From: Thermoplasmatota archaeon
Lineage (GTDB): Archaea; Thermoplasmatota; Penumbrarchaeia; Penumbrarchaeales; Penumbrarchaeaceae
NCBI GenBank assembly: GCA_016928095.1
Contig: JAFGLL010000051.1
Coordinates: forward strand, 11,779-75,778
Direction: 5' to 3'
Length of the DNA stretch: 64,000 nt
Under the pieces are notes generated by a model. It saw nothing but the letters and a program-made list of their open reading frames with translations. It was not told the DNA's origin and searched no databases. Of this stretch, positions 1 through 64,000 are shown in pieces. Numbering within the stretch: the first letter of the stretch is position 1; each line of letters starts with the position of its first letter. The translations under genes and the position numbers were made by a program.

Positions 1-1030
1 AATATGCTACGGTGGGTGGCTCATCGCCGATGATCACAGGTACGATCGGTGTATCGCTTGCACCGGTGTCGAACCCGAGCTTGTGAAGGCCGTCCTTAAG
101 ATAATTCGCGTTCTTCCATAGATTATCCTTGTGCTCGGGTTCATCCATCAATATCTGAAGGGCTTTCATTGCCGTAGCAACGTTGGATGGAGGCGGCGCC
201 GCTGAGAACATGAGGGATCTTGCAGCATGCTTGATATCGAATATCAGGTCCTCCCGTCCGACGATGAAACCTCCCATGGAGGCCAATGATTTCGAGAAGG
301 TACCCATTGTGATATCCACATCAAGTCCGAAATGGGCTGCGGTCCCACTTCCGTGGGGACCGATGACACCTATACCGTGAGCGTCATCGACCATGATCAT
401 GATATCGTTCTCCCTGCATATCCGATGGATGTCTGGAAGCTTGACGATATCACCTTCCATGGAGAATACACCGTCAGTTACCTCAAGTGCACCGATGCTC
501 TCGGGTATCTCCCCGACCACATCCTTGAGGGAACACATATCATTATGTGCATAGACGATCACCCTTGCCCTTGACATCCTTGCCCCATCTACGATGGAAG
601 CATGATTGTACTGGTCCGAGATGATGTAATCATCCTTTCCGGCGAGGGCATATATGGTTCCCAGATTGGTCTGATAACCTGTCGAGAACATGAGTGCTGC
701 CTCGGCACCCATGAAATCTGCTATGAGTTCCTCCATTTCCAGATGGATGTCCAGGGTTCCGTTGAGATATCTGGACCCTGTGCAACCCACACCAAACTTG
801 TCGATAGCGTCCTTGGCAGCTTTCTTCACTTCTGGATGTTCGGTGAGACCAAGATAGTTGTTTGAACCCAGCATCACGGTATCCTTTCCGTTCATTTTCA
901 CCCTGTGCCCCTGCTCACCGGTGACCGGTATGAAATATGGATAGAGACCTATCTCCATTGCTGATTCTATGATACGTCTGGAAAAAGGCAACCTATTCCC
1001 CTTGAGGATCCTTTTATTTCCCATATCCAT
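1..1030 (-). CDS. PLP-dependent alpha-oxoamine synthase, serine palmitoyltransferase-like (3' end truncated by window edge; absent from ORF track)
   Basis: Manual translation of the reverse strand: MDMGNKR..GLYPYF..MLGSNNYLGLT..GVGCTGSRYLNGTLDIH..STGYQTNLG..NHASI..DGVFSMEGD..DDAHGIG..GTFSKSLASMGGF. AGGTG SD at 1031-1035; ATG at 1030 or 1024. Frame is open to the window edge. Confidence 0.9.
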   Translation of the reverse strand, partial: MDMGNKRILKGNRLPFSRRIIESAMEIGLYPYFIPVTGEQGHRVKMNGKDTVMLGSNNYLGLTEHPEVKKAAKDAIDKFGVGCTGSRYLNGTLDIHLEMEELIADFMGAEAALMFSTGYQTNLGTIYALAGKDDYIISDQYNHASIVDGARMSRARVIVYAHNDMCSLKDVVGEIPESIGALEVTDGVFSMEGDIVKLPDIHRICRENDIMIMVDDAHGIGVIGPHGSGTAAHFGLDVDITMGTFSKSLASMGGFIVGREDLIFDIKHAARSLMFSAAPPPSNVATAMKALQILMDEPEHKDNLWKNANYLKDGLHKLGFDTGASDTPIVPVIIGDEPPTVAY

Positions 1031-1132
1031 CACCTATATCTGGAATCATAGCAGGTATTTAAAACACCTTGAGATAGTCATACATCATTTGCTCATCCCT
1101 ATCTCCCTGGCTTAAGATCGATAAAAGGAATA

Positions 1133-1208
1133 TGGCGCCCCGAACGGAATTTGAATCCGTGTCCTCGGTTCGACAGACCGAGATGATGGACCGCTACACC
1201 ATCGGGGC
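1133..1208 (-). tRNA. tRNA-Asp(GTC), CCA encoded
   Basis: Reverse complement GCCCCGATGGTGTAGCGGTCCATCATCTCGGTCTGTCGAACCGAGGACACGGATTCAAATTCCGTTCGGGGCGCCA; acceptor stem GCCCCGA/TCGGGGC; anticodon loop CTGTCGA. Confidence 0.95.
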
Positions 1209-1367
1209 GTATTTCGGCTAAGCGGTTAATCAGGATATAATATTAATTGGTTTCCATGGTCCAACAGTCTCCACCCCCAACAATGAGAAACTCTGTCATG
1301 ATCATCTTTCTGTGATATCTTTCCCCCAACACAAACGGTTTAATCCCTCCTTTCGGTTATACTGTTC

Positions 1368-3350
1368 ATGTTGTATTCCGACCTTTGCTCGTTCTATGGA
1401 AGGATAGAGGAACTCAGCGGAAGGTTGGAAATGACCGACCAGCTCGTTGAACTCTACCGTATAACCCCTCTTGAACTGATAGAGACCGTCGTACGGCTTA
1501 CCAAGGGAGAGATACGACCGGGATATGAGGGTCTGGAGATGGGGGTCGCCGAGAAGCTGGTGCTCAAGGCCTTGTATATGGTGACGATGCTTCCGGTGGA
1601 GGAGATCGAGGAGGAACGGGTCAGAAAAGGTGATATTGGAAGTGCAGCGGAGATATTGGTCGGCAAGAAGAGACAGACATCGCTGTTCCATGAACCTCTC
1701 ACGGTCACAAGGGTGTTCACCAGTCTGACAAGGATAGCCTCCGTAGAGGGGCGCTCCTCCCAGGACCTTAAATTGAAGTTGATCGCAGAGCTGCTCCACG
1801 ATTCGACCCCAATGGAAGCCAAATACCTGACAAGGACCGTATGTCAGAAGATGAGGTTAGGCATCGCCGACATGACCCAGATAGATGCACTCTCATATCA
1901 TAACACCCCGGGGATCGACGAACTCGGCGATTTTTTGGTCCATAACGGTCTTCCCCTCGACGATGGACTCGTTCAAGCTGTAAGAAAGCATCTGGCGACC
2001 GCAATGAGCACACTTGCAGAAACCAGGACCCTTATAAAGGAAAAAGGTATGGAAAAGGATGTTGTACGATCAATGACCGAAAGGGTCCAGAAGATCAGGT
2101 CGGTCGTTCAGGAGAACCGTGAGACCATCGTTAGAGCATACAACATCCATCCGGACCTGGGTTACATAGCATCGCTCCTGGCGAGTGGTGGGATAGGTAA
2201 TATGGGACATATCAATGTGACCCCGGGGATCCCTCTGAGAGCAATGCTCGGGGAGAGGTTACCATCCATCTCAGGGATCATGGAAAAGATGGGGGGCAAG
2301 GTAGCGTTGGAATACAAGTACGACGGTCTGAGGGTGCAGGCCCATATCACAGATATGGGGAAGAACGTTATACTCTTCTCGAGGCAGCTTGAGAACATCA
2401 CGGACCAGTTCCCGGATGTTGCCGGATACCTGGGATCGATGTTCAAAGGGCAGGACTGTATCCTTGAGGGTGAATGTGTTCCGGTGGAATCTGGAACCGG
2501 GAGAATGCTTCCATTCCAGGTCATCTCACAGAGGAGAGGCCGAAAATATGATCTTGAGGACAAGATCGAGGAGGTCCCGGTGATACTGGTCCTTTTTGAC
2601 TGTCTCTATCTGAACGGGAGCGAATACATAGGGAAACCATATCTGGAAAGAAGGGATGCGATCCGTCAAGCGATACCGGACCTTTCCGAGAGAATGGACA
2701 CAGGATCTGGTCTGGCCCTTTCGAGAATGGAAATAATGACAGATGCGGATGAGGGGGAGAATTTCTTCTTGGTGGCTCTTGATGATGGGTGTGAGGGAGT
2801 TATGGCCAAATCTGTAGGGGAGGGTTCGATATATCAGGCGGGGAACAGGGGATGGTTATGGATAAAATACAAAAAGGACTATCATTCAGAACTGATGGAC
2901 ACGATGGACCTTGTGATCATCGGAGCGTATCACGGAAGCGGAAGAAGAGGGGGTACCTTCGGTGCATTCCTGATGGCAGCATATGATAGTGATGATGACG
3001 TATTCAGGACGATCTGCAAACTGGGAAGCGGTTTCAACGATCGGCATCTTGAGGAACTGCCAGCTCTTCTCACGGAGCTTCAGGTCCCGGGGGGCCAAAA
3101 TCCCAAGGTGGATACCAGAATGGAGCCGGATGTATACATAATACCATCCATTGTCCTGGAGGTGAAAGCGGCCGAGATCACTTTCTCCCCGGTCCATACA
3201 TGTGCCTGGGGATATTTGAAGGACAATGCGGGACTTGCTCTCAGGTTCCCGAGGTTCACAGGGAGGATCAGGGATGACAAGGGCCCATATGACGCGACAA
3301 CCGTTCGTGAGGTAATAGGACTTTACGGGCAGCAGATCAAGTCATTATGA
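1368..3350 (+). CDS. lig: ATP-dependent DNA ligase (archaeal LigI type)
   Basis: Adenylation motif EYKYDG; ILEGE, EGVMAK, WIKYKKDY, DLVIIGA and LRFPRF motifs; N-terminal DNA-binding domain. Confidence 0.97.
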   Translation: MLYSDLCSFYGRIEELSGRLEMTDQLVELYRITPLELIETVVRLTKGEIRPGYEGLEMGVAEKLVLKALYMVTMLPVEEIEEERVRKGDIGSAAEILVGKKRQTSLFHEPLTVTRVFTSLTRIASVEGRSSQDLKLKLIAELLHDSTPMEAKYLTRTVCQKMRLGIADMTQIDALSYHNTPGIDELGDFLVHNGLPLDDGLVQAVRKHLATAMSTLAETRTLIKEKGMEKDVVRSMTERVQKIRSVVQENRETIVRAYNIHPDLGYIASLLASGGIGNMGHINVTPGIPLRAMLGERLPSISGIMEKMGGKVALEYKYDGLRVQAHITDMGKNVILFSRQLENITDQFPDVAGYLGSMFKGQDCILEGECVPVESGTGRMLPFQVISQRRGRKYDLEDKIEEVPVILVLFDCLYLNGSEYIGKPYLERRDAIRQAIPDLSERMDTGSGLALSRMEIMTDADEGENFFLVALDDGCEGVMAKSVGEGSIYQAGNRGWLWIKYKKDYHSELMDTMDLVIIGAYHGSGRRGGTFGAFLMAAYDSDDDVFRTICKLGSGFNDRHLEELPALLTELQVPGGQNPKVDTRMEPDVYIIPSIVLEVKAAEITFSPVHTCAWGYLKDNAGLALRFPRFTGRIRDDKGPYDATTVREVIGLYGQQIKSL

Positions 3351-3357
3351 ACCTGCC

Positions 3358-4596
3358 TTACACTATGTTCCTCATCATGGGTAAGAACCTTGGTATCAGC
3401 TTCAGGAGCGAAGGCTCTTTCCTTATTAGAAGCAGAGCGAGCCTCAACGGGTGATCTATATCACCTTCCCTGTTGATGATCTCCATCAGTTCAGGGTCCG
3501 AAAGTCTTTTAACCACCTCCTCAACCTCTTCGTCCTTGACCTGACTGATCAATTTCCTGAAGAAACGAGACCTTGACAGTTCCTTACCGTAACCGGACAA
3601 CCATGAGGACCGGAACAACTCGAGGGCATCTGGAGAGATGTCACAGGCCTTGTCCACGGAACGAACAAGGTCGTTCACCGCAAGCAATCCTGGATATATG
3701 CCTCCCCCGGATGTGGGTTTTGCCATTCCAGCTGAATCACCGAGAATGAGAGCATTACCGGAGATTATCGTTCGGGGGGAACCCATGGGAACGATACCAA
3801 TGTTGAAGGATATCTCACTTGTATGAGCGGTTCTATCACCATCGAGCCCCAACCATTCCGCAAGTCTAGCATCGTGGGGGAGGTTGGTCCAGCCTTTTCT
3901 CAGTGAATTTCCGTCCTCTGCTGCAAGACCGATCCTCATGGATGTTCTTGTCCCGGCCGGAACAGCCCATGCGAAGAAGCCTTTCGCAGTCTCTTCCCCT
4001 GTGAAGACAGCAACAATGTCATCCGGAACGGACCCTTCATCTATCTCGACCTGAAATGCAGCTCCTGGTATGATGCTGAAAGGTTTCTCGAGACCCAGGT
4101 ATCTTCTAATGGAAGAAGAAGCTCCGTCACAACCTATGAGAATCCTGGTCTTGATAATGCCCTCCCCTGAAAGGCCCCTAAAATTGACATCGAATCCTCC
4201 ATCGTTCCTCCTATCTATGCCAATGGCCTTGACGGATAGGAGTGTTTCGGTCCCTGCATCGGCGGCATTCTTCAGAAGGACCTTGTCGAACCTTGCCCGG
4301 TCCATGGATATGGCCTTTACCTTATTTGCCCTCAGGTTCAGGTATTTTCCTCCAGGTGAGTAGATGTCCGCTCCCGTGATATCGTTAAGTCTAACCCTAT
4401 CGATCACTTTATCCAGCTCAGGAAGGTCGAACATTGACCGGTTGACCAAACCGGCGCATTGTTCGGGTCGGCCAACTTCGGGATGCTCCTCGAGAAGCCC
4501 GACGGAGAAACCCTTTTTCGACAGCATCCATGCGGTATAACAACCAATAGGACCTGCACCTATGATGGTTATATCCGTCCTTTCAGGTACTCTCAA
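3358..4596 (-). CDS. Geranylgeranyl reductase family FAD-dependent oxidoreductase (probable digeranylgeranylglycerophospholipid reductase)
   Basis: GAGPIG Rossmann motif; EEHPEVGRPEQCAG; DRARFDKVL; IGCDGASS; GFFAWAVP; GDSAGMAKPTSGGGI. Confidence 0.88.
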   Translation of the reverse strand: MRVPERTDITIIGAGPIGCYTAWMLSKKGFSVGLLEEHPEVGRPEQCAGLVNRSMFDLPELDKVIDRVRLNDITGADIYSPGGKYLNLRANKVKAISMDRARFDKVLLKNAADAGTETLLSVKAIGIDRRNDGGFDVNFRGLSGEGIIKTRILIGCDGASSSIRRYLGLEKPFSIIPGAAFQVEIDEGSVPDDIVAVFTGEETAKGFFAWAVPAGTRTSMRIGLAAEDGNSLRKGWTNLPHDARLAEWLGLDGDRTAHTSEISFNIGIVPMGSPRTIISGNALILGDSAGMAKPTSGGGIYPGLLAVNDLVRSVDKACDISPDALELFRSSWLSGYGKELSRSRFFRKLISQVKDEEVEEVVKRLSDPELMEIINREGDIDHPLRLALLLIRKEPSLLKLIPRFLPMMRNIV

Positions 4597-4684
4597 TGCA
4601 TCAGACCTCTAACGTCCATGCATGGATCCTTAAAAAAACATTCCCCCGCCCAAAGGTAAATATCAAAACCGCAATGGTCCCTGT

Positions 4685-6226
4685 ATGTATCCCGTGGATG
4701 GTATGATCCCTGATGATGATGGGTTGTTGTTCGTTAACGGATCGGTATGGGATAGCAGTGAGTTGCGGTTCAGAAAGGGTGAGCTCCTCCTTAGGGGTGG
4801 AATGATAGAGAACCTGTCCTTCGCCGGGAGCATACCATCCTTCGAAAGGTCACGAGCGAAGATGTTCGACCTTGAGGGTGGTTTCCTCTGTCCGGCCTTC
4901 ATTGACGCGCACATGCATCTTCTCCAATGGTCCATTACCCGATCCGGTGTTGACCTATCCATGTGTAATTCGGTCGATGACGTATCGGGTAAGATATCGA
5001 ACGTTGTCGAAGGAAGAGAAAAGAACTTTCTTTACGACAGGACCGGTATCGTTTTCGGAACCGGCTATGATGATTCCCGGTTCCAGGAGGGTAGGCTCGA
5101 TAACGGGTATTTTCTTGAAAAAGAGTTTGGCTGGGTCCCCACGATCATAAGAAGGGTGTGCGGCCATATAGCACTGGCAAATTCAGAGGGAATAGGGAGG
5201 CTCGGTCTGGAACAAGGAGATATGGGCCATTCCCCTATCATGGAAGATATTGCCATGAACCTGCCATGGAGACTGCCGATAGATCTCCCAACGCTTTCGG
5301 ACCTTTTAAGAAACGCCATTGATGCGTCCTATTCTGTAGGGGTCATTGGAGGTGTGGACATCGTTCCATTGTCCCATTTTGAAAGGATGATAGAGGCAAT
5401 CTCACGCACAAGTCGGACACTGGTCATGACATATGCAATGATAAGGGATGATGACAGAGACCTTGAAGGGGTGGTCCCGTTGTCATCCCGGAACGGAGTG
5501 CTTTCATCGGAAGTGAATGATGATAAGATGGTTCCCTTCGCCTTCGAAAAGTTCTTCTTGGACGGTTCAATAGGAGCAAGGACGGCAAGCTTTTCCGTGG
5601 ATTATACTGACTCACCCTCCTTCCCTCTTGTCCATGAGGATAATGAACTCAAAAAAAGGGTAACCTTAAGTTACGATCAGGGCATGGTCCCGATGGTTCA
5701 CTGCATAGGTGACAGGGCGATCTCGCAAGGTGTGGGCATCCTACGATCGTTCGGATCACCATACAGGTTGGAGCATGCCGAATCCATCGAAATTTCACAT
5801 CTCGCATCGATGAGTAAAGGAAAAGGGGCCTTATGCCTGCAACCGAACTTTCAATTTCTATGGGGTGGAAATGACGGCCTTTACGAGAGAGCACTCGGAC
5901 ATCATGCAAAATGCCTGAATCCTTTCAGATCGGTAGTAGATTCTAAAGTACAATGGTGTTTCGGTACCGATATGATGCCTCCCGGACCTTTGTTCGCGAT
6001 GAAGGGAGGTCTTGAACATCGGGACCCAAGGCAGAGGTTGAGCTTGAATGAAATGATAAAGGGATTCACCATCAATTCTGCTAGGATATCCCTGCAAGAC
6101 GATCATTACTGTCCAGAACTTATTGTGGGTTCCTCACCGGATATGATAGTGATCGACCGGGAGATGATGAGGGTAAATGCAACCATGGTCAAAGGTCAGA
6201 TCGTCCATGTGATAACCCAGACATGA
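4685..6226 (+). CDS. Metal-dependent amidohydrolase (YtcJ / amidohydro_3-like)
   Basis: PAFIDAHMH; RVCGH; KFFLDGSIGARTA; HCIGDRA; RLEHAE; FGTD. Confidence 0.9.
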   Translation: MYPVDGMIPDDDGLLFVNGSVWDSSELRFRKGELLLRGGMIENLSFAGSIPSFERSRAKMFDLEGGFLCPAFIDAHMHLLQWSITRSGVDLSMCNSVDDVSGKISNVVEGREKNFLYDRTGIVFGTGYDDSRFQEGRLDNGYFLEKEFGWVPTIIRRVCGHIALANSEGIGRLGLEQGDMGHSPIMEDIAMNLPWRLPIDLPTLSDLLRNAIDASYSVGVIGGVDIVPLSHFERMIEAISRTSRTLVMTYAMIRDDDRDLEGVVPLSSRNGVLSSEVNDDKMVPFAFEKFFLDGSIGARTASFSVDYTDSPSFPLVHEDNELKKRVTLSYDQGMVPMVHCIGDRAISQGVGILRSFGSPYRLEHAESIEISHLASMSKGKGALCLQPNFQFLWGGNDGLYERALGHHAKCLNPFRSVVDSKVQWCFGTDMMPPGPLFAMKGGLEHRDPRQRLSLNEMIKGFTINSARISLQDDHYCPELIVGSSPDMIVIDREMMRVNATMVKGQIVHVITQT

Positions 6227-6288
6227 TTACCGGCTCCAGTTTCATTACTAAGTAAGCTTTAAATAATAGTTCAATTATTTTTCAAATC

Positions 6289-6300
6289 TTTATATATATA
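6289..6300 (+). promoter_or_regulatory. Archaeal TATA-box-like element (TTTATATATATA) in an AT-rich patch upstream of the structured intergenic region
   Basis: AT-rich run 6241-6302 ending in TTTATATATATA; no plausible CDS follows for ~600 nt. Confidence 0.55.
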
Positions 6301-6319
6301 TTTCTCGGGGTCTTCGTGG

Positions 6320-6800
6320 TAGTGATAGAACTGAATTACGACGAACGAGCTAGGACCGGGGAAAACCCCTTGAAACGATCATCCATTACACACCTTGAAC
6401 CCCAAAACAACCCCAATTCCGGAGCTCATGGAAGTGATGCCCGTGCTTTCGTGCGCGATATAGTTGCTTCCACTCATTTCCTTAAGACCGGAAATGAACT
6501 GGGCTCCGGAACCCCTCTCGATATAAGGAGTTTCTCGGACCAGAAGGCGCAGGCTGTCAGAATAAGCGACTACAGCTTTCCAACCTTCGTGATACGGAAA
6601 CCAAGGCAACGTAGTTCGTATAGCGAAAAAGGAGAGGGGGGGATGAGCTCCCCCTCTCCAGGCGATCATGCTCATATATAAAACCTCTATTAGGAATCTG
6701 AAACCCCGGTTGTGCCGTCGAATTTTCCCCGTGGCACAACCACTCTTCCTTTCACTCGAGATGGGAGTCCCGGACCTCACCTCTTGCATGAGGTCCGATC
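6320..6800. ncRNA. Candidate structured non-coding RNA (unassigned family)
   Basis: 12-bp helix 6417-6428/6500-6511 encloses two hairpins (6429-6472, 6474-6497); further stems at 6631-6642/6648-6659, 6708-6716/6733-6741 and 6771-6779/6789-6797; only non-protein-like ORFs overlap. Confidence 0.5.
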
Positions 6801-6900
6801 AGTCAAGGCTGGGCGGAAAAAATGCTTATGAAAGGGAAATCATTATTAACTAAAGATCGCATCGAACATATGTACATTAAGGTATAGTAGGAGACCAAAA

Positions 6901-9591
6901 ATGCGACCATCCACGATAAGGACATTTGCGATCGTCATGGTCATAATGACAGCTGCACTTTTCGTACTGAACTTGGATGCTTCCGCTAAGTATACCCAGA
7001 TGGTCTCTTTCAGGGAAACCGAACAGGTTGCCAACCAAGATATCGATGGCCCTATTCCGGTGAACGGTGGTATCGATGGGTCCTCCGAAGACCCAAAGCA
7101 CATCTCTCTGTCGATCGAGAACATCCAGATATCGTCAATGGTGAACAAGAAGATCTTTCCGAACACACCAGTTGATTTCATCATTGATACAAAAGGCCCT
7201 TCACCCGAAGTGGTCACATTGTTCCTGGACAATAACCACCCTTCCATGAACATTACATACGATCTTGGTCGAAATACTGTATTGGTCTCCGAGAGCCTTT
7301 ACGATCTGATCAGGGTGGACATGGAAAGGACATCAGCAAAGTTCAATGCAACAAGTAGACACTGGGAGATACTCTTCGCCCTATCGTTCGATTGGACCTT
7401 CCCCAAGGACTTCACAAAGGACATAGAGGTCACCGTTGTCGATACCTATGGTAATCTTGATAATGAGATCCTCGAGGAAGCCTATACTTTTGAACCTGAT
7501 ATCGAGATCAGCGGAGAACCGATCATCATTGTGGATGACCCAAACATCCTGACCGATGACCTTTTCATTAAAGGGGGGGAGAATATACTCCTGAAGCAGA
7601 TCAGCATTCATTTCGAGGGAGTTCCGGAGGTATCACCTGACCCGGGTGATGTCACTATAGGTGTGGAGGATTCCTTTGGCAGGTTCTGGGAATATTCTCC
7701 CAGCTTGAGAGAACAGCTTGGAGCAGTCTCCTTCTCGTTACCTGTACCAAAAATAGATGGGCCCGACACTTTCGAGTTCGTGGTTATGGAGCACCCTTCC
7801 GGGTCTGTTGTCCATGGCGGGGCAAGGTTCGATCTTAAAATAGATTCAACACCACCTTCAATGGGAGATTTCAGATACAATTCCGTCGACGGGAACCTCT
7901 TCATGAGTTGGGCATTGAACGAGGAAGGTTCCGGATTGAGGACGCAGTCGATGAAGTATTCGATCCTCGATGGAGATGAGATGATAATACCTTGGACAGA
8001 TATTCCTTCCTCGGCATTGATCGATGATAGATTGAAGCTCGAGATCGATAATGTTGAAGGTGACGACCTGCAAGTAAGACTGAGCATGGCCGACAGGGTT
8101 GGCAATGATATCCCCCAGGACCAGATCTATTATGTAACAACGGACCCAGTCGTAGCCCATGACATATCCATCGATGGGCTGAGGTATTCTCCGAACACGA
8201 TAGTGATCAATCAGGTCATTACATTCTTTGCATCCGTCCACAATCATGGGACAGAGGATGAGGGCCAAATTCAGGTTGATGTCATGGAAGACGGGAATAT
8301 CCTGACCTATATGGAGCTGGACCTTCCTGCAGGTTCGACAAGAGAGATCAGATGGACCTGGAGAGCGACAGAGGGAACCTCATATTTCGAAGTATCACTG
8401 GATCCTCAGGGCAGGGTCCCGGACGAATACATGTCCGATAATATACTTCACTTCATTGTGGAACCGGACTATCTGGATGTAACAGCAAGGGAAGATTACA
8501 TGTTGCTTTCCGATTCAAATGCCCAAGACATGGATATAATTTCCATAACGTTCTCCATCAGGTCCATAGGCGGCATCGAAAGCGGACCGATCAAGGTCAT
8601 TTTCATGGAAGAAGACAAGTTTATGGGCATGTATCAGGTCCCTTCGATCTACAAGGAGGAGGCAAGAGAACTTGTAGTCTATTGGAAGGTCGATATTTCC
8701 GTCAGGAACCTTTCATTGATGATAGATCCCTATAATGAGATCCTTGAGTCGATCGAGGATAACAACCTGTTGGTATATCAAAATCCTTTCTTCCTGTTCA
8801 TTGAACCAACACCCGATGAGAATGTCCATATCGAAGAGGATGAGTATGATACACTCGAGGAAGAAGTGATCGATGAGGCGATGAACGGAGTGACCCCCTC
8901 CGGAGGCACGACCTGGAAAGGTGAGGAGATACCTCAAAAAGAGGAGGTAACGCAAGAAGGTTCTCCATCGTTACCTGTGATCATCTCTCCAACCCCGGAG
9001 GAACCCAAGATCATACCACCTTTGATCCTTCCCACCGTTGGTTTCATACTGGGTACTGGATTGTTCAGCCTTACCATATTCGGTCTCAGAAGTGAGGTTC
9101 TCAAATTCAAGCTGCTCGGTCTTCTCATACCTCTGTATTCAAAGATCAAGAAAAGCAAGATCGAGAAGGGGACCAGACACGAGATCCTCGGTTATCTGAA
9201 GGCCAAACCTGGCGCCAATTATTCGGAGCTAAAGAGGAACCTGGACCTCAACGACGGCTCTCTGGTACATCATCTTCGTGTACTGGAACGTGAGGATATG
9301 GTATATTCCAAGAAGATGGGGAAATACAAGCTCTTCTATGTGAGCAGTTATCGTAGACAGGCAACCATCAGGGATTATATATCACCGTTCCAGCTTAGGA
9401 TAATGGAGATAATACTGCAGAATCCCGGGATCGTCCCAAATAAACTTTCCAAGATCCTGGACCGAACCCAGACCGATATGTCCTACCATCTTGGTGAGCT
9501 CTCGAGGAATGGACTTCTTGAAAAAAGGAAGAAGGGGCGGAACATACATTATTTCATATCCGAAGAATATTCGGATATTCTCACGGTCTGA
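6901..9591 (+). CDS. Membrane-anchored protein: signal peptide, Ig-like/CARDB domains, TM helix, C-terminal tandem winged-helix DNA-binding domains
   Basis: Hydrophobic N-terminus; two CARDB-like repeats (VHNHGTEDE..LDPQGRVPDEYMSDN; IRSIGGIES..IDPYNEILESIEDNN); TM ~aa 706-731; RHEILGYLKAKPGANYSELKRNLDLNDGSLVHHLRVLE and FQLRIMEIILQNPG..MSYHLGELSRNGLL wHTHs. Confidence 0.8.
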   Translation: MRPSTIRTFAIVMVIMTAALFVLNLDASAKYTQMVSFRETEQVANQDIDGPIPVNGGIDGSSEDPKHISLSIENIQISSMVNKKIFPNTPVDFIIDTKGPSPEVVTLFLDNNHPSMNITYDLGRNTVLVSESLYDLIRVDMERTSAKFNATSRHWEILFALSFDWTFPKDFTKDIEVTVVDTYGNLDNEILEEAYTFEPDIEISGEPIIIVDDPNILTDDLFIKGGENILLKQISIHFEGVPEVSPDPGDVTIGVEDSFGRFWEYSPSLREQLGAVSFSLPVPKIDGPDTFEFVVMEHPSGSVVHGGARFDLKIDSTPPSMGDFRYNSVDGNLFMSWALNEEGSGLRTQSMKYSILDGDEMIIPWTDIPSSALIDDRLKLEIDNVEGDDLQVRLSMADRVGNDIPQDQIYYVTTDPVVAHDISIDGLRYSPNTIVINQVITFFASVHNHGTEDEGQIQVDVMEDGNILTYMELDLPAGSTREIRWTWRATEGTSYFEVSLDPQGRVPDEYMSDNILHFIVEPDYLDVTAREDYMLLSDSNAQDMDIISITFSIRSIGGIESGPIKVIFMEEDKFMGMYQVPSIYKEEARELVVYWKVDISVRNLSLMIDPYNEILESIEDNNLLVYQNPFFLFIEPTPDENVHIEEDEYDTLEEEVIDEAMNGVTPSGGTTWKGEEIPQKEEVTQEGSPSLPVIISPTPEEPKIIPPLILPTVGFILGTGLFSLTIFGLRSEVLKFKLLGLLIPLYSKIKKSKIEKGTRHEILGYLKAKPGANYSELKRNLDLNDGSLVHHLRVLEREDMVYSKKMGKYKLFYVSSYRRQATIRDYISPFQLRIMEIILQNPGIVPNKLSKILDRTQTDMSYHLGELSRNGLLEKRKKGRNIHYFISEEYSDILTV

Positions 9592-9596
9592 TCTTT

Positions 9597-10031
9597 TCAG
9601 CTTTTCCTGAGCATCTCGTAACTTGGATAGTGCAGAAGTCCTGCTATCAAGAGCTCCTCTATCACGTCTTCGATCAGGACCCGATCGTACCCTTCTTCGA
9701 TTAGATGGGTCAAAAGGTGTTCCCTGTCCATGTCCCTGTCCAAGACCTTCAAGATATACCTTCTCAGGCTATCTCTGCTTCTTCCCGAGGCATAATGGTC
9801 GACCGATCCCCTGTGCTCCGATATTTCTTCATGCAATATCTTATTCTCCCCACCTTCCCATTTAATGGCCTTCAGGGTAGCCTGCATCCTTTCAAGTGTA
9901 TCGAAGACACTTACGGGTGAGATCTTCATCATATCTATATGATGTGAGCATCTTAGGCATCTTGTGGTCTTCACGGGATAATGTCCACCCTGGAGGTTAC
10001 TGCAGAAAGGACACTTCACGATACAATACAT
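9597..10031 (-). CDS. Zinc-ribbon protein (DUF1922/DUF5817-like) with C-terminal helical or wHTH-like region
   Basis: CPFC..CLRC at the N-terminus; divergent from mcm. Confidence 0.6.
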   Translation of the reverse strand: MYCIVKCPFCSNLQGGHYPVKTTRCLRCSHHIDMMKISPVSVFDTLERMQATLKAIKWEGGENKILHEEISEHRGSVDHYASGRSRDSLRRYILKVLDRDMDREHLLTHLIEEGYDRVLIEDVIEELLIAGLLHYPSYEMLRKS

Positions 10032-10115
10032 GAAGGTCGATCGATCTGATGCCTGATAAATATTGACCTATCACTTTCTCATATCTCCCCCCGGGGCAAC
10101 CCCTTAACTGCCATT

Positions 10116-10128
10116 GTTTCCACTGGAA
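10116..10128 (-). promoter_or_regulatory. ORB (origin recognition box) core TTCCAGTGGAAAC, putative Orc1/Cdc6 binding site upstream of mcm
   Basis: Plus strand gtttccactggaa; the reverse complement matches the canonical euryarchaeal ORB core and continues AATGGCAGTTAAGGGG. Confidence 0.55.
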
Positions 10129-10206
10129 TGAGAGATGTAAAATACAGGTGCGGACCATGGACCCTGAAAAGGGGTCTTTTTTGGGTCCGTTCATAGGTGA
10201 AGGGTA

Positions 10207-12330
10207 ATGTCAAAGTATGTGGACCAGGAATATGTTTTCCAGCTCTGGCAGGAATATCTTCGATCGAGGGACCTATCCGATCAGATCCGGTACATCGCCG
10301 AATCATCACCAGAGATCAAGTCGTTGGTCCTGGAGTTCAACGATATCTTCAATGCGAGCGGCAACCTTGCAGAGATCGTTCTGGAACAGCCGGAGATGAC
10401 CCTGAAAGAGGGAGAAGTTGCCATCGCCAGTCTTCTGGACCCTGATCTGAATGTTCCAATAAACCTCAGGATAAAAGACCTTTACCGGAGCCAATGGATA
10501 AATATCAGGAAACTTCGCGCAGAAGATCTAACCCATTTCATAGCCATGGAAGGTATTGTCAGGAAGGCCACTGAAGTTCGACCGAAGTTGCTTCAGGGTG
10601 TCTTTTCATGTTCATCATGTGGCCATGAGCAGGAGATCGTACAGGAATCCTTTGTTTTCAGTGAACCGCTCGAATGCAACAAGGATGATGGAGGTTGCGG
10701 AAAGAGGACCGGGTCAACGACCTTCAAGTTCATCCCGCAGAGATCCAGGTTCATCGACTCCCAGAAGATAGAGATCCAGGAGATACCCGAGGACCTGAGA
10801 GGTGGAGACCAGCCTCAAAGGATATCCATCCTGTTAGAGGATGACACATGCGGCAAGGTTGCCCCGGGGGACAAGGTTAATTTGACGGGTATCCTGAAGG
10901 CAAAACAGAGGAAGGAAGGGCAGGTGAAGGCTACAGTGTTTGATATTTACCTTCAAGGCAACTATGTGAAGATGGACGACCAGGTATTCGACGAGATGAA
11001 CCTGTCCGAAGAGGATATCGATAGGGCGAAGATGCTGGCAAAGGACCCGGCCATCTACAAGAAGATCATCAGGTCCATAGCCCCCTCCATCTTCCGACTT
11101 GACCATATCAAGGAAGCACTCATGCTGCAACTGTTTGGAGGAGTGAACAAGGAATTCCCGGATGGTTCCAAAGGAAGAGGGGATATCCATATACTGCTCG
11201 TTGGGGACCCGGGAACTGCCAAGTCCCAACTGCTGACATATATGGCAAGGTTGGCACCGAGGGGGATATTCACATCCGGCAAGTCCGCGTCAGCGGCCGG
11301 CCTGACCGCAGCAGTGATCAAAGATGAGTTCGGTGAAGGTAGGTATACTCTCGAAGCTGGTGTCATGGTCCTGGCAGACAAGGGACTTGCATGCATAGAT
11401 GAGCTTGACAAGATGACTGATTCGGACCGTTCGGCCATGCATGAGGCCATGGAGCAGCAGACCGTTTCCATTGCCAAGGCCGGGATACAGTCGACGCTGC
11501 AGAGTCGTTGCTCCGTACTTGGGGCTGCCAATCCGAAACAGGGAAGGTTCAGAGCTGGAGAGGGAAGGCATGACCAGATAAATCTTCCTCCTCCTTTGAA
11601 ATCCAGGTTCGATCTTATTTTTACCATGACCGATGAACCCGATAACAAGAAGGACCGTGAGCTAGCCAGGTCCGTGATCAGGCATCACAGGATAGGAGAG
11701 ATCCGAAGACTATCACTCATCGGTGACAAGACATATGAGACAATGATCGATAACGAGGATCCCGAACTCAACGAGGCAATGCCCGCGATCGATCCGGAGG
11801 AGCTTCGTAAGTATGTTGCTTATTCTAAAAGGATCTGTTACCCTATTCTCACAGAGGAAGCCATGTCGGAGATCATTGATTTCTACGTATCACTCAGGGA
11901 GAGAAGTGCCGGACCAATGGGAGATTCCGGTAGGGTCGCATTGACGGCAAGGCAGCTGGAGGCTTTGATAAGAATGGCGGAGGCGTCAGCAAGGATAAGA
12001 CTCAGCAATACGGTCACGCTGGCAGATGCTAAAACATCGATAAGATTGATGGAGACCTCCCTGAAAGATGTGGCCATGACCGAATCGGGGGATTTTGACA
12101 TCGATGGAATAATGGGATCCGGTTTTAAAAGCCAGAAAGATAAGATGTACGAGATCATCAGCATCATCAGAGAATCGAAGACCAAGGAAGGCAGGATCAC
12201 CAGAAGCGACCTTGCACAAATTGCCAAGGACAGGAACATTACAGAGGCCGAACTTGATAGGTATCTGAAAAAGCTTCAGGATGAGGGTGCGATATTCGAA
12301 CCCCGATCAGGAGAGTTCAGTGTACTTTAG
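10207..12330 (+). CDS. mcm: Replicative helicase MCM (no intein)
   Basis: CSSC..C..C zinc finger; Walker A GDPGTAKSQLL; IDELDKM; LGAANP; SRFDL; TARQLEALIR; C-terminal wHTH. Confidence 0.98.
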   Translation: MSKYVDQEYVFQLWQEYLRSRDLSDQIRYIAESSPEIKSLVLEFNDIFNASGNLAEIVLEQPEMTLKEGEVAIASLLDPDLNVPINLRIKDLYRSQWINIRKLRAEDLTHFIAMEGIVRKATEVRPKLLQGVFSCSSCGHEQEIVQESFVFSEPLECNKDDGGCGKRTGSTTFKFIPQRSRFIDSQKIEIQEIPEDLRGGDQPQRISILLEDDTCGKVAPGDKVNLTGILKAKQRKEGQVKATVFDIYLQGNYVKMDDQVFDEMNLSEEDIDRAKMLAKDPAIYKKIIRSIAPSIFRLDHIKEALMLQLFGGVNKEFPDGSKGRGDIHILLVGDPGTAKSQLLTYMARLAPRGIFTSGKSASAAGLTAAVIKDEFGEGRYTLEAGVMVLADKGLACIDELDKMTDSDRSAMHEAMEQQTVSIAKAGIQSTLQSRCSVLGAANPKQGRFRAGEGRHDQINLPPPLKSRFDLIFTMTDEPDNKKDRELARSVIRHHRIGEIRRLSLIGDKTYETMIDNEDPELNEAMPAIDPEELRKYVAYSKRICYPILTEEAMSEIIDFYVSLRERSAGPMGDSGRVALTARQLEALIRMAEASARIRLSNTVTLADAKTSIRLMETSLKDVAMTESGDFDIDGIMGSGFKSQKDKMYEIISIIRESKTKEGRITRSDLAQIAKDRNITEAELDRYLKKLQDEGAIFEPRSGEFSVL

Positions 12331-12333
12331 GAT

Positions 12334-12663
12334 GTGAATAAGATGAACGAAGATCCATCGATCTCCATGAAATTGCATTCCATACAGGGACAACTGATAC
12401 TTGCAGCCTGTGATCGCCAACTTCTTGGAAGGAGACTGAATAATGGTGATGTTCCCTTTCCGATATCGCAGAACTTCTACGGTGGGGACACGGTCAATGA
12501 CGATACGTTCCTTAATATCATAAGCCACGTAACCTCGGCCAATATCGTAGGCAACCATTGTGTTGGTCTTCTAATGGAAAGTGGCGTGGTCGATCCATCG
12601 GCTGTGATGATAATAGATGATATAATGCATGTTCAGATATATTCGGTGGCAAAGGGGAAGTGA
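12334..12663 (+). CDS. DUF424 family protein
   Basis: ILAACDRQLLG, FYGG and ANIVGNHCV motifs; typical archaeal neighbour of mcm. Confidence 0.8.
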   Translation: MNKMNEDPSISMKLHSIQGQLILAACDRQLLGRRLNNGDVPFPISQNFYGGDTVNDDTFLNIISHVTSANIVGNHCVGLLMESGVVDPSAVMIIDDIMHVQIYSVAKGK

Positions 12664-12670
12664 TGCTATC

Positions 12671-13669
12671 ATGACCGCCCGGAACGTTGCATCGAATTTG
12701 ATACCTCTTTCCGTATGGAAGGAAAAGGATTCCATAGATCGCAAAGAGGCTGATGCCCTGGTCATGATCCTGAAGACCCGAGGGTGTTCCTGGGCAAAGA
12801 GGTCTGGATGTACGATGTGCGGGTACAACAGGATAGTCTATCCCGATGTAACCTCTTCTGACCTGAAAGAACAAGTGGAGCATGCAATGAAAAGCTACAA
12901 TGATGAACCCTATGTCAAGATATTCACGTCGGGTTCGTACCTTGATCCGTGGGAGATCCCTGCAGAAACCCAGGTTGAGATGTCCAGGGTGATTGGTGAG
13001 AAGGCACCCATGGCAAGATTATTGATAGAGTCAAGACCGGAGTTCATAGATCCTGATGGATTGGAAAGAATATCCCATAATGTTGATGCACTGGAGATAG
13101 CGGTCGGTCTTGAAACATCCTCGGATGAGATCAGGGCGGTCCATATTAAAAAGGGTTTTACCTGGTCGGATTACGTGAAGGGAGGACGTATTATCTGCGA
13201 TGCGGGTTGCCTTTTAAAGTCATATCTTCTGATGAAACCTCCCTTCCTTGGAGAGGCCAATGCCATACAGGATTGCATCACCTCGATAATGAGGGTGTCG
13301 GAGGTATTCCCAGGGTCCAGGATCTCTGTGAACCCGATGAACATCCAGTCCCAAACACCTGTGGAGGACCTGTTCCGGAAAGGCTTGTACAGACCACCGT
13401 GGTTGTGGAGCCTGTTGGAGGTTTTGGATAGAGGATATGAATATGCCGATGGTAATCATATCATGTCCTCTCCGACGGCCGGGGGTCGGAAGAGGGGAGC
13501 TCACAATTGCGGAGAATGTGATGAGGGGATACTTGGGGCGATCACTTCTTTTTCGATAGATAACGATCCCTCAAAACTGAAACATCATGACCATTACTGT
13601 AAGGAGGAATGGAAAGAGCACCTGATCGGTTCTGTATCACACCCCATTGATGGCGTTCTGGGGGATTGA
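12671..13669 (+). CDS. Archaeosine biosynthesis radical SAM protein RaSEA (TIGR01210-like)
   Basis: ILKTRGCSWAKRSGCTMCGY; KIFTSGSYLD; ESRPEF; AVGLET; YLLMKPPFL; YRPPWLWS; RGAHNCGECD. ATG 12671 preferred over 12629. Confidence 0.9.
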   Translation: MTARNVASNLIPLSVWKEKDSIDRKEADALVMILKTRGCSWAKRSGCTMCGYNRIVYPDVTSSDLKEQVEHAMKSYNDEPYVKIFTSGSYLDPWEIPAETQVEMSRVIGEKAPMARLLIESRPEFIDPDGLERISHNVDALEIAVGLETSSDEIRAVHIKKGFTWSDYVKGGRIICDAGCLLKSYLLMKPPFLGEANAIQDCITSIMRVSEVFPGSRISVNPMNIQSQTPVEDLFRKGLYRPPWLWSLLEVLDRGYEYADGNHIMSSPTAGGRKRGAHNCGECDEGILGAITSFSIDNDPSKLKHHDHYCKEEWKEHLIGSVSHPIDGVLGD

Positions 13670-13785
13670 AAACACCCGAAGAACTTCAAAACTGTTTTTT
13701 TTTAAATCGCTTAAAAGACAATGAATAGAAAAATATTATCTACTAACGTACCATTCGTGAATTAAATGGCCATCTGGTGGTTATC

Positions 13786-14754
13786 ATGAGCTTCGACGAA
13801 AAAATCGAGTTCGATATGGATGATGAAGGTGGTAGAAGAAGAGAAAGGCCGAGATCATCATCATCAAAAAAGAAGGTACTATCAAAAAAGAGATCCAAAC
13901 CTAAGACTACTAAAACATCAGAAAAGAAGAAAGAAGAAGTGGAAGAAGTAGAAGAAGAAGAACGCCCCCCCAAGAAAAAAGCAACACCTTCAATAACAGC
14001 CAAGAGAAATCCGGTACCCGATGGAATAAAGAGAAAACTGGCCATGGACCTTCGCGAGATGAAGAACCTTAAAAAACAACTCAAAGAACTTGAAGATGAG
14101 AGAGGATCTTACGAGCATGAAATGGAACTTCTCGAGGATGAAATTGACAGTGTTCGCTCCGAGAAGGAAAGATTGGAAGATGAGGTCAATAACAAGATAG
14201 CACTTGTCGGGGCTTATGAGAAAAAACTCAACAGGAACCAGAAGGATTTCGATAACATCAGGAAGAGGATGCAATCAGATGTGGACCGACAGGTCAAACA
14301 GGATCAAAAAAAGGTCCTCATCGGGCTAATAGAGATAATCGATAATCTGGACAGAGCGATCCTGGAGGGAAGGAAGTATGATTACAAACCCGAGGTCTCC
14401 TTGATCATGGATGGCCTCGATTCCATAAAAAAGAACATGTTGAAGGTCCTCTCGGACACAAATGTTGAAATGTTGGACCCGATCAATGTTGCCTTCGATC
14501 CACACTTCCATGAAGCTATCGACATGGTGACGGATACTTCTGTACCGGACAAAACTGTGATAAGTGTACAATCCAAGGGGTATGTCATGGGAGATATTGT
14601 CCTCAGACCTGCGAAAGTAAATGTATCACGGGGTGGCGAACCCCGCAAAAAGGTGTCGAAAAAGAAGGAAGAAGGTTCGGAAGAAGAGGAGATACCCGAT
14701 CTTGACGAGGTCGAGGAGGAGCTTGAGGACATAGAGGAGCTGGATTCGGAGTGA
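13786..14754 (+). CDS. grpE: Nucleotide exchange factor GrpE with long charged N-terminal extension
   Basis: DFDNIRKR; IDNLDRAI; FDPHFHEAI; KGYVMGDIVLRPAKVNVS; first gene before dnaK. Confidence 0.9.
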   Translation: MSFDEKIEFDMDDEGGRRRERPRSSSSKKKVLSKKRSKPKTTKTSEKKKEEVEEVEEEERPPKKKATPSITAKRNPVPDGIKRKLAMDLREMKNLKKQLKELEDERGSYEHEMELLEDEIDSVRSEKERLEDEVNNKIALVGAYEKKLNRNQKDFDNIRKRMQSDVDRQVKQDQKKVLIGLIEIIDNLDRAILEGRKYDYKPEVSLIMDGLDSIKKNMLKVLSDTNVEMLDPINVAFDPHFHEAIDMVTDTSVPDKTVISVQSKGYVMGDIVLRPAKVNVSRGGEPRKKVSKKKEEGSEEEEIPDLDEVEEELEDIEELDSE

Positions 14755-14972
14755 TCTAATGGTATGGGGGGTCAACTCGGTTGGGTATTTGAGTTGCTGG
14801 CTCCGGTCCAAGATCACCTCCATGTGAGATCTCTTTCATTGATGAACGTAGAAACATATAAATAGTATTGTAATGTTGAAACAAATCCGTTGGATAATAG
14901 CAATATCCGTGGTCTTTGAAAATTACTCGATAATGGTGTATCCATTCATAAGATATTAGGAGGGTGATGAGC

Positions 14973-17174
14973 ATGGCAAAGGTTATCGGAATAGATCTTG
15001 GGACAACTTATTCGGCAATGGCAGTTCTGGAGGGGGGGGAGCCTGTGGTCATACCCACGGCGGAAGGAACCCGGACGATGCCTTCCGTTGTGGCCTTTAC
15101 GGAAGATGGTGAGATACTTGTCGGTCAGGTTGCAAAAAGGCAAGCCGTGACCAATCCCGAGAGGACAATATCCTCGATCAAGAGAAAGATGGGGACAAAA
15201 TACAAGGTAAAGGTCGATGAAAAGGTGTACACTCCCCAGGAGATCTCGGCCATGATCCTGAGGAAGCTTAAAAAAGATGCCGAGGAATACCTGGGAGAGG
15301 AGATCGATAAGGCTGTAATTACAGTTCCCGCTTATTTTGAGGACCCTCAGAGGCAGGCGACAAGGGATGCAGGGAGGATCGCCGGACTGGAGGTCCTGAG
15401 AATAATCAACGAACCCACGGCAGCATCACTGGCATACGGTCTCGACAAGCAGGACATCGAGCAGACAATCCTTGTGTTCGACCTGGGCGGTGGAACGTTC
15501 GATGTGTCTATCCTGGATATTGGCGAGGGTGTATTCGAGGTCAAGGCCACATCAGGTAACAATCTGCTTGGTGGTGATGATTTCGATGCTCGGATCATGG
15601 ACTGGATAATAGAAAAGTTCGATGAAGATTGCGGCATTTCACTTCGTGAGGACAGGAATGCGATGCAGAGATTGAAAGAAGCTGCGGAAAAGGCAAAGAT
15701 CGAACTTTCCTCTAGACTCGACACGAACATCAACCTGCCCTATATCGCAGCCGACAGTGATGGTCCGAAACATATCGATTATACCCTGACAAGGGCAAAA
15801 TATGAATCCCTCACGGAGGATCTAATCGATGCCACAAAAGGTCCGACAAAGAGATCATTAAAGGATTCTGGCCTGACTCCAAAGGAGATCCAGCAGATAC
15901 TCCTGGTAGGTGGGATGACAAGGACACCTGCAGTACAGAATTTTATTAAGGAGTTCTTCGGAAAGGCACCCAATAAGGGTATCAACCCGGACGAATGCGT
16001 TGCGATCGGAGCGGCCATTCAGGGTGGAGTTCTGACCGGTGAGGTCAAGGATGTCCTGCTTCTCGACGTAACACCCTTATCCCTTGGCGTAGAGACTGTT
16101 GGTGGACTTACCTCTAAGCTCATTCCCAGGAATACAACGATACCCTGCAGAAAGAACCAGATCTTCTCGACCGCGCAGGACAACCAGACATCGGTGGAGA
16201 TACATGTTGTACAGGGAGAGAGGGAGATGTCCACTGACAATAAGTCCCTTGGAAAATTCCATCTCATCGGGATACCCCCCGCTCCTAGAGGCGTGCCACA
16301 GATCGAGGTTACCTTCGATATAGATGCGAACGGTATAGTAAACGTTTCAGCGAAGGACCTCGCTACTGGCAAGGAACAGAAGATCACCATACAACCTTCC
16401 TCCGGTGTGACAGAAGATGAGGTTTCCAGGATGATAGAGGACGCTGACAAATATGAGAAGATAGACAAGAAGAAGAAGAAACTTGCAGAACTTCGGAACC
16501 AGGCGGATGCCATGATCTATTCCACGGAGAAAGCGATCGTGGAGCTTGAGGATAAACTGGACAAGAATAAGATGAAAGAGACCAAGATCGCACTGAAAGA
16601 GCTCAAGGTCCAGATGGAGGGTAAGAACGTCAAGGAACTGAAGGAGGCCATAGACATTCTTACAGAAAAGTCCCAGAGCTTGTTCGCCGATGCATACTCC
16701 GGTATCCGTGGGGATGATGAAGAAGGCTATGAACCGATCACGATAAAGTGTCCGAAGTGCAAGAAACCGATAAAGATAACCTCGCCCAAGAGGCCATTGA
16801 AGATCACCTGTCCGCACTGCGGGGCAAAGGGAACTATAAAGGGATCCCCACCCAAGAAGAAACCGGTAGAGGATCGGAAAGATGAGTCGAAAAAAGCTCC
16901 CAGGGAAGAGGAACCCAAGAAGAAGGTCAAGAAATCCTCCTCGGAAGAAAAGGAAGAGACAGAGGAGAAGAAACCTAAAAAGAAGGTGAAGAAACCTTCG
17001 GAGGATGAGGAGGAGGAAGAGGAGCCCAGGAAGAAGGGGAAAAAGGAACCGAAATATGAGCCCGAACTCATTGATTGTCCCAAATGCGGGAATGAGATCG
17101 AGATCGATTCTCCTGAAAGACCCCTAAGGGTTCAGTGCCCTGAATGCGGCGCAAAGTTGAAGATCACGGAGTGA
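14973..17174 (+). CDS. dnaK: Molecular chaperone DnaK (Hsp70) with C-terminal double zinc-ribbon extension
   Basis: GIDLGTT; TVPAYF; INEPTAA; [10 protein letters not shown]; NPDECVA; [11 protein letters not shown]; [15 protein letters not shown]. Confidence 0.98.
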
Positions 17175-17181
17175 TCGGAAA

Positions 17182-17212
17182 GGAGGGTCCGATCGGACCC
17201 TCTCTTTTTTTT
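17182..17212 (+). terminator. Hairpin plus T-tract terminator after dnaK
   Basis: GAGGGTCC-GATC-GGACCCTC stem followed by TC and T8. Confidence 0.75.
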
Positions 17213-17279
17213 CTTTGGAGTTGGATAGAATAAAATAGGATAACGATATAATGACCATTCCCTCCTGAAAGGTGATATA

Positions 17280-18323
17280 TTGGCTGATGATCATTACACC
17301 ATACTAGGGATCGAGGACGATGCCACCCAGGATGATGTAAAAAAAGCCTACAGGAAACTTGCCAAGAACCTCCATCCTGACCTGAACAAGGACGACTCTA
17401 CCGGTGCGGCCGATAGGTTTAAAAAGGTCAAGGAAGCGTACGAGATACTTTCAAACCCTTTGAAGAGAGAAAAGTATGACCTTGAGCTCATGAGATCTGG
17501 TTCAGCATCAAATCAATCTCCTGTACCACAGTCTGTTGGTTTTGTATATACAGGTCCGCCCCTTGCACCTCAGAGAGGCTCGGATGTCAAGCTTGTAATG
17601 AAGATACTCTTTCAGGAATCCTTCTCGGGTGTAAAGAAAGGTGTCGATGTCAAGATGCCTGTTAGATGTACCAATTGTGGTGGCTCAGGGTCTGCTCCGG
17701 GTACACCGGTCTCGACATGCCCCACCTGTAGAGGCTCAGGAGCATTACTTCAGCCTGTGCAGACCCCTCAAGGCTATATCAATCAGAGGATCATATGTAC
17801 CACATGCAACGGCAGGGGAATACTGATGCAGCAGTTCTGCCAGCGCTGCTCGGGTGTCGGACTGGTGAACGGTTCTGATAATGTGATCCTCTCTCTTCCT
17901 CCAGGGGTAGAAGACGGTGCAATAATTAAGATAAATGGTAAAGGAGGATACGGCCTTGGGAATGGTCCGAGAGGGGATCTTTTAATAACAGTGAACGTCG
18001 AGGAGCTTCCGAACATGAAGCGGGTCGATAATGACCTGTATATCGAAGAGTCGATCTCGCTCCCCAAAGCTGTCTTTGGGGGGAAACAGAGGGTCAACAC
18101 TCTGGAAGGAAGAAGGACCCTCAGGATACCTTCCTTGACAAAGAGCAGGACAGAGTTCCTCATAGAGAGCGAAGGTTTCCCTGACCCGGTGACCGGTGAA
18201 CACGGTGATCTCTACGTGGTCGTTTACATTGACCCGCCGGAGGACCTGACCGAGGGTGCCAAAAAAGCCCTCAAGAAGTATGCTCTGGAAATGGGCGAAG
18301 ACCTCAATGACCTGGGTCTCTAG
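17280..18323 (+). CDS. dnaJ: Chaperone DnaJ (Hsp40)
   Basis: J-domain with HPD; four CxxCxGxG repeats (CTNCGGSG, CPTCRGSG, CTTCNGRG, CQRCSGVG); GDL motifs in the C-terminal domains; TTG start. Confidence 0.93.
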   Translation: MADDHYTILGIEDDATQDDVKKAYRKLAKNLHPDLNKDDSTGAADRFKKVKEAYEILSNPLKREKYDLELMRSGSASNQSPVPQSVGFVYTGPPLAPQRGSDVKLVMKILFQESFSGVKKGVDVKMPVRCTNCGGSGSAPGTPVSTCPTCRGSGALLQPVQTPQGYINQRIICTTCNGRGILMQQFCQRCSGVGLVNGSDNVILSLPPGVEDGAIIKINGKGGYGLGNGPRGDLLITVNVEELPNMKRVDNDLYIEESISLPKAVFGGKQRVNTLEGRRTLRIPSLTKSRTEFLIESEGFPDPVTGEHGDLYVVVYIDPPEDLTEGAKKALKKYALEMGEDLNDLGL

Positions 18324-18347
18324 ACCTGCCTGTGCCAATTTATAAAT

Positions 18348-19148
18348 ATGGGCGCTCTTCTCACAAATCGGTTCATGATGATCACGCTTGTTGGTATCGG
18401 TCATGTTTTCTCCATAAAGGAGGCTGTCAAGTACATCGTATTGACCAGAAGACCCGATGCGGTATGTCTTGAGCTGGACAGACTGAGGTTCGACGCACTT
18501 GAGACCGGTACCAGAGAGCAGGGTGAAGCTCCATTTCTCTTCAGGAGGCTCCAGAGGATCTATGACAAGGCCGCTGAAACCCAGGGAGCCCAGGTAGGCG
18601 AGGAGATGCTAGGAGCGGCTGAGGCTGCCGGTGAAATAGGGATCCCTCATTATTTCATTGATATAGAGGCCTCTCCCATGGTGATGAACATTTTCCAGAA
18701 GCTTTCAATGTCGGAGAAGCTCAAATTGTTCGGATCTGTCATCGGTGCGTCCATCATCCCGAAAAAGACCCTGGAAGAGGGCATCAAGGAGATAGGAGAG
18801 GACCCTGATAAGTACATGGAGCAGTTCGAGAACTATTTTCCAACCCTGAAGAGAGATATTGTTGATTACAGGGACCGCTATATGTCAAAACGATTGATCG
18901 AAATATCAAAGAAGCACGAACATATCCTTGCAGTGGTCGGACAGGGCCATATAAGGGGAATGATCGATCTCCTTGAACCTTACGGGGCCCATGTCATCAA
19001 TCTCAAGGAGGTTCAGGAAATTGCCAGAGGTTTGGTGGACGGCTCGATCAAGATGCCTGTACCAAAGGGTGGAAATATCTATGAGGGATCGAACAACGAT
19101 GTGCATTTCGGATTCAATGTAGAGATGGAGACATCGGAGGAGATATGA
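18348..19148 (+). CDS. TraB/GumN (TIKI-like) domain protein
   Basis: VGIGHV; AVCLELDRLR; GEEMLGAAEAA; IVDYRDRYM; VVGQGHIRGM. Confidence 0.8.
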   Translation: MGALLTNRFMMITLVGIGHVFSIKEAVKYIVLTRRPDAVCLELDRLRFDALETGTREQGEAPFLFRRLQRIYDKAAETQGAQVGEEMLGAAEAAGEIGIPHYFIDIEASPMVMNIFQKLSMSEKLKLFGSVIGASIIPKKTLEEGIKEIGEDPDKYMEQFENYFPTLKRDIVDYRDRYMSKRLIEISKKHEHILAVVGQGHIRGMIDLLEPYGAHVINLKEVQEIARGLVDGSIKMPVPKGGNIYEGSNNDVHFGFNVEMETSEEI

Positions 19149-20413
19149 TGAAGACCAAGAAGAATATAGCCATGGGTCTTTTCTTTCTGCTTGGCCTATC
19201 GACCCTGGTGTTCGGGGCTTTCATATTCTATGTTACATTTGACCTCGATTCCATGGACGGTCGGACCATTCTTACCGGAGAGGTCAAAGATACGGACGAT
19301 GAACCTCTTGAGGGTGTTCATGTAATTTGCCAGGATCGGGAGACCTTCTCGGACGAGAATGGTCAATGGACCCTCAATGGTGTCCCGGAAGGATTGGTGA
19401 ATGTCGATCTATTTGATCCCGGATATGTAAGGCTTTCCATCAAATGGTTGGCCTATCCCTTTGAAGAGGTGAAGGATGATCTCGGGAAAAGCGCAAACAA
19501 TCTATCATATTCGTTCGAACAGTCCGGGGATGAGGGAATAATCCTCAAACGGGAGATGGTAGAATACGACCTTGATCATTACTCTATCGGGAACCTCACG
19601 ATCAATGTAGGTGCTTCGATATCGGACCTGGGTACATTCACGGAGATCCTCTTTTCGAACGGGACGAAGGAACTCAGGTCACAACCGATCTCGGCAGGGA
19701 TCACTACCATGATAGTATCCGGGATAGGCAGTTTTAAACTTGGATTTGACGAACAGGGCCCTTTCCTGACCGGTTTTCATCCGGTTCCGGGGGAGATTGA
19801 TGTAACGACAGCCTTGAAGGATATGATCATTCACGATCAGGATAGAGAATGGTCCGGGAGGAATGGTATCCTGAACGTTACGATGGTGACAGAGGATGAG
19901 ATCCACGATCTGAATATCATGATAAAGGATTTTTTTACAGGAATGTCGGTTTCGCAGAGGGTCCTTGGGTCCCCCATCGACAGTGTGTTCATACTTGCAC
20001 CCGGTGTTTACACAATCGAGGTTACAAGCCGATCCTACGTGGATTCTCTCTGGTCCGCTGTGGTGATGGGGGAAGGTTCCACGGAGGAAATGGAGATCCA
20101 GCTTTTTATGGCAGACACCGAGACCAGGTTGGACGATCTCTCCGTGAAGGGCAACTTCACGATAGCCGTCTCCTATATGGCCATATCATTGGTGCTCTTC
20201 TTCGGAGGATATTACACGAAGAAGGATGGGTCCTGGGCTGTCCTTCTGATATTGGCTTTCGTGGGTTTCCTTTCAAGGGGCCTGATAGACCTGTTCATCT
20301 TCAACATAAACTCTCTTATAGCTATCGTGCTGGTGGTGATCCTCTTCACCATGAGAGGAGAATACAATAAGATGAGGATGAAGAAGTCCGTGACAGGAAA
20401 CAGGAAATTATGA
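19145..20413 (+). CDS. Membrane protein with carboxypeptidase-regulatory-like (Ig) extracellular domains and C-terminal TM helices
   Basis: N-terminal TM; LTGEVKDTDDEPLEGVHV..SDENGQWTL motif; three C-terminal hydrophobic segments; overlaps the stop of the upstream gene. Confidence 0.6.
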   Translation: MMKTKKNIAMGLFFLLGLSTLVFGAFIFYVTFDLDSMDGRTILTGEVKDTDDEPLEGVHVICQDRETFSDENGQWTLNGVPEGLVNVDLFDPGYVRLSIKWLAYPFEEVKDDLGKSANNLSYSFEQSGDEGIILKREMVEYDLDHYSIGNLTINVGASISDLGTFTEILFSNGTKELRSQPISAGITTMIVSGIGSFKLGFDEQGPFLTGFHPVPGEIDVTTALKDMIIHDQDREWSGRNGILNVTMVTEDEIHDLNIMIKDFFTGMSVSQRVLGSPIDSVFILAPGVYTIEVTSRSYVDSLWSAVVMGEGSTEEMEIQLFMADTETRLDDLSVKGNFTIAVSYMAISLVLFFGGYYTKKDGSWAVLLILAFVGFLSRGLIDLFIFNINSLIAIVLVVILFTMRGEYNKMRMKKSVTGNRKL

Positions 20414-20417
20414 ACTG

Positions 20418-20813
20418 TCATTTCTTGGTGGAATAGGCTATGGTCCGCTCAATATCCTCGATTATCAGCTTGAGGCCGATCTCCGCTTCAGTTTTGAAGT
20501 TTGGATCATTTCGGAAATGTTCGCCGTGGGGACATGAAGGGTCTATTACCGGACCGCGATCGCCCAGGGTCATGGGAAAAGCCCTACATGCTGCAGGTCT
20601 GTTCTTGTAAACGCTGCATATTCCGTCCTTCAGAAATATGCATTTACCCTGTATGAAAACGAGTTCCTTGAGATTGTGACCCCATTTCGATGGTCTGGCA
20701 AAGGTCTGTTCGTAATGTCCCATTGTGAGAAGTTTGTGAACATCATCATGGGTCAGTACTATCTCCCTTTCCTGACAGCATTTGGTGCATTTCATATCCA
20801 TGCATATGGTCAA
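20418..20813 (-). CDS. YkgJ family cysteine-cluster protein (CxxCxxCC)
   Basis: CMDMKCTKCC; CIFL; CSVYKNRPAACRAFP. Confidence 0.85.
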   Translation of the reverse strand: MTICMDMKCTKCCQEREIVLTHDDVHKLLTMGHYEQTFARPSKWGHNLKELVFIQGKCIFLKDGICSVYKNRPAACRAFPMTLGDRGPVIDPSCPHGEHFRNDPNFKTEAEIGLKLIIEDIERTIAYSTKK

Positions 20814-21127
20814 TGTGCATCCCGCCCAGAAAGCTTCATATGATTAGATTTTTGGTATATATATATTTTGTACCTTGAAATTTCATTGATGTGATTATTT
20901 ACGTATTAAATGTTATCTTTTCTATAATATGGTTAAATTCTTAATAGAACGGTCTCAAAAACAGCAGGTCATTTGCCAAGATTATCATTGATCCGATCCC
21001 ATTTCATGTCCGGACAATGATATCGACCCATTGCTGCATTGATATCGGACCACCCTTCATGAAACAAAGTATTAATAAAACAAGCAGGATTAACTTGAAC
21101 CGCCACGTTTAGGGGAGGTCGTACCAG

Positions 21128-21544
21128 ATGGTAGATTATGAATATGGAAAGATCAAGACGGGGCTTTTCTCGGGAAAAGCGGTCGGTTATGAGAGCAAGC
21201 TCGTAAGACCGACCGCAACGGGTGAGGTAAGATCTCTGACAATGTACGATTATGACACCTCAAAGAGACTGGGAAGCATGGATTACGAGATCGATGGTTC
21301 CCAGGTCAAGGTGAATGGTTTCTCATTCACCGAATGGGGAGATAAACGTCTTCCTGAGGGGTTCATCAACTATTTTATCAAGAAGATGAAGAAAAGGGGA
21401 GTGAGCAGGGTGGTCGTCGAACTGTATGATGTTGATGCCAATACCCACAGCAAGCTCACCATCTTCAAATCCATGAAGTTCGTTACAGATACCACCGGAA
21501 ACATGACCGGTTACCAATCCTGGATGTTGATAAGGGACCTCTGA
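21128..21544 (+). CDS. Hypothetical protein, possible degenerate GNAT fold
   Basis: GGGGAGG SD; C-terminal pattern FINYFIKKMKKRGVSRVVVEL..N..IFKSMKF resembles the GNAT beta5-alpha4 region. Confidence 0.5.
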   Translation: MVDYEYGKIKTGLFSGKAVGYESKLVRPTATGEVRSLTMYDYDTSKRLGSMDYEIDGSQVKVNGFSFTEWGDKRLPEGFINYFIKKMKKRGVSRVVVELYDVDANTHSKLTIFKSMKFVTDTTGNMTGYQSWMLIRDL

Positions 21545-21554
21545 GGCTGATAGC

Positions 21555-21899
21555 ATGTTACCGGGTGGAAGGATGAATCCCCGTCAGATGGAGCGCATGA
21601 TGCGCAAGATGGGTCTCAACATGGAGGAGATAGAGGGTGTCAAGGAGGTCATAATCTACACCGATGCGAAGGAGATCCACATCCATGATCCGCAGGTTAC
21701 CGTCATGAACGTGCAGGGGGAAAAGAACTTCCAGGTCCAGGGAAAGGTCTGGGAAAAGGTCCTCAAGGAAGAGATACCCGAAAGCGACATACAGCTGGTC
21801 ATGGACCAGACAGGGGCCTCCAGGGAAGATGCGATCAAGGCATTGAAGAAGGCCGACGGTGAACCCGCAGAAGCGATAATATCCTTGATGGGTGGGTAG
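21555..21899 (+). CDS. nac: Nascent polypeptide-associated complex protein (archaeal NAC)
   Basis: MNPRQMERMMRKMG; VIIYT; C-terminal UBA-like region DIQLVMDQTGASREDAIKAL..GEPAEAII. Confidence 0.95.
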   Translation: MLPGGRMNPRQMERMMRKMGLNMEEIEGVKEVIIYTDAKEIHIHDPQVTVMNVQGEKNFQVQGKVWEKVLKEEIPESDIQLVMDQTGASREDAIKALKKADGEPAEAIISLMGG

Positions 21900-21980
21900 G
21901 GTCCAGGGTTTGGGACAGCCCCCGGTTTTCCCCGTCCCTATATTATTATTGCATATTCGATCCTTTATACGGGTAGGTCC

Positions 21981-23810
21981 ATGTATGGGGTAAGATCGAA
22001 GGTTGGGTCTTTTCAGGAGCAGAGAGACCATGATAAGAACATGCCTCAGCTGATATCGCAGATAGATACCGGTTTGCCGGAGGTCATCAAGGATAGAACC
22101 CTCGACACTCTATATCTGGGTTATCAGAAATTGGTTCCGGATGATCCTCAAGAATATGCCCATAAAAGGTCGTCAAATGACCATCCAGTCGGGTCTGGTA
22201 TCTGTGGACCATTCCCGTACAGGTCCATCATGGCAATAGAAAAGGACAGCGTGAACTCGATCAGGAGCGAGTTCAATGCGGCGATAAAGATGGGGTTCGA
22301 ACTGGTGCAGATAAGGCTGGACACCTTGAAACCCGGGAATACACCAGAGTCAAGAGCAAGGATGGGCGTCTACATAGTCCAGATAGCGTCGTTCTCAAAA
22401 AAGAACATCATCATCTCCTTACCACCTGGCCGTTTCGGAGGAAAGGTTGATGAGATTTCCCTCCCTGAACTTGTCCGCTTGGACCTCCTGATGATGATGG
22501 CTTCACAGGGATTTGCATGGCTGGAGCTTGAAGATGACATTCCCCTGAGCGAGATGACGGAGATCATCAAGAGAGCTCATGGATCAGGGACGAAGGTCCT
22601 TCTTTCAAGGTATCACGGATCTGCTGACAACTGGGTTCCACCTTCTCCCGGGGTCCAGCAGATGATCGACGGTTACAGGCTCAGGATATCCGTTTCCTCC
22701 GGCAAGGAGCTGAAAAAGTTCCTCAGGACATGCGGTCTGATCAGAAGCACCCTTAAGAACAAGTCCAAGATGATCGATCTGAAGAATTCCATTGCCGACG
22801 ATCTGAGATGGTTGACCCCTTTTCTTGGTTCGGATAATCTCGTGATGGGTCCCATGACCGATCCTGACCTCCATAACCATGGAGGGATGAGATACGGATG
22901 TGAACCTGCAATGGAATTCTGGAGAAGGACGGGACTCGTGGGTGAAGGTGTCGGCAAGGAATGGTCACTTCAGGACAGATGTATTGACAGCAACACAAGG
23001 ATAATGGCACGGATCGGAGGTGAAGGCGGTAATGACCTTATGATGCGTGTCCATAACAGTATTTTCAAGAGGAATGACAACAATGCTGTCATACTGCCAT
23101 GGCAAGTATCAAAAAAGGATGTGAACGGTTTTTTCAGGATGGCGAAGGACCTGGAACTATGCGGGATAATGGTCGATAAACCGTTCAACAGCACTGCTTT
23201 ATGGAACATGGACGATACAGATCCAGCATCAAGGAAGGTGGGGGCAGTGAACCTTGTACTTGGAAACAGGGGTAAATTGTCCGGATACAACACGGAGATC
23301 TACGCGATGACAGATATCCTGAAGGAGAACGTAGGAATTGATGGGGGCAAGGTGCTCGTGCTTGGATGCGGACCCAGCGGCAGGTCTGCAGCGATGGCGT
23401 CACATATTATCGGGTGTGATACAACGATCTCCGTATCGAGCACCGATAGGATAGAGGACCTGTCGATCTCCCTTGGTATCCCTCTGGAGGTCGTTTCATA
23501 CAAAGAACTGGGGGAGCCGGGAAGAAGATATGATGTGATCATCAACACACTCCCTTCCGGTTTCTTTTTTGAAACAGGTAGAGGGAGAATGAGCATCCCT
23601 GGCCTGGTCGGGAGAATGTCGCATACCATCGGGATAGAGATGTCGAGGTCAAATGTGGTGACACCTTTCCTCTCATCTCTAAGGACCAATGGTAACAAGA
23701 CCCATCCTGTCACTGAGATGATGGTCCGAACGGCCATCATTGACCAGAAACTGCTCTTGGACCAGGATATCATGGATGATATGGTCCGTGATCTGATATC
23801 AGGGCTTTGA
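21981..23810 (+). CDS. Type I 3-dehydroquinate dehydratase / shikimate dehydrogenase-like fusion with degenerate active sites
   Basis: QIRLD, LELE, SRYH and VMG of the AroD fold; HNSIF, VGAVN, GYNTE, VLGCGPSG and IINT of the AroE fold. Confidence 0.7.
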   Translation: MYGVRSKVGSFQEQRDHDKNMPQLISQIDTGLPEVIKDRTLDTLYLGYQKLVPDDPQEYAHKRSSNDHPVGSGICGPFPYRSIMAIEKDSVNSIRSEFNAAIKMGFELVQIRLDTLKPGNTPESRARMGVYIVQIASFSKKNIIISLPPGRFGGKVDEISLPELVRLDLLMMMASQGFAWLELEDDIPLSEMTEIIKRAHGSGTKVLLSRYHGSADNWVPPSPGVQQMIDGYRLRISVSSGKELKKFLRTCGLIRSTLKNKSKMIDLKNSIADDLRWLTPFLGSDNLVMGPMTDPDLHNHGGMRYGCEPAMEFWRRTGLVGEGVGKEWSLQDRCIDSNTRIMARIGGEGGNDLMMRVHNSIFKRNDNNAVILPWQVSKKDVNGFFRMAKDLELCGIMVDKPFNSTALWNMDDTDPASRKVGAVNLVLGNRGKLSGYNTEIYAMTDILKENVGIDGGKVLVLGCGPSGRSAAMASHIIGCDTTISVSSTDRIEDLSISLGIPLEVVSYKELGEPGRRYDVIINTLPSGFFFETGRGRMSIPGLVGRMSHTIGIEMSRSNVVTPFLSSLRTNGNKTHPVTEMMVRTAIIDQKLLLDQDIMDDMVRDLISGL

Positions 23811-23817
23811 AGTCGTT

Positions 23818-24672
23818 TTATTTTCCGCATTCCGGACATGAACCTTCACTTTTCATATATACGGCGGAGCAATTTTTACACCGGACCTTGCCCGTCATGT
23901 CCACCTCACCTTTGATCTTTAAAAGGTCCGGGTCGTTCTCTTTCTCCGGGCTTTCGGGACAGTTCAATGCTTTTTCCTTCAATTTAACATTACAGTGTGG
24001 GCATTTCATGTCCTTCTCGGAGATGATACCGCCACAGGCACCGCAGATATGTTCCTCCTCCTCGAATTCGGCATTGCATCCCGGGCATCTCTCGTCGTCT
24101 TGGGATATTGTTGCACCGCAAGCGGAGCAGACCATCCCCGAAGGTTCCGCTCCTCTGGTCGTTTGTTTCTGTATCTTCTTGCCTTTGAAATATGACCAGG
24201 TCAAGAATATTATGATCACCGTGATGAAGATCACGGAGATGGCAAAGTATGTCTTTGGAAGTCCGAATATCGTATCCTTCTTTTGATCTTCAGTACCATT
24301 CACATGTATGGTATGCCCTTCAAAAAGGATGGAACTCCCGTTGGTCAGGATCGCCGTATAGGTGATATTGTGGGTACCCGGGTTGAGGACGGTCATACTG
24401 CATGAGTAGATGATCGCCGGTTCTTTGGACATGGAAACCCCTTCCCATGCAGGGGTCATGATCTGGGTCCTGTTATCCATCCTGAGCTCCACACTGAGTA
24501 TCCCCGACCCGTTGTTGGTGGATCCCACAACATAGAACTGCACCACATCCCCTTCGACCGGGTCAAGGGGGGAATAATGGTCAAGACAGAGGGCAGCATC
24601 TCCTTTTACTGTTCCCAGGAAGGGGATGAGCAATACGGTGAGAAGCAGGATCAGAACGGCTTTATAATTCAT
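23818..24672 (-). CDS. Membrane-anchored protein with extracellular Ig-like domain and cytoplasmic multiple zinc ribbons
   Basis: Signal peptide; TM YFAISVIFITVIIIFLTWSYF; six CxxC pairs (CSAC/CPGC, CGAC/CPHC, CKNC/CPEC). Confidence 0.7.
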   Translation of the reverse strand: MNYKAVLILLLTVLLIPFLGTVKGDAALCLDHYSPLDPVEGDVVQFYVVGSTNNGSGILSVELRMDNRTQIMTPAWEGVSMSKEPAIIYSCSMTVLNPGTHNITYTAILTNGSSILFEGHTIHVNGTEDQKKDTIFGLPKTYFAISVIFITVIIIFLTWSYFKGKKIQKQTTRGAEPSGMVCSACGATISQDDERCPGCNAEFEEEEHICGACGGIISEKDMKCPHCNVKLKEKALNCPESPEKENDPDLLKIKGEVDMTGKVRCKNCSAVYMKSEGSCPECGK

Positions 24673-24745
24673 CGTGACATGAAATGTCTATTATGGATAT
24701 AAGTTAATGGAAAGATTAATCCGCATTCATATCCATCATATGGAC

Positions 24746-25765
24746 ATGGGTGTCAAATTGGGGGACCTTGTGGTCAAGAGGAGGATCGGGGACGGGGAAC
24801 TCTCCGGCAAGGTGATCGGTATGGACGCTTACAACATACTGTATCAGTTCGTATCCTCCATCAGGACACCGGAAGGTTTTCCCCTGACGGATTCAGGGGG
24901 GAATATCGTCTCTCATCTGAAAGGGCTCTTCAGCAGGACGGCGAGTCTCATGTCAGAGGGGGTCAGTCCCATTTATATCTTCGATGGAAGACCTCATGAG
25001 CTTAAAAGAGGGACCCTTGAACTCAGGAGGGCGAGGAAGGAGAAGGCCGTGATGGAATGGGAGAAAGCTCTGGAAGAGGGAGATCTTCAGACAGCAAGGA
25101 CGAAAGCTTCACAGACATCAAGGCTTACAGATGAAATGATCGATGACGCCAAGCATCTCCTGGGGTTAATGGGGGTTCCATGTGTCCAGGCACCGGGGGA
25201 AGGAGAGGCTCAGGCATCTTACATGGCTTCGAAAGGTGATGTATACGGGGCCTCTTCGCAGGATTTCGATTCGATACTCTTCGGATGTCCGTTGCTGATA
25301 AGGAACCTTGCCGTTACCGGAAGGAGAAAACTTCCCGGGAAGAGGGAATGGATAGACGTCCAACCAGAGATCATTGACCTAAAAAGAACGCTTTCGGAAT
25401 TGGGTCTTACCCGGGAGCAATTGATAGATCTGGCGATCCTGGTCGGTACCGATTTCAATGAAGGGGTGAAAGGGATCGGTCCGAAACGGGCACTTTCCAT
25501 GATCAGGGAGTTCGGAACACTTGAGAGGGCAGCGAAGGAAAAGCGCATCCCGTTACTGGAATGGGACAAGGTCAGGGAGATCTTTCTTGACCCATGCGTG
25601 ACAGATGAGTATTCCATAGAATACGGGGAACTCAAAAGGGATATGGTGATGGGTTTCCTTGTGGATAATAGGGAGTTCGGACCATCCGGAGTGGAGCGGA
25701 CCCTGGACCAGATAGGTGCGAGGAAGAAGGAGGTCCCACAGTCATCACTTGATGCTTTCCTCTAG
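24746..25765 (+). CDS. fen: Flap endonuclease 1
   Basis: MGVKLG; DAYNILYQF; SHLKGLF; FDG; APGEGEAQA; SQDFDSILFG; GTDFNEG..GIGPKRA; C-terminal PIP box QSSLDAF. Confidence 0.97.
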   Translation: MGVKLGDLVVKRRIGDGELSGKVIGMDAYNILYQFVSSIRTPEGFPLTDSGGNIVSHLKGLFSRTASLMSEGVSPIYIFDGRPHELKRGTLELRRARKEKAVMEWEKALEEGDLQTARTKASQTSRLTDEMIDDAKHLLGLMGVPCVQAPGEGEAQASYMASKGDVYGASSQDFDSILFGCPLLIRNLAVTGRRKLPGKREWIDVQPEIIDLKRTLSELGLTREQLIDLAILVGTDFNEGVKGIGPKRALSMIREFGTLERAAKEKRIPLLEWDKVREIFLDPCVTDEYSIEYGELKRDMVMGFLVDNREFGPSGVERTLDQIGARKKEVPQSSLDAFL

Positions 25766-28700
25766 TGCAGGGGGAGGGGTTTCGATCGTTCCGGGCTTCT
25801 GATCGGCACCACTGGTATCACTGACCCATTCATCAACCACTGGCCCCATATTCCTGTATTCCCTGGTTTTCTTGATCTGATACGCCACACCTGCGAGAAC
25901 CGATAGTATGATGATCACAAAGATCGTCAATCCCACTATCAGCCATGTGAGATCGGACCTCTTTTCGATCTCCTCACGGTACTCCTTTTCGGATCTTACA
26001 GGTATGTCTCCGAGGTTCTCCACCTCACCCTCGTATACCTCGAACTCGACCTTTGTGTCGTGGAAGGATGTGTTGGAGACGATTATGAAATTCACTCCCG
26101 CTGTAACAAAGATATCGAACCTTCCATCATCATCACATTTTCCCTTTTCACCGGTCTTGAACCTGTAACTTGCCTGCGGTATGGGGAGTCCATCGGTCGT
26201 GACGACCCTCCCGTGGACCCTTCCATATCTCAGCGATAGGTCCTCTTCCGTTGTGAAGAACCAGTCGAACTTGACCATGTCGTTACCGGCCATGTCCTTT
26301 CCGCTCACGGCTATGGAATATCTCTTGGAATGTTCCAGGTCCGATTGCGGTATCATCGTAAGGTTGTTCCCGTCCCAGACGAACTCTCCTTCTATGCCGG
26401 GAGAATCCACCATCACGGAATCCCTGTCCATCTCCTCGGAGAATGCGATGGTTATATTTGACCCGACAGCCACATCCAAGCCGCCCGGACTGGCAAAGGT
26501 GATGAAGGGATAGGTCACATCGAAACTGAAGGAAATGTTGATATTGGCCACATTACCTGCCTTGTCGAAAACCTCAAGGACCAGGTAATGGGAGCCATCC
26601 TCGAACCATTCTATGATGACAGGTTTTGGAACAGGATAATAGGTCCAATCTCCACCATCCATCCTGATCCTCGATTGTCCCATTCCGGATATATCATCGT
26701 GAGCTTCCCATTCGAGGGTCACCGGCCCGTTGTACATGACACCGTCCAGCAGGTTCATCACGCTCATCTCAGGCGGGGTCATATCAACGGTACCGGTGGT
26801 GGAAACGACCAACTCGTTACCGGACCCGTCGACGGCCTTCACATACAGATGATGTTCACCCTCACTGAGATAGGTGAAGTTGTGCGATTTCTCAAGTCCC
26901 TTAGATATCCAGTTTTCCAGATCGATCCTAACGAAATATCCTGTCACGTTGGTAAGGTCATCGAATGCCGAATAGACCATCTCGATGACCCCGGTGGGGT
27001 AATACCCTGGTCCGGAAGGTTGTACGATCCAGAGGGTCGGAGCCTTCAGGTCGATGATAATATCGACACTGTCCTCCGCCCAATTGCCTCCTTTATCGAC
27101 ACACCGGACAGTTATCTCATGCAGGCCAGCATCAAGGGGAGAGGTGAAAAGATATTCCTTGACATCGCCGAGCCGGGTCCAGTTCCCACCGTCGTATCTC
27201 ACCATGTGATGATCTATACCGGGACCTGTATCCTCCGAATCCCATGAGATCAGAGGCAGGTCGGTATTGAAGAGCAGAGGTCCAATTCCTTCCTTGTCGA
27301 TCTCGATGGATGGTCTGGTCAGATCGATGTGGAAAAAAACCGTATCGCTCCTGTTATGTTCCGCCATGTCATAGACCCTGACCTCGACGGAATGCTGTCC
27401 TTCTTCCAGATCAAGGAAGAGGTAATGGTCGTTGAGCTCGACGTTCATGGTCGGGTCATCGTCAAGGGTTATCTCGAAATAATCAATGACTATGTTATCC
27501 GTTCCTATCCAATCCACAAACACATCACCGTCGTTGAACACGGCGTTATCTTCGGGTGATGTGATGGATATGGATGGTCTGACGACGTCCGGGGAGCTCT
27601 TGACGCGATTGGACCTGTTGCTCTCCGCTATCTCGGTGACCGCGGTCACGTAATAGTAATAGCTCCGTCCCGGGAGGACATCATAATCGGTATATGACAG
27701 AGAATCCGCATCAGTACTGTCCAGATAGAATTCCCCGCCTTCCCTTTCATTCTTGTAGATATTGAACTTCTGGACCCGTACACCCATACCGTAATTAACG
27801 GGCCACCATGTGAGGTTGATATGGTCCTTTCCGGGTTGGGCCGTCAACTTCTTGGGTGGTGTGAAAACATCGGGTATCGGAGAATCCACAAGAGGGTAAA
27901 GGTCATATTGTTCTCCCCCTTCGAGAAAATACCAGCCCTCGACTATCCCGTCCCCATTGGAGTCCGGTGATCTCAGGTCGTGCCAGTAATTACCCCGTTT
28001 GGTAACAGAATGCCATATATTGTTCTTGCTGATATCCCGAGCCTGCCTTGTGGTGAACACATAGTAGCTCCCGGTCCCGTTATTGTAAAAAAGGATATTT
28101 CCGTAGATCCTGTTCCCGCTTGACGTGGAATGATCGATATTTATGCCGAACTTGTCGGATTTGAGTATATAGTTATTGAAGATCTCGTTGTTGTTGGAAA
28201 GGTATATCCTCACCCCGTAATTGTTTCTGACCATATTGTTATCATTGACCTTGGATCCGTCACCGGTATGCAGGTTCACCCCCCAGGAGTTCTGTAACAT
28301 CCGGTTCCCCGAAATGAGTGCATTGTCCCCATCGACCATGACCCCGATCTTGTTGGCCCAGAGGGTGTTGTTGATGACGATATTATCATCGGCCCCTATG
28401 TAAATCCCGTTGTTCCAGTTCTCGACAACATTATTGTCTGCAACCAGATTGTGAGATGAAGTGTCCTCTATCCTTATCCCGTCGCTTTCGGACCTGTGGA
28501 CACGGTTCTTCTCGATCGTATTATCTGCTGAAGAGCCCATGAGATGGATGCCATGATGGTTCATGACAAAGATACCTGTAGCATCCATTGTGTTGTTGTC
28601 CATCAGATCACGGGTCGAATCGATGAGACGGATACCGTCCCCTTCGTTGGGTCCGATCTCATTTCCAGTGATTCTTATGTTCATGGAATTTGATAACAAG

Positions 28701-29032
28701 ATCCCTGCAATGGATGCACCTGTCAGGTTGCACCCTCTGATCTCGAGGTACAGATCGGTATTGGATATGGAGATGCAGGATGAACCGGTGGCCATTATCC
28801 GGTAGTCCGAGATGACGAAGGGATCGGTGGAAATTCCCGAACCAGACCATTTCTCTGTCGTGGCCAAGTTCTGCAATGCTGTATTTCCGCTCAGTGATAT
28901 GGGTGAGTGGTCGATGGTTGCGAACTGCTCCATCAACGGATAAGGGTCATCCCCTTTGTCGGCTCCTCCATGGTCAAAGGATATTGAGGCAAGGACCATC
29001 AGCAGGACAATAAGCAAATGGACCGATCTCAT
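25745..29032 (-). CDS. Large cell-surface protein: right-handed beta-helix (NosD/CASH), FN3, Ig-like repeats, Big_5-like and carboxypeptidase-regulatory-like domains, C-terminal TM
   Basis: Signal peptide; GI-x-L..N-x-I..N repeats; GNYWHD..DGDG..DLYPL; FN3 YYYYVTAV; repeated H..V...D..GN; TM LTWLIVGLTIFVIIILSVLAGVAY. Confidence 0.85.
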   Translation of the reverse strand: MRSVHLLIVLLMVLASISFDHGGADKGDDPYPLMEQFATIDHSPISLSGNTALQNLATTEKWSGSGISTDPFVISDYRIMATGSSCISISNTDLYLEIRGCNLTGASIAGILLSNSMNIRITGNEIGPNEGDGIRLIDSTRDLMDNNTMDATGIFVMNHHGIHLMGSSADNTIEKNRVHRSESDGIRIEDTSSHNLVADNNVVENWNNGIYIGADDNIVINNTLWANKIGVMVDGDNALISGNRMLQNSWGVNLHTGDGSKVNDNNMVRNNYGVRIYLSNNNEIFNNYILKSDKFGINIDHSTSSGNRIYGNILFYNNGTGSYYVFTTRQARDISKNNIWHSVTKRGNYWHDLRSPDSNGDGIVEGWYFLEGGEQYDLYPLVDSPIPDVFTPPKKLTAQPGKDHINLTWWPVNYGMGVRVQKFNIYKNEREGGEFYLDSTDADSLSYTDYDVLPGRSYYYYVTAVTEIAESNRSNRVKSSPDVVRPSISITSPEDNAVFNDGDVFVDWIGTDNIVIDYFEITLDDDPTMNVELNDHYLFLDLEEGQHSVEVRVYDMAEHNRSDTVFFHIDLTRPSIEIDKEGIGPLLFNTDLPLISWDSEDTGPGIDHHMVRYDGGNWTRLGDVKEYLFTSPLDAGLHEITVRCVDKGGNWAEDSVDIIIDLKAPTLWIVQPSGPGYYPTGVIEMVYSAFDDLTNVTGYFVRIDLENWISKGLEKSHNFTYLSEGEHHLYVKAVDGSGNELVVSTTGTVDMTPPEMSVMNLLDGVMYNGPVTLEWEAHDDISGMGQSRIRMDGGDWTYYPVPKPVIIEWFEDGSHYLVLEVFDKAGNVANINISFSFDVTYPFITFASPGGLDVAVGSNITIAFSEEMDRDSVMVDSPGIEGEFVWDGNNLTMIPQSDLEHSKRYSIAVSGKDMAGNDMVKFDWFFTTEEDLSLRYGRVHGRVVTTDGLPIPQASYRFKTGEKGKCDDDGRFDIFVTAGVNFIIVSNTSFHDTKVEFEVYEGEVENLGDIPVRSEKEYREEIEKRSDLTWLIVGLTIFVIIILSVLAGVAYQIKKTREYRNMGPVVDEWVSDTSGADQKPGTIETPPPALEESIK

Positions 29033-29082
29033 ACCCCTACCTATTGTCTGATAGATGATTAATGTTTCTCACACAAATGCGG

Positions 29083-29916
29083 TCATATTATGCTCCAGAT
29101 GATGAAGACAGCCATGGCTGTCAGCATTCCCAACTTGGCTGTCCTCTGGGCCCACAAAGGGTTCTTGAAAAGTAATATCGAGGATAGGATCAATACCCCA
29201 TCCGCCACCGATATCCAGATAAGATATGCAGGAGCCCATCCAAGGAAAACGAGAGGTATGGAACTGGACATGACCGCAAGAAACATTGTTGCAAGACCAA
29301 TAAAGGACGCGTATCTGGTCCCAATTGTCTGTGGAAGGGTCCTCCTTCCTATATCCTGATCTTGGTCCTGTATGTCCTTCATTATCTCCCTTGAGGTGTT
29401 GGACAGGAATGCCATCAGGAAGATGGTAAGGATGAGGGGAGAGTAACCAGCGATGGAGCCACCCAGCAAGAAAGGGATACCAGTAAGCGATCCCACGATA
29501 AGATTGCCTGGCATACCCATACCCTTCAGCCTTTTCTCGTAGTACACTATCAGTGCTGTGGCCATGATCACTATAAATAGGGGGAGAAATGCTCTGACCA
29601 TCAATGATGCGATACAGGCCGAAAGGATGCCTGCGCTCCATGATAAAAAAAAGACCATCCTGGCATTCTTTTCAGAAATGGACCCGGCCACCAGAGGGCG
29701 CGTGGCATGTGCTTTCCGGTCTATCTCCACATCTTCGAGGTCGTTCAGGACGTTGCCCCCGCTTACCATGAAGAATGCGGAGATGGAGAGAAGCAACAAT
29801 GAGATCCGGTGGGACAGGAAAGGGCCCTGTTCAATGATGTATCCTATCATTACCGCCACGGCTGCCATGGAACCGTTCAGGGGCCGCAGGACGACGATGT
29901 GGTCTTTCCATCTCAT
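29083..29916 (-). CDS. UbiA family prenyltransferase, probable DGGGP synthase (geranylgeranylglycerol-phosphate geranylgeranyltransferase)
   Basis: LRPLN; NDLEDVEIDRKAHATRPL; YEKRLK..GNLIVG; REIMKDIQD..D..TLP; multiple TMs. ATG 29916 preferred (ORF extends to 29940). Confidence 0.85.
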   Translation of the reverse strand: MRWKDHIVVLRPLNGSMAAVAVMIGYIIEQGPFLSHRISLLLLSISAFFMVSGGNVLNDLEDVEIDRKAHATRPLVAGSISEKNARMVFFLSWSAGILSACIASLMVRAFLPLFIVIMATALIVYYEKRLKGMGMPGNLIVGSLTGIPFLLGGSIAGYSPLILTIFLMAFLSNTSREIMKDIQDQDQDIGRRTLPQTIGTRYASFIGLATMFLAVMSSSIPLVFLGWAPAYLIWISVADGVLILSSILLFKNPLWAQRTAKLGMLTAMAVFIIWSII

Positions 29917-32461
29917 CTGGATCGTGATGGGTCTCCCCATGCTTTAAACCTCTCGCCACATGGTTTTTAAAAAAGATACCAACCGCCACGGCAATAACGA
30001 TCATGATACACAAAACGATAACAATAATCAACAGTATCCCGCTTACTCCGTCGTCCTCTCCATTTTCCTTGATCCAAAACTGCACTTCCGCCTCCCAGGG
30101 TCCTTCATCCGGGCCGGAAATGTTCAGAATGAGTGATGAGGGAGCTTCCCTTCGCGGTCCCTCGATCCTGATCGATATGTTCAACGGGAAGAAGAGTTTC
30201 TGTATCGTTGAGGGTGTGATGGAGATAGAAAAGTTTTGGGGGAGCCCATCAACACGCAGGACAAGTCCGTCGAATTCCCCGTTCACAGGGGTCAGAACGA
30301 CCCAGAACTCCGAGCTTACTTTGCTATCTTCGGTATCGACATATCCGTAACCATTTGGGTCCAGGTCAATATCAAGTACAGCAGCGGGCGGGAGGACCGA
30401 AACAGTAAGATATGTTTCGACCATGATCACCCCCGATGTGCCCTTCATCTGAAGAAGATCATCTCCTACCCCGAGCACGACCTCGATGAATATGTCCACG
30501 GACCCTGTCGGTTGGATCACGTTCTTTGAAAGCACAATGGATATTCCAGGGACATCCGGATAGGTGGAGATGGTCACGTTGCCCTGGAAACCGTTCTCGG
30601 CTATGACGTATAACCGGACCGTTGCATTCCCGCCCTCGGGGATCGAGATCCTTGAGGTCTCGAGCTGTAATTTGAAGGTCGGTTCCCTCCAATCCTGAAC
30701 AGAGGCTTCGATGGCCACCGCCCGGTATGTCCCGTTCCCCCCATCAAGGATGATGAAGAACATGTACACCCTTACGGATATCCATCTCTCTGCAGACAGT
30801 ATTCCGGAGACCATGTTTATTCCAGAAGATACTGTAAGGATACCATCCAGGTTTTCGATATCAAGCCCCCTCGGTATCATTATTTTCGATAATCCCAGAA
30901 CGAATGGTTGTTCGTTATCCGAATAGATCTCAATGGGTAGATCGACCTGGCTGTCGGCATTTATCATCGCATCGATCCTGTGATCGACCGTTTGAAAAAC
31001 CTTGCTTTCACCTTCTATGTTGATCATCAACGATCTTATGCTGCTGCTCATTGAGGTGTTGGCGTATATCCGGACCTCCAAAGGTTGGTCCGTCGGAGAT
31101 CTTGCTTCTATCTCTAAGTATGAGATCGTACCGGATCCTACGGTAGTTGCGGGAATGGAAGCATTGATGTTCTCCGAAATTTCGAAGAGGGACAGTTCAA
31201 CTGATCCCTCATATCCCCCTCTCTTCTCCACAATGAATGGAACCCTGATCTTCTCACCAACGGATAAGGAGGTCTCTTCGAACGGGAGTATCAGTTCCGC
31301 CCCGGCGTCCTCCTGGAAGATCATGGTGACCCTTCCAAGATAGCTCAGGGAGAGCACTTCGTTCCCCTCGTATGCAGGGTCGATGTCAAAGATAGCCGTT
31401 CCCATGATGATGTACTCTTCCCGGTAGATCTCCCGGAAACGGAACCCGTCGCTATACCATATCAGTCCTACCCTGTTGTCGTAGGAGGCTATCGAAAGTG
31501 CGTTGCCGTCACCAAGATATCCGGTTTCCATGCCGTATATCAACTTTCCTTCGGCATGAACAATGGTCTTTGACCAGTTACCGTCCTTCAGATATACCTC
31601 CAATACATCGCCGTTGATGGTTGAAGCATAAATCTCATCACCGGGAATGGTAGGATCCAGGTCAACCACTGTCACGTCAGTGACCTGTCCTCCGACATCC
31701 ATTATCTCTTCCTGATTCCAGATATTCCCGTCGAAATAGGATATAAACAGTATCCCCCTTCCTCCGCCCAATACTACCTCGTTACCCGGTCGGTCGGTAT
31801 AGATGTCGGCTATCCAGCATGCTTCGAAGATATCGATGTCCGTGGCTATCGTGGTAGATACCCACGAGGCCCCGCTCCGGGAAAGCATCGTTGCCCTCTT
31901 CTGTTCTCCGACCACGACCATCTCTACCTGTTCGGTCCCGCCGACGAGTTCCCCGATATCCACCTCGTAGAGCCAGTCAGTGTCTTTCCACAGTATTGTT
32001 GATGACCACTTCCCGGATCCTTCATCGTAAGCTATGAGGTTCACGGCATATCTCTCATCCACGGCTATCAGTTCATCGCCCTCATCCTCGGGCAGAACAT
32101 CACCCGAATCAAGGGAGAACACCTGGGCTTTTTCACCGGCACCCCCGGAAAAGACGGAGGTATGGACCAGCGTCGATGTCCAGGACAGTCTGGACCCGTA
32201 TGTGACCACGACATTTCCGTTCTTGGAGCAGGTGGCCATTTCCGGACCGGGGTTGTTGGCCATCAGGTCGGCCGCTGTTGCCCGGTAGACGAGATCGTTC
32301 TCGTTATAGATCCTCTCGTTCAGATAGGGCAGATCATCAGGGCTCCTTGTAATGGCATCCTCATCGATGTTCATTTCTGCTTTACCTTCCAGGAGCAGGG
32401 CATGCATCGAGGTGAAAATGAGGCACAATAGCAGAAGATAGGTACATGCTCTGTCCTTCAT
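29831..32461 (-). CDS. Secreted or membrane-anchored beta-propeller (FG-GAP-like) plus Ig-like domain protein
   Basis: Signal peptide; about seven repeats of type D-[LIV]...[GP]-[DN]-E-hydrophobic; repeated beta-rich Ig-like blocks; C-terminal TM ILLIIVIVLCIMIVIAVAVGIFF. Confidence 0.7.
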   Translation of the reverse strand: MKDRACTYLLLLCLIFTSMHALLLEGKAEMNIDEDAITRSPDDLPYLNERIYNENDLVYRATAADLMANNPGPEMATCSKNGNVVVTYGSRLSWTSTLVHTSVFSGGAGEKAQVFSLDSGDVLPEDEGDELIAVDERYAVNLIAYDEGSGKWSSTILWKDTDWLYEVDIGELVGGTEQVEMVVVGEQKRATMLSRSGASWVSTTIATDIDIFEACWIADIYTDRPGNEVVLGGGRGILFISYFDGNIWNQEEIMDVGGQVTDVTVVDLDPTIPGDEIYASTINGDVLEVYLKDGNWSKTIVHAEGKLIYGMETGYLGDGNALSIASYDNRVGLIWYSDGFRFREIYREEYIIMGTAIFDIDPAYEGNEVLSLSYLGRVTMIFQEDAGAELILPFEETSLSVGEKIRVPFIVEKRGGYEGSVELSLFEISENINASIPATTVGSGTISYLEIEARSPTDQPLEVRIYANTSMSSSIRSLMINIEGESKVFQTVDHRIDAMINADSQVDLPIEIYSDNEQPFVLGLSKIMIPRGLDIENLDGILTVSSGINMVSGILSAERWISVRVYMFFIILDGGNGTYRAVAIEASVQDWREPTFKLQLETSRISIPEGGNATVRLYVIAENGFQGNVTISTYPDVPGISIVLSKNVIQPTGSVDIFIEVVLGVGDDLLQMKGTSGVIMVETYLTVSVLPPAAVLDIDLDPNGYGYVDTEDSKVSSEFWVVLTPVNGEFDGLVLRVDGLPQNFSISITPSTIQKLFFPLNISIRIEGPRREAPSSLILNISGPDEGPWEAEVQFWIKENGEDDGVSGILLIIVIVLCIMIVIAVAVGIFFKNHVARGLKHGETHHDPDEMERPHRRPAAPERFHGSRGGNDRIHH

Positions 32462-32604
32462 GGGATAACCATCATGAACGGGTCTATTTCAAAATATCGG
32501 TATATATCGAGGATCGTCGAATATGATCGGTAATGTCCAGAGATCATGATAGTTCGACCGACAGGCCGAACACGACGGTAAATGTCCCGGATATGCCACA
32601 TCGA

Positions 32605-34452
32605 TCAGAGATCTGTAGGGACCACTCTGATAAGATGGTCGTACTGGACGGTGATATCATATGCATTACCGCTGTCCCTGGGCCTCCCGGGCAGATATAC
32701 CGGAGGGTCGAACCCGGTCTGATAATCTCCGACATCCACAAGGACCACTTCGAGAGAATGGATACCTGTCCCATTGGTGGGGTCGGTGTCCGTGCCGTAA
32801 TGATGGCTGAGTTCCATCTCTCCGACGCCATTTCTCGGATTTGCACCTGTTTCGGACAGTTCCGTGGCATTGCAGGGGATGAAGGATATCTCGAACAGGT
32901 CCGGCTGGTTCTCGAAGGTACGAAGAAGGAAGGTCTGGTCCGGTTCATCCGACCATGAAAGCGTGATGTTGACCCAGAGGATGTTCTCCTCCGATAGAGG
33001 GATATCGATACGATGATTCTCACCTTCGGATAGTGTCCCTGAAAAACTGATGGTCGTTCTACCGATATCGTATAAGTATCCGTTCTCTTCCGTGTAGAAG
33101 GGGTCCCCCACATATCCAGTCCTTCCAAGGGAGACCCCCACGATAAGAACGATGGGGATGAAGGACCACGGGGCAAGGAAGGATGTCCTTCGACCGAAGA
33201 ACCCGCGGGTGACGGCCCTCACATCTTCCGTCTTTGGGGAGATGATCCTGTTATAGATGAGGAAGCCGCCCATGGTCAGTAATCCGATGGACACATATAT
33301 AGCCCAGAACAACCTCGAATGACCGTTGTTCACGGCTATCGAATCCCACATTATTCCACCAAAGAGAGAACCCACGACATTGCCGAAAGCGGATGGCAGG
33401 AAGGCATACCCCATGTACAATGCGACCCGCTCCTCCGGGGCTATCTTGGACACAAATGATATAAAACTTGGGTGGGTCACGAACTCTCCGATGGAATAGA
33501 CGAATATCCCGATGGCCATTGCATACCACAGGGGTATCATGCCTATGATGAACAATCCCGCACTGAATATCAACATCCCGGTGATCATCAATTTCAGAGA
33601 ATCGAACCTGTCCGTGAACTTGGCAAGGATAGGACCTATCGTAATTATCGTAAGGGGGTTGATCGCACTGATGAGGGGGGCCGTGAACCATCTCGCGGGT
33701 TGTATCCCGAATCCAAAATAATATGCTGGAATGAACGTGTGCATCGATGAGAAGATGACGAAGAAGCCGGAGTAGAACAGAAGGAGCAGGACGAACCTTC
33801 TGTCGGAAAGGACAATACCCATCTTCTTGAAGGCCGAAGAGACCTTCTCGTTCGGATCATTTTCAATTGGGTCCCTGTAAAATAACAATGTGATGATGAG
33901 ATTTACGGTGATCAGGACGGCACCCACGGCGAATACGATCTGCGCGAAATGCTGCGGGATCAAAAAACCTGTTGCCAGCATGGCAAGGAATGAGCCCCAG
34001 TTAATCGATAGGTAGTAGATGGAGTAAGCGGAGTTCCTCTCCTCCTTTCCGGTAACATGGGCGATGGTTGCGGAGACCATCGGTTTGAACGCTCCGGCTC
34101 CTATCCCCCAGGCTACGATGGCGAAGAAAAAGGAGAGCTCCGTGGTCAGGAAGGTCATCCCCAGGTATGATGGTATGAGTATCAGAAAAGCGATGGTTAG
34201 GATCCTCTTGTAACCGATCTTCTTCGCCAGGGAAGCTGAAACGATTGGAACGAAATAGAGCAGGAAGACCAGGAGGGCATAGAGCGCTCCGTAAACCTTA
34301 CCCGAGAAACCGAGGTTGTAGAGGGCGTGTACGGGAAAATAACCCATGATGCCGTAATATGCACCTCTCTCGAACAGTTCCAGGGATATGACCACCCAGT
34401 ATTGGGGTGAAAACCTCTTGAAGTACCGGGGGACGATATCCTTGAAGCTCAT
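32605..34452 (-). CDS. MFS transporter, POT/PTR peptide-transporter-like, with soluble C-terminal extension
   Basis: ELFERGAYYG (ExxER motif); FKPMV; YYLSINWGS; about 13 hydrophobic segments; ORF extends upstream to 34518. Confidence 0.8.
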   Translation of the reverse strand: MSFKDIVPRYFKRFSPQYWVVISLELFERGAYYGIMGYFPVHALYNLGFSGKVYGALYALLVFLLYFVPIVSASLAKKIGYKRILTIAFLILIPSYLGMTFLTTELSFFFAIVAWGIGAGAFKPMVSATIAHVTGKEERNSAYSIYYLSINWGSFLAMLATGFLIPQHFAQIVFAVGAVLITVNLIITLLFYRDPIENDPNEKVSSAFKKMGIVLSDRRFVLLLLFYSGFFVIFSSMHTFIPAYYFGFGIQPARWFTAPLISAINPLTIITIGPILAKFTDRFDSLKLMITGMLIFSAGLFIIGMIPLWYAMAIGIFVYSIGEFVTHPSFISFVSKIAPEERVALYMGYAFLPSAFGNVVGSLFGGIMWDSIAVNNGHSRLFWAIYVSIGLLTMGGFLIYNRIISPKTEDVRAVTRGFFGRRTSFLAPWSFIPIVLIVGVSLGRTGYVGDPFYTEENGYLYDIGRTTISFSGTLSEGENHRIDIPLSEENILWVNITLSWSDEPDQTFLLRTFENQPDLFEISFIPCNATELSETGANPRNGVGEMELSHHYGTDTDPTNGTGIHSLEVVLVDVGDYQTGFDPPVYLPGRPRDSGNAYDITVQYDHLIRVVPTDL

Positions 34453-34532
34453 TCCATGTAACTCCCTTGGACGCGTGGACAAGGTCGGGGTTGGTATAGG
34501 TATTTTTTCGGCATGCATGTAAAAATGTACTA

Positions 34533-34802
34533 TTACACGATCCTGAATTCTCCAAATTCCCTCCTTGACGGCTCAAAGGTAACTTCCGTTCCGGTGACCC
34601 GAGCGATCGGTTGATCGTTCGAGCACCATCGTAAAAGTTCCTGAAGGTCCCTGATATCCCCCTCCGCTACGGATTCAACGGTCCCGTCAGGAAGGTTCCG
34701 GACCCATCCCACCAGTCCAAGCTCGATGGCCTTCTTCTGGCAGTGTGCGCGGAACCATACACCTTGTACCTTTCCCTTGTATATGACACGCATCCTGTCC
34801 AT
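34533..34802 (-). CDS. acyP: Acylphosphatase
   Basis: GKVQGVWFR; GWVRNLPDGTVE. Confidence 0.95.
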   Translation of the reverse strand: MDRMRVIYKGKVQGVWFRAHCQKKAIELGLVGWVRNLPDGTVESVAEGDIRDLQELLRWCSNDQPIARVTGTEVTFEPSRREFGEFRIV

Positions 34803-34949
34803 GTGAAGGTCAGGACATTTAGGTTATTTTCGTTTTTCTGATCTTACCTGTCAATTCCCCCGAGGTCCTCCGATCGACCTGATCCATCAGGGTGACGGAA
34901 CATTTATACAGTAACTATCCATACCACTCCCGCCCGGGCTTCCCGGCAC

Positions 34950-34964
34950 AAAGATATTATCTTT
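34950..34964. promoter_or_regulatory. Palindrome AAAGATA-T-TATCTTT, candidate operator upstream of the PFOR gene
   Basis: Perfect 7-1-7 inverted repeat between a TATA-like ATTTATA (~34902) and the start codon (34986). Confidence 0.4.
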
Positions 34965-34973
34965 CATCATTGA

Positions 34974-38510
<3,537 letters not shown>

Positions 38511-38520
38511 TGTAATGGTC

Positions 38521-38552
38521 GAAAGCCCCTCTCAGAGGGGCTTTCATTTTTA
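38521..38552. terminator. Hairpin terminator between convergent genes
   Basis: GAAAGCCCCT-CTCAG-AGGGGCTTTC 10-bp stem followed by ATTTTTA. Confidence 0.75.
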
Positions 38553-39008
38553 TTCTATTATTATTGATTGTTTCTTGGACAGATCGAAACCCATGGGTAT
38601 ATCCAGGTTTCCAATAAGCTTCCATTCTATCCTTGAACGTCTTCCGGAAAGGCTCTCCAGGGCGCCGACGACATCTCCGAGCAATCCTTCGGGCCTTGCC
38701 CCCTCGTCGAAGAGGTTCCTCGGTATTGGGACCCTGAAGTGATATATTCCCTCGGAGTACTCCTTCTCCCCATCCAGGGGGACCTTGAGATCGAAGATCT
38801 TGTGGGTTCTCGTCTCGGTCCTTGAGTGCCCGTCCTCGTAGCGTCTTTCGGAGACCTTCTCCTCCCCCACCAGCCGAACGTAGATCCCCCTTGCCTTCGT
38901 TGGCTTTTTGAGGGTGAGGAGCAGATCCCCTTCTATGGCGTCCCCCGGTCTGAACTTGAAGCGGTCCAATTTCAGCTCTATCTTCCCTTTCCAGAAACCT
39001 ATGCCCAT
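38550..39008 (-). CDS. Hypothetical protein, arrestin-N / SpoOM-like beta-sandwich
   Basis: Pattern F-x-PGD-x-I-x-G-x-L..A-x-GI-x-V-x-L-x-G-x-E..Y-x-F..P..I-x-W-x-L typical of the arrestin clan. Confidence 0.55.
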   Translation of the reverse strand: MGIGFWKGKIELKLDRFKFRPGDAIEGDLLLTLKKPTKARGIYVRLVGEEKVSERRYEDGHSRTETRTHKIFDLKVPLDGEKEYSEGIYHFRVPIPRNLFDEGARPEGLLGDVVGALESLSGRRSRIEWKLIGNLDIPMGFDLSKKQSIIIE

Positions 39009-39239
39009 GCGTAACATCTCCTGCCCTCAATGAACTGTACACATATAGAATAATTTATTGATAGCTTCGATCGCTGATCTTTCCGATCCGCATTATAGGT
39101 CCTATCCGATCTCCGGATCGATCAATGAGAAATATTTCGACATCCCTGTTCTCCCGGTCCGATGAGATCATTGTCATGGGACACTATGATACACATCCGG
39201 GGCTTGAATGAAAATGATTTGCCGCTGGGGAGGCCTCTA

Positions 39240-40304
39240 TCAGATCCATATGGAATATCTTGTCATGTTGCAGTTGACGCCCAGACATTCGTAGTAACTT
39301 TCCTTGCTCCTGAGACTGATATACCTAGCATTGTTCCAGATCTCCCTGAAGGTCTCCCTGGTGAGATCTCCCATGTAGTGGTGCTTTTGACAGCAGCTCA
39401 GGACCTTACCGTCCGATCGTATCACCGATTCCACCCACGGGTATCCGCACATGCCTCCAAAAGGATTGTTGTCCTCCAACGAGAACGGGGCATACCTGTC
39501 GATCTTGAGAGAGAAATCATACCAGTTATGGTGATCCTCTATCAACTCTGGCCCTATCTTCCTGGGGCAGGAGAACCTGATTAAAGAATCATCAGCTTCC
39601 TTCTTGGCCAGTTTGAGATAATATGCGGTTTTTTCCGGATCCGATGTCAGATGCTTGTCGAAGGATATTCCGAAATCGAGAGCACCGAACATGACATCCG
39701 AGATCCCTATCTCCCTTGCCAGTCTGACGATCTTTGGAGCTTCCTGAACATTGTGCATGCCCAGAGTGGTGGCAAGTCTTATGTGGAAACGATCGTTGGA
39801 GGATTGTTGACCGATCTCTACCAGACGTTTCAACTTGGGAAGAAGTTTTTTAAAATTCCCCTTCCCCCTCACTCCATCATAAGCGGTTTCGGTGCCTCCG
39901 TCGAAGGAAACGTTCACGAAAACACCGTTACTGACCAGAAGGTCCATCTTCTTCTCATCCAGGAGGAGTCCGTTCGTGAAGATCTTGGGGAGGAAGGAAT
40001 ATTTCTGTGATGTTCTGATCATTTCCGGAAAGTTCTTCGATAGAAGGGGCTCTCCATTGAGGAAGAAGTCAACCTCTGCCACATGTTCGAAAAGCTCTTT
40101 TTCGATCTTCCTTAGAAGCGGGATTTCCATATCCTCCGTGGACCTCCTTCTTCCCCAGTCGCACATCCAGCAGTTCAGGTTGCAGCGCTGCGTCGGCTCC
40201 ACATAGATCTTGATAGGGTATGAATCAAGTTTCCTTCTTCTCTCGAACAGCTCTAACGTGTTCAATTCCATGTTCTTCTTGACCTTATCGGTGAATTCAT
40301 TCAT
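39240..40304 (-). CDS. Radical SAM protein with SPASM/twitch domain
   Basis: PTQRCNLNCWMC; NGEPLL; FTNG; SFDG; C-terminal CGYPW..DGKVLSCC..MGDL..IWN..C..C. Confidence 0.9.
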   Translation of the reverse strand: MNEFTDKVKKNMELNTLELFERRRKLDSYPIKIYVEPTQRCNLNCWMCDWGRRRSTEDMEIPLLRKIEKELFEHVAEVDFFLNGEPLLSKNFPEMIRTSQKYSFLPKIFTNGLLLDEKKMDLLVSNGVFVNVSFDGGTETAYDGVRGKGNFKKLLPKLKRLVEIGQQSSNDRFHIRLATTLGMHNVQEAPKIVRLAREIGISDVMFGALDFGISFDKHLTSDPEKTAYYLKLAKKEADDSLIRFSCPRKIGPELIEDHHNWYDFSLKIDRYAPFSLEDNNPFGGMCGYPWVESVIRSDGKVLSCCQKHHYMGDLTRETFREIWNNARYISLRSKESYYECLGVNCNMTRYSIWI

Positions 40305-40312
40305 AGGATACC

Positions 40313-41251
40313 TCAGTCATATTTCGCCCGTATCGAACGGAGAAAGCGTTCTTTATCGAGCACTCCGAGAATAATACCCGTCCGCAATGCCGTTCCACAG
40401 ATGATCTCGGATATGAAATGTGAGATCCCTAACCGGAAAAGAACAAGAAGAGAGCCAGGAACGAAGAGAAGATAACCTCTGATCCCAAGTATACCGAACA
40501 GGCTATCGTCCCTTTTTGTTTTCCCGGGTCTGTTCATGGTGTACTGGAGATACGTCCATTTACCCATTTCCACCCATCGTGATAACAGGTCACGGAGACC
40601 CAGATCAACGTATTGAGAGACCAACGAGTCATGCAAATAGCGTATCCTGAGCCCGTATCTCTTCGTCCGGAGTCTGATATCAAGGTCCTCGAAATGCTTC
40701 ACATGCCTATCGAACATTCCCATATCGAGAAGGATGCTTCTCCTGAAGGCAATGTTCCTCAGATCGATATGATCTATGTATCTCACTTCAGAAGAGGCTT
40801 TCATCAACCGTTCTATTCCCAGTTGATGGAGGTGCGACCAGTATCTCCCTGATGAGATGATGGCGTTTCCCTGGACAATCTCCTCGCCGGATATGATGGG
40901 CACGATCATTCTCTCGATCCAATCACAGGGTGCCTCGCAATCTGGATCGGTCAAGATGATTATATCCGCTCCGGATCCCATTATACCTCTGTTCCTCAAT
41001 GCACTGTGGGAGAAGAATTCCTCATGGAATAACTTCAGACCCTTGAATTTCTTTTGGAATTTGGACACGACCTTCTCAACAGAGTCGGTGGATGTTCCGT
41101 CAATGATCATTATCTCATGGTCTTTGAAAGATTGGTCAATGATCGAGCGTAGACATCTTTCGATATTGTTCTGATGATCGCTTACCGGGACCACCACAGT
41201 TACTTTGTAATTGGTCTTTTCATTATTCCGCATAGCAGTCCGAACCTCCAT
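40313..41251 (-). CDS. Glycosyltransferase family 2
   Basis: VTVVVP; IIDGTSTD; LRNRG; LTDPDC (DxD-like); FEDLD. Confidence 0.88.
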   Translation of the reverse strand: MEVRTAMRNNEKTNYKVTVVVPVSDHQNNIERCLRSIIDQSFKDHEIMIIDGTSTDSVEKVVSKFQKKFKGLKLFHEEFFSHSALRNRGIMGSGADIIILTDPDCEAPCDWIERMIVPIISGEEIVQGNAIISSGRYWSHLHQLGIERLMKASSEVRYIDHIDLRNIAFRRSILLDMGMFDRHVKHFEDLDIRLRTKRYGLRIRYLHDSLVSQYVDLGLRDLLSRWVEMGKWTYLQYTMNRPGKTKRDDSLFGILGIRGYLLFVPGSLLVLFRLGISHFISEIICGTALRTGIILGVLDKERFLRSIRAKYD

Positions 41252-42069
41252 GATATCCCGGAGACAAGATGATAAAGAAAGCTTGCATCCATTTTCAGAG
41301 CTTCCGTTGCCAGACCGAGAGAATAACCCAGGAATATTCTCAATGAATGGTGTTCGAATACGGGATCATCCGGATATTTTTTAAGTAGCATTGAATGATA
41401 AGAACCCCTGTGGATCGATTTTCCTGCAACAGCCCATAAAGTGAGGGGGTTGTGATGTCCAACGCTTGTATCCATCAGAGCGACTCTGTACCCATTTTTA
41501 TGGATCCTTGCCGCAAGTTCCGTATCATTCAGGTGATCCATATCTCTATCCGTATATCCCACTTTCTTCAGCACCCCCCTGTCTATGCAGAAGTTGGCCG
41601 TATCCACCTTGCTCGTTCCGTAACGTTCGAAAAAAGACCACATCAAGTGTTTCTCCTCCTGCTCGACGTGTTCTGACCAGTAATTTTTCCTGATAGCATG
41701 TTTCAAACCCTGTGTGGCTGGAACACTGCCTTCCAGAACGGGGGTTGACATCCTTTCTATCCAGTTCCGCGGTACCTCGCAGTCGCTGTCCGTCATAAGA
41801 ATGACCTTTCCTCTGGCTTTTTTTTCGCCTTTGTATCTCGCGTTTCCTATGCCCCTCCTGAGTTCGTTCGTATAGATCACCTTTGGATCCTTCCGGGCGA
41901 GATCCTTTACGATATCTCGTGTACCATCTGTCGAGTTATTATCCACCACCATCACTTCAAAATCATCGAAAGTTTGATCCAGGACGCTTGCCAGACATTT
42001 AGAGATCTCTACCTTTCTGTTTCTCACGGGAATTACTACAGTAACGATGGGGACGTTTTTCGATCTCAT
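41200..42069 (-). CDS. Glycosyltransferase family 2
   Basis: VTVVIPVRN; VVDNNSTDGT; GIGNARYKG; MTDSDC; DTELAAR. Confidence 0.9.
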   Translation of the reverse strand: MRSKNVPIVTVVIPVRNRKVEISKCLASVLDQTFDDFEVMVVDNNSTDGTRDIVKDLARKDPKVIYTNELRRGIGNARYKGEKKARGKVILMTDSDCEVPRNWIERMSTPVLEGSVPATQGLKHAIRKNYWSEHVEQEEKHLMWSFFERYGTSKVDTANFCIDRGVLKKVGYTDRDMDHLNDTELAARIHKNGYRVALMDTSVGHHNPLTLWAVAGKSIHRGSYHSMLLKKYPDDPVFEHHSLRIFLGYSLGLATEALKMDASFLYHLVSGISWRFGLLCGIMKRPITK

Positions 42070-42433
42070 ATGACCCTCCCACTATGGTCGGAAATTACCA
42101 GCAAATAAGGAATTAAAACTCATTCATGGCCAGTATTCCGAAGAGGACCATATCGGTATTTATATTTATCTTGACCTTCAACTCATTATTCTCTACAAAA
42201 TTTTATATGAATTTGTGGAAAGGATCAAGGTAACATCGATCAATTCCTGCATGGTCATTTGTCCCGGTCAATGGAATGAATTAATGATCTGGCTCTTCAT
42301 ATCTTTGAGGCATAAATCCCGGAGAGGGGGGATCCCGGCTAGCAGATCGAATGCTAATTAAAAAAGTCATTTTCCCTTTCGTTATCGCCATTCTGACGAT
42401 TGTTGGTCAGTCTCAAATACGAGAAATGAATAG

Positions 42434-42507
42434 TGGGCCCGCCCGGATTCGAACCGGAGACCTCCGCCGTGTGAAGGCGACGTCATAACCAGCTAGACCA
42501 CGAGCCC
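42434..42507 (-). tRNA. tRNA-Val(CAC), CCA not encoded
   Basis: Reverse complement GGGCTCGTGGTCTAGCTGGTTATGACGTCGCCTTCACACGGCGGAGGTCTCCGGTTCGAATCCGGGCGGGCCCA; anticodon loop TTCACAC. Confidence 0.95.
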
Positions 42508-42695
42508 TTGTTCTGATATTTAGGGTGGATGATCATAGACCATATAAAACTTACCAACTTCGTTATGAACGGAGATGAAGACGTTCTGAGGGTATCTTTC
42601 TTCCATTAATCTTAAATCCAGCATCCGATATCTCCCAAAGAGGAGAATATAAATTCTTTGATACTCATCAACAAACATCATCGGGGGTCGGAAAA

Positions 42696-43232
42696 GTGGC
42701 AGACATAAGGAAGCTTGTAGTGGATGACCGCGGCTGGATCAAGAAGTTACAGAACTTCCTGCCCGGATACAAGAAGTACAGGACATGCGAGGACCTGAGG
42801 GCAGCAGACAGCATGCTGAGAAAGGAGCTGGCAATAAGGCTTTCGCATGTTGAGGAGAGCATAAAGAGGTCCAGAGAGGAGATAACCAGGAACATGGAAA
42901 TGGACCTTATCAACCGCATCGGTGAGCTCGTGAACATCTCTCACCGCCTGACGGAAAAGGTACGCCATGCTGAGCAGGGATACGCACCATGGATATCAGG
43001 TGATGTCAGGATAGAGGAGGATGAATTGAACAAGCTCTACGAATACGACCTTTCGCTGGTCGATCATATAGAAAAATTGTTCAATGAGGCGAAAAAGCTG
43101 GAAGAGGCGACCATCAACAAGGCCACTGATAGAACACAGAGACTCGCATCCATGAGAGGCTCAATAGAGGAGTTCGAGAGCGTGTTCGGGCAGAGGATCG
43201 CAAAGGTCACGAATGTTGCCCAGAGGAAGTAA
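42696..43232 (+). CDS. Conserved-looking alpha-helical hypothetical protein, co-transcribed with the SPFH gene
   Basis: LPGYKKY..R.AD..LR; IRHAEQGY-like segment; ELNKLYEYD; GTG start; stop 15 nt before the SPFH start. Confidence 0.7.
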   Translation: MADIRKLVVDDRGWIKKLQNFLPGYKKYRTCEDLRAADSMLRKELAIRLSHVEESIKRSREEITRNMEMDLINRIGELVNISHRLTEKVRHAEQGYAPWISGDVRIEEDELNKLYEYDLSLVDHIEKLFNEAKKLEEATINKATDRTQRLASMRGSIEEFESVFGQRIAKVTNVAQRK

Positions 43233-43247
43233 AGAGAGGTGAAAAGA

Positions 43248-44414
43248 ATGGGTATAATCGATAAGATGAAAGGGGGAAAGCCCAGCGTCGTGGGAGGGTC
43301 CACCTATCAGTGGGAGGACAAGGGAGAGGACGTGATATGGAAGATCCCCAAGAACATTGTATGGAACGACAACATAGTCGTGAAGGAAGATGAATATGCA
43401 ATATTCTTCAGGGACGGAAAGGCTCTCACGGTCTTCGACAGACCCGGGAGGTACGCACTGACCACCCAGAACATAATGACCTGGAAGCTTGCCGACAAGT
43501 TCCAGGACCTGACCGGCATCCGCCAGATCGGAGAGATATACTACCTCCAGAGGCGGGAGATGAGGGGCAAGTTCGGAACCAAGGAGCCCATAGCCTTCAG
43601 GGATTCCGATTTCGGGATGGTAAGGATACGCGTCTTCGGACAGTATTCCTACAAAGTGAAGGACCCGCTCCTCTTCATAACACAGTTCATAGGGACAGAG
43701 AGTAAAGAGACCACCGGACAGATAGTGGACTGGTTCAGGGACCAGATAGTGATGTCCCTCAACGACATCCTCGGGGAGCTCAAGAGAGACAAGAACATGG
43801 CCATCATAGACGTTCCGGCATATCTGGAAGAAATGGAGCAGATACTCCTTGCAAGGATAAAGGACGACACGGAGAGGTACGGTGTGGAGATATCGAAGAT
43901 CACCGGTCTTAACTTCAACCTGCCGGAAAAGGTCCAGGAAGCCATAGACAAACGCGGAGAGCTGCAGGCCCTCGGCGTGAACTACATGCAGTACCAGGCC
44001 GGACAGGCCATGGTAAAGGCCGCCGAGAACGAGGGAGCCGGAGGGAACATGGCGGGTATGGGTGTCGGTCTCGGAGCGGGTCTTGGTATGGGTTACGGGA
44101 TGACAGGTGCCGTGGGAGCGGGAATGGACCCCAACGCACAGAACCCGTGGGGTTCCCAGCAGCCCGGTGTCGCAGCGGGTAAGAAATGTCCCAAGTGCGG
44201 AACCGATGTTCCTGCCACGGCAAAGTTCTGCAATATATGCGGGGAGAACCTCTCCGGGGAGAAGCTTTGCATAAAATGCGGACAGCCTGTAGCCCAGGGT
44301 ACAAAATTCTGCTCCAACTGCGGCTCAAAGCAGACAATGGAATGTCCCAGCTGCAAGCAAGAGCTTTCATCGGGAGCGAAGTTCTGTCCGAACTGCGGTT
44401 TCAAGATGGGATAG
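43248..44414 (+). CDS. SPFH/band-7 domain protein (YdjI-like) with C-terminal zinc ribbons
   Basis: IVVKEDEYAIFFRDGK; PGRYALTT; KFGTKEPI; RVFGQYS; AENEGAGG; G-rich GLGAGLGMG; six CxxC pairs; GAGGTG SD. Confidence 0.88.
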   Translation: MGIIDKMKGGKPSVVGGSTYQWEDKGEDVIWKIPKNIVWNDNIVVKEDEYAIFFRDGKALTVFDRPGRYALTTQNIMTWKLADKFQDLTGIRQIGEIYYLQRREMRGKFGTKEPIAFRDSDFGMVRIRVFGQYSYKVKDPLLFITQFIGTESKETTGQIVDWFRDQIVMSLNDILGELKRDKNMAIIDVPAYLEEMEQILLARIKDDTERYGVEISKITGLNFNLPEKVQEAIDKRGELQALGVNYMQYQAGQAMVKAAENEGAGGNMAGMGVGLGAGLGMGYGMTGAVGAGMDPNAQNPWGSQQPGVAAGKKCPKCGTDVPATAKFCNICGENLSGEKLCIKCGQPVAQGTKFCSNCGSKQTMECPSCKQELSSGAKFCPNCGFKMG

Positions 44415-45212
44415 CTACTTCCTCTTGCCGAAGAAAGCCCTCTTCATATCGGAGAAGAACCCGCCGACCGACAGGTCAGGCGGGGGGATGTCCCCTCTTA
44501 TGACATTGCCGGTATTTCCGCAGACCAGTATCTGAAAAGGTGATCCGTTATAGGTGTAGTCGATCCTCCAAACAGGTGCATGCACGAACTCCACATCCTC
44601 GATCTCGAAGTCATGATCCATTTCGGAGACCTCGTTCACTTGGTCCATTATCAGGAACCTTTGATGGTCCTGGACCTCCACCTTTGTCATGTCCTGGGCA
44701 TCCTTCTCGTCGAACTCAGCATTCAAATATTTTGCCTTGGCCGGTATCTTCGAAAGGTTGAAATCCTCCTTTCCAGAAAGTGGTATCTCATATTCCTTTG
44801 TGGGGAATTTTGACCCCCTTCTGCCCAGAACCTTCCAGTAGTATTCCCGGTCCAGACTGCCTGACCTCTCTTCCCTTCCTCCACCTCTGGTAAAGAAACC
44901 CTTGTAACTGGTCCTCACGTTCGTATGAACGATGTAGAATGGGAGGAACACCTGCGATCTTCCGGTGATGATCGATCTGCTCCGAAGGTTCGATGGTTTC
45001 AGCGGTCCGTCACCCATCCAGGTCCTGACGATATCATCCACCTTCTTATTGTCGAAGTTTGATGGCAGTATAGAGTGCTCCAGGAAGAAGTCCTTGCCGG
45101 AGGCCACATTGAAGGCCGTCCCGCAGAAATCGCATGTGATTATGACCTCGCCCGCCTTGAGGGAGAGCGAGGCTCCACAGTTGTGACATTTGACATCCCG
45201 GATCAATCCCAT
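44415..45212 (-). CDS. Zinc-ribbon protein, YdjG-like
   Basis: CHNCGASL..CDFCGT; FLPFYIV; HAPVW..Y.Y.G..V.G.TG.V.G..P; stop abuts the SPFH stop. Confidence 0.7.
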   Translation of the reverse strand: MGLIRDVKCHNCGASLSLKAGEVIITCDFCGTAFNVASGKDFFLEHSILPSNFDNKKVDDIVRTWMGDGPLKPSNLRSRSIITGRSQVFLPFYIVHTNVRTSYKGFFTRGGGREERSGSLDREYYWKVLGRRGSKFPTKEYEIPLSGKEDFNLSKIPAKAKYLNAEFDEKDAQDMTKVEVQDHQRFLIMDQVNEVSEMDHDFEIEDVEFVHAPVWRIDYTYNGSPFQILVCGNTGNVIRGDIPPPDLSVGGFFSDMKRAFFGKRK

Positions 45213-45281
45213 GTCTACACATCCCTGATATTCTACACGACATCGATTAAGCATTATATATCCCTTAACGATTTTCCCACC

Positions 45282-46325
45282 ATGGCATCCATAACCACCC
45301 TCAAGATCAACTCGTACTTCTTCATGGGACTTCTGTTCCTTATTTTCGCTCTCTTCATTTTCGCCATCGGTGTGATAGTGGGTCTCGACCTTGTCCTGAC
45401 ATCCATCATATTCTTGCTGTTCACCGTATTCTATGTTCTGATATCCCCATGGATAGTAAAGCTCTCCTCAAGGGTCAGGTATCTGAAAAAAGGTGAGATC
45501 CCGTTCCTGGAAGAAAAGGTATCCAAACTGGCAAAGGAAGCAGAAATACCAATGCCAAAGCTCGGTTTAGTCGAGGACTCCACCCCCAATGCCTTCGTCT
45601 TCGGATTGACCCAGGGAGGTTCGACCCTGGCCGTCAACAGGGGGATCCTCACACTTCTCAATGATGGGGAAATGGAGGCTGTCCTGGCCCATGAGATAGG
45701 CCATATCAAGAATCGGGACTGTATGTACATGACGATCCTCTCCGTCCTGCCAACCCTTGCCATGTGGGGAATGCATATGCTGTTCATGGCAAGGTTCAGA
45801 CCAAGAGGAAGGGATGCCGGCAAGGTGATGCTGGCAATGATCCTGATAGGATTGGTATCCGCCGTGGTCTATTTCATTTCATCACTTCTCATAAAACGGC
45901 TTTCAAGGATCCGGGAATTCTACGCCGATGCATATTCAGCCCATATCACCAGTGATCCGCATTCGCTTGCATCCGCCCTCACAAAGATCGTTTACGGACT
46001 GTCCCTCGCTCCTGCAGAGGAGAAGGCGAAGGCCAACCTGAGGCAGTTCTATATAGGAGATGTCCAGAACGCTCACAGGGAGATCGACCGTATAAAACGC
46101 AACAGCTCGAAGTATGACCTGGACGGGGACGGTGTCATAGACGAGAACGAACTGGAGATCGCCATGTCGGACGAGGCGAACAGGAGTGCATGGGATAAGT
46201 GGGGAGGATTGTTCAGCACCCATCCACCGACCTTTAAAAGGATCCTTGCCCTGAAGGACCTCGAAAAGGATATGGACAGGGGCAATGTCAGGCAGGATGA
46301 CATATACGAAAAGGTGGAGTTCTGA
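45282..46325 (+). CDS. htpX: Zinc metalloprotease HtpX (M48 family) with EF-hand-like insertion
   Basis: PNAF; AVLAHEIGH; SRIREFYAD; LASALTKI; FSTHPP; two N-terminal TMs; DLDGDGVIDENE loop. Confidence 0.9.
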   Translation: MASITTLKINSYFFMGLLFLIFALFIFAIGVIVGLDLVLTSIIFLLFTVFYVLISPWIVKLSSRVRYLKKGEIPFLEEKVSKLAKEAEIPMPKLGLVEDSTPNAFVFGLTQGGSTLAVNRGILTLLNDGEMEAVLAHEIGHIKNRDCMYMTILSVLPTLAMWGMHMLFMARFRPRGRDAGKVMLAMILIGLVSAVVYFISSLLIKRLSRIREFYADAYSAHITSDPHSLASALTKIVYGLSLAPAEEKAKANLRQFYIGDVQNAHREIDRIKRNSSKYDLDGDGVIDENELEIAMSDEANRSAWDKWGGLFSTHPPTFKRILALKDLEKDMDRGNVRQDDIYEKVEF

Positions 46326-46405
46326 AATATTCGGAGAATCTTGGTCAATAGACCAGCATCCACATCTCATCATCGATATGAACATATCAGATTGTCAGGG
46401 GAGGT

Positions 46406-46687
46406 TCATTTTTCTTTTCTCAACCAGATAAGGAATGCCAGGACCGCGATGTCCATGATATCCTCTTTCTTCCCTTTTCGTTCAGTGACCTTGTCCCCCA
46501 TATATACGATGATCTGATCGTACAATCGATCCTCGATATGTGAGATCCTCTCTTCATTGTATATCTCGAGATACCTGTCGTTGTGCTCGGTCAAGGTCGC
46601 TCTGAATTCATCGAAAAATCCGTCCATACCGGTCCCGATGTGGTCCAGTGGTTTTTTATCCATATGCACCATCGGGTAAATATGCAA
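46406..46687 (-). CDS. Small hypothetical protein
   Basis: 93-aa ORF with protein-like composition filling the gap between htpX and the coiled-coil gene. Confidence 0.5.
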   Translation of the reverse strand: MHIYPMVHMDKKPLDHIGTGMDGFFDEFRATLTEHNDRYLEIYNEERISHIEDRLYDQIIVYMGDKVTERKGKKEDIMDIAVLAFLIWLRKEK

Positions 46688-46781
46688 TTATCCCATAATA
46701 AGATATTGGGTATGTTGGGACCGGGTCCCGAATTTGAAAGAGCTGCCCCGGACGGGGCAGGCTCGTCGTAACGATACCAGA

Positions 46782-48425
46782 TCAGTGGGATAGCTTCCCT
46801 TTCTTTCCGCATTTTGGACAGGTGATGATGATAGGTCTCTTTGCGCTCTTGACCAGGATCTTCTCACTGCATCCCTTGCATTTCACTATCTTTGGTTTGT
46901 AATCGTCCTGGGAAGGTTCGGGTTCTTCTTCCTTTTCTTCCTCTGGAGGCTCCTCATCCAGATCTTCCTTCCCATGATCTCTTATGGGCTTCCTGATCAT
47001 GAACTGATTATCTTCATCTTCTTCCTTTTCCAAGATCGGGGACCTTCTCTTCTTCGGAACTGATATCTCCTCTTCCTCTTCATCTTCCTCGATGATCTTG
47101 ACCTTTTTCTTCATGGGTCTCTCGGACCTCTGCGACGGTATATCCTTTTCAAGCTCATAGATCCTGTCATTGAGGAGACGGATCTTCTTTTCATGGTCCT
47201 CAACTGTTATGTAACCGTCCTTTTTTCTCTCGAAGTCGTTCAATTCACCTTTCAGGGATGATTTCTCATTTTCAATGGCCCTGAGCTCTTCCTCTATCTC
47301 TTCCTTCATCTCGATTGACCTTGCTCGTTCCTTCTCGAAGAGCTTCTTCTCGTTCTCGATGTCCCTTCTGGCTGTCATGATCTCTTCTCGTTTCTTGTCG
47401 ATCTCTATCTGTTCCTTGATCAACGAATCCTTTTCGGATTTGAAGGCCTTGACCTCCTCCTTCAGCTCTATCTGTCTGTTCTCCAGTTTCTTCTCCCAGG
47501 ATTCAAGCTTTTCTTTGCCTTTCTCATATTCCCTGAACTCTATCCTGAACTTGTTGTATCTCTCCTGGAAATCATCCCATTCCCTCTCGTGTGATTTCCT
47601 GGTAGCATTGAATTCCTCGAAGTCCTGATCGAAAAGCTCTCTCTTTCGATCTATCGAATCGCTTTCCTTGTCAAGGAGTATTCTTTCCTTTTTCAGCTTT
47701 GCCTCTCTTTCTTTAAGTTCATCTTCGAACTTCTTGAATTCCTGCTTCTCCTCGAAGAACCTGTTCTCCCTATCTTCCTGTTCGACCTTCTCCCTTTCAA
47801 TGTTCTCCTTTTCCCTGACGATGTCGGACTTCTGTGAATCGAAGGTTGCCTTCTCCAACTCGATATCCCTCTTCATCTTCAGAAACTCGTCCCTTTCCTC
47901 TTCAAGGGATTTGATCTCCCTGAGGATGTCCTCCCTCTTGTCCATCAATTCCTTACGTTCCCTGCTGAGGCGCGCTTCCCTGGATTCAAGATCTTCCTTG
48001 TCGGCCTGGATGGAGATAAGGTTAGCCTTCACGAACTTCTCCATGAGCTCCAGCACTTTCGTTTCCTCGTCCACAAGGTCTCTTCTCTTTCTATTGACGG
48101 AATCATAGATGCTCTCGATCTCATCTTTCTTACCAAGGACGGCCTTCAACTCCTGGTCGAGGCGATACTGGTCAAGGTCCATCTCCTTTTTTCCGATGGG
48201 TTGCGATCTAACCTCAACAGCCTCCTCATCGATCTCCTCGATATCCACCTCCTCATGCATCTCTTCTGGTTCCGGTTCTTCCTCCACAACGACCGCTTTT
48301 TTCTTCGGGACGACGATCTCTTCTTCATCGTCCTCGAACTCGATCTTGGGAGCCATCTTCCTGCCCTTCTTTCTGATTTTTACATCATCATCGTCGGACC
48401 AGTCCACTTTGGATCTCTTAGGCAT
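46782..48425 (-). CDS. Long charged coiled-coil protein with C-terminal zinc ribbon
   Basis: About 330 aa of E/K/R-rich heptad-like sequence; no Walker motifs; ends CKGC..SAKRP..CPKCG; GGGGTG SD before ATG 48425. Confidence 0.8.
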   Translation of the reverse strand: MPKRSKVDWSDDDDVKIRKKGRKMAPKIEFEDDEEEIVVPKKKAVVVEEEPEPEEMHEEVDIEEIDEEAVEVRSQPIGKKEMDLDQYRLDQELKAVLGKKDEIESIYDSVNRKRRDLVDEETKVLELMEKFVKANLISIQADKEDLESREARLSRERKELMDKREDILREIKSLEEERDEFLKMKRDIELEKATFDSQKSDIVREKENIEREKVEQEDRENRFFEEKQEFKKFEDELKEREAKLKKERILLDKESDSIDRKRELFDQDFEEFNATRKSHEREWDDFQERYNKFRIEFREYEKGKEKLESWEKKLENRQIELKEEVKAFKSEKDSLIKEQIEIDKKREEIMTARRDIENEKKLFEKERARSIEMKEEIEEELRAIENEKSSLKGELNDFERKKDGYITVEDHEKKIRLLNDRIYELEKDIPSQRSERPMKKKVKIIEEDEEEEEISVPKKRRSPILEKEEDEDNQFMIRKPIRDHGKEDLDEEPPEEEKEEEPEPSQDDYKPKIVKCKGCSEKILVKSAKRPIIITCPKCGKKGKLSH

Positions 48426-48607
48426 GATATTCACCCCTTTATGAACGGAACGCACTATGCTATTCAAACCTTCATATAACAAGGATGTTATATATCTTTT
48501 TTCAGTGAATAACATCCATTGAGGATCGAGATATCGTTACACTTATCATCTTATTCCACCTATGGCTTCACCGATGTCCGATAATAAGGAAAAGGTTTTC
48601 ATGTCAT

Positions 48608-51600
48608 GTGACATGTGGTGAACGAGGAGTGTTGGACCGCTTGGCAGAATATCTGAACGGGCGTTATACCGATCCGAATGGTTTGGGCCGAAATATCGGG
48701 TTAGATCCCCGGGAAGGGATAGTCGTAGAATCCTCTCTGAGGCCCCTTATTGATGAAAAGAGCGGTTATGTCGTCCTGGGAAGAAGCAGCTCCGCTCACA
48801 AGAAATGGAGAAGGAAGGGATTGCTTCAGATCGGTGCTGTTGGGGAGTTGCAGGAAACCGGTGATAACCTTTTCGGAAGGGAGGTTTACATTGATGCAGC
48901 CTTCCCGCACATCATGTTCATCTGCGGTAAGAGAGGAAGCGGAAAATCCTATACCCTTGGTATCTTTGCAGAAGAGCTCATCAGGTCAGCCATAGGTGTC
49001 GGTGTCATACTCGTCGACCCTATCGGTATCTTCTGGTCCCTGAAGACGGAGAACACTTCCAGGTCCGAGAGAAAAGCACTTGAGAAATGGGGTTTGAACC
49101 CTACCTCGTTCCCTGAGGTAAAGGTCCTTGCGCCCGGAAACGACATCGGCATGCTGCCCGCCAATTGTGATGGACCCTATACCATAGGGGTCAGTGAGAT
49201 GACGGCAGAGGATTGGTGTCAGGTCTTTGACATGGACAGGTTCAAGACCCAGGGACTTCTTGTCGGGACCGCCATAGATCAGGTGAGATCGGGATACAAG
49301 GCCCTGATAGATGAAGCAATGATCGATATTCCATCCAGACCCCAACTTTTCTCTATAGGGGATATCATCCGATGTATGGAATTCTCATCGACGATCATCA
49401 GCAAGACAGGGGGATACAACCCGCAGACCAGGAGATCGGTGATCGCCAGGTTCACCGCTGCCGCGGGCTGGGGAATATTCAGCATCGAAGGCACACCACT
49501 CAGAGAACTCACATCACCGAACAGGGTGACCGTTCTTGATGTCAGCGATACGAACCTGGGAGATTCAAAACGAAGCCTCATCACCGGGATCATCGCCCGA
49601 AAGGTTCTCGAGGGAAGGATCAGATCGGCAAGGAAAGAGGAACATCACGGTTTCGATGAGACGGACCCCGAAATGATCCCACTGACATGGCTCCTGATAG
49701 ATGAAGCACATATCATCCTTCCACACAACAAACAGACACCTGCTTCGGAAGCTCTGATAGAATATGCCAAACAGGGCAGGAGACCGGGATGCGCCATGAT
49801 CCTTGCAACCCAGAGACCCGCCTCAACATCCGATGAGATCCTTTCACAGGTGGACATTCTTCTTGGCCACAACCTCGCCCTGGAGGACGACATGTCGGCC
49901 TTGAGGAGGAGGGTCCCGGCAAAACTCCCCCAGGAGTTCGCTGTTTCGGATTTCATCAGGGGTATACCCGTCGGGACCGCTATCGTCGCTGACCAGAAGA
50001 CACAGCAGAGGTCTTTCCTTGTTAGATTGAGACCACGATTATCCCATCATGCAGGGAGTTCCGCAATGCCAAAAGCATTTCAGGAGAAGAAAGGCAGAAT
50101 GAAGAGACCGATCCCTCTCACGGGAACTTATATTCCCAGGAATATGCCATCCGTCCTTGATCCTACCCCGGTCCCACGTTCTATCGATGACATAGGCGAA
50201 ATCGAAGAGATAGATGAAGATCCTTCTGTATCTGTTTCTCCTGTTTCGGAGGTGATCGCAGATGTCCCGGAAGATCTGGATATCATACCCGAAGGTCCTG
50301 TACCGGACCTTCCTTGGGGTTCGACGATCATTCTCAGGGACAGGTCGAAAGAGGACCTGGAAATGTTTTTGGGGAACGTTGAAGGTGCAACCGGGTTCAT
50401 GCTACTATCTGCCGATGATCCATCAAGGTTAAGTGTTCCATCAGGACCCAAGAGGGTGGACCGCTGGTTCTCGGAAACCGATTCATGTCCGATCCGGGAC
50501 CCAAACGGTCCGGAGATGGCTCTTTCCGCTATAGAGAACACCATCGGAGAAACAAGCTCATGGGTCGTGGTTATCGATCATGTCGAGAACATGTTCAAGG
50601 AACACCCCAAGGAAAAGATCAGGGGTATGTTGAAAGCACTGCATGACAGGGTATTCGAGGGGAAGCATCTTCTGGTGATCAGATGGGATGGTGAAGACCG
50701 GGAAGGAATGCTTCAAGGGATCTTTTCCGTCAAGGATGGGGTCGAAAAAGGACCGGGGCCGAGCATGAGGGACCGAAAGGAAGGCCTCATGCCCACCAAG
50801 ATCGTCCAAAACGGCTCATTGAGGGATGAAGAGCTCAGATGGATGTGCAACGTCATGGGACTTCCAACGGATGGCAACGATACAGAACTGCTGAACAGGT
50901 TGCTGGAATCAGGAAAGGGTATCCTTAACGAAAGCAGCGGGGATAATGTCAATATCGACCTGTTAAAACAGGTGATGCATGAGTCGACAAGGGCCAGAGA
51001 GGAGAACAATAGACTTCTTCAGAGGATCAAGGAGCTCGAATCGGAGATAGGTGTGGATACCCCCGCAGAACCTTTGAGAGAAATGCAAGTTGCTGAAAAA
51101 GGTATCAAGAAGGATAGGAAACTCGTGGTTGTTTGGGAAGATGAGGAGCAGCAACAGGGAAAGGTCGAGCAGTTCATCCAGGAAGTGGAAGACCTGAAGA
51201 GTGAGATAGAAAACGGGCCGATCGAAGGCTCTCCCGCAGAATTCAGTGACACCCTCTTTTCAAAATTGATGAACAAACTCGATGAGGAAAAGCTTGAGAA
51301 CCGAGAACGCCTGAAAAGGCTTGAGGAAATTCTCCAGAACGAGATGGATTCCTTCAGGGATGAGCTCGAATCTCAGAGAAAGAAAATGACAGCATCACGC
51401 AGGATACCAAAGCTCAGGGTCATCAAGGAAAAGCCTCCCCATATGGAACACACTGATGTGAAGAACAGGGTCCTGAAAAGGAAGGTCCTGAAAAGGGGGG
51501 AGGAAGTGGCGGCGGTATCCCCAAGAATAGAGACAAACCAAGCACTGGATATCGGGAAAAGGAACCTGAAAAGAAGTATCTTCAGGGGGCCAAAGGAATC

Positions 51601-52264
51601 CATTGATGATATCATACCCTATAACATATTGCTTTATCGATTTCTTGTAGGTTACAGAGGAGGATTGAGAAGGTCCGACAGGGAATCCGATGTGTTCATT
51701 GATTCCATTACGGGAGAGATCGTGGAACAGGGTAGGACCGGGCTCAGGAGGAGCGAGGGCCTGCCATGCCTCCTCAGGATGACCGATCTGGAGATGGACG
51801 TTTTCGCAGTATTGACCACATCACCGAAAGAGCCGTCATGGATATCCAAAGCTTCCGGCATAGACGTTGCTCGGGTTAAAAGGTCTCTGTCATCTCTCGA
51901 GAAAAAAGGACTTGTAAGGAGGGTCCGAATAGAAGGTAACCTTGACCTTTTTTCGATAGGGGACAATATCAAGATCCCTTCAAGACCTTGGGTGAGGGAC
52001 CATGGATTTGAACCAGCTTTCGTGATATGTAAAGGTGAGAGGATACTGACCCCGAGGATAACGGTTAATGATGCACGGACCGTGATCGAGAGATTATCTC
52101 GCCAGATAGATATCATAGAACAGGATACCGTTAGATATCCGATCCATGTGATAAAGATCAGGGGTGAGGGTCGAACTAGATATATCGCCGTAGATGGATT
52201 CGGGGGCAGGTTGGACAGAAGGATCTCCAATATCCTCAAAAACATCATCGAGGGCGGCAATTAG
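48608..52264 (+). CDS. HerA/FtsK-superfamily ATPase (DUF87/COG0433-like) fused to DUF835-like, SAP-like, coiled-coil and wHTH modules
   Basis: GKRGSGKSYT (Walker A); LVDPIG; LLIDEAH (Walker B); ILATQRP; VVIDHVENMF; EELRWMCNVMGLPTDGNDTELLNRLL; KRSLSSLEKKGLV. Confidence 0.85.
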   Translation: MTCGERGVLDRLAEYLNGRYTDPNGLGRNIGLDPREGIVVESSLRPLIDEKSGYVVLGRSSSAHKKWRRKGLLQIGAVGELQETGDNLFGREVYIDAAFPHIMFICGKRGSGKSYTLGIFAEELIRSAIGVGVILVDPIGIFWSLKTENTSRSERKALEKWGLNPTSFPEVKVLAPGNDIGMLPANCDGPYTIGVSEMTAEDWCQVFDMDRFKTQGLLVGTAIDQVRSGYKALIDEAMIDIPSRPQLFSIGDIIRCMEFSSTIISKTGGYNPQTRRSVIARFTAAAGWGIFSIEGTPLRELTSPNRVTVLDVSDTNLGDSKRSLITGIIARKVLEGRIRSARKEEHHGFDETDPEMIPLTWLLIDEAHIILPHNKQTPASEALIEYAKQGRRPGCAMILATQRPASTSDEILSQVDILLGHNLALEDDMSALRRRVPAKLPQEFAVSDFIRGIPVGTAIVADQKTQQRSFLVRLRPRLSHHAGSSAMPKAFQEKKGRMKRPIPLTGTYIPRNMPSVLDPTPVPRSIDDIGEIEEIDEDPSVSVSPVSEVIADVPEDLDIIPEGPVPDLPWGSTIILRDRSKEDLEMFLGNVEGATGFMLLSADDPSRLSVPSGPKRVDRWFSETDSCPIRDPNGPEMALSAIENTIGETSSWVVVIDHVENMFKEHPKEKIRGMLKALHDRVFEGKHLLVIRWDGEDREGMLQGIFSVKDGVEKGPGPSMRDRKEGLMPTKIVQNGSLRDEELRWMCNVMGLPTDGNDTELLNRLLESGKGILNESSGDNVNIDLLKQVMHESTRAREENNRLLQRIKELESEIGVDTPAEPLREMQVAEKGIKKDRKLVVVWEDEEQQQGKVEQFIQEVEDLKSEIENGPIEGSPAEFSDTLFSKLMNKLDEEKLENRERLKRLEEILQNEMDSFRDELESQRKKMTASRRIPKLRVIKEKPPHMEHTDVKNRVLKRKVLKRGEEVAAVSPRIETNQALDIGKRNLKRSIFRGPKESIDDIIPYNILLYRFLVGYRGGLRRSDRESDVFIDSITGEIVEQGRTGLRRSEGLPCLLRMTDLEMDVFAVLTTSPKEPSWISKASGIDVARVKRSLSSLEKKGLVRRVRIEGNLDLFSIGDNIKIPSRPWVRDHGFEPAFVICKGERILTPRITVNDARTVIERLSRQIDIIEQDTVRYPIHVIKIRGEGRTRYIAVDGFGGRLDRRISNILKNIIEGGN

Positions 52265-52322
52265 ATTAGGAAAAGGTTTTATCCAAAGACCGGTTGGCCT
52301 TAATCAGGGCAGGTGCAGATCG

Positions 52323-53237
52323 TTGGCAAGGAGAAGGATAGTCCACGAGGAAGAGCCGGAGGCCGAGAAGGAGAAGAGACCATCCTTCAAACCAACGGAA
52401 TTCAATGAGACCGAATTCCTGCAGACCGAGAACAAATCTGCAAAGATGATCTACATCTCTCTTGGGGTTGCGGTGGTCGCAGGGATAGTCTCGTTCGGAC
52501 TTATGAGACTTTTCTATGCTCTGGATACGGGTTTGCATTTCATTATTCCTGTGGTATCACCGGTTGCATTCGCTGTCCTTGTGATATATCTATTTCACAG
52601 GTTCGGGATCAATGTAAGGACCCTGGAATGGAAGAAATGGCTCGAGAACGGTTTCATGTACCTGCTTGCATGGTTCGTCATTTGGATGCTTTCCATGAAC
52701 CCTCCGATAAGCGACTTCTCGGATCCGCAGATACAGGAGCCCGTGATGGAGCTCAAGACCGTTGAGGGACGCAACTTCACCTATTTTCTGGGAGCGCTCT
52801 ATATCAACAATGAGGTCACCGATTCCTATACACCGAGCGTGGAGCTAGATGATATCGACCAGGTCCTGATATATTCGGTCCTCACGGACAACAACAAGGT
52901 CCACAGCGATATAGAGGTCTATTACAAATTGGATGGATCAGACGTTTTGATACAGGACCCTGCATCCGTTGGGATATATGTTGAAAAGGACATCCTGTTC
53001 GAACCGAAAGAAGACCTCGAGGACAGTATAGACGAAACATGGCTCCAGACGGACCCGAAAGCATGGGATGATGATCTTTGGACCGTTCTTTTGGAGATGA
53101 AGGAAGTGAGGAACGGAACACTGTCTTGGAACAACGGGTCAGCATTGAATGAGCTTGACATGAAGATCGTTTACAGAGCGTGGGATTCCTGGGGCAACGA
53201 TGCGGACAGGGAGTTCACTTTCAAGATAGCTCTTTGA
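52323..53237 (+). CDS. Hypothetical membrane protein (3-4 N-terminal TMs, C-terminal extracellular beta domain)
   Basis: TTG start with AGGTG SD; hydrophobic helices; same strand and 58 nt downstream of the HerA-like gene. Confidence 0.65.
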   Translation: MARRRIVHEEEPEAEKEKRPSFKPTEFNETEFLQTENKSAKMIYISLGVAVVAGIVSFGLMRLFYALDTGLHFIIPVVSPVAFAVLVIYLFHRFGINVRTLEWKKWLENGFMYLLAWFVIWMLSMNPPISDFSDPQIQEPVMELKTVEGRNFTYFLGALYINNEVTDSYTPSVELDDIDQVLIYSVLTDNNKVHSDIEVYYKLDGSDVLIQDPASVGIYVEKDILFEPKEDLEDSIDETWLQTDPKAWDDDLWTVLLEMKEVRNGTLSWNNGSALNELDMKIVYRAWDSWGNDADREFTFKIAL

Positions 53238-53316
53238 GGTCCTGTCATGGAAATCGGTCCATAAAGCTTAATACAGGCAAAGGTAGTAATCCGATGTAAG
53301 CCAGGTGGTTCCATTA

Positions 53317-54867
53317 ATGACCTCGAAGAATACCAAAGGGATCGACAATACGGTAACCGAAGAGGATTGGGACCTTTGGGAAGAGGAGGATGACATCATA
53401 GACGATGATGAGGAAGAAGAGGAGACCCCTGATGCCATCGAGGAACCCGATAGGAAGGTTCCTGACAAAGGAAAGCGGAAAAAAAAGCCGGGAAGTAATG
53501 GTATGGACCCGAAAGCAAAGAAAGGGATGATATGGGCGGTCAGGGTATTCGTCATCATTATCGTGGTAATTCTTCTTTTTGCACCCGGTTTTCCTTTTCA
53601 TGACATCAGGGAGACGACCGGTATCAATTCATTGAAGAACCTCATGAAGCCATTTTTGCCCTTCCCGGAATGGACGAACGTAAGCGTTACGTTGGCATAT
53701 GATGTCGTGGTTTCCGGCGGTAGAGCGACCGAAATAGAGATCCATGTAGCAACCCCATTCGATATTCCCTTCGACCCCGGTCCGGGGAAGACAAGGGATT
53801 ATTTGATACAGGATGTACAGAACGTTCAGTTCACCCCGTCCAGTAATATGGCGATCAATGATTGGAACACCGAAAAGAACGTCATTTCCGGATGGGTCAT
53901 CAACAATATCAGAGGAGAATTCAGGTATGAGGTCACCATCGACATGACCCTCCACGCATACCAATGGGACATAGACGAAGAAGATTCGGGCACTCTTCAG
54001 GAGATACCCGTTGAATATGTTGACCGATACTGTGTGAACGCTTGGGCCGTCAAGGACGATGACGGAACGATCGAGCATTACAGATACGAGCCTCTTGACC
54101 CTGTGATCAAAAGAACCGCGGAACAATTGACCAGCGATGAACCGACCGTCCTTGGGAAAGTAAAGGCGATTTTTGAATGGATGGAGGACCATTTCAACTA
54201 TACTTCTCCCGAAGAGAGACAGAGGGACAGATTGGTCTACGGTGATTATCCCAAATGGGCAACGGGGTGTCTCTCCGATTGGTACGGTGACTGCGACGAT
54301 CAATCGTTGCTGATGGCATCTCTATGCAGGGCTGTCGGCATACCTGCCTGGTTGGAGATCGGTTATCTTTATGACCCGAGCCCTACCAATGAGGACCCTA
54401 CCCAGAAATGGGGAGGCCACGGTTGGTTCAGCGTTCTCATACCGCTCAAGGATAGCGACGATTTCGTTATAGCGAACATAGACCCTGTCAACCACGAGTT
54501 CCTGTTCCGGGACCCGTACAGGTTCACCGATTGGGTCGATGATGGAACATACATGAACGTGAACGGAGAGGATGTCTACAATCTTGACTACTACTACAAT
54601 TATTTCAGTTCATCTGCACCGTCCGGTGTGGTCGTTGATCCGAGCCCCAGCACCATAAGCAACAGTTTCGAGAGGCACGGATCGATCAAGGTCTATACGG
54701 ACAGACCGCTGACCGATGGAAATCTACCAGGGACACAACAGCAGTTTTCCAGCCTCCCTACCCCGTCCCCACTTCTACTGGCACCCCTATCACTTCTATT
54801 TCTGGCGGTTCCGATCAGAAGGGCTTTTCTGAAGAGGGACCAATGTTCAGATGGTAGTGAACATTAA
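53317..54867 (+). CDS. Membrane-anchored transglutaminase-like domain protein
   Basis: GDCDDQSLLMASLCRAVGIPA (Cys); GHGW (His); IDP (Asp); acidic N-terminus followed by a TM. Confidence 0.85.
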   Translation: MTSKNTKGIDNTVTEEDWDLWEEEDDIIDDDEEEEETPDAIEEPDRKVPDKGKRKKKPGSNGMDPKAKKGMIWAVRVFVIIIVVILLFAPGFPFHDIRETTGINSLKNLMKPFLPFPEWTNVSVTLAYDVVVSGGRATEIEIHVATPFDIPFDPGPGKTRDYLIQDVQNVQFTPSSNMAINDWNTEKNVISGWVINNIRGEFRYEVTIDMTLHAYQWDIDEEDSGTLQEIPVEYVDRYCVNAWAVKDDDGTIEHYRYEPLDPVIKRTAEQLTSDEPTVLGKVKAIFEWMEDHFNYTSPEERQRDRLVYGDYPKWATGCLSDWYGDCDDQSLLMASLCRAVGIPAWLEIGYLYDPSPTNEDPTQKWGGHGWFSVLIPLKDSDDFVIANIDPVNHEFLFRDPYRFTDWVDDGTYMNVNGEDVYNLDYYYNYFSSSAPSGVVVDPSPSTISNSFERHGSIKVYTDRPLTDGNLPGTQQQFSSLPTPSPLLLAPLSLLFLAVPIRRAFLKRDQCSDGSEH

Positions 54868-54894
54868 TAATACACCATACCATTCGAGAGGACC

Positions 54895-55386
54895 ATGCAT
54901 CATCAACTGCAGATAGACGGTTGGAGGTCGAACATTCGTTTCTCCTCATGCCATATGCTCCTGAGGCATGACAAATGCTCACGTCTCCACGGACATTCCT
55001 ATGCCATCCATCTGAAAGTGACAGGAGAACTTGATGAGAACCATATGCTTGCTGATTTCGGAGACATGAAGAAAGCCCTGAGGTCCATCGCAGATGGGCT
55101 TGACCATCGTATCATCCTTCCCACACGGAACCCGGAGATCCTGATATTGGAGAATGAAGCGGAAGGGAGTGTCACCGTTGACATGCAGGGGAAAAGATAT
55201 GTTTTCCCTGTTTGTGATATCGTCAAGGTTCCCATTACCACCACCACCGTGGAAGAACTATCGAACCATCTGCTCGGAAGGTTCCTGGAGACAGCGAAAA
55301 TACCTCAAGGCGTGTTGGAGGTCTCCCTGGGTGTGGATGAAGGCCAGGGTCAGGGTGCCTGGTCCACAAGAATGGTACGGGAGTGA
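54895..55386 (+). CDS. queD: 6-carboxy-5,6,7,8-tetrahydropterin synthase
   Basis: FSSCH; KCSRLHGHSY; DFG; LDH; TTVEEL. Confidence 0.9.
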   Translation: MHHQLQIDGWRSNIRFSSCHMLLRHDKCSRLHGHSYAIHLKVTGELDENHMLADFGDMKKALRSIADGLDHRIILPTRNPEILILENEAEGSVTVDMQGKRYVFPVCDIVKVPITTTTVEELSNHLLGRFLETAKIPQGVLEVSLGVDEGQGQGAWSTRMVRE

Positions 55387-55390
55387 TATC

Positions 55391-56065
55391 TTGAAGGCCG
55401 TCGTGCTGCTTTCGGGAGGAATAGATTCGAGCACAACCATGGCCATTGCGGGATCGATGGGATATGAATGTTATGCGCTCACCATCAGATACGGCCAGAT
55501 ACATGATCGTGAGGTCATGTCCGCAAGGAATATCGCTGTATCCCTCAAAGTGAAGGAGCACCGGGTGATAGAGCTCCCTGAAGGGATGTTCACGGGTAGT
55601 GCATTGCTCGGGGATGGTGAGATCCCACTCGACAGGGATGTGGGGTCGACAGAGGGTATTCCCGACACCTATGTTCCGGCAAGGAACCTGATATTCTTGT
55701 CCATAGCTTCCGGATGGGCAGAGGTCCTGGATGCGGATGCGGTTTTCATAGGGGCAACGGCCATGGATTATTCCGGATATCCTGACTGCAGGCCCGAGTT
55801 CTTGAGGTCTTTTCAGAGCACACTCGATCTTGCGACCAGAAAAGGGGTCCAGGGAGGGTCCATCAAGGTGTTGGCACCTCTCCTGGACCTTAAAAAGAGC
55901 ATGATAATCCAGAAAGGTATCGATCTTGGTCTCGACCTCTCCCTTACCTGGTCCTGCTACCAGGGTGGTGAGAAAGCCTGCGGAAGATGCGATTCTTGTC
56001 TGTTCAGACTTCGGGGTTTCAAAGAGCTTGGGTTAAAAGACCCTGTGAAATATGAAAAGGTGTGA
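55391..56065 (+). CDS. queC: 7-cyano-7-deazaguanine (preQ0) synthase
   Basis: SGGIDS; YGQ; TYVPARN; YSGYPDCRPEF; TWSCY..CGRCDSC; TTG start. Confidence 0.97.
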   Translation: MKAVVLLSGGIDSSTTMAIAGSMGYECYALTIRYGQIHDREVMSARNIAVSLKVKEHRVIELPEGMFTGSALLGDGEIPLDRDVGSTEGIPDTYVPARNLIFLSIASGWAEVLDADAVFIGATAMDYSGYPDCRPEFLRSFQSTLDLATRKGVQGGSIKVLAPLLDLKKSMIIQKGIDLGLDLSLTWSCYQGGEKACGRCDSCLFRLRGFKELGLKDPVKYEKV

Positions 56066-56733
56066 AGATGGAACTGATGGTGAACGAGATATTCGTATCT
56101 TTCCAGGGTGAAGGGGTCCATACAGGCATCCCGACGGTATTCGTTAGACTTGCAGGCTGCAATCTCAGATGCAGATGGTGTGATACGGAATATGCTCTTG
56201 ACCCCTCTTCAGGCATACGGATGTCCATGCATGATATACTTACCGAGGTTGAAAGATATCACGTGGGAATGGTATGTCTCACGGGAGGCGAACCTCTGAT
56301 GCAGGAGGGTTGCGTCGAACTCGTCAAGTGCTTGATATCCAGGAACATTTTGGTGGATATCGAGACCAACGGATCGCTTGACATAGGGGCCTTGATCGAA
56401 AATGGGGAGCATGTCCTCATATCAATGGACGCCAAGACCCCATCTTCGGGTATGCAGGAGAGGATCTTCGGATCGAACATTGCGATGCTGCGACCGTGGG
56501 ACCAGCTGAAGTTCATAGTGAAGGACGAGCCTGATATCCGATACGCTGCCGGCATCATAAGAGAATTCGGTCCCGTATGCAATATTATCTTCACACCCGA
56601 GGGGAACCAGGATACCGAGAAGATCGCAGGGCTCATCCTGGAAATGGTACTTTCCAATGAACTTCCCAAATGTGCAAGGCTTATGCTCCAGATGCACAAG
56701 ATGATCTGGGGACCGGATAGAAGAAGGAGCTAG
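56062..56733 (+). CDS. queE: 7-carboxy-7-deazaguanine synthase (radical SAM)
   Basis: EIF.SFQGEG; FVRLAGCNLRCRWCDT; LTGGEPL; IETNG; QMHK. Confidence 0.95.
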   Translation: MKMELMVNEIFVSFQGEGVHTGIPTVFVRLAGCNLRCRWCDTEYALDPSSGIRMSMHDILTEVERYHVGMVCLTGGEPLMQEGCVELVKCLISRNILVDIETNGSLDIGALIENGEHVLISMDAKTPSSGMQERIFGSNIAMLRPWDQLKFIVKDEPDIRYAAGIIREFGPVCNIIFTPEGNQDTEKIAGLILEMVLSNELPKCARLMLQMHKMIWGPDRRRS

Positions 56734-57347
56734 AGAGAGGTGACCGGGTCCATCCCGGACATGGGTCCAAGTAGTTGTGCTATTTCCTCCTCGGTCAGTA
56801 TCTCTTCGGTGACCATACCTTCTTCGGGGGAGATTATTGCACTATTACCCATCGGGTCCTCGATCACCAGGGTTATCTGCTTGCCTTCGGGTAAAGAACC
56901 ATCCATAAGACCGTCGAGGAGCATGAGGAGCTCCGATGCCTTTGCCCTCTTTTCCTCGATGTCCGGTGTATCCGGATGACGGTCCATATCATCTCTCATT
57001 TGGATCAGGATGTCCCGGATCCTTCTCAATATACCTTCGACATTCGTGACATAGCCTTCAGATATCCTTCCAGGATCGATCCTGGCCCCGATCTCCGGGA
57101 CCCGGACGGTGGATGTACCCGATCTCACGACCCTGAGGTCCAATCGTTCGGGAGGACCAAGGACAACGGAATACCTCTTGGGTTTCCTTGTTTCAACAGG
57201 AATGATGTCCGATGACCTGAACCCACAACGGGGACAGATAATGGTTGAGATGACCATCTCACCAAAATAAGGGACCATCATCTGTTCAGTGGATATGTTC
57301 AACACACCTTCTAGGCAGGCAGGACACATCACCTGGTAGTTACCCAT
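56730..57347 (-). CDS. ZPR1-type zinc finger protein
   Basis: CPAC..VPYFGE..CPRCGFR; VVRS; EGYVTNVEGIL; IEDPMGNSAI. Confidence 0.9.
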   Translation of the reverse strand: MGNYQVMCPACLEGVLNISTEQMMVPYFGEMVISTIICPRCGFRSSDIIPVETRKPKRYSVVLGPPERLDLRVVRSGTSTVRVPEIGARIDPGRISEGYVTNVEGILRRIRDILIQMRDDMDRHPDTPDIEEKRAKASELLMLLDGLMDGSLPEGKQITLVIEDPMGNSAIISPEEGMVTEEILTEEEIAQLLGPMSGMDPVTSL

Positions 57348-57365
57348 ATGGACATACCCTGTGAT

Positions 57366-57764
57366 CTAGAACTTCTTCCTTTCTATCCTCTTCATCTTCT
57401 TCTTGTCGATACCGATACCTTTCGGTGTGACCATGAGCATGTTCTGTCCTACACCGGCGATATCACCGTTGATATCCTCAACGACCCTCTTCAGTTCGGT
57501 GATGGTCCTTTTAAGCTCGAGATCATCATTGGCGATCGGAGTGAAGTCAAGTACAAGGATGTTGCCCTCGTAAACGAGGTTCGAAAGTTCCGGTACCTGT
57601 CTGTATCCTTCGATATCGGCGAACTTGACGAACGGTCCCCCGGTGTTCGAGGGACTCGGGTCCCTTCCCTTGAGCACTCCCAGGTCTATGTATGTCCTGC
57701 CGATGTTGACATCATCCTGTGGGTTTTCCTCATCCGTATCTTTCTTTCTATTGAGCCAACCCAT
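57366..57764 (-). CDS. sepF: Cell division protein SepF
   Basis: YIDL; GNILVLDF; LKRTITELK; GDIAG; MVTPKGI; typical ZPR1-sepF neighbourhood. Confidence 0.88.
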   Translation of the reverse strand: MGWLNRKKDTDEENPQDDVNIGRTYIDLGVLKGRDPSPSNTGGPFVKFADIEGYRQVPELSNLVYEGNILVLDFTPIANDDLELKRTITELKRVVEDINGDIAGVGQNMLMVTPKGIGIDKKKMKRIERKKF

Positions 57765-57958
57765 AATATCCCTCCAAAACAGTTAAAATTCCCATACTTT
57801 GCATGTGGTCATTCAGTTTTACGATTAAATACTTTATCCCCGGGAAACCGGTGCTGGTCCATCGGTCATCAGGGACAAAATCATTTTTTTTGGAAAATGG
57901 ATTTTTTTCACTAGTTAACCGTCGTTCTTATGGAAGTGCCCCCTCGATCCAAAGTGCA

Positions 57959-60900
57959 TCATTCCGGCGATGTCGGAGGGTCTTGCTGGACGATCGTTTC
58001 CTGGACAGCTGCTTTCTGCAGTATATCCTCAGGAATGTCATTCTCGGAGATCGAATCCAGGTCCGCTATCTGACCGGGGGCCATGGGTGAGAATATATCA
58101 TCAATGGCCTCCAACCTTCTCTCGTCTATCGGTTTCTCCTCCACCTGGTCAAAGACGGATGTGTCCCCCTTGACCTTATCTGATGATTCGATGAACAGCT
58201 CCACATCCTGTTTGGACCTCTGGATCTCCTCGAGCTTTTTCTTCTTCTCCTCTTCCTCCTCCTGCTGTTTCTTTTTCCTCATGATCAGGACGACAGCAAG
58301 TGCCAGGGCAAGGACCACGAGTACCACTGCAACAAGTATCATTGCAATGAGGAGAGGGCTCGTCTTTTCCTCGTCATTGGCCACGAGTATCGTAATGGTC
58401 TTAGCTGTCGAATTCTCGAAACCATCGAATGCTTTTACGGTTATGACAAGCTCTCCATCGGGGTATTCCTTCGTATCTATCTTGTAGGTCCAGCTCTCTC
58501 CTTCCAGAGGTATGAAGTTCTCGGTGTCACCGACCATTACATATATCCCCTTTAACGGGCTCGGGCTGACGGAAACCGTCCCGCCTATGACGAGGTCCCC
58601 TTTGATCTTCTGTCCATCTTTGGAGGTGTCCATTCTGAAGTCCCAGACCCTTGGAGCTCTGGATACATGGACGGAGAAGTTCTGGTAAACCTTGTAATGG
58701 GTGGAGGAGACCTTTATCGATACCATATGATACCCCAATTGGGAGCCGTTAGGGGTCCATAATAAATTCTCGGAAAGGTCATCGTAATACATCCCGGGAG
58801 GTCCATTATCCAGTTCAACGAAGTATATGTCATCATCGGGTTCCGTTATCCATATGTTGTAGTACCATTCCACGTAATCGAATAGCTCCGTATTGGGATC
58901 CGATGTTATCGTTGGTGGAATATCCAGGAAGGTAATGTTGACAAAGAAAATGATCTCTGAAAAGGCCCCATCCATATCAGTGGCCCTGACCCTGAACTTC
59001 TGCGGTTCCTCCAGATAGAGCTGCGGGGTCCATGTGAGATAACCAAGTTCGAAAGCGATCGAAGACCCTGTCGGACCTTCAGGCAGGGAATATTGAACGA
59101 GATCCATTGGATCAAGGTCGTAAGCATTGAACTGGAAGGAGAACGTCTCTCCCATGAGAACCTCCGCACCGATCGGCGCGAGGGTCGAAAAGATCGGGGC
59201 ATCATTGATATTTTGGACCGTCAACATGAAGACATAGGACCTCTGGTCCATTCCGTCACCCAGGACCAATGTCCATTCCAAGTTACCGACCTGCCATCCG
59301 TTCGGCTGGAATATAACGGTTCCCAGCTCATCGATGGTCATATTTTCCGGTGCATTCACCAGACTGTAAAGGATATCGTCATTCTCGACATCTACGGCAT
59401 GAGGCAGATACTGTAATTTTGCCCCCTGGAGGATCTGAATATCGGGAAGGCTTGTGATCGCTGGAGGATCGTTCACAGGATCGACGTTCAGGTCGATCCC
59501 GAGGTTCCTGGACCTACCTCCACTGATATCGGTGGCGGTAACGATTATCGATATCTCCCCTGTCCAGTTCGTACTATCGGTCCCATTTTGAAGATCTATG
59601 GCAATGTAGCGACCATTGTTGATGTAAGTTTTGAACATCGTCCGATTAACGCCTGTTGAGCTGACCTGATAGACCAGATCGCTGTCTTCAGTGAGGTCGT
59701 CCTGGAAGAGCAGGTATGCATCGATCAATTCCATAACATGAGAATCCTCGTCGACATGAATGATCCCGGGAATACCCTCGATCTCCGGAACAAGGTCAAC
59801 AGTGACATCGATGTCATCTATCCTTATACCCCCTTCCGACGATCCCCCGTATGCGATGGGGACCTTTATGATACCAAGGTCATTGTCAATGTTCGCATCG
59901 GTTCTTGACAGATAGTTATTGAAGGCCTGGGCTATCTCTCCTGTGGACCTTTCCATATCATAGACCATCTTGAAATTATCGATCCTGAATTGATTGGACC
60001 CTTCCAGGCTGCTAATGCTCACCATACCTACCTCGATATCTATGTAAATAAAACCATCATACGGCGTGTTGAGGGATGGTATCTTCTTCTGGATCTGGGA
60101 ATTGATATATGAGGAAAGGTCAACTGTTGTTATCACCTCGCCTTCGTATAGATGGTCCTGGTCATATGTCCAGACCTCCTCCCCGTTTATGTATACAACT
60201 GGTGAATTGGGAGGTATCTCGGTTATCGGGAACCGTTCATGGACCCATGTCCAACCGAGATTGGAGGCCTTGGGAGCACCTACCACAAGGTCCCCGAAAC
60301 CGTCCTTTCGAAGGTCGGTCCCGAAAGCTACCGAGTAACCGTAATTATCCCCCGACGTCGTCGAAGTCTTGGACCAGAGAGGTGATGAAGAAGACATCGA
60401 ATATAGGCCAACGTATCCACGGTTCGTGCCACTTCCAGGTGCACCGATGGCGATCTCCGGGATCGAATCTCCATTGATATCATATCCGATATCCATATCC
60501 TGTCCGAAATTGGAAACTCCGTTGGGGGCGGTGAAGGTCACATCCGCGCTTGTATCATAGGACACGCCTCCGTGATGTATCAATACCGATCCTCTGCTGG
60601 GATCGGGGAGACCGATGGCCAGAGAATCTCCTTGGGGTCCGGATAGCTGTCCGATGAAACTGACCGCCCGTATGGTGCTTGAGGGGAAAGATGCCAGAGG
60701 GTCGAAATTGGAATCATAGGATGTGTCCAGAGGTGAACCACCGTGGAAGACGAACACATCCTGGTCCGAGGCCACGGCCATATCATCCTTTTTATCATTG
60801 TTCATGTCACCTGCGGAAAGGGTTTTACCGAAGGAATTATCTGATTTTGATCCGTTTATCACGGTCAGCAGTTCCAGCTGGTATACAAGATCATCCGGGC

Positions 60901-61900
60901 CCTGTACCTGATGGTAGATATGGACTGAACCGGTCCCGGAGTTGGCACCCGGTGCTCCAACGAGGAGTTCATCATCACCATCACCATCAAGATCGCCAAC
61001 GGCCAGGGCTTCTCCGAACCGGTCCCCGCTCCGGTTTCCTTCCAGCGTCTGGAAAGAAATGTACCCTGTACCAATATCCATTAGCTCCACTGATCCCCGG
61101 TTCGAATCATGTCCTGGTGCACCAACGGCGAACTTAGGTATTTTTTCTCCGGTAATGGCGATCTGGTCCGAAAGTGAGTAACCGAATTCGTCGAACCTCA
61201 CCGAGCTGGTTACCAGTATCGTGTAGATAATACCTGTACTGTCCCCGTAGATGAGGAATACCCTGCCGGAACTCGTGGAGTAACCTGGATCCCCCATGCC
61301 AACATATGTCCCGTCAAGGTCCTTGACACTGTAACCGACCATGTCCCCGGCTGTATCCCCGGTCAGATAATAGTCCTTCCATTCTGCACTGCGCTGGAAA
61401 CCTGTGATGTTAAAGGAGGCTGATGTCAAAGTAGCGTTCTTCGGAAGAACGAACCGACCGTTCAACTTTGTACTTGCTGTCACTGTTCCTTCAATGAAGG
61501 ATTCCAGGGTCCGCGTCCTGTTCTGAAAACCCCATGTTCCGAACATTTCTTCCCCGGAATTTCCGTACACGTACTCCTTGGTCTCCGCTCCTATGTTCAA
61601 CCATGCATCAGCGGAGTATCTTGTACTTCCAGCAGTATATGGTATGTTCGAATAGCTCATGTTCGCGGATACAACGGTCGCACCGATAGGGACAGGATAA
61701 TAATATGAAGTGTTCGAATTCTTCCCGGGGTCCAGTTTTATCTCTGTTCCGGGTATGACCTGGTTCCACGGGATGGCCCTTCCCGGAGCCTCCTCCTCTT
61801 CCGAAATGCTCCTTGCAGGCCCGTTCAATAGCATGATCATGGGAACTGAGCTCATCATCAATGCGATCAGGAGGGTCAGAACGTGTCTGGACATTTCCAT
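57959..61900 (-). CDS. Giant surface adhesin-like protein: FG-GAP/integrin-alpha-like propeller, cadherin/He_PIG-like repeats, C-terminal TM
   Basis: FG..[LV]..GD[LM][DN]GDG.D[ED]L.VGAP repeats; NDPP.ITS.P, NDAP.F and PP.ITSDP repeats; TM LLIAMILVAVVLVVLALALAVVLI; ATG 61900 or 61894 preferred over 62098. Confidence 0.88.
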   Translation of the reverse strand: MEMSRHVLTLLIALMMSSVPMIMLLNGPARSISEEEEAPGRAIPWNQVIPGTEIKLDPGKNSNTSYYYPVPIGATVVSANMSYSNIPYTAGSTRYSADAWLNIGAETKEYVYGNSGEEMFGTWGFQNRTRTLESFIEGTVTASTKLNGRFVLPKNATLTSASFNITGFQRSAEWKDYYLTGDTAGDMVGYSVKDLDGTYVGMGDPGYSTSSGRVFLIYGDSTGIIYTILVTSSVRFDEFGYSLSDQIAITGEKIPKFAVGAPGHDSNRGSVELMDIGTGYISFQTLEGNRSGDRFGEALAVGDLDGDGDDELLVGAPGANSGTGSVHIYHQVQGPDDLVYQLELLTVINGSKSDNSFGKTLSAGDMNNDKKDDMAVASDQDVFVFHGGSPLDTSYDSNFDPLASFPSSTIRAVSFIGQLSGPQGDSLAIGLPDPSRGSVLIHHGGVSYDTSADVTFTAPNGVSNFGQDMDIGYDINGDSIPEIAIGAPGSGTNRGYVGLYSMSSSSPLWSKTSTTSGDNYGYSVAFGTDLRKDGFGDLVVGAPKASNLGWTWVHERFPITEIPPNSPVVYINGEEVWTYDQDHLYEGEVITTVDLSSYINSQIQKKIPSLNTPYDGFIYIDIEVGMVSISSLEGSNQFRIDNFKMVYDMERSTGEIAQAFNNYLSRTDANIDNDLGIIKVPIAYGGSSEGGIRIDDIDVTVDLVPEIEGIPGIIHVDEDSHVMELIDAYLLFQDDLTEDSDLVYQVSSTGVNRTMFKTYINNGRYIAIDLQNGTDSTNWTGEISIIVTATDISGGRSRNLGIDLNVDPVNDPPAITSLPDIQILQGAKLQYLPHAVDVENDDILYSLVNAPENMTIDELGTVIFQPNGWQVGNLEWTLVLGDGMDQRSYVFMLTVQNINDAPIFSTLAPIGAEVLMGETFSFQFNAYDLDPMDLVQYSLPEGPTGSSIAFELGYLTWTPQLYLEEPQKFRVRATDMDGAFSEIIFFVNITFLDIPPTITSDPNTELFDYVEWYYNIWITEPDDDIYFVELDNGPPGMYYDDLSENLLWTPNGSQLGYHMVSIKVSSTHYKVYQNFSVHVSRAPRVWDFRMDTSKDGQKIKGDLVIGGTVSVSPSPLKGIYVMVGDTENFIPLEGESWTYKIDTKEYPDGELVITVKAFDGFENSTAKTITILVANDEEKTSPLLIAMILVAVVLVVLALALAVVLIMRKKKQQEEEEEKKKKLEEIQRSKQDVELFIESSDKVKGDTSVFDQVEEKPIDERRLEAIDDIFSPMAPGQIADLDSISENDIPEDILQKAAVQETIVQQDPPTSPE

Positions 61901-62027
61901 TTTCGGTCCCCCTTCGGGTTCTGTTCGAGTGGAGTGTAGGGACTGATTATATATCTTTCCTATCCCTGCCCCAGAGTAAGTTTTATGTTCATGGTCTGAA
62001 TAACCGACCAGGGGTGGACAGGTGTAT

Positions 62028-62861
62028 ATGGACCTTCGGTGCATGCCATGTTTTGTCAAACAGTATACCAATGAGCTCGAAGGGTCCCACCTTTCCATGG
62101 AACAGAACGAGGAGATCGTAAGAGAGATGCTCTCTCTTTTTTCATCTATGAGATATGATCAGGCGCCTGTCGATGTCTCATTGATCATGCATAAAAGGAT
62201 GTTGGATCTCGGAGTGTCGGTGGACCCTTACCGGATGTTGAAGGAGATATCGACAAGAAAAGCGCTTGAAATGGTGGGGGAGATCGAGAGAGAGGTCCTT
62301 TCGGCGAAAGACCCGATCTTTGATGCCATACTTGTTTCCATGGCGGGGAACGTGATAGATTACGGTGCGAAGAACATGCTGAACCTTGAAGAGGTACTCG
62401 GTATGGCAAGGAAGAACGGTTTCAGGATCAACGATCATCACCTGTTCCGAGAAAAGCTTATGTCCGCCCGCGAGGTTGTGATGTTCCTTGACAATTCCGG
62501 TGAGGTGGTCTTCGATCATCTTTTGATGAGGACCATTCATAGATACTATCCCTCTATCAGGTTCAAGGCCGTTGTCAAACGGATACCGCTCCTGAACGAT
62601 GTCACAAAAGAGGATGCCAGACAGGCAGGGATGACCGATGGATATATCGAACTGGTGGAGCTGCCAGACGAAGGCTGGATAAGACCGGAGCAGCTGTGTC
62701 TTTTCCCCGATGCGGATATATTCCTCTCCAAGGGGCAGGGGAACTTCGAATCGCTCAGCGAGGCAGGAGGTGTTTTCTTTCTGCTGGTGACCAAATGCGA
62801 GGTTGTAGCTGAATATCTGGGTGTCAAGGTCGGAGAGATGGTGTTCAAATACACCAATTAA
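62028..62861 (+). CDS. DUF89 / ARMT1-like damage-control phosphatase
   Basis: CMPCF; GNVIDYG; DNSGEVVFD; NDVT; KGQGNFESLSE; TKC. Confidence 0.9.
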   Translation: MDLRCMPCFVKQYTNELEGSHLSMEQNEEIVREMLSLFSSMRYDQAPVDVSLIMHKRMLDLGVSVDPYRMLKEISTRKALEMVGEIEREVLSAKDPIFDAILVSMAGNVIDYGAKNMLNLEEVLGMARKNGFRINDHHLFREKLMSAREVVMFLDNSGEVVFDHLLMRTIHRYYPSIRFKAVVKRIPLLNDVTKEDARQAGMTDGYIELVELPDEGWIRPEQLCLFPDADIFLSKGQGNFESLSEAGGVFFLLVTKCEVVAEYLGVKVGEMVFKYTN

Positions 62862-63249
62862 TTAAAGAACAATAGAAGATCATTATTATTATTTATTTGT
62901 TATATAACAATATACAAAATATTAATGCATTGATACCATACTAATGAAAGAACATGATAAAATTAATACGTTTATATATTATTGTACATATTCTATTACT
63001 AGTTTAATGGATTAAAATCTAATATTATATCTCATTAGGTATAAATTCATATTGCAAAATTATCATCTCTCTTTAACATTTCAATGATATTGTCCGAAGG
63101 TGTACCTCCTGCATGTTCACAACAGCTACCCCCAGAAAATCCTCTAAATTGAGTAAAATTAATCTATAACCAATTACTGTACAGTGTAATGTATTGATCG
63201 ATACAACCCTTGAAGAGAGGTTGACGATAATACATGCAGGGGGAAGAAA

Positions 63250-63600
63250 ATGAAGGAAACAGGTATCTGCGTAAATTGTGATTCTGAAAAAGCAAAGAAC
63301 ATCGTGGAGGAGTCGTTCAAGGAGAAAGGATTCAAGGTCGATTATGATGGCAATAACGGTGTTGCCGAAAAAGGTAGTAAGATGATGAGGATGTTCTTCG
63401 GAGGATTTGCTGACTACTACAAGATAGAGTTTGATGTTCATACTAAGAAAAATGATAGTGTTGTGAACATTAAAAAAAGATCCAGTGGCATATCCGGCGG
63501 TTTGGTCGGCGCATCCAAAGCGGAGAATATGTACAATAGTGTGATCCAGGACCTGATCACAAAGTTCGAAGGATCAGGGATACGAGTCAAAAAACAATAG
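63250..63600 (+). CDS. Hypothetical protein
   Basis: GGGGAAG SD-like element; 116-aa ORF with glycine-rich segments (MFFGGF, SGISGGLVG). Confidence 0.6.
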   Translation: MKETGICVNCDSEKAKNIVEESFKEKGFKVDYDGNNGVAEKGSKMMRMFFGGFADYYKIEFDVHTKKNDSVVNIKKRSSGISGGLVGASKAENMYNSVIQDLITKFEGSGIRVKKQ

Positions 63601-63856
63601 ATCGATGATCCTAATGATACGATCTTCTAACTCTTGATGTAAGGGAAAAGGGGAACAGGTATGAGAATATCCTTCGGGATCAAGCACCGCTGTAAAGTCC
63701 GTGATACGGGCACACGATAATCCCAGGATTCCGTAAAATCGTAAGCGATTTCACTTACCTTGAGACGAGTATGTTTCAAGAACAATGTTCGAATCCGGAA
63801 AAGACATCCCTGATCCTGTTTGTCAATGAATTATAAAATAACACGAACAGGATGGA

Positions 63857-63938
63857 TGCAGGGAGCCGGATTCGAACCGACGTACCACTAAGGACCGGAT
63901 CTTAAGTCCGGCGCCGTTAACCACTTGGCTATCCCTGC
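63857..63938 (-). tRNA. tRNA-Leu(TAA), CCA not encoded
   Basis: Reverse complement GCAGGGATAGCCAAGTGGTTAACGGCGCCGGACTTAAGATCCGGTCCTTAGTGGTACGTCGGTTCGAATCCGGCTCCCTGCA; long variable arm; anticodon loop CTTAAGA. Confidence 0.95.
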
Positions 63939-64000
63939 ATGGTCGTTTTGCGACCAAGATGGGCCCGGATATAATAATATTATCCGTATCGAGAGGGTCA

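Follow-up and report, generated by a model that had tools for sequence, protein, structure and literature searches.

Genes of the dnaK locus

The window analysed here, a stretch of 64,000 nucleotides from a Thermoplasmatota archaeon, carries the genes grpE, dnaK and dnaJ one after another on the forward strand. The product of grpE (13777..14754, 325 aa, Pfam GrpE 129 bits) has its GrpE domain at residues 117-284, after an extension of about 115 aa that is rich in K, E and S, while that of dnaJ (17280..18323, 347 aa) comprises a J domain, the CXXCXGXG zinc centre and the C-terminal domain. These two genes lie upstream and downstream of dnaK in relatives too, and the gene order grpE-dnaK-dnaJ-traB-like is strictly kept in the relatives' loci.

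The dnaK coding sequence occupies 14973..17174 of the forward strand and encodes 733 aa from an ATG. The mechanically called open reading frame is slightly longer (14964..17174, forward strand, 736 aa, with a GTG at 14964), and its translation is the same as that quoted earlier. The true start is likely the ATG at 14973, to judge from a GGAGG located 9 nt 5' of it and from the database copy of the protein (P0006, 733 aa), which begins at the same ATG. An exact-sequence lookup with the 736-aa frame gave no match, because the recorded gene begins at the ATG. Note that the residue numbers given below for the HSP70 span, the zinc-ribbon units and the linker follow the 736-aa frame.

The DnaK core, consisting of the nucleotide-binding domain (NBD), the substrate-binding domain (SBD) and the helical lid, extends over 14982..16697 of the forward strand according to Pfam HSP70 and NCBIfam. 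The Pfam HSP70 profile (PF00012) aligns with residues 7-578 over positions 1-598 of its 599, with 785.5 bits, and two NCBIfam DnaK equivalogs score over their cutoffs, namely NF001413 (919.7 against 648) and TIGR02350 (907.1 against 822.55). The signature nucleotide-binding motifs of Hsp70 can be read in the translation, the lid helices are predicted by AF2, and the protein is 67-70% identical to the DnaK of Clostridia/Thermoanaerobacter. By these matches it is a complete canonical DnaK encoded in an operon. More than one Hsp70 occurs in some Thermoplasmatota (PMC12874294); this gene is likely the main one, as suggested, from the 64-kb window and the 8-kb loci covered here, by the equivalog assignment together with the conserved grpE-dnaK-dnaJ operon. 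The intact core in a conserved operon implies that whatever follows the lid adds to a working chaperone.

Two zinc ribbons at the C-terminus of DnaK

Beyond the lid, the protein continues into a tail of 158 aa with two C4 units, all parts of which are encoded on the forward strand. An acidic junction of 12 aa (16698..16733) ends in a conserved Y-E-P lead-in to the first unit; the tyrosine and proline of this lead-in (Y58 and P60) do not vary across the tail alignment. It is followed by zinc-ribbon unit 1 (16734..16844, residues 591-627, 37 aa, net charge +10), a K/E/P-rich polyampholyte linker (16845..17060, residues 628-699, 72 aa) and zinc-ribbon unit 2 (17061..17171, residues 700-736, 37 aa, net charge -3), which abuts the stop codon, so that the protein ends in ...KLKITE. 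The linker contains 24 K, 20 E and 9 P in its 72 residues, is almost without hydrophobic residues and is predicted to be disordered; the AF2 pLDDT is below 50 across tail residues 101-159.

The two units share 54% identity, and a profile built from units of other subclades only gives 58.8 bits for unit 1 and 50.6 bits for unit 2. In the AF2 model they form two compact four-strand ribbons (pLDDT 78-88; 83-88 for unit 2) with a disordered segment between them, and the features of a zinc-ribbon fold are found, that is, two CxxC knuckles at hairpin turns and short strands. C6, C9, C26 and C29 are invariant across 29 units, and this C4 pattern suggests that the units bind zinc. The consensus of the module is Y-x-P-[IV]-x-I-x-C-P-K-C-x3-I-x-V-x-S-x-x-R-P-[LI]-K-I-x-C-P-x-C-G-x-K-G-T-L-K, and the strict unit pattern occurs at only three sites in the six frames of the 64-kb window, each of them C-terminal in a long open reading frame. 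The one metatranscriptome from the same study gave zero coverage. The earlier note on this DNA had described a DnaK within grpE-dnaK-dnaJ, with intact ATPase and substrate-binding parts and two C-terminal zinc ribbons separated by a charged linker; the exact translation, the flanking genes, the full HSP70 match, the unit scores and the predicted disorder of the linker bear this description out.

Spread and conservation among DnaK proteins

Building a profile from the repeats and surveying the DnaK C-termini of Thermoplasmatota, as had been proposed, uncovered both a module family and a clade-wide architecture. DnaK proteins with 1-4 such units were found in about 38 protein clusters (90% identity) and in 21 species-representative Thermoplasmatota genomes; the genome scan used a tighter alignment of 8 units, the 29-unit alignment being rejected as too diverse, and because the two peptide patterns of this tighter alignment cover only part of the family, the genome counts are lower bounds. 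A word-indexed search with the tail only yielded no more than 5 short proteins from metagenomes and none of the DnaK relatives, which were recovered by a full-length search. In the representative library, which is clustered at 50% identity, DnaK-ribbon proteins merge into ordinary DnaK clusters, and this library was used for the non-DnaK carriers only.

Wherever a full-length DnaK relative has at least two clean units, the end of the last one coincides exactly with the C-terminus. The linker, about 70 aa long here, varies from 30 to 200 aa. By contrast, the 80 DnaKs that score next best (573-697 aa) all lack the C4 pattern in their tails, which agrees with the premise that canonical DnaK lacks a zinc motif. 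The search for papers or annotations on an Hsp70/DnaK zinc-ribbon fusion found none, the records reading "molecular chaperone DnaK" or "hypothetical protein", and nothing on point was found in the literature on zinc ribbons at archaeal cytoplasmic tails. The architecture had been put forward as previously undescribed, with the caveat that it might already be widespread and annotated. Widespread it is, and therefore not singular, but neither a paper nor an annotation describing it was found.

Within the subclade, the mean pairwise identity is 97.9% for unit 1, 91.3% for the NBD, 93.7% for SBD-beta, 74.7% for the lid and 38.4% for the linker. No other part of the protein is as conserved as unit 1, and by this comparison every surface residue of the unit, beyond the four cysteines, is under purifying selection, as expected of a specific interface. 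The linker keeps its composition while its sequence drifts, as expected of a tether. Since the fusion is clade-wide and unit 1 is more conserved than the ATPase domain, the tail must matter to the cells that carry it.

The same module on other proteins

The ribbon is not confined to Hsp70. A profile search found the module in 1,243 representative proteins at E<=1e-3 and in 142 at E<=1e-10, many of them with 2-7 copies, and a second carrier is encoded in the window itself. This is a K/E-rich, coiled-coil-like protein of 577 aa (46782..48515, reverse strand), which ends in ...DYKPKIVKCKGCSEKILVKSAKRPIIITCPKCGKKGKLSH, with the unit at nt 46785-46895; the unit scores 42.4 bits, and 39.7 bits with a non-self profile. 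Among the window genes scanned, neither ftsZ nor another obvious partner was found near either carrier.

The module lies no more than 12 residues from the C-terminus in 106 of the 147 new top matches inspected, and the C-terminal carriers share the ending C-x2-C-G-x2-G-x-L-[KR]. Of 142 carriers with a strict-pattern unit, 89 have a transmembrane (TM) helix upstream of the module and none downstream. The mean number of K+R is 3.07 after the TM helix versus 1.00 before it (72 versus 8 carriers, p=4e-12), and 30 carriers show a layout of signal peptide, ectodomain and TM helix, with PKD/Ig-like ectodomains. By this TM placement, K+R bias and ectodomain layout, the module is cytoplasmic and appended to unrelated proteins. 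In Thermoplasmatota the carriers include single-pass surface proteins, multi-pass membrane proteins, coiled-coil proteins and small proteins. Further single-unit small proteins are present in relatives' genomes; Pfam has no family for the coiled-coil carrier or for two small single-unit families. The module family also includes free-standing proteins composed of ribbon, linker and ribbon (P0004 and P0139), and two free-standing relatives bear the JGI label 'predicted RNA-binding Zn-ribbon protein involved in translation (DUF1610)'.

Most units are basic: the first units of the DnaKs carry +2 to +11, and the units of other carriers +4.6 on average. Neutral or acidic units nevertheless make up 18 of 88 in DnaKs, unit 2 here among them, and 35 of 262 elsewhere.

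Proposed function and alternatives

With moderate confidence, we propose that the DnaK tail is a tether-and-dock device, in which the portable module would dock DnaK onto a partner shared with the membrane-protein tails. The modules would then belong to a family of portable docking modules, specific to this lineage, that sit at protein C-termini. Two zinc-stabilised ribbons would hang from the C-terminus of DnaK via the flexible polyampholyte linker, and all carriers would dock onto one shared cytoplasmic partner, probably negatively charged and membrane-proximal; candidates are FtsZ or another cytoskeletal or scaffold protein, and the inner face of the membrane itself. Docking would concentrate DnaK at that site, while the long linker would let the ATPase and substrate-binding core reach clients. 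The earlier note had suggested a targeting or redox-sensing module, and the distribution of the module and the extreme conservation of unit 1 fit the former. Unspecific binding of the mostly basic units to RNA, DNA or anionic lipid may also occur; a generic polyanion binder was rejected as a full explanation because a minority of units is acidic.

A broader version of the docking proposal, which we regard as possible and put forward tentatively, is that the ribbon serves as a proteome-wide address tag of Thermoplasmatota, by which hundreds of surface-protein tails, coiled-coil proteins and the housekeeping DnaK plug into one cytoplasmic hub. Such a hub might be FtsZ or another cytoskeletal or membrane-skeleton polymer, like the one reached by the terminal ribbon of CdpC in haloarchaea, and multivalency (2-7 units with charged linkers) could drive a condensate-like layer under the membrane.

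Could the tail instead hold DnaK on the ribosome or on nucleic acids? Basic ribbons and lysine blocks may bind rRNA, mRNA or DNA, in analogy to yeast Ssb, and a ribosome tether would offset the lack of trigger factor in archaea. The charge of unit 1 (+10) and the basic first unit of every DnaK relative are consistent with this, as are weak profile matches to the ribbons of ribosomal eS27 and of RNA polymerase Rpo12/RpoP and the DUF1610 RNA-binding label mentioned above. However, those ribosomal and polymerase matches are short, lie around the knuckles and do not reach the family cutoffs, the neutral or acidic units counted above also speak against it, and a ribosome-specific role is hard to reconcile with the 89 of 142 carriers that bear the module on cytoplasmic tails of membrane proteins. 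We therefore consider this explanation unlikely.

It is quite unlikely, in our estimate, that the ribbons form a co-chaperone or cis-regulatory tail that binds DnaJ, GrpE, a further chaperone or protease, or the domains of DnaK itself, and so plays in this lineage the part of the EEVD motif in eukaryotes or of the C-terminal tail in bacterial DnaK. In favour of such a role, Hsp70s of other lineages have their partner-docking motifs at the C-terminus (EEVD with TPR or class B J-proteins), the order grpE-dnaK-dnaJ-traB-like is strictly conserved, and GrpE has an unusual 115-aa K/E-rich extension. But a Pfam scan found no ribbon-binding feature in DnaJ or GrpE, and the membrane-protein carriers would be left unexplained, unless their tails recruit the same co-chaperone.

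A redox or zinc switch is very unlikely. Here, oxidation would free the zinc and unfold the ribbons, and the tail would become an ATP-independent holdase like Hsp33 or Ruc, or gate DnaK. A C4 ribbon with a long disordered region is indeed the layout of Ruc (PMC7448276), and the units give a weak, sub-threshold match to Zn_ribbon_8/FmdB (24.3 and 22.6 bits against 34.4), so that the family thresholds are missed. Against a switch, unit 1 is conserved at all residues and not at the cysteines alone, the charged K/E linker with few hydrophobics would be ill suited to binding clients, the DNA comes from a sediment metagenome, and the module also occurs on hundreds of non-chaperone membrane and structural proteins. 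Of the two functions suggested earlier, redox sensing thus appears less likely than docking, since its likeness to Ruc and Hsp33 is limited to a generic C4 centre plus disorder and the non-chaperone carriers remain unexplained.

Finally, the chance that a chimera or read-through joined dnaK to a separate zinc-ribbon gene is negligible: free-standing proteins of like units and linkers do exist (P0002, P0004 and P0139), so a fusion event must have happened at some point in evolution, but the in-frame architecture is common to the roughly 38 clusters and 21 genomes, which come from unrelated studies, and an independent Logan contig (5,450 nt, depth about 11.7) spans 16159-17500 with zero differences. 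This contig takes in the lid, unit 1, the linker, unit 2 and dnaJ, and so provides the check across position 16700 that the earlier note had called for; the composition is also even across the junction. An assembly chimera is excluded by the contig agreement and the recurrence in dozens of independent assemblies.

Implications

Few architectures in biology are as conserved as that of Hsp70, and folded C-terminal fusions to a housekeeping DnaK are outside the textbook picture. The fusion described here belongs to a larger, unnamed phenomenon, in which a portable cytoplasmic ribbon ends roughly a thousand protein families in uncultured archaea, mostly as tails of surface proteins. If the ribbon were an address tag, it would point to an intracellular scaffold in archaea, and this DnaK would be the first prokaryotic Hsp70 hard-wired to a location. 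If the carriers do plug into a common hub, proteostasis would be spatially organised and combined with envelope anchoring, with a resident, tethered Hsp70. The 37-aa module is small and easy to synthesise, which makes it a convenient bait for isolating the partner, and a dedicated profile would improve the annotation of thousands of 'hypothetical' proteins as well as of these DnaKs.

Comparison with known systems

By geometry only, the best Foldseek matches of the 37-residue model in the PDB are the cytosolic domain of TMEM55B (TMq 0.79-0.80) and LysW (TMq 0.78 at rmsd 1.9 A), followed by IBR domains and ZitP (2nb9, TMq 0.61); no PDB match reached E<=1e-3. The best geometric matches of the predicted model are docking ribbons. 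In sequence, the commonest family among the carriers is the MJ0042 type (PF13717, Zn_ribbon_4, and TIGR02098; 67 of 114). The single units here score 26.9 and 23.6 with PF13717 against a cutoff of 30.3, which the whole tail exceeds (33.6) only by summing the units; with TIGR02098 the tail scores 32.9 against 20.9.

The best match in sequence and structure combined is LysW/ArgW (PF21344, Zn_ribbon_LysW), whose cutoff is passed by unit 2 (39.4 against 27) but not by unit 1; profile comparison finds PDB 5k2m_E at E=7e-6. In LysW, the ribbon acts as a docking body from which a tail is offered to several enzymes. The units here differ in having neither the EDWGE carrier tail nor the lys/arg (lysX/Z/Y) gene context, their neighbours being grpE and dnaJ, and the equivalog TIGR01206 scores 31.6 against a cutoff of 53.2. 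A LysW-like carrier role was rejected, as both the carrier tail and the gene context are absent.

For ribbons as localization devices, the closest bacterial parallels are the 43-aa ribbon of Caulobacter ZitP, a portable localization signal that binds the scaffold PopZ (PMC5182065), and the cytoplasmic ribbon of Myxococcus GltJ/AgmX, which binds the GTPase MglA (PMC11135422). Both are, like the module on its membrane carriers, cytoplasmic C4 ribbons of about 40 aa on a membrane protein; 25 of 114 carriers match the ZitP family PF13719 (Zn_ribbon_5), and there is a weak profile match to AgmX (7zok). However, the bacterial ribbons are N-terminal and single-copy, whereas the present units sit at the C-terminus, after the TM helix, with an R-P and G-x-K-G-T-L-K signature of their own, and unit 2 is below the PF13719 cutoff (22.3 against 29.3).

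Ruc of M. tuberculosis (Rv0991c), which has a genetic linkage to hsp70 genes, is a DnaK-binding protein that becomes active on oxidation (PMC7448276). The likeness to Ruc and Hsp33 consists of a C4 zinc centre, an intrinsically disordered region and a functional link to DnaK. The differences are a purely charged linker, the presence of the module on many non-chaperone proteins, and scores of 24.3, 22.6 and 16.9 with PF09723 (Zn_ribbon_8/FmdB) against a cutoff of 34.4, with E=0.073 for TIGR02605.

Compared with canonical DnaK, the protein has the full NBD, SBD and lid and the same grpE-dnaK-dnaJ operon, but instead of a short, Cys-free disordered tail it and its relatives bear 1-4 zinc ribbons on long charged linkers. 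In eukaryotes, the EEVD motif of Hsp70 and ribosome-bound Ssb also illustrate the C-terminus as an address or docking element; these are short linear motifs or basic patches rather than folded zinc modules, and membrane-protein tails do not share them.

In archaea, the nearest parallel is CdpC of Haloferax volcanii (HVO_0399, DUF7093), the membrane anchor of the FtsZ1 ring, whose C-terminal C4 ribbon follows a 240-aa disordered linker and binds FtsZ1 zinc-dependently, and distant multi-ribbon relatives of which are reported from every Thermoplasmatota class (bioRxiv 10.64898/2026.07.16.738847). The Pfam families listed for the units and the tail (best 25 of up to 113) do not include DUF7093, and CdpC is compared here from its description. 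The two share the succession of a ribbon, a long disordered linker and a C4 ribbon at the extreme C-terminus, with knuckles of the CPxCG type; but the N-terminal ribbon of CdpC is a C3H ribbon with an amphipathic helix, whereas here the device is fused to a chaperone.

DnaK of the window and its chaperone operon

The dnaK gene lies on the forward strand between grpE (13777..14754, +; Pfam GrpE, 129 bits) and dnaJ (17280..18323, +; Pfam DnaJ, DnaJ_CXXCXGXG and DnaJ_C), and the Pfam identities of all three genes bear out the grpE-dnaK-dnaJ placement proposed in the earlier note. Its mechanical open reading frame (14964..17174, 736 aa) matches Pfam HSP70 (785.5 bits; profile positions 1-598 of 599), and the product exceeds the cutoff for NCBIfam DnaK equivalogs. 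The true start is probably the ATG at 14973, since a GGAGG lies 9 nt upstream and the database copy P0006 has 733 aa. After the lid, the translation agrees exactly with the ribbon, charged linker and second ribbon read in that note. Unit 1 (aa 591-627 in the numbering of the 736-aa frame, nt 16734-16844) is followed by a linker of 72 aa with 24 K, 20 E and 9 P (nt 16845-17060) and by unit 2 (aa 700-736, nt 17061-17171), directly after which comes the stop codon. The two units are 54% identical and score 58.8 and 50.6 bits, respectively, with a non-self profile, built only from units of subclades other than that of the window. Six-frame translation of the whole window yields just three occurrences of the strict unit pattern. 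A DnaK with two zinc-ribbon units is confirmed as real and not a product of chance.

In the neighboring GrpE, an otherwise normal GrpE domain (aa 117-284) follows an N-terminal extension rich in K, E and S (about 115 aa; aa 1-116) and precedes an acidic tail (aa 285-325), with a composition that resembles the DnaK linker. GrpE is far less conserved among relatives than DnaK (46-71% vs. 90-96% identity). Directly 3' of dnaJ lies a TraB/PrgY/GumN-family gene (18348..19148, +), which may be a member of the chaperone operon, since its position after dnaJ is kept in most relatives.

Spread of the fusion and conservation of the tail

In a full-length search, about 40 clusters (P0006-P0045, 690-924 aa) rank ahead of all canonical DnaKs, and all of them, except two truncated entries, have C-terminal ribbons. 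They contain one to four units, counting those with degenerate first knuckles (C-x-C, C-x4-C), and the last unit is the exact C-terminus in every full-length DnaK relative with at least two clean units. The next 80 matches are bacterial-type DnaKs (573-697 aa, 67-70% identity), none of which has the C4 pattern in its tail, as expected from the canonical tail described in the earlier note. In the tails of P0038 and P0041, units are fused or truncated in register (…CPKCKKCGAKGTL…; …KRPLKIECPKCGKKGTLK repeated without the first knuckle), as would be expected from unequal recombination between repeated units, which fits the variable unit number.

Based on a scan of species-representative genomes that sampled two peptide patterns only, the fusion is present in at least 21 genomes of uncultured organisms, including a 3.58-Mb chromosome (locus L028) and the Guaymas MAG ex4484_6 (L013). 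According to the record titles, all are labelled Thermoplasmatota, Thermoplasmata or Thermoplasmatales. The architecture is therefore clade-wide in Thermoplasmatota, and the source records call its bearers just "molecular chaperone DnaK". The order grpE-dnaK-dnaJ and then the TraB/PrgY/GumN-family gene is kept wherever the loci are long enough; the latter homologue is inverted in L016 and was not detected in L022, L023 and L028, and grpE has no match in the L028 locus. Among the 8.3 million papers and preprints searched, none was found that describes zinc ribbons on an Hsp70/DnaK, consistent with the novelty claimed at first reading, and a survey of the archaeal KJE system from 2026 is silent on zinc and on the C-terminus.

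Among 16 proteins of the window's subclade, mean pairwise identity reaches 97.9% in unit 1, against 93.7% in SBD-beta, 91.3% in the nucleotide-binding domain and 74.7% in the lid; unit 2 and the linker are at 68.6 and 38.4%, respectively. Therefore, unit 1 is the most constrained stretch of the whole chaperone, and all of it is under very strong purifying selection. The linker retains just its K/E/P composition and blocky charge among relatives. All units share four invariant Cys, an invariant G behind the second knuckle and, five residues ahead of that knuckle, an invariant R-P pair, with strong preferences for I/V at strand positions, a Y-x-P lead-in and a G-x-K-G-T-L-K ending. In the alignment of DnaK tails (A4), proteins of the window's subclade always end in Glu (KITE, KIKE, KVLE, KIEE, KVVE) after an acidic, LysW-like unit 2 (17061..17171 in the window); in every other subclade the terminal unit is basic (…GTLKK).

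Fold and family of the module

AlphaFold2 with the unit alignment predicts a four-strand ribbon (pLDDT 77.8), and with the tail alignment two lid helices, unit 1, a low-confidence segment (tail residues 101-159, pLDDT <50) and unit 2 (pLDDT 83-88). The units fall in the C4 zinc-ribbon fold class, with knuckles of the CPxCG type, and are predicted from these motifs to bind zinc. Foldseek against the PDB gave no significant match for the unit model, as expected at 37 residues; as geometry only, the model superposes best on LysW (TMq 0.78, rmsd 1.9 A), the cytosolic RING-like domains of TMEM55B (0.79-0.80), IBR domains and the ZitP zinc finger (0.61). Among solved chains, LysW (5k2m_E, E=7e-6) is the nearest in sequence; next are eS27 and Rpo12, matched at the knuckles only, and the AgmX/GltJ ZnR, matched weakly.

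The module is covered by no curated family and appears to be unnamed. Alone, neither unit 1 (best Zn_ribbon_4 at 26.9) nor the unit of a second carrier in the window (best DUF5817 at 20.4) clears a Pfam cutoff. Zn_ribbon_8 (Ruc/FmdB type) and Zn_ribbon_5 (ZitP type) score below cutoff, and DUF7093 (CdpC) was not seen among the best 25 of up to 113 Pfam matches listed for units and tail. The commonest family among carriers is Zn_ribbon_4 (MJ0042 type; 67/114). Unit 2 passes Zn_ribbon_LysW (39.4, cutoff 27); LysW identity was rejected, as the LysW equivalog failed and the carrier tail and gene context are absent.

The module on other proteins

A 37-position profile from 29 units was searched against 1.84 billion representative proteins. 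The matches number 1,243 at E<=1e-3 (71 to 3,418 aa long, many with 2-7 copies), of which 142 reach E<=1e-10 and 11 reach E<=1e-30. The module is thus not restricted to Hsp70. Those carriers that have a name are all recorded as "hypothetical protein" and come from MAGs of Thermoplasmata or Euryarchaeota. The last unit lies no more than 12 residues from the C-terminus in 106 of 147 new top matches, with the common ending C-x2-C-G-x2-G-x-L-[KR] (G +1 in 70, L +6 in 86 and K/R +7 in 77 of these 106).

A hydrophobic helix upstream of the units, with none downstream, is present in 89 of 142 proteins with a strict-pattern unit. Mean K+R in the 15 residues after the helix is 3.07 vs. 1.00 before it (72 carriers vs. 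8, p=4e-12), and 30 carriers have a signal-peptide, ectodomain and single-TM layout. The only recurrent non-ribbon domains are the Ig-like folds PKD, Big_7 and FixG_C. Judging from helix placement, charge asymmetry and layout, most carriers are surface or membrane proteins with the module on their cytoplasmic tail. The remaining carriers are soluble and often K/E-rich or coiled-coil. In the metagenomic proteins P0004, P0139 and P0154, a unit, a charged linker of 120-180 aa and a unit stand free, that is, as the DnaK tail alone, the same layout as in Haloferax CdpC.

The second carrier in the window (46782..48515, -) is a K/E-rich, coiled-coil-like protein of 577 aa without a Pfam family, ending in one unit (…DYKPKIVKCKGCSEKILVKSAKRPIIITCPKCGKKGKLSH; 42.4 bits, 39.7 with the non-self profile); similar coiled-coil proteins with a unit are present in relatives (L021, P0257). 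Its divergent neighbor (48608..52264, +; 1,218 aa) combines a HerA-type (DUF87) ATPase domain with a TrmB-like winged helix at the C-terminus. An SPFH/Band-7 (stomatin/flotillin-like) protein (43239..44414, +) has a different C-terminal zinc module, a DZR double zinc ribbon plus Zn_ribbon_3, and is the window's second example of a membrane-scaffold-type protein with terminal zinc ribbons.

In addition, two small-protein families ending in a single unit are present in genomes with the DnaK fusion. One, of about 125 aa and no known family (…DYFPDFEYRFFPI…GIQGPVYRPSG…), ends in …CPxCGKKGKLE (L032, L033, L036-L038, L040-L042, L045, L053; ORFs ending at the match). The other has an N-terminal "INLDEGTIQVAGEWL…" domain and one terminal unit, with a poly-Glu run in archaeal copies (L025-L027, L039). 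Its clear homologues in Desulfobacterales MAGs (L018, L019, L029-L031, L035) suggest that a module-bearing gene was transferred between sediment archaea and bacteria.

Possible function of the tail

The first DnaK unit has a charge of +2 to +11 and units of other carriers average +4.6, a minority being neutral or acidic. This charge, with the weak eS27/Rpo12 similarity, fits a tether to the ribosome or nucleic acid; the membrane-tail distribution and the acidic units do not, which makes such a tether unlikely. A co-chaperone or cis-regulatory element is possible if rather improbable, as it would leave the other carriers unexplained. C4 ribbons plus disorder also fit a redox or zinc switch of the Hsp33 or Ruc kind (PMC7448276), a decidedly improbable reading given the spread to non-chaperones, the whole-surface conservation and the purely charged linker. 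Of the two functions proposed in the earlier note, targeting or redox sensing, the latter is thus improbable, and the cytoplasmic-tail carriers point to targeting.

The same note had raised an assembly chimera near 16700. GC content is level across the junction. The dnaK region is also present in a sediment-metagenome run, where a contig from an independent assembly (5,450 nt, depth ~11.7) covers 16159-17500 with zero differences from the window, reaching from the substrate-binding domain across both ribbons and on into dnaJ. A joining of dnaK to zinc-ribbon sequence by the assembly is refuted by this contig and, more strongly, by the recurrence of the architecture in many unrelated assemblies. 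The only contig break (16159..16188) lies within the conserved core, in the substrate-binding domain, where a short variant path branches off as a 45-nt loose end of different sequence, probably from a related DnaK co-occurring in the same sediment sample as a strain or species variant.

Based on the complete DnaK, the folded C4 modules, the disordered linker, the selection on unit 1, the obligatory C-terminal placement and the occurrence of the same module on cytoplasmic tails of many unrelated proteins, the DnaK tail is most likely a tether-and-dock device. That is, two folded modules hang from a complete chaperone on a disordered polyampholyte linker; the ribbons would bind a partner common to all carriers, and the linker would give the chaperone core reach. 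Since most units are basic, the charge suggests an acidic partner, which may be nucleic acid, the inner face of the membrane, or a protein of a scaffold or the cytoskeleton; we favor a membrane-proximal protein scaffold, because most carriers are already membrane-anchored.

Docking of this kind by bacterial and archaeal zinc ribbons of 40 aa has three published precedents. The ZitP ZnR binds PopZ and serves as a portable signal for polar localization (PMC5182065), and the GltJ ZnR binds MglA-GTP (PMC11135422). Haloferax CdpC, which is reported to have multi-ribbon relatives in all classes of Thermoplasmatota, carries its C-terminal ZnR behind a disordered linker of 240 residues, and this ZnR binds FtsZ1 in a zinc-dependent manner with a KD of ~0.1 uM (bioRxiv 10.64898/2026.07.16.738847).

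What the first reader, a model, noticed from the sequence alone, without database searches (positions are those of the whole stretch)
48608..52264. Unusual HerA fusion: ATPase, DUF835-like, SAP-like, coiled coil, wHTH, with no nurA/mre11/rad50
Seen: an intact HerA/FtsK ATPase (~48608-50050); an acidic Pro linker; a DUF835-like inactive RecA-fold (~50300-50730); a SAP-like motif EELRWMCNVMGLPTDGNDTELLNRLL (~50820-50910); a coiled coil; and a C-terminal region containing a TrmB-like wHTH. Known: repair HerA is about 500-600 aa and is encoded with nurA-mre11-rad50; stand-alone HerA/VirB4-like ATPases act in DNA transfer (Ced) and defence; SAP and wHTH bind DNA. It is divergent from the coiled-coil gene and followed by two membrane proteins. 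Inference: core motor of an undescribed DNA-translocation, segregation or transfer machine.
Basis: partly seen in the sequence, partly recalled or inferred. Interest (0 to 1): 0.75.

Follow-up and report, generated by a model that had tools for sequence, protein, structure and literature searches.

The report
Archaeal HerA-type motor with DNA-binding tail
A 1218-residue archaeal protein joins an intact HerA-type ring ATPase to a dead KaiC-like domain, a SAP motif, long helices and a conserved winged-helix tail, and is always paired with a coiled-coil zinc-ribbon gene; it belongs to a large uncharacterised family that probably moves or organises chromosomal DNA.

Summary
ORF 48608-52264 (+) encodes 1218 aa. 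It holds an intact HerA/DUF87 ATPase, a Pro/acidic linker, a P-loop-less DUF835 (iKaiC) RecA-fold domain, a SAP motif and three long helices. The C-terminal TrmB/MarR winged helix lies between two PepSY-like beta-sheet units.

Pfam misses DUF835 and SAP in the query itself. Both are recovered in 28/32 and 13/32 aligned homologues, by profiles built without the query's clade, and by an AlphaFold model whose best fold matches are BcsE, KaiC, Rho and RecA.

The architecture is not unique. About 55 of the 120 listed homologues, all named ones Thermoplasmatota, share the full layout. The C-terminal module occurs in more than 1000 protein clusters, nearly always behind a HerA-type ATPase.

Synteny with the two membrane genes is whole-region collinearity within one clade. 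The divergent coiled-coil/zinc-ribbon gene is truly coupled: 21 of 21 informative loci have it beside the fusion.

There is no nurA, mre11, rad50, defence effector, integrase or conjugation gene nearby.

Best reading, unproven: a chromosomal, self-targeting DNA translocase that works like FtsK or TraB. Novelty: new variant of a known kind.

The parts
48608..52264 (+). Whole gene: 1218-aa HerA-type ATPase fusion (stop codon included)
   Evidence: ORF list. A 100%-identical public protein, P0001, is known, and full-length homologues at 43-70% identity occur in Thermoplasmatota MAGs.
48725..50077 (+). HerA/FtsK-superfamily ATPase domain (residues ~40-490)
   Evidence: Pfam DUF87 42.4 bits and a weak HerA_C match. 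PDB sequence matches to HerA chains 9x1l, 8xau and 4d2i. It is the most conserved part: 82-85% identity in close relatives and 30-58% in distant ones.
48926..48949 (+). Walker A, GKRGSGKS (residues 107-114)
   Evidence: Located; invariant in 32 homologues.
49691..49711 (+). Walker B, LLIDEAH (residues 362-368)
   Evidence: Located. D365, E366, A367 and H368 are invariant.
49805..49819 (+). ATQRP motif (residues 400-404), matching the (S/T)QRP motif of FtsK/HerA ATPases
   Evidence: Located. A400-P404 are invariant. The motif aligns with 'SQRP' in solved HerA chains.
50078..50302 (+). Pro/acidic flexible linker (residues 491-565)
   Evidence: 12 Pro and 16 Asp/Glu in 75 residues. Length and sequence vary among homologues. 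pLDDT is below 50 where it was modelled.
50303..50695 (+). DUF835 / inactivated KaiC-like RecA-fold domain without a P-loop (residues 566-696)
   Evidence: Clade-excluded HMM scores 52.5 bits against a shuffle maximum of 2.1. PF05763 hits 28/32 homologues. AF2 core has pLDDT about 90. Foldseek finds BcsE, KaiC, Rho and RecA. DUF835 is labelled iKaiC in PMC5847659.
50810..50920 (+). SAP motif (residues 735-771)
   Evidence: Clade-excluded HMM scores 46 bits against a shuffle maximum of 7.8. PF02037 hits 13/32 and SAP_new25 hits 11/32 homologues. The model shows helix-linker-helix. Weak PDB profile hits to DEK and Hcc-1 SAP domains.
50942..51400 (+). Three long charged helices, probable coiled coil (residues 779-931)
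   Evidence: AF2 helices at 779-814, 846-869 and 883-931. Heptad test gives overall P 0.0085.
51401..51496 (+). Basic linker (residues 932-963; 12 Lys/Arg in 32 residues)
   Evidence: Composition count.
51497..51757 (+). C-module part A: beta-alpha-beta-beta unit, PepSY-like (residues 964-1050)
   Evidence: AF2 pLDDT 93.8 for residues 950-1218. Weak Pfam PepSY hit, E 0.0062, 17.3 bits, below the cut-off of 24. Conserved D..TGE motif.
51761..51958 (+). Winged helix-turn-helix, TrmB/MarR type (residues 1052-1117)
   Evidence: Pfam TrmB 29.6 bits, above the cut-off. Foldseek finds MarR, ZitR and FabT with E about 1e-3 and rmsd about 2 A. PDB profile hit to AdcR.
51959..52261 (+). C-module part B: second PepSY-like unit plus terminal helix (residues 1118-1218)
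   Evidence: AF2 model. Conserved YPYY...G.R..IDA.TG..D motif. Weak PepSY hit in homologue P0128.
46782..48425 (-). Partner gene: acidic N-terminus, ~330-aa coiled coil, C-terminal CxxC...CPxCG zinc ribbon. The ORF as listed runs to 48515, but the conserved start MPKRSKVDW is at 48425.
   Evidence: Orthologue alignment with invariant zinc-ribbon residues. 21/22 species-level loci with this gene have the HerA fusion adjacent and divergent, and the 22nd is truncated.
48426..48607 (.). Shared divergent intergenic region with A/T-rich TATA-like stretches (TTATATAT at 48488; ATAATAAGG at ~48582)
   Evidence: Read directly from the sequence. Promoter function was not tested.
52194..53237 (+). Downstream EMC6_arch-like membrane protein. 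It is a collinear neighbour and a specific link is not supported. The true start is probably later than 52194.
   Evidence: Pfam EMC6_arch 29.9 bits. Present only in the close clade, absent in L105 and L107 and in more distant relatives.
53305..54867 (+). Downstream transglutaminase-like membrane protein. It is a collinear neighbour and a specific link is not supported.
   Evidence: Pfam Transglut_core 56 bits. Conserved only within the close clade.

Best explanation
The gene encodes a chromosomally inherited, housekeeping-type DNA motor.

By homology, residues ~40-490 should form a hexameric HerA/FtsK-superfamily ring that hydrolyses ATP and pulls double-stranded DNA through its pore. A long flexible tether hangs from that ring and carries the protein's own DNA-targeting and partner-binding parts.
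- The dead KaiC-like (DUF835) domain probably serves as an oligomerisation or docking platform.
- The SAP motif and the C-terminal winged helix, framed by two PepSY-like sheets, probably bind DNA and load or orient the motor.
- The helical segments probably pair with each other or with the strictly co-occurring coiled-coil/zinc-ribbon protein encoded divergently upstream.

The most likely role is handling of chromosomal DNA: segregation, clearing or organisation. In working principle it resembles FtsK (motor plus gamma winged helix) or Streptomyces TraB (FtsK-like motor plus C-terminal winged helix).

Shown here: the domain identities, the intact ATPase motifs, family conservation and the gene pairing. 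Inferred: hexamer formation, DNA translocation, DNA binding, the partner contact and the cellular role.
For: ATPase motifs are intact and invariant, and the ATPase is the most constrained part of the protein. Sequence matches are to HerA-clade families and solved HerA hexamers.

Two independent DNA-binding modules are present: SAP and a TrmB/MarR wHTH. The wHTH-containing C-module is the near-universal partner of this ATPase clade. It matches 1110 clusters at E<=1e-3, and all seven full-length ones checked carry a DUF87 ATPase in front of it. That pattern argues that DNA recognition is integral to the motor's job.

The genomic setting is core chromosome, with DNA ligase, MCM, DnaK/J/GrpE, FEN1 and PFOR in the same window. 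Gene order is stable across a whole clade. The neighbours of distant relatives are unrelated housekeeping genes, with no nuclease, Sir2, integrase or conjugation genes. This is the pattern of vertical, housekeeping inheritance.

The coiled-coil/zinc-ribbon partner is strictly coupled, 21/21 informative loci.

From my own knowledge rather than a test here: FtsK's gamma winged helix reads KOPS, TraB's C-terminal wHTH reads clt repeats, and Iyer et al. 2004 proposed HerA-type ATPases as archaeal counterparts of FtsK.
Against: There are no biochemical or expression data. The one metatranscriptome from the same study showed nothing.

Neither the fusion nor its partner has a membrane anchor or any septum-targeting feature. 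There is no conserved link to division or segregation genes. SepF lies 5 kb away, but only as part of clade-wide collinearity.

Every named homologue comes from a MAG, and no cultured archaeon appeared among them, so the function is not universal. The DPANN relatives are bare ~430-aa ATPases without the C-module.

TrmB/MarR winged helices are typical transcription-factor domains. The coiled-coil call rests on a modest heptad signal.
Confidence: 0.4

Rival explanations
1. It is a DNA-repair or recombination helicase. On this reading a HerA paralogue processes DNA ends or stalled forks together with a nuclease encoded elsewhere, and the SAP and wHTH domains recruit it to damaged DNA.
For: The closest named families and solved structures are HerA proteins. 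The window also carries replication and repair genes: ligase, MCM and FEN1.
Against: Scores are 30-35 bits against equivalog cut-offs of 800-970 for repair HerA. No nurA, mre11 or rad50 lies in the window or next to any relative examined. The N-terminal region before Walker A is shorter than I would expect for a HerA HAS-barrel, which was not modelled here. No nuclease domain is fused or adjacent.
Confidence: 0.2
2. It is an ATP-dependent regulator or chromatin factor. The wHTH and SAP would bind specific chromosomal sites. The ATPase together with the iKaiC domain would act as a switch or remodeller, in the way KaiC-like hubs act in archaeal signalling, rather than as a processive translocase.
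For: The wHTH is of TrmB/MarR/Lrs14 type. DUF835/iKaiC occurs as an output domain of archaeal response regulators (PMC5847659). The gene mostly stands alone, with no operon partner.
Against: HerA/FtsK-type ring ATPases are not known as transcription-factor switches (my own knowledge). The ATPase is far more conserved than the DNA-binding parts. The C-module is tied to motors of several HerA subclades, some with TrwB-like similarity.
Confidence: 0.15
3. It is an anti-phage or anti-plasmid defence ATPase, of the HerA-effector or MADS-like kind, that senses foreign DNA.
For: The best PADLOC hit is mad8 at 68 bits, and there are many antiphage HerA model hits at 28-48 bits. PDB hits include the Sir2-HerA and DUF4297-HerA systems.
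Against: These are superfamily-level scores, 30-36 bits against cut-offs of 800-850 for the antiphage HerA equivalogs. No neighbour hits any PADLOC model. No Sir2, DUF4297, nuclease or methyltransferase gene lies nearby, whereas MADS is an 8-gene operon. The position is a stable core-genome one, not an island.
Confidence: 0.1
4. It is the motor of a DNA transfer or uptake apparatus across the membrane, working with the downstream EMC6-like and transglutaminase-like membrane proteins. This would make it Ced-, VirB4- or coupling-protein-like.
For: Two membrane proteins follow the gene in the window and in the close clade. Divergent C-module-bearing relatives show weak TrwB and T4SS coupling-protein similarity.
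Against: The membrane genes are absent next to the fusion in L105 and L107 and in all more distant relatives. They sit in a collinear block together with queuosine-biosynthesis genes. There are no pilin, secretin-like or other transfer genes. VirB4 similarity is 19 bits against a cut-off of 590. The fusion has no TM segment.
Confidence: 0.1

Closest known systems
HerA (repair HerA of the HerA-NurA-Mre11-Rad50 operon; Pfam DUF87/HerA_C)
   Same: It belongs to the same ATPase clade by sequence. DUF87 scores above the gathering cut-off. The Walker A, Walker B and (S/T)QRP motifs are present, and the C-terminal half aligns with solved HerA hexamers.
   Different: It scores 30-35 bits against equivalog cut-offs of 800-970. 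There is no nurA, mre11 or rad50. It is about twice as long, with ~730 extra residues of iKaiC, SAP, helices and the wHTH module. The N-terminus before Walker A is short.
FtsK/SpoIIIE and Streptomyces TraB (motor plus C-terminal winged helix that reads chromosomal or plasmid DNA motifs)
   Same: The working logic is the same: a ring ATPase of the FtsK-HerA superfamily, then a long flexible linker, then a C-terminal winged helix.
   Different: No Pfam FtsK_SpoIIIE or Ftsk_gamma match was listed at E<=0.1. There is no N-terminal membrane domain. The wHTH is of TrmB/MarR type and is embedded between two PepSY-like units. The protein also carries iKaiC and SAP domains.
DUF835 / iKaiC proteins of Methanomicrobia and Thermoplasmata (for example REC-DUF835 response regulators)
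   Same: It has the same P-loop-less KaiC-like domain.
   Different: Here the domain is fused behind a HerA motor rather than a receiver or PAS domain. In the query's own clade it has diverged below Pfam detection.
Antiphage HerA systems (Sir2-HerA, DUF4297-HerA) and MADS mad8
   Same: The ATPase cores are homologous, with the best PADLOC and PDB hits.
   Different: There is no effector partner, the gene is not in a defence island, and the scores lie far below family thresholds.
ArlH-ArlI of the archaellum (a KaiC-like protein docking on a hexameric ATPase)
   Same: The combination is the same: a KaiC-like module with a hexameric P-loop motor. Weak FlaH/ArlH similarity appears in the DUF835 region (PDB 4yds, E 0.15).
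   Different: This is an analogy only. The motor family differs (HerA, not a secretion ATPase). The KaiC-like part is fused and lacks a P-loop.

Membership tests
FtsK-HerA superfamily / Pfam DUF87 (HerA central domain) | Pfam PF01935 match above the gathering score | tested here: met
   42.4 bits against a cut-off of 23.2, residues 91-331. 32/32 homologues match.
FtsK-HerA superfamily / Pfam DUF87 (HerA central domain) | Intact Walker A, Walker B and (S/T)QRP motifs | tested here: met
   GKRGSGKS at 107-114, LLIDEAH at 362-368 and ATQRP at 400-404, all invariant in the family.
FtsK-HerA superfamily / Pfam DUF87 (HerA central domain) | Hexameric ring and DNA translocation | not testable with these tools
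   This needs an oligomer structure and biochemistry. No multimer prediction was available.
Repair HerA (NCBIfam NF040819, NF040937) | Score at or above the equivalog cut-off | tested here: not met
   29.7 bits against 970, and 34.8 bits against 800.
Repair HerA (NCBIfam NF040819, NF040937) | Encoded with nurA, mre11 and rad50 | tested here: not met
   None was found among the large ORFs of the window or next to the relatives examined.
Repair HerA (NCBIfam NF040819, NF040937) | N-terminal HAS-barrel | not tested
Antiphage HerA (NF042943, NF042944; PADLOC HerA models) | Score at or above the equivalog cut-off and an adjacent Sir2, DUF4297 or nuclease effector | tested here: not met
   30-36 bits against cut-offs of 800-850. 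PADLOC HerA models score 48 bits or less, and the neighbours give no PADLOC hit.
MADS defence system (mad8) | Eight-gene mad1-mad8 operon | tested here: not met
   The mad8 model scores 68 bits over residues 84-423, but no other mad gene is adjacent. The operon is described in bioRxiv 10.1101/2023.03.30.534895.
FtsK/SpoIIIE | FtsK_SpoIIIE ATPase family match, N-terminal membrane domain and Ftsk_gamma domain | tested here: not met
   No such Pfam family was listed at E<=0.1. No TM-like window was found. Only a weak PHROG FtsK/SpoIIIE-like hit, E 1e-3.
VirB4 / Ced / T4SS coupling proteins | Family-level score and neighbouring transfer genes | tested here: not met
   VirB4_plasma scores 19.2 bits against 590. 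No transfer genes lie nearby.
DUF835 (PF05763, iKaiC) | Pfam match in the protein itself | tested here: not met
   No hit at E<=0.1 in the query. The four members without a hit are most likely the query and its closest relatives: three of P0002-P0005 lack PF05763 in the precomputed annotation.
DUF835 (PF05763, iKaiC) | Homology to DUF835-bearing regions and a RecA/KaiC-like fold without a P-loop | tested here: met
   Clade-excluded HMM scores 52.5 bits. 28/32 homologues hit PF05763 at the aligned position. Foldseek finds BcsE, KaiC and RecA. No GxxxxGK[ST] motif is present.
SAP (PF02037) | Pfam match, or homology plus a helix-extended-helix structure | tested here: inconclusive
   The query gets no Pfam hit. 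Against that, 13/32 (SAP) and 11/32 (SAP_new25) homologues hit at the aligned position, the transitive HMM scores 46 bits, and the model shows two helices. It is very likely a SAP motif, though formally below Pfam detection in this sequence.
TrmB/MarR winged helix-turn-helix | Pfam match above the cut-off and a wHTH fold | tested here: met
   TrmB scores 29.6 bits against 25.6. Foldseek finds MarR-family chains with rmsd about 2 A over ~65 residues.
PepSY (PF03413) | Pfam match above the cut-off | tested here: inconclusive
   17.3 bits against 24 for query residues ~973-1036 and 20 bits in P0128. The secondary-structure order and the D..TGE motif fit. No fold match could be obtained because the wHTH dominates the searches.

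The most novel reading that the evidence does not exclude
The fusion and its obligate coiled-coil/zinc-ribbon partner form a previously unrecognised two-protein chromosome-partition or DNA-clearing system of FtsZ-dividing Thermoplasmatota, which would be a functional stand-in for FtsK. The winged-helix/PepSY module would read polar chromosomal motifs to orient a HerA-type pump. The wider ATPase-plus-C-module family (more than 1000 clusters) would be its general archaeal form.
Probability: 0.2. Interest if true: 0.8.

Novelty: new variant of a known kind. Interest (0 to 1): 0.55.

Why it matters
How FtsZ-dividing archaea clear and segregate chromosomal DNA without FtsK is still open. HerA-type ATPases have long been suspected, but the characterised ones act in end resection or in phage defence.

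This family shows a HerA-clade motor that carries its own DNA-recognition module. It is inherited as a core chromosomal gene and has one strictly coupled structural partner. That gives a concrete two-gene candidate that can be expressed and assayed.

It also defines a new, confidently folded three-part module (PepSY-like, wHTH, PepSY-like) that marks more than a thousand uncharacterised archaeal ATPase clusters. It adds a new context for the dead KaiC-like DUF835 domain.

If the function turned out to be regulatory or defensive instead, the architecture would still be a new way of coupling a ring ATPase to DNA recognition.

Tried and rejected
- Direct Pfam and NCBIfam scans of the query do not find DUF835 or SAP. 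The issue was settled through homologues.
- A genome scan seeded with the single protein P0039, meant to find cultured hosts, returned one fragment only.
- Cluster look-ups gave no organism or useful names, and showed that the short 'stand-alone' C-module hits are gene fragments.
- Literature searches returned nothing on this architecture: DUF835+HerA; DUF835; HerA+Thermoplasmatota+SAP; DUF87+archaea+winged helix; FtsK-HerA. Iyer et al. 2004 is not held.
- Expression: the only RNA run of the source study holds none of the sequence, and the contig-based read lay was uninformative.
- I looked for a split arrangement, with the ATPase and the C-module as neighbouring genes, in DPANN loci. None was found.
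- I considered and rejected these memberships: repair HerA, antiphage HerA, MADS, FtsK/SpoIIIE and VirB4/Ced (see the membership table).
- I rejected the idea that the small 93-aa ORF (46406-46687) belongs to the unit. It has no relative in any locus.

Full report
**Observation.** The window carries an uninterrupted ORF at 48608-52264 (+) of 1218 aa. An identical protein is already in public collections as a 1210-aa gene call on a 102-kb contig (P0001). The sequence comes from a sediment metagenome. The surrounding 64 kb is ordinary archaeal core chromosome: ATP-dependent DNA ligase, MCM, GrpE-DnaK-DnaJ, FEN1, PFOR and queuosine genes. The nearest relatives are Thermoplasmatota MAGs, including 'EX4484-6' genomes.

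**Domain parse.**
- ATPase. Pfam places DUF87 (HerA central domain) at residues 91-331, 42.4 bits against a cut-off of 23.2, with a weak HerA_C match at 358-463 and TrmB at 1059-1107 (29.6 against 25.6). NCBIfam and PDB sequence searches find only HerA-clade relatives, both repair HerA and antiphage HerA. These cover the C-terminal half of the ATPase and score 20-36 bits, far below the equivalog cut-offs of 800-970. Walker A (GKRGSGKS, 107-114), Walker B (LLIDEAH, 362-368) and ATQRP (400-404) are present and invariant in 32 aligned homologues.
- DUF835 and SAP. Pfam does not detect these in the query. PF05763 hits 28 of 32 aligned homologues (best E 1.9e-31), PF02037 hits 13 and SAP_new25 hits 11, all at the aligned positions. 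To avoid circularity I built HMMs from the homologues without the query and its four closest relatives. They hit query residues 566-696 at 52.5 bits and 735-771 at 46 bits, whereas 500 shuffles of those segments reached at most 2.1 and 7.8 bits.
- Model of residues 545-960. An AlphaFold2 model (mean pLDDT 73.5, about 90 in the folded core) shows a beta-alpha-beta domain at 573-693. It also shows a helix-linker-helix at 740-770 and three long helices at 779-814, 846-869 and 883-931, separated by disordered stretches. Foldseek matches the core to the degenerate RecA-like domain of BcsE (E 7e-5) and then to KaiC, Rho, RecA and Rad51.
- Inactivity of the KaiC-like domain. The region has no P-loop. 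DUF835 is listed as 'iKaiC', inactivated KaiC, in Galperin's census of archaeal two-component systems (PMC5847659).
- Linker and helices. The 491-565 linker has 12 Pro and 16 acidic residues. The helices show only a modest heptad signal, overall P 0.0085.

The C-terminal 255 residues are one conserved three-part module.
- An AlphaFold2 model of residues 950-1218 is very confident (pLDDT 93.8, pTM 0.87). It shows a beta-alpha-beta-beta unit, then the winged helix, then a second similar unit with a terminal helix.
- Both units carry a 'D..TG' motif. They give weak PepSY hits: 17.3 bits in the query and 20 bits in P0128, against a cut-off of 24.
- Fold searches against PDB and BFVD match only the winged helix (MarR family). 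Nothing matches the module as a whole.
- A profile of this module, searched against 1.84 billion representative proteins, finds 1110 clusters at E<=1e-3 and 80 at E<=1e-30. The module sits at the C-terminus of proteins that carry a DUF87/HerA-type ATPase. Several divergent ATPase subclades are represented, some with weak TrwB-like similarity. The short apparent 'stand-alone' hits that were looked up (P0121, P0128) are gene fragments from short contigs.

**Family structure.** Domain HMMs run over the 120 listed homologues give the following.
- All 120 have the ATPase.
- 89 have the C-module.
- 55 have DUF835 and 46 have SAP. These are the long forms of 1100-1650 aa; the named ones among them come from Thermoplasmatota or Thermoplasmata MAGs.

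In the genome scan, Hadarchaeota, Micrarchaeota and Iainarchaeota forms of ~700-730 aa are ATPase plus C-module; only the Hadarchaeota ones match the query's own C-terminus directly by tblastn. The Asgard forms of ~880 aa have an extra ~245-residue N-terminus and no C-module. Woese-, Aenigm- and Nanoarchaeota forms are bare ~430-aa ATPases with no C-module within 8 kb. The scan found 501 relatives among species-representative genomes.

The window's protein is thus the fully elaborated version of a widespread, unnamed archaeal family. Public annotation says only 'DUF87', 'DUF835' or 'helicase HerA domain-containing protein'. No paper in the searchable library describes the architecture.

**Gene neighbourhood.**
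- Close clade. In relatives whose ATPase is 66% or more identical to the query, the whole block is kept: coiled-coil gene, fusion, EMC6-like, transglutaminase-like, QueD, QueC, QueE, ZPR1, SepF. Because it includes unrelated housekeeping genes, this is collinearity, not evidence of a machine.
- Distant relatives. In relatives at 58% identity or less, including a complete 3.58-Mb Thermoplasmata genome, none of the window's neighbours is found. Their neighbours are unrelated: TPR, RDD, M14 peptidase, SfsA, ABC ATPase, Mur ligase, YdjM, amidohydrolase and PAPS reductase.
- The exception. The upstream divergent gene has a conserved N-terminal MPRK.KVEW peptide, acidic low-complexity stretches, a ~330-residue coiled coil and an invariant C-terminal CxxC...CPxCG zinc ribbon. 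Its true start is probably at 48425 rather than 48515. It is also divergently paired with the fusion in two lineages (L038/L107 and L077/L105). There the ATPase is only 45-46% identical, DUF835 is absent and all other neighbours differ.
- Reciprocal test. I scanned species-representative genomes with the coiled-coil protein alignment. This gave 22 loci, all Thermoplasmatota. Twenty-one have the fusion immediately adjacent and divergent, and the last is cut at the contig end.

The real unit is therefore two genes sharing a ~180-bp divergent intergenic region with A/T-rich TATA-like stretches. The two membrane proteins are not part of it.

**Mechanism.**
- Shown: an intact, strongly constrained HerA-clade ATPase; a dead KaiC-like domain; SAP and wHTH modules; long helices; flexible linkers; a strictly coupled coiled-coil/zinc-ribbon partner; a core-genome, vertically inherited setting; and no nuclease, defence-effector, integrase or transfer genes.
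- Inferred: the ATPase forms a hexameric ring that translocates dsDNA, as HerA and FtsK do. The wHTH module and SAP bind DNA and load or orient the motor. The iKaiC domain and helices mediate assembly or contact with the partner.
- Closest working analogues: FtsK (motor, linker, gamma winged helix that reads KOPS) and Streptomyces TraB (FtsK-like motor with a C-terminal wHTH that reads clt repeats). These come from my own knowledge and were not tested here. The protein fails the membership tests for both. It has no FtsK_SpoIIIE or Ftsk_gamma match and no membrane domain.
- Confidence: about 0.4 that this is a chromosomal DNA translocase acting in segregation, clearing or organisation.
- Rivals: a repair helicase with an unlinked nuclease (0.2), an ATP-dependent regulator or chromatin factor (0.15), defence (0.1) and trans-membrane DNA transfer with the downstream membrane proteins (0.1). 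In PADLOC the best hit is mad8 of the 8-gene MADS system at 68 bits. This is superfamily-level similarity, with none of the other genes present.

**Limits.** There are no activity data. Expression evidence is absent. The N-terminal 90 residues (HAS-barrel question) were not modelled. The PepSY assignment is below threshold. The phyletic distribution was sampled, not exhaustively profiled.

**Verdict.** This is a new variant of a known kind, a HerA/FtsK-superfamily ATPase with a new and widespread architecture. Interest is moderate to high, 0.55.

Noticed in passing
window 44415-45254 (-): A 279-aa protein with an N-terminal zinc ribbon and two weak copies of the same hairpin motif as the second PepSY-like unit of the HerA C-module (FLPFYIVHT..., HAPVWRIDYTYNGSPFQILVCGNTGNVI). 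The C-module HMM scores E 1e-4 within the window. It is not syntenic with the fusion in relatives.
   Followed up: partly
window 14964-17174 (+): DnaK/Hsp70 of 736 aa carries a C-terminal extension with two zinc-ribbon-like matches (HypA-like at 590-622; LysW/Zn_ribbon_4 at 703-734). This is an unusual tail for Hsp70.
   Followed up: no
window 43239-44414 (+): An SPFH/Band-7 protein is fused to three C-terminal zinc ribbons (DZR, Zn_Ribbon_1) after a Gly/Ala-rich linker.
   Followed up: no
window 45075-46325 (+): An M48 (HtpX-like) membrane peptidase has an EF-hand-like insert (DLDGDGVIDENE; weak EF-hand_1 hit, E 9e-4).
   Followed up: no
window 6901-9591 (+): An 896-aa protein combines CARDB repeats with two C-terminal winged-helix domains (HVO_0163-type HTH and HTH_20/MarR). 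It looks like a surface or membrane-tethered transcription factor.
   Followed up: no
window 29831-32461 (-): An 876-aa ORF has no Pfam family at E<=1e-5.
   Followed up: no
window 52194-52264: The listed ORF of the EMC6-like gene overlaps the 3' end of the fusion by 71 nt. Relatives start ~60-110 nt after the stop, so the true start is probably further downstream. Likewise the coiled-coil ORF probably starts at 48425, not 48515.
   Followed up: partly
proteins P0177, P0198, P0226 and others (~505-560 aa): This is a 'mini' subfamily: a ~270-residue abbreviated DUF87 ATPase joined directly to the same PepSY-wHTH-PepSY module. One member is annotated by its source, evidently wrongly, as 'protein tyrosine phosphatase'.
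   Followed up: partly
proteins P0078-P0108 (Asgard, Thor-, Heimdallarchaeota; ~880 aa): Relatives with 42-46% identical ATPase domains carry an extra ~245-residue N-terminal region and a ~190-residue C-terminus that does not match the C-module. One cluster is labelled Zixibacteria, which may be a binning error or a transfer.
   Followed up: no
window 48608-52261, residues 84-423: The strongest defence-library match is mad8 of the MADS system at 68 bits, higher than any HerA defence model. The strongest PHROG is an unknown-function family (phrog_7035, 60 bits), followed by a terminase large subunit at 37 bits.
   Followed up: partly
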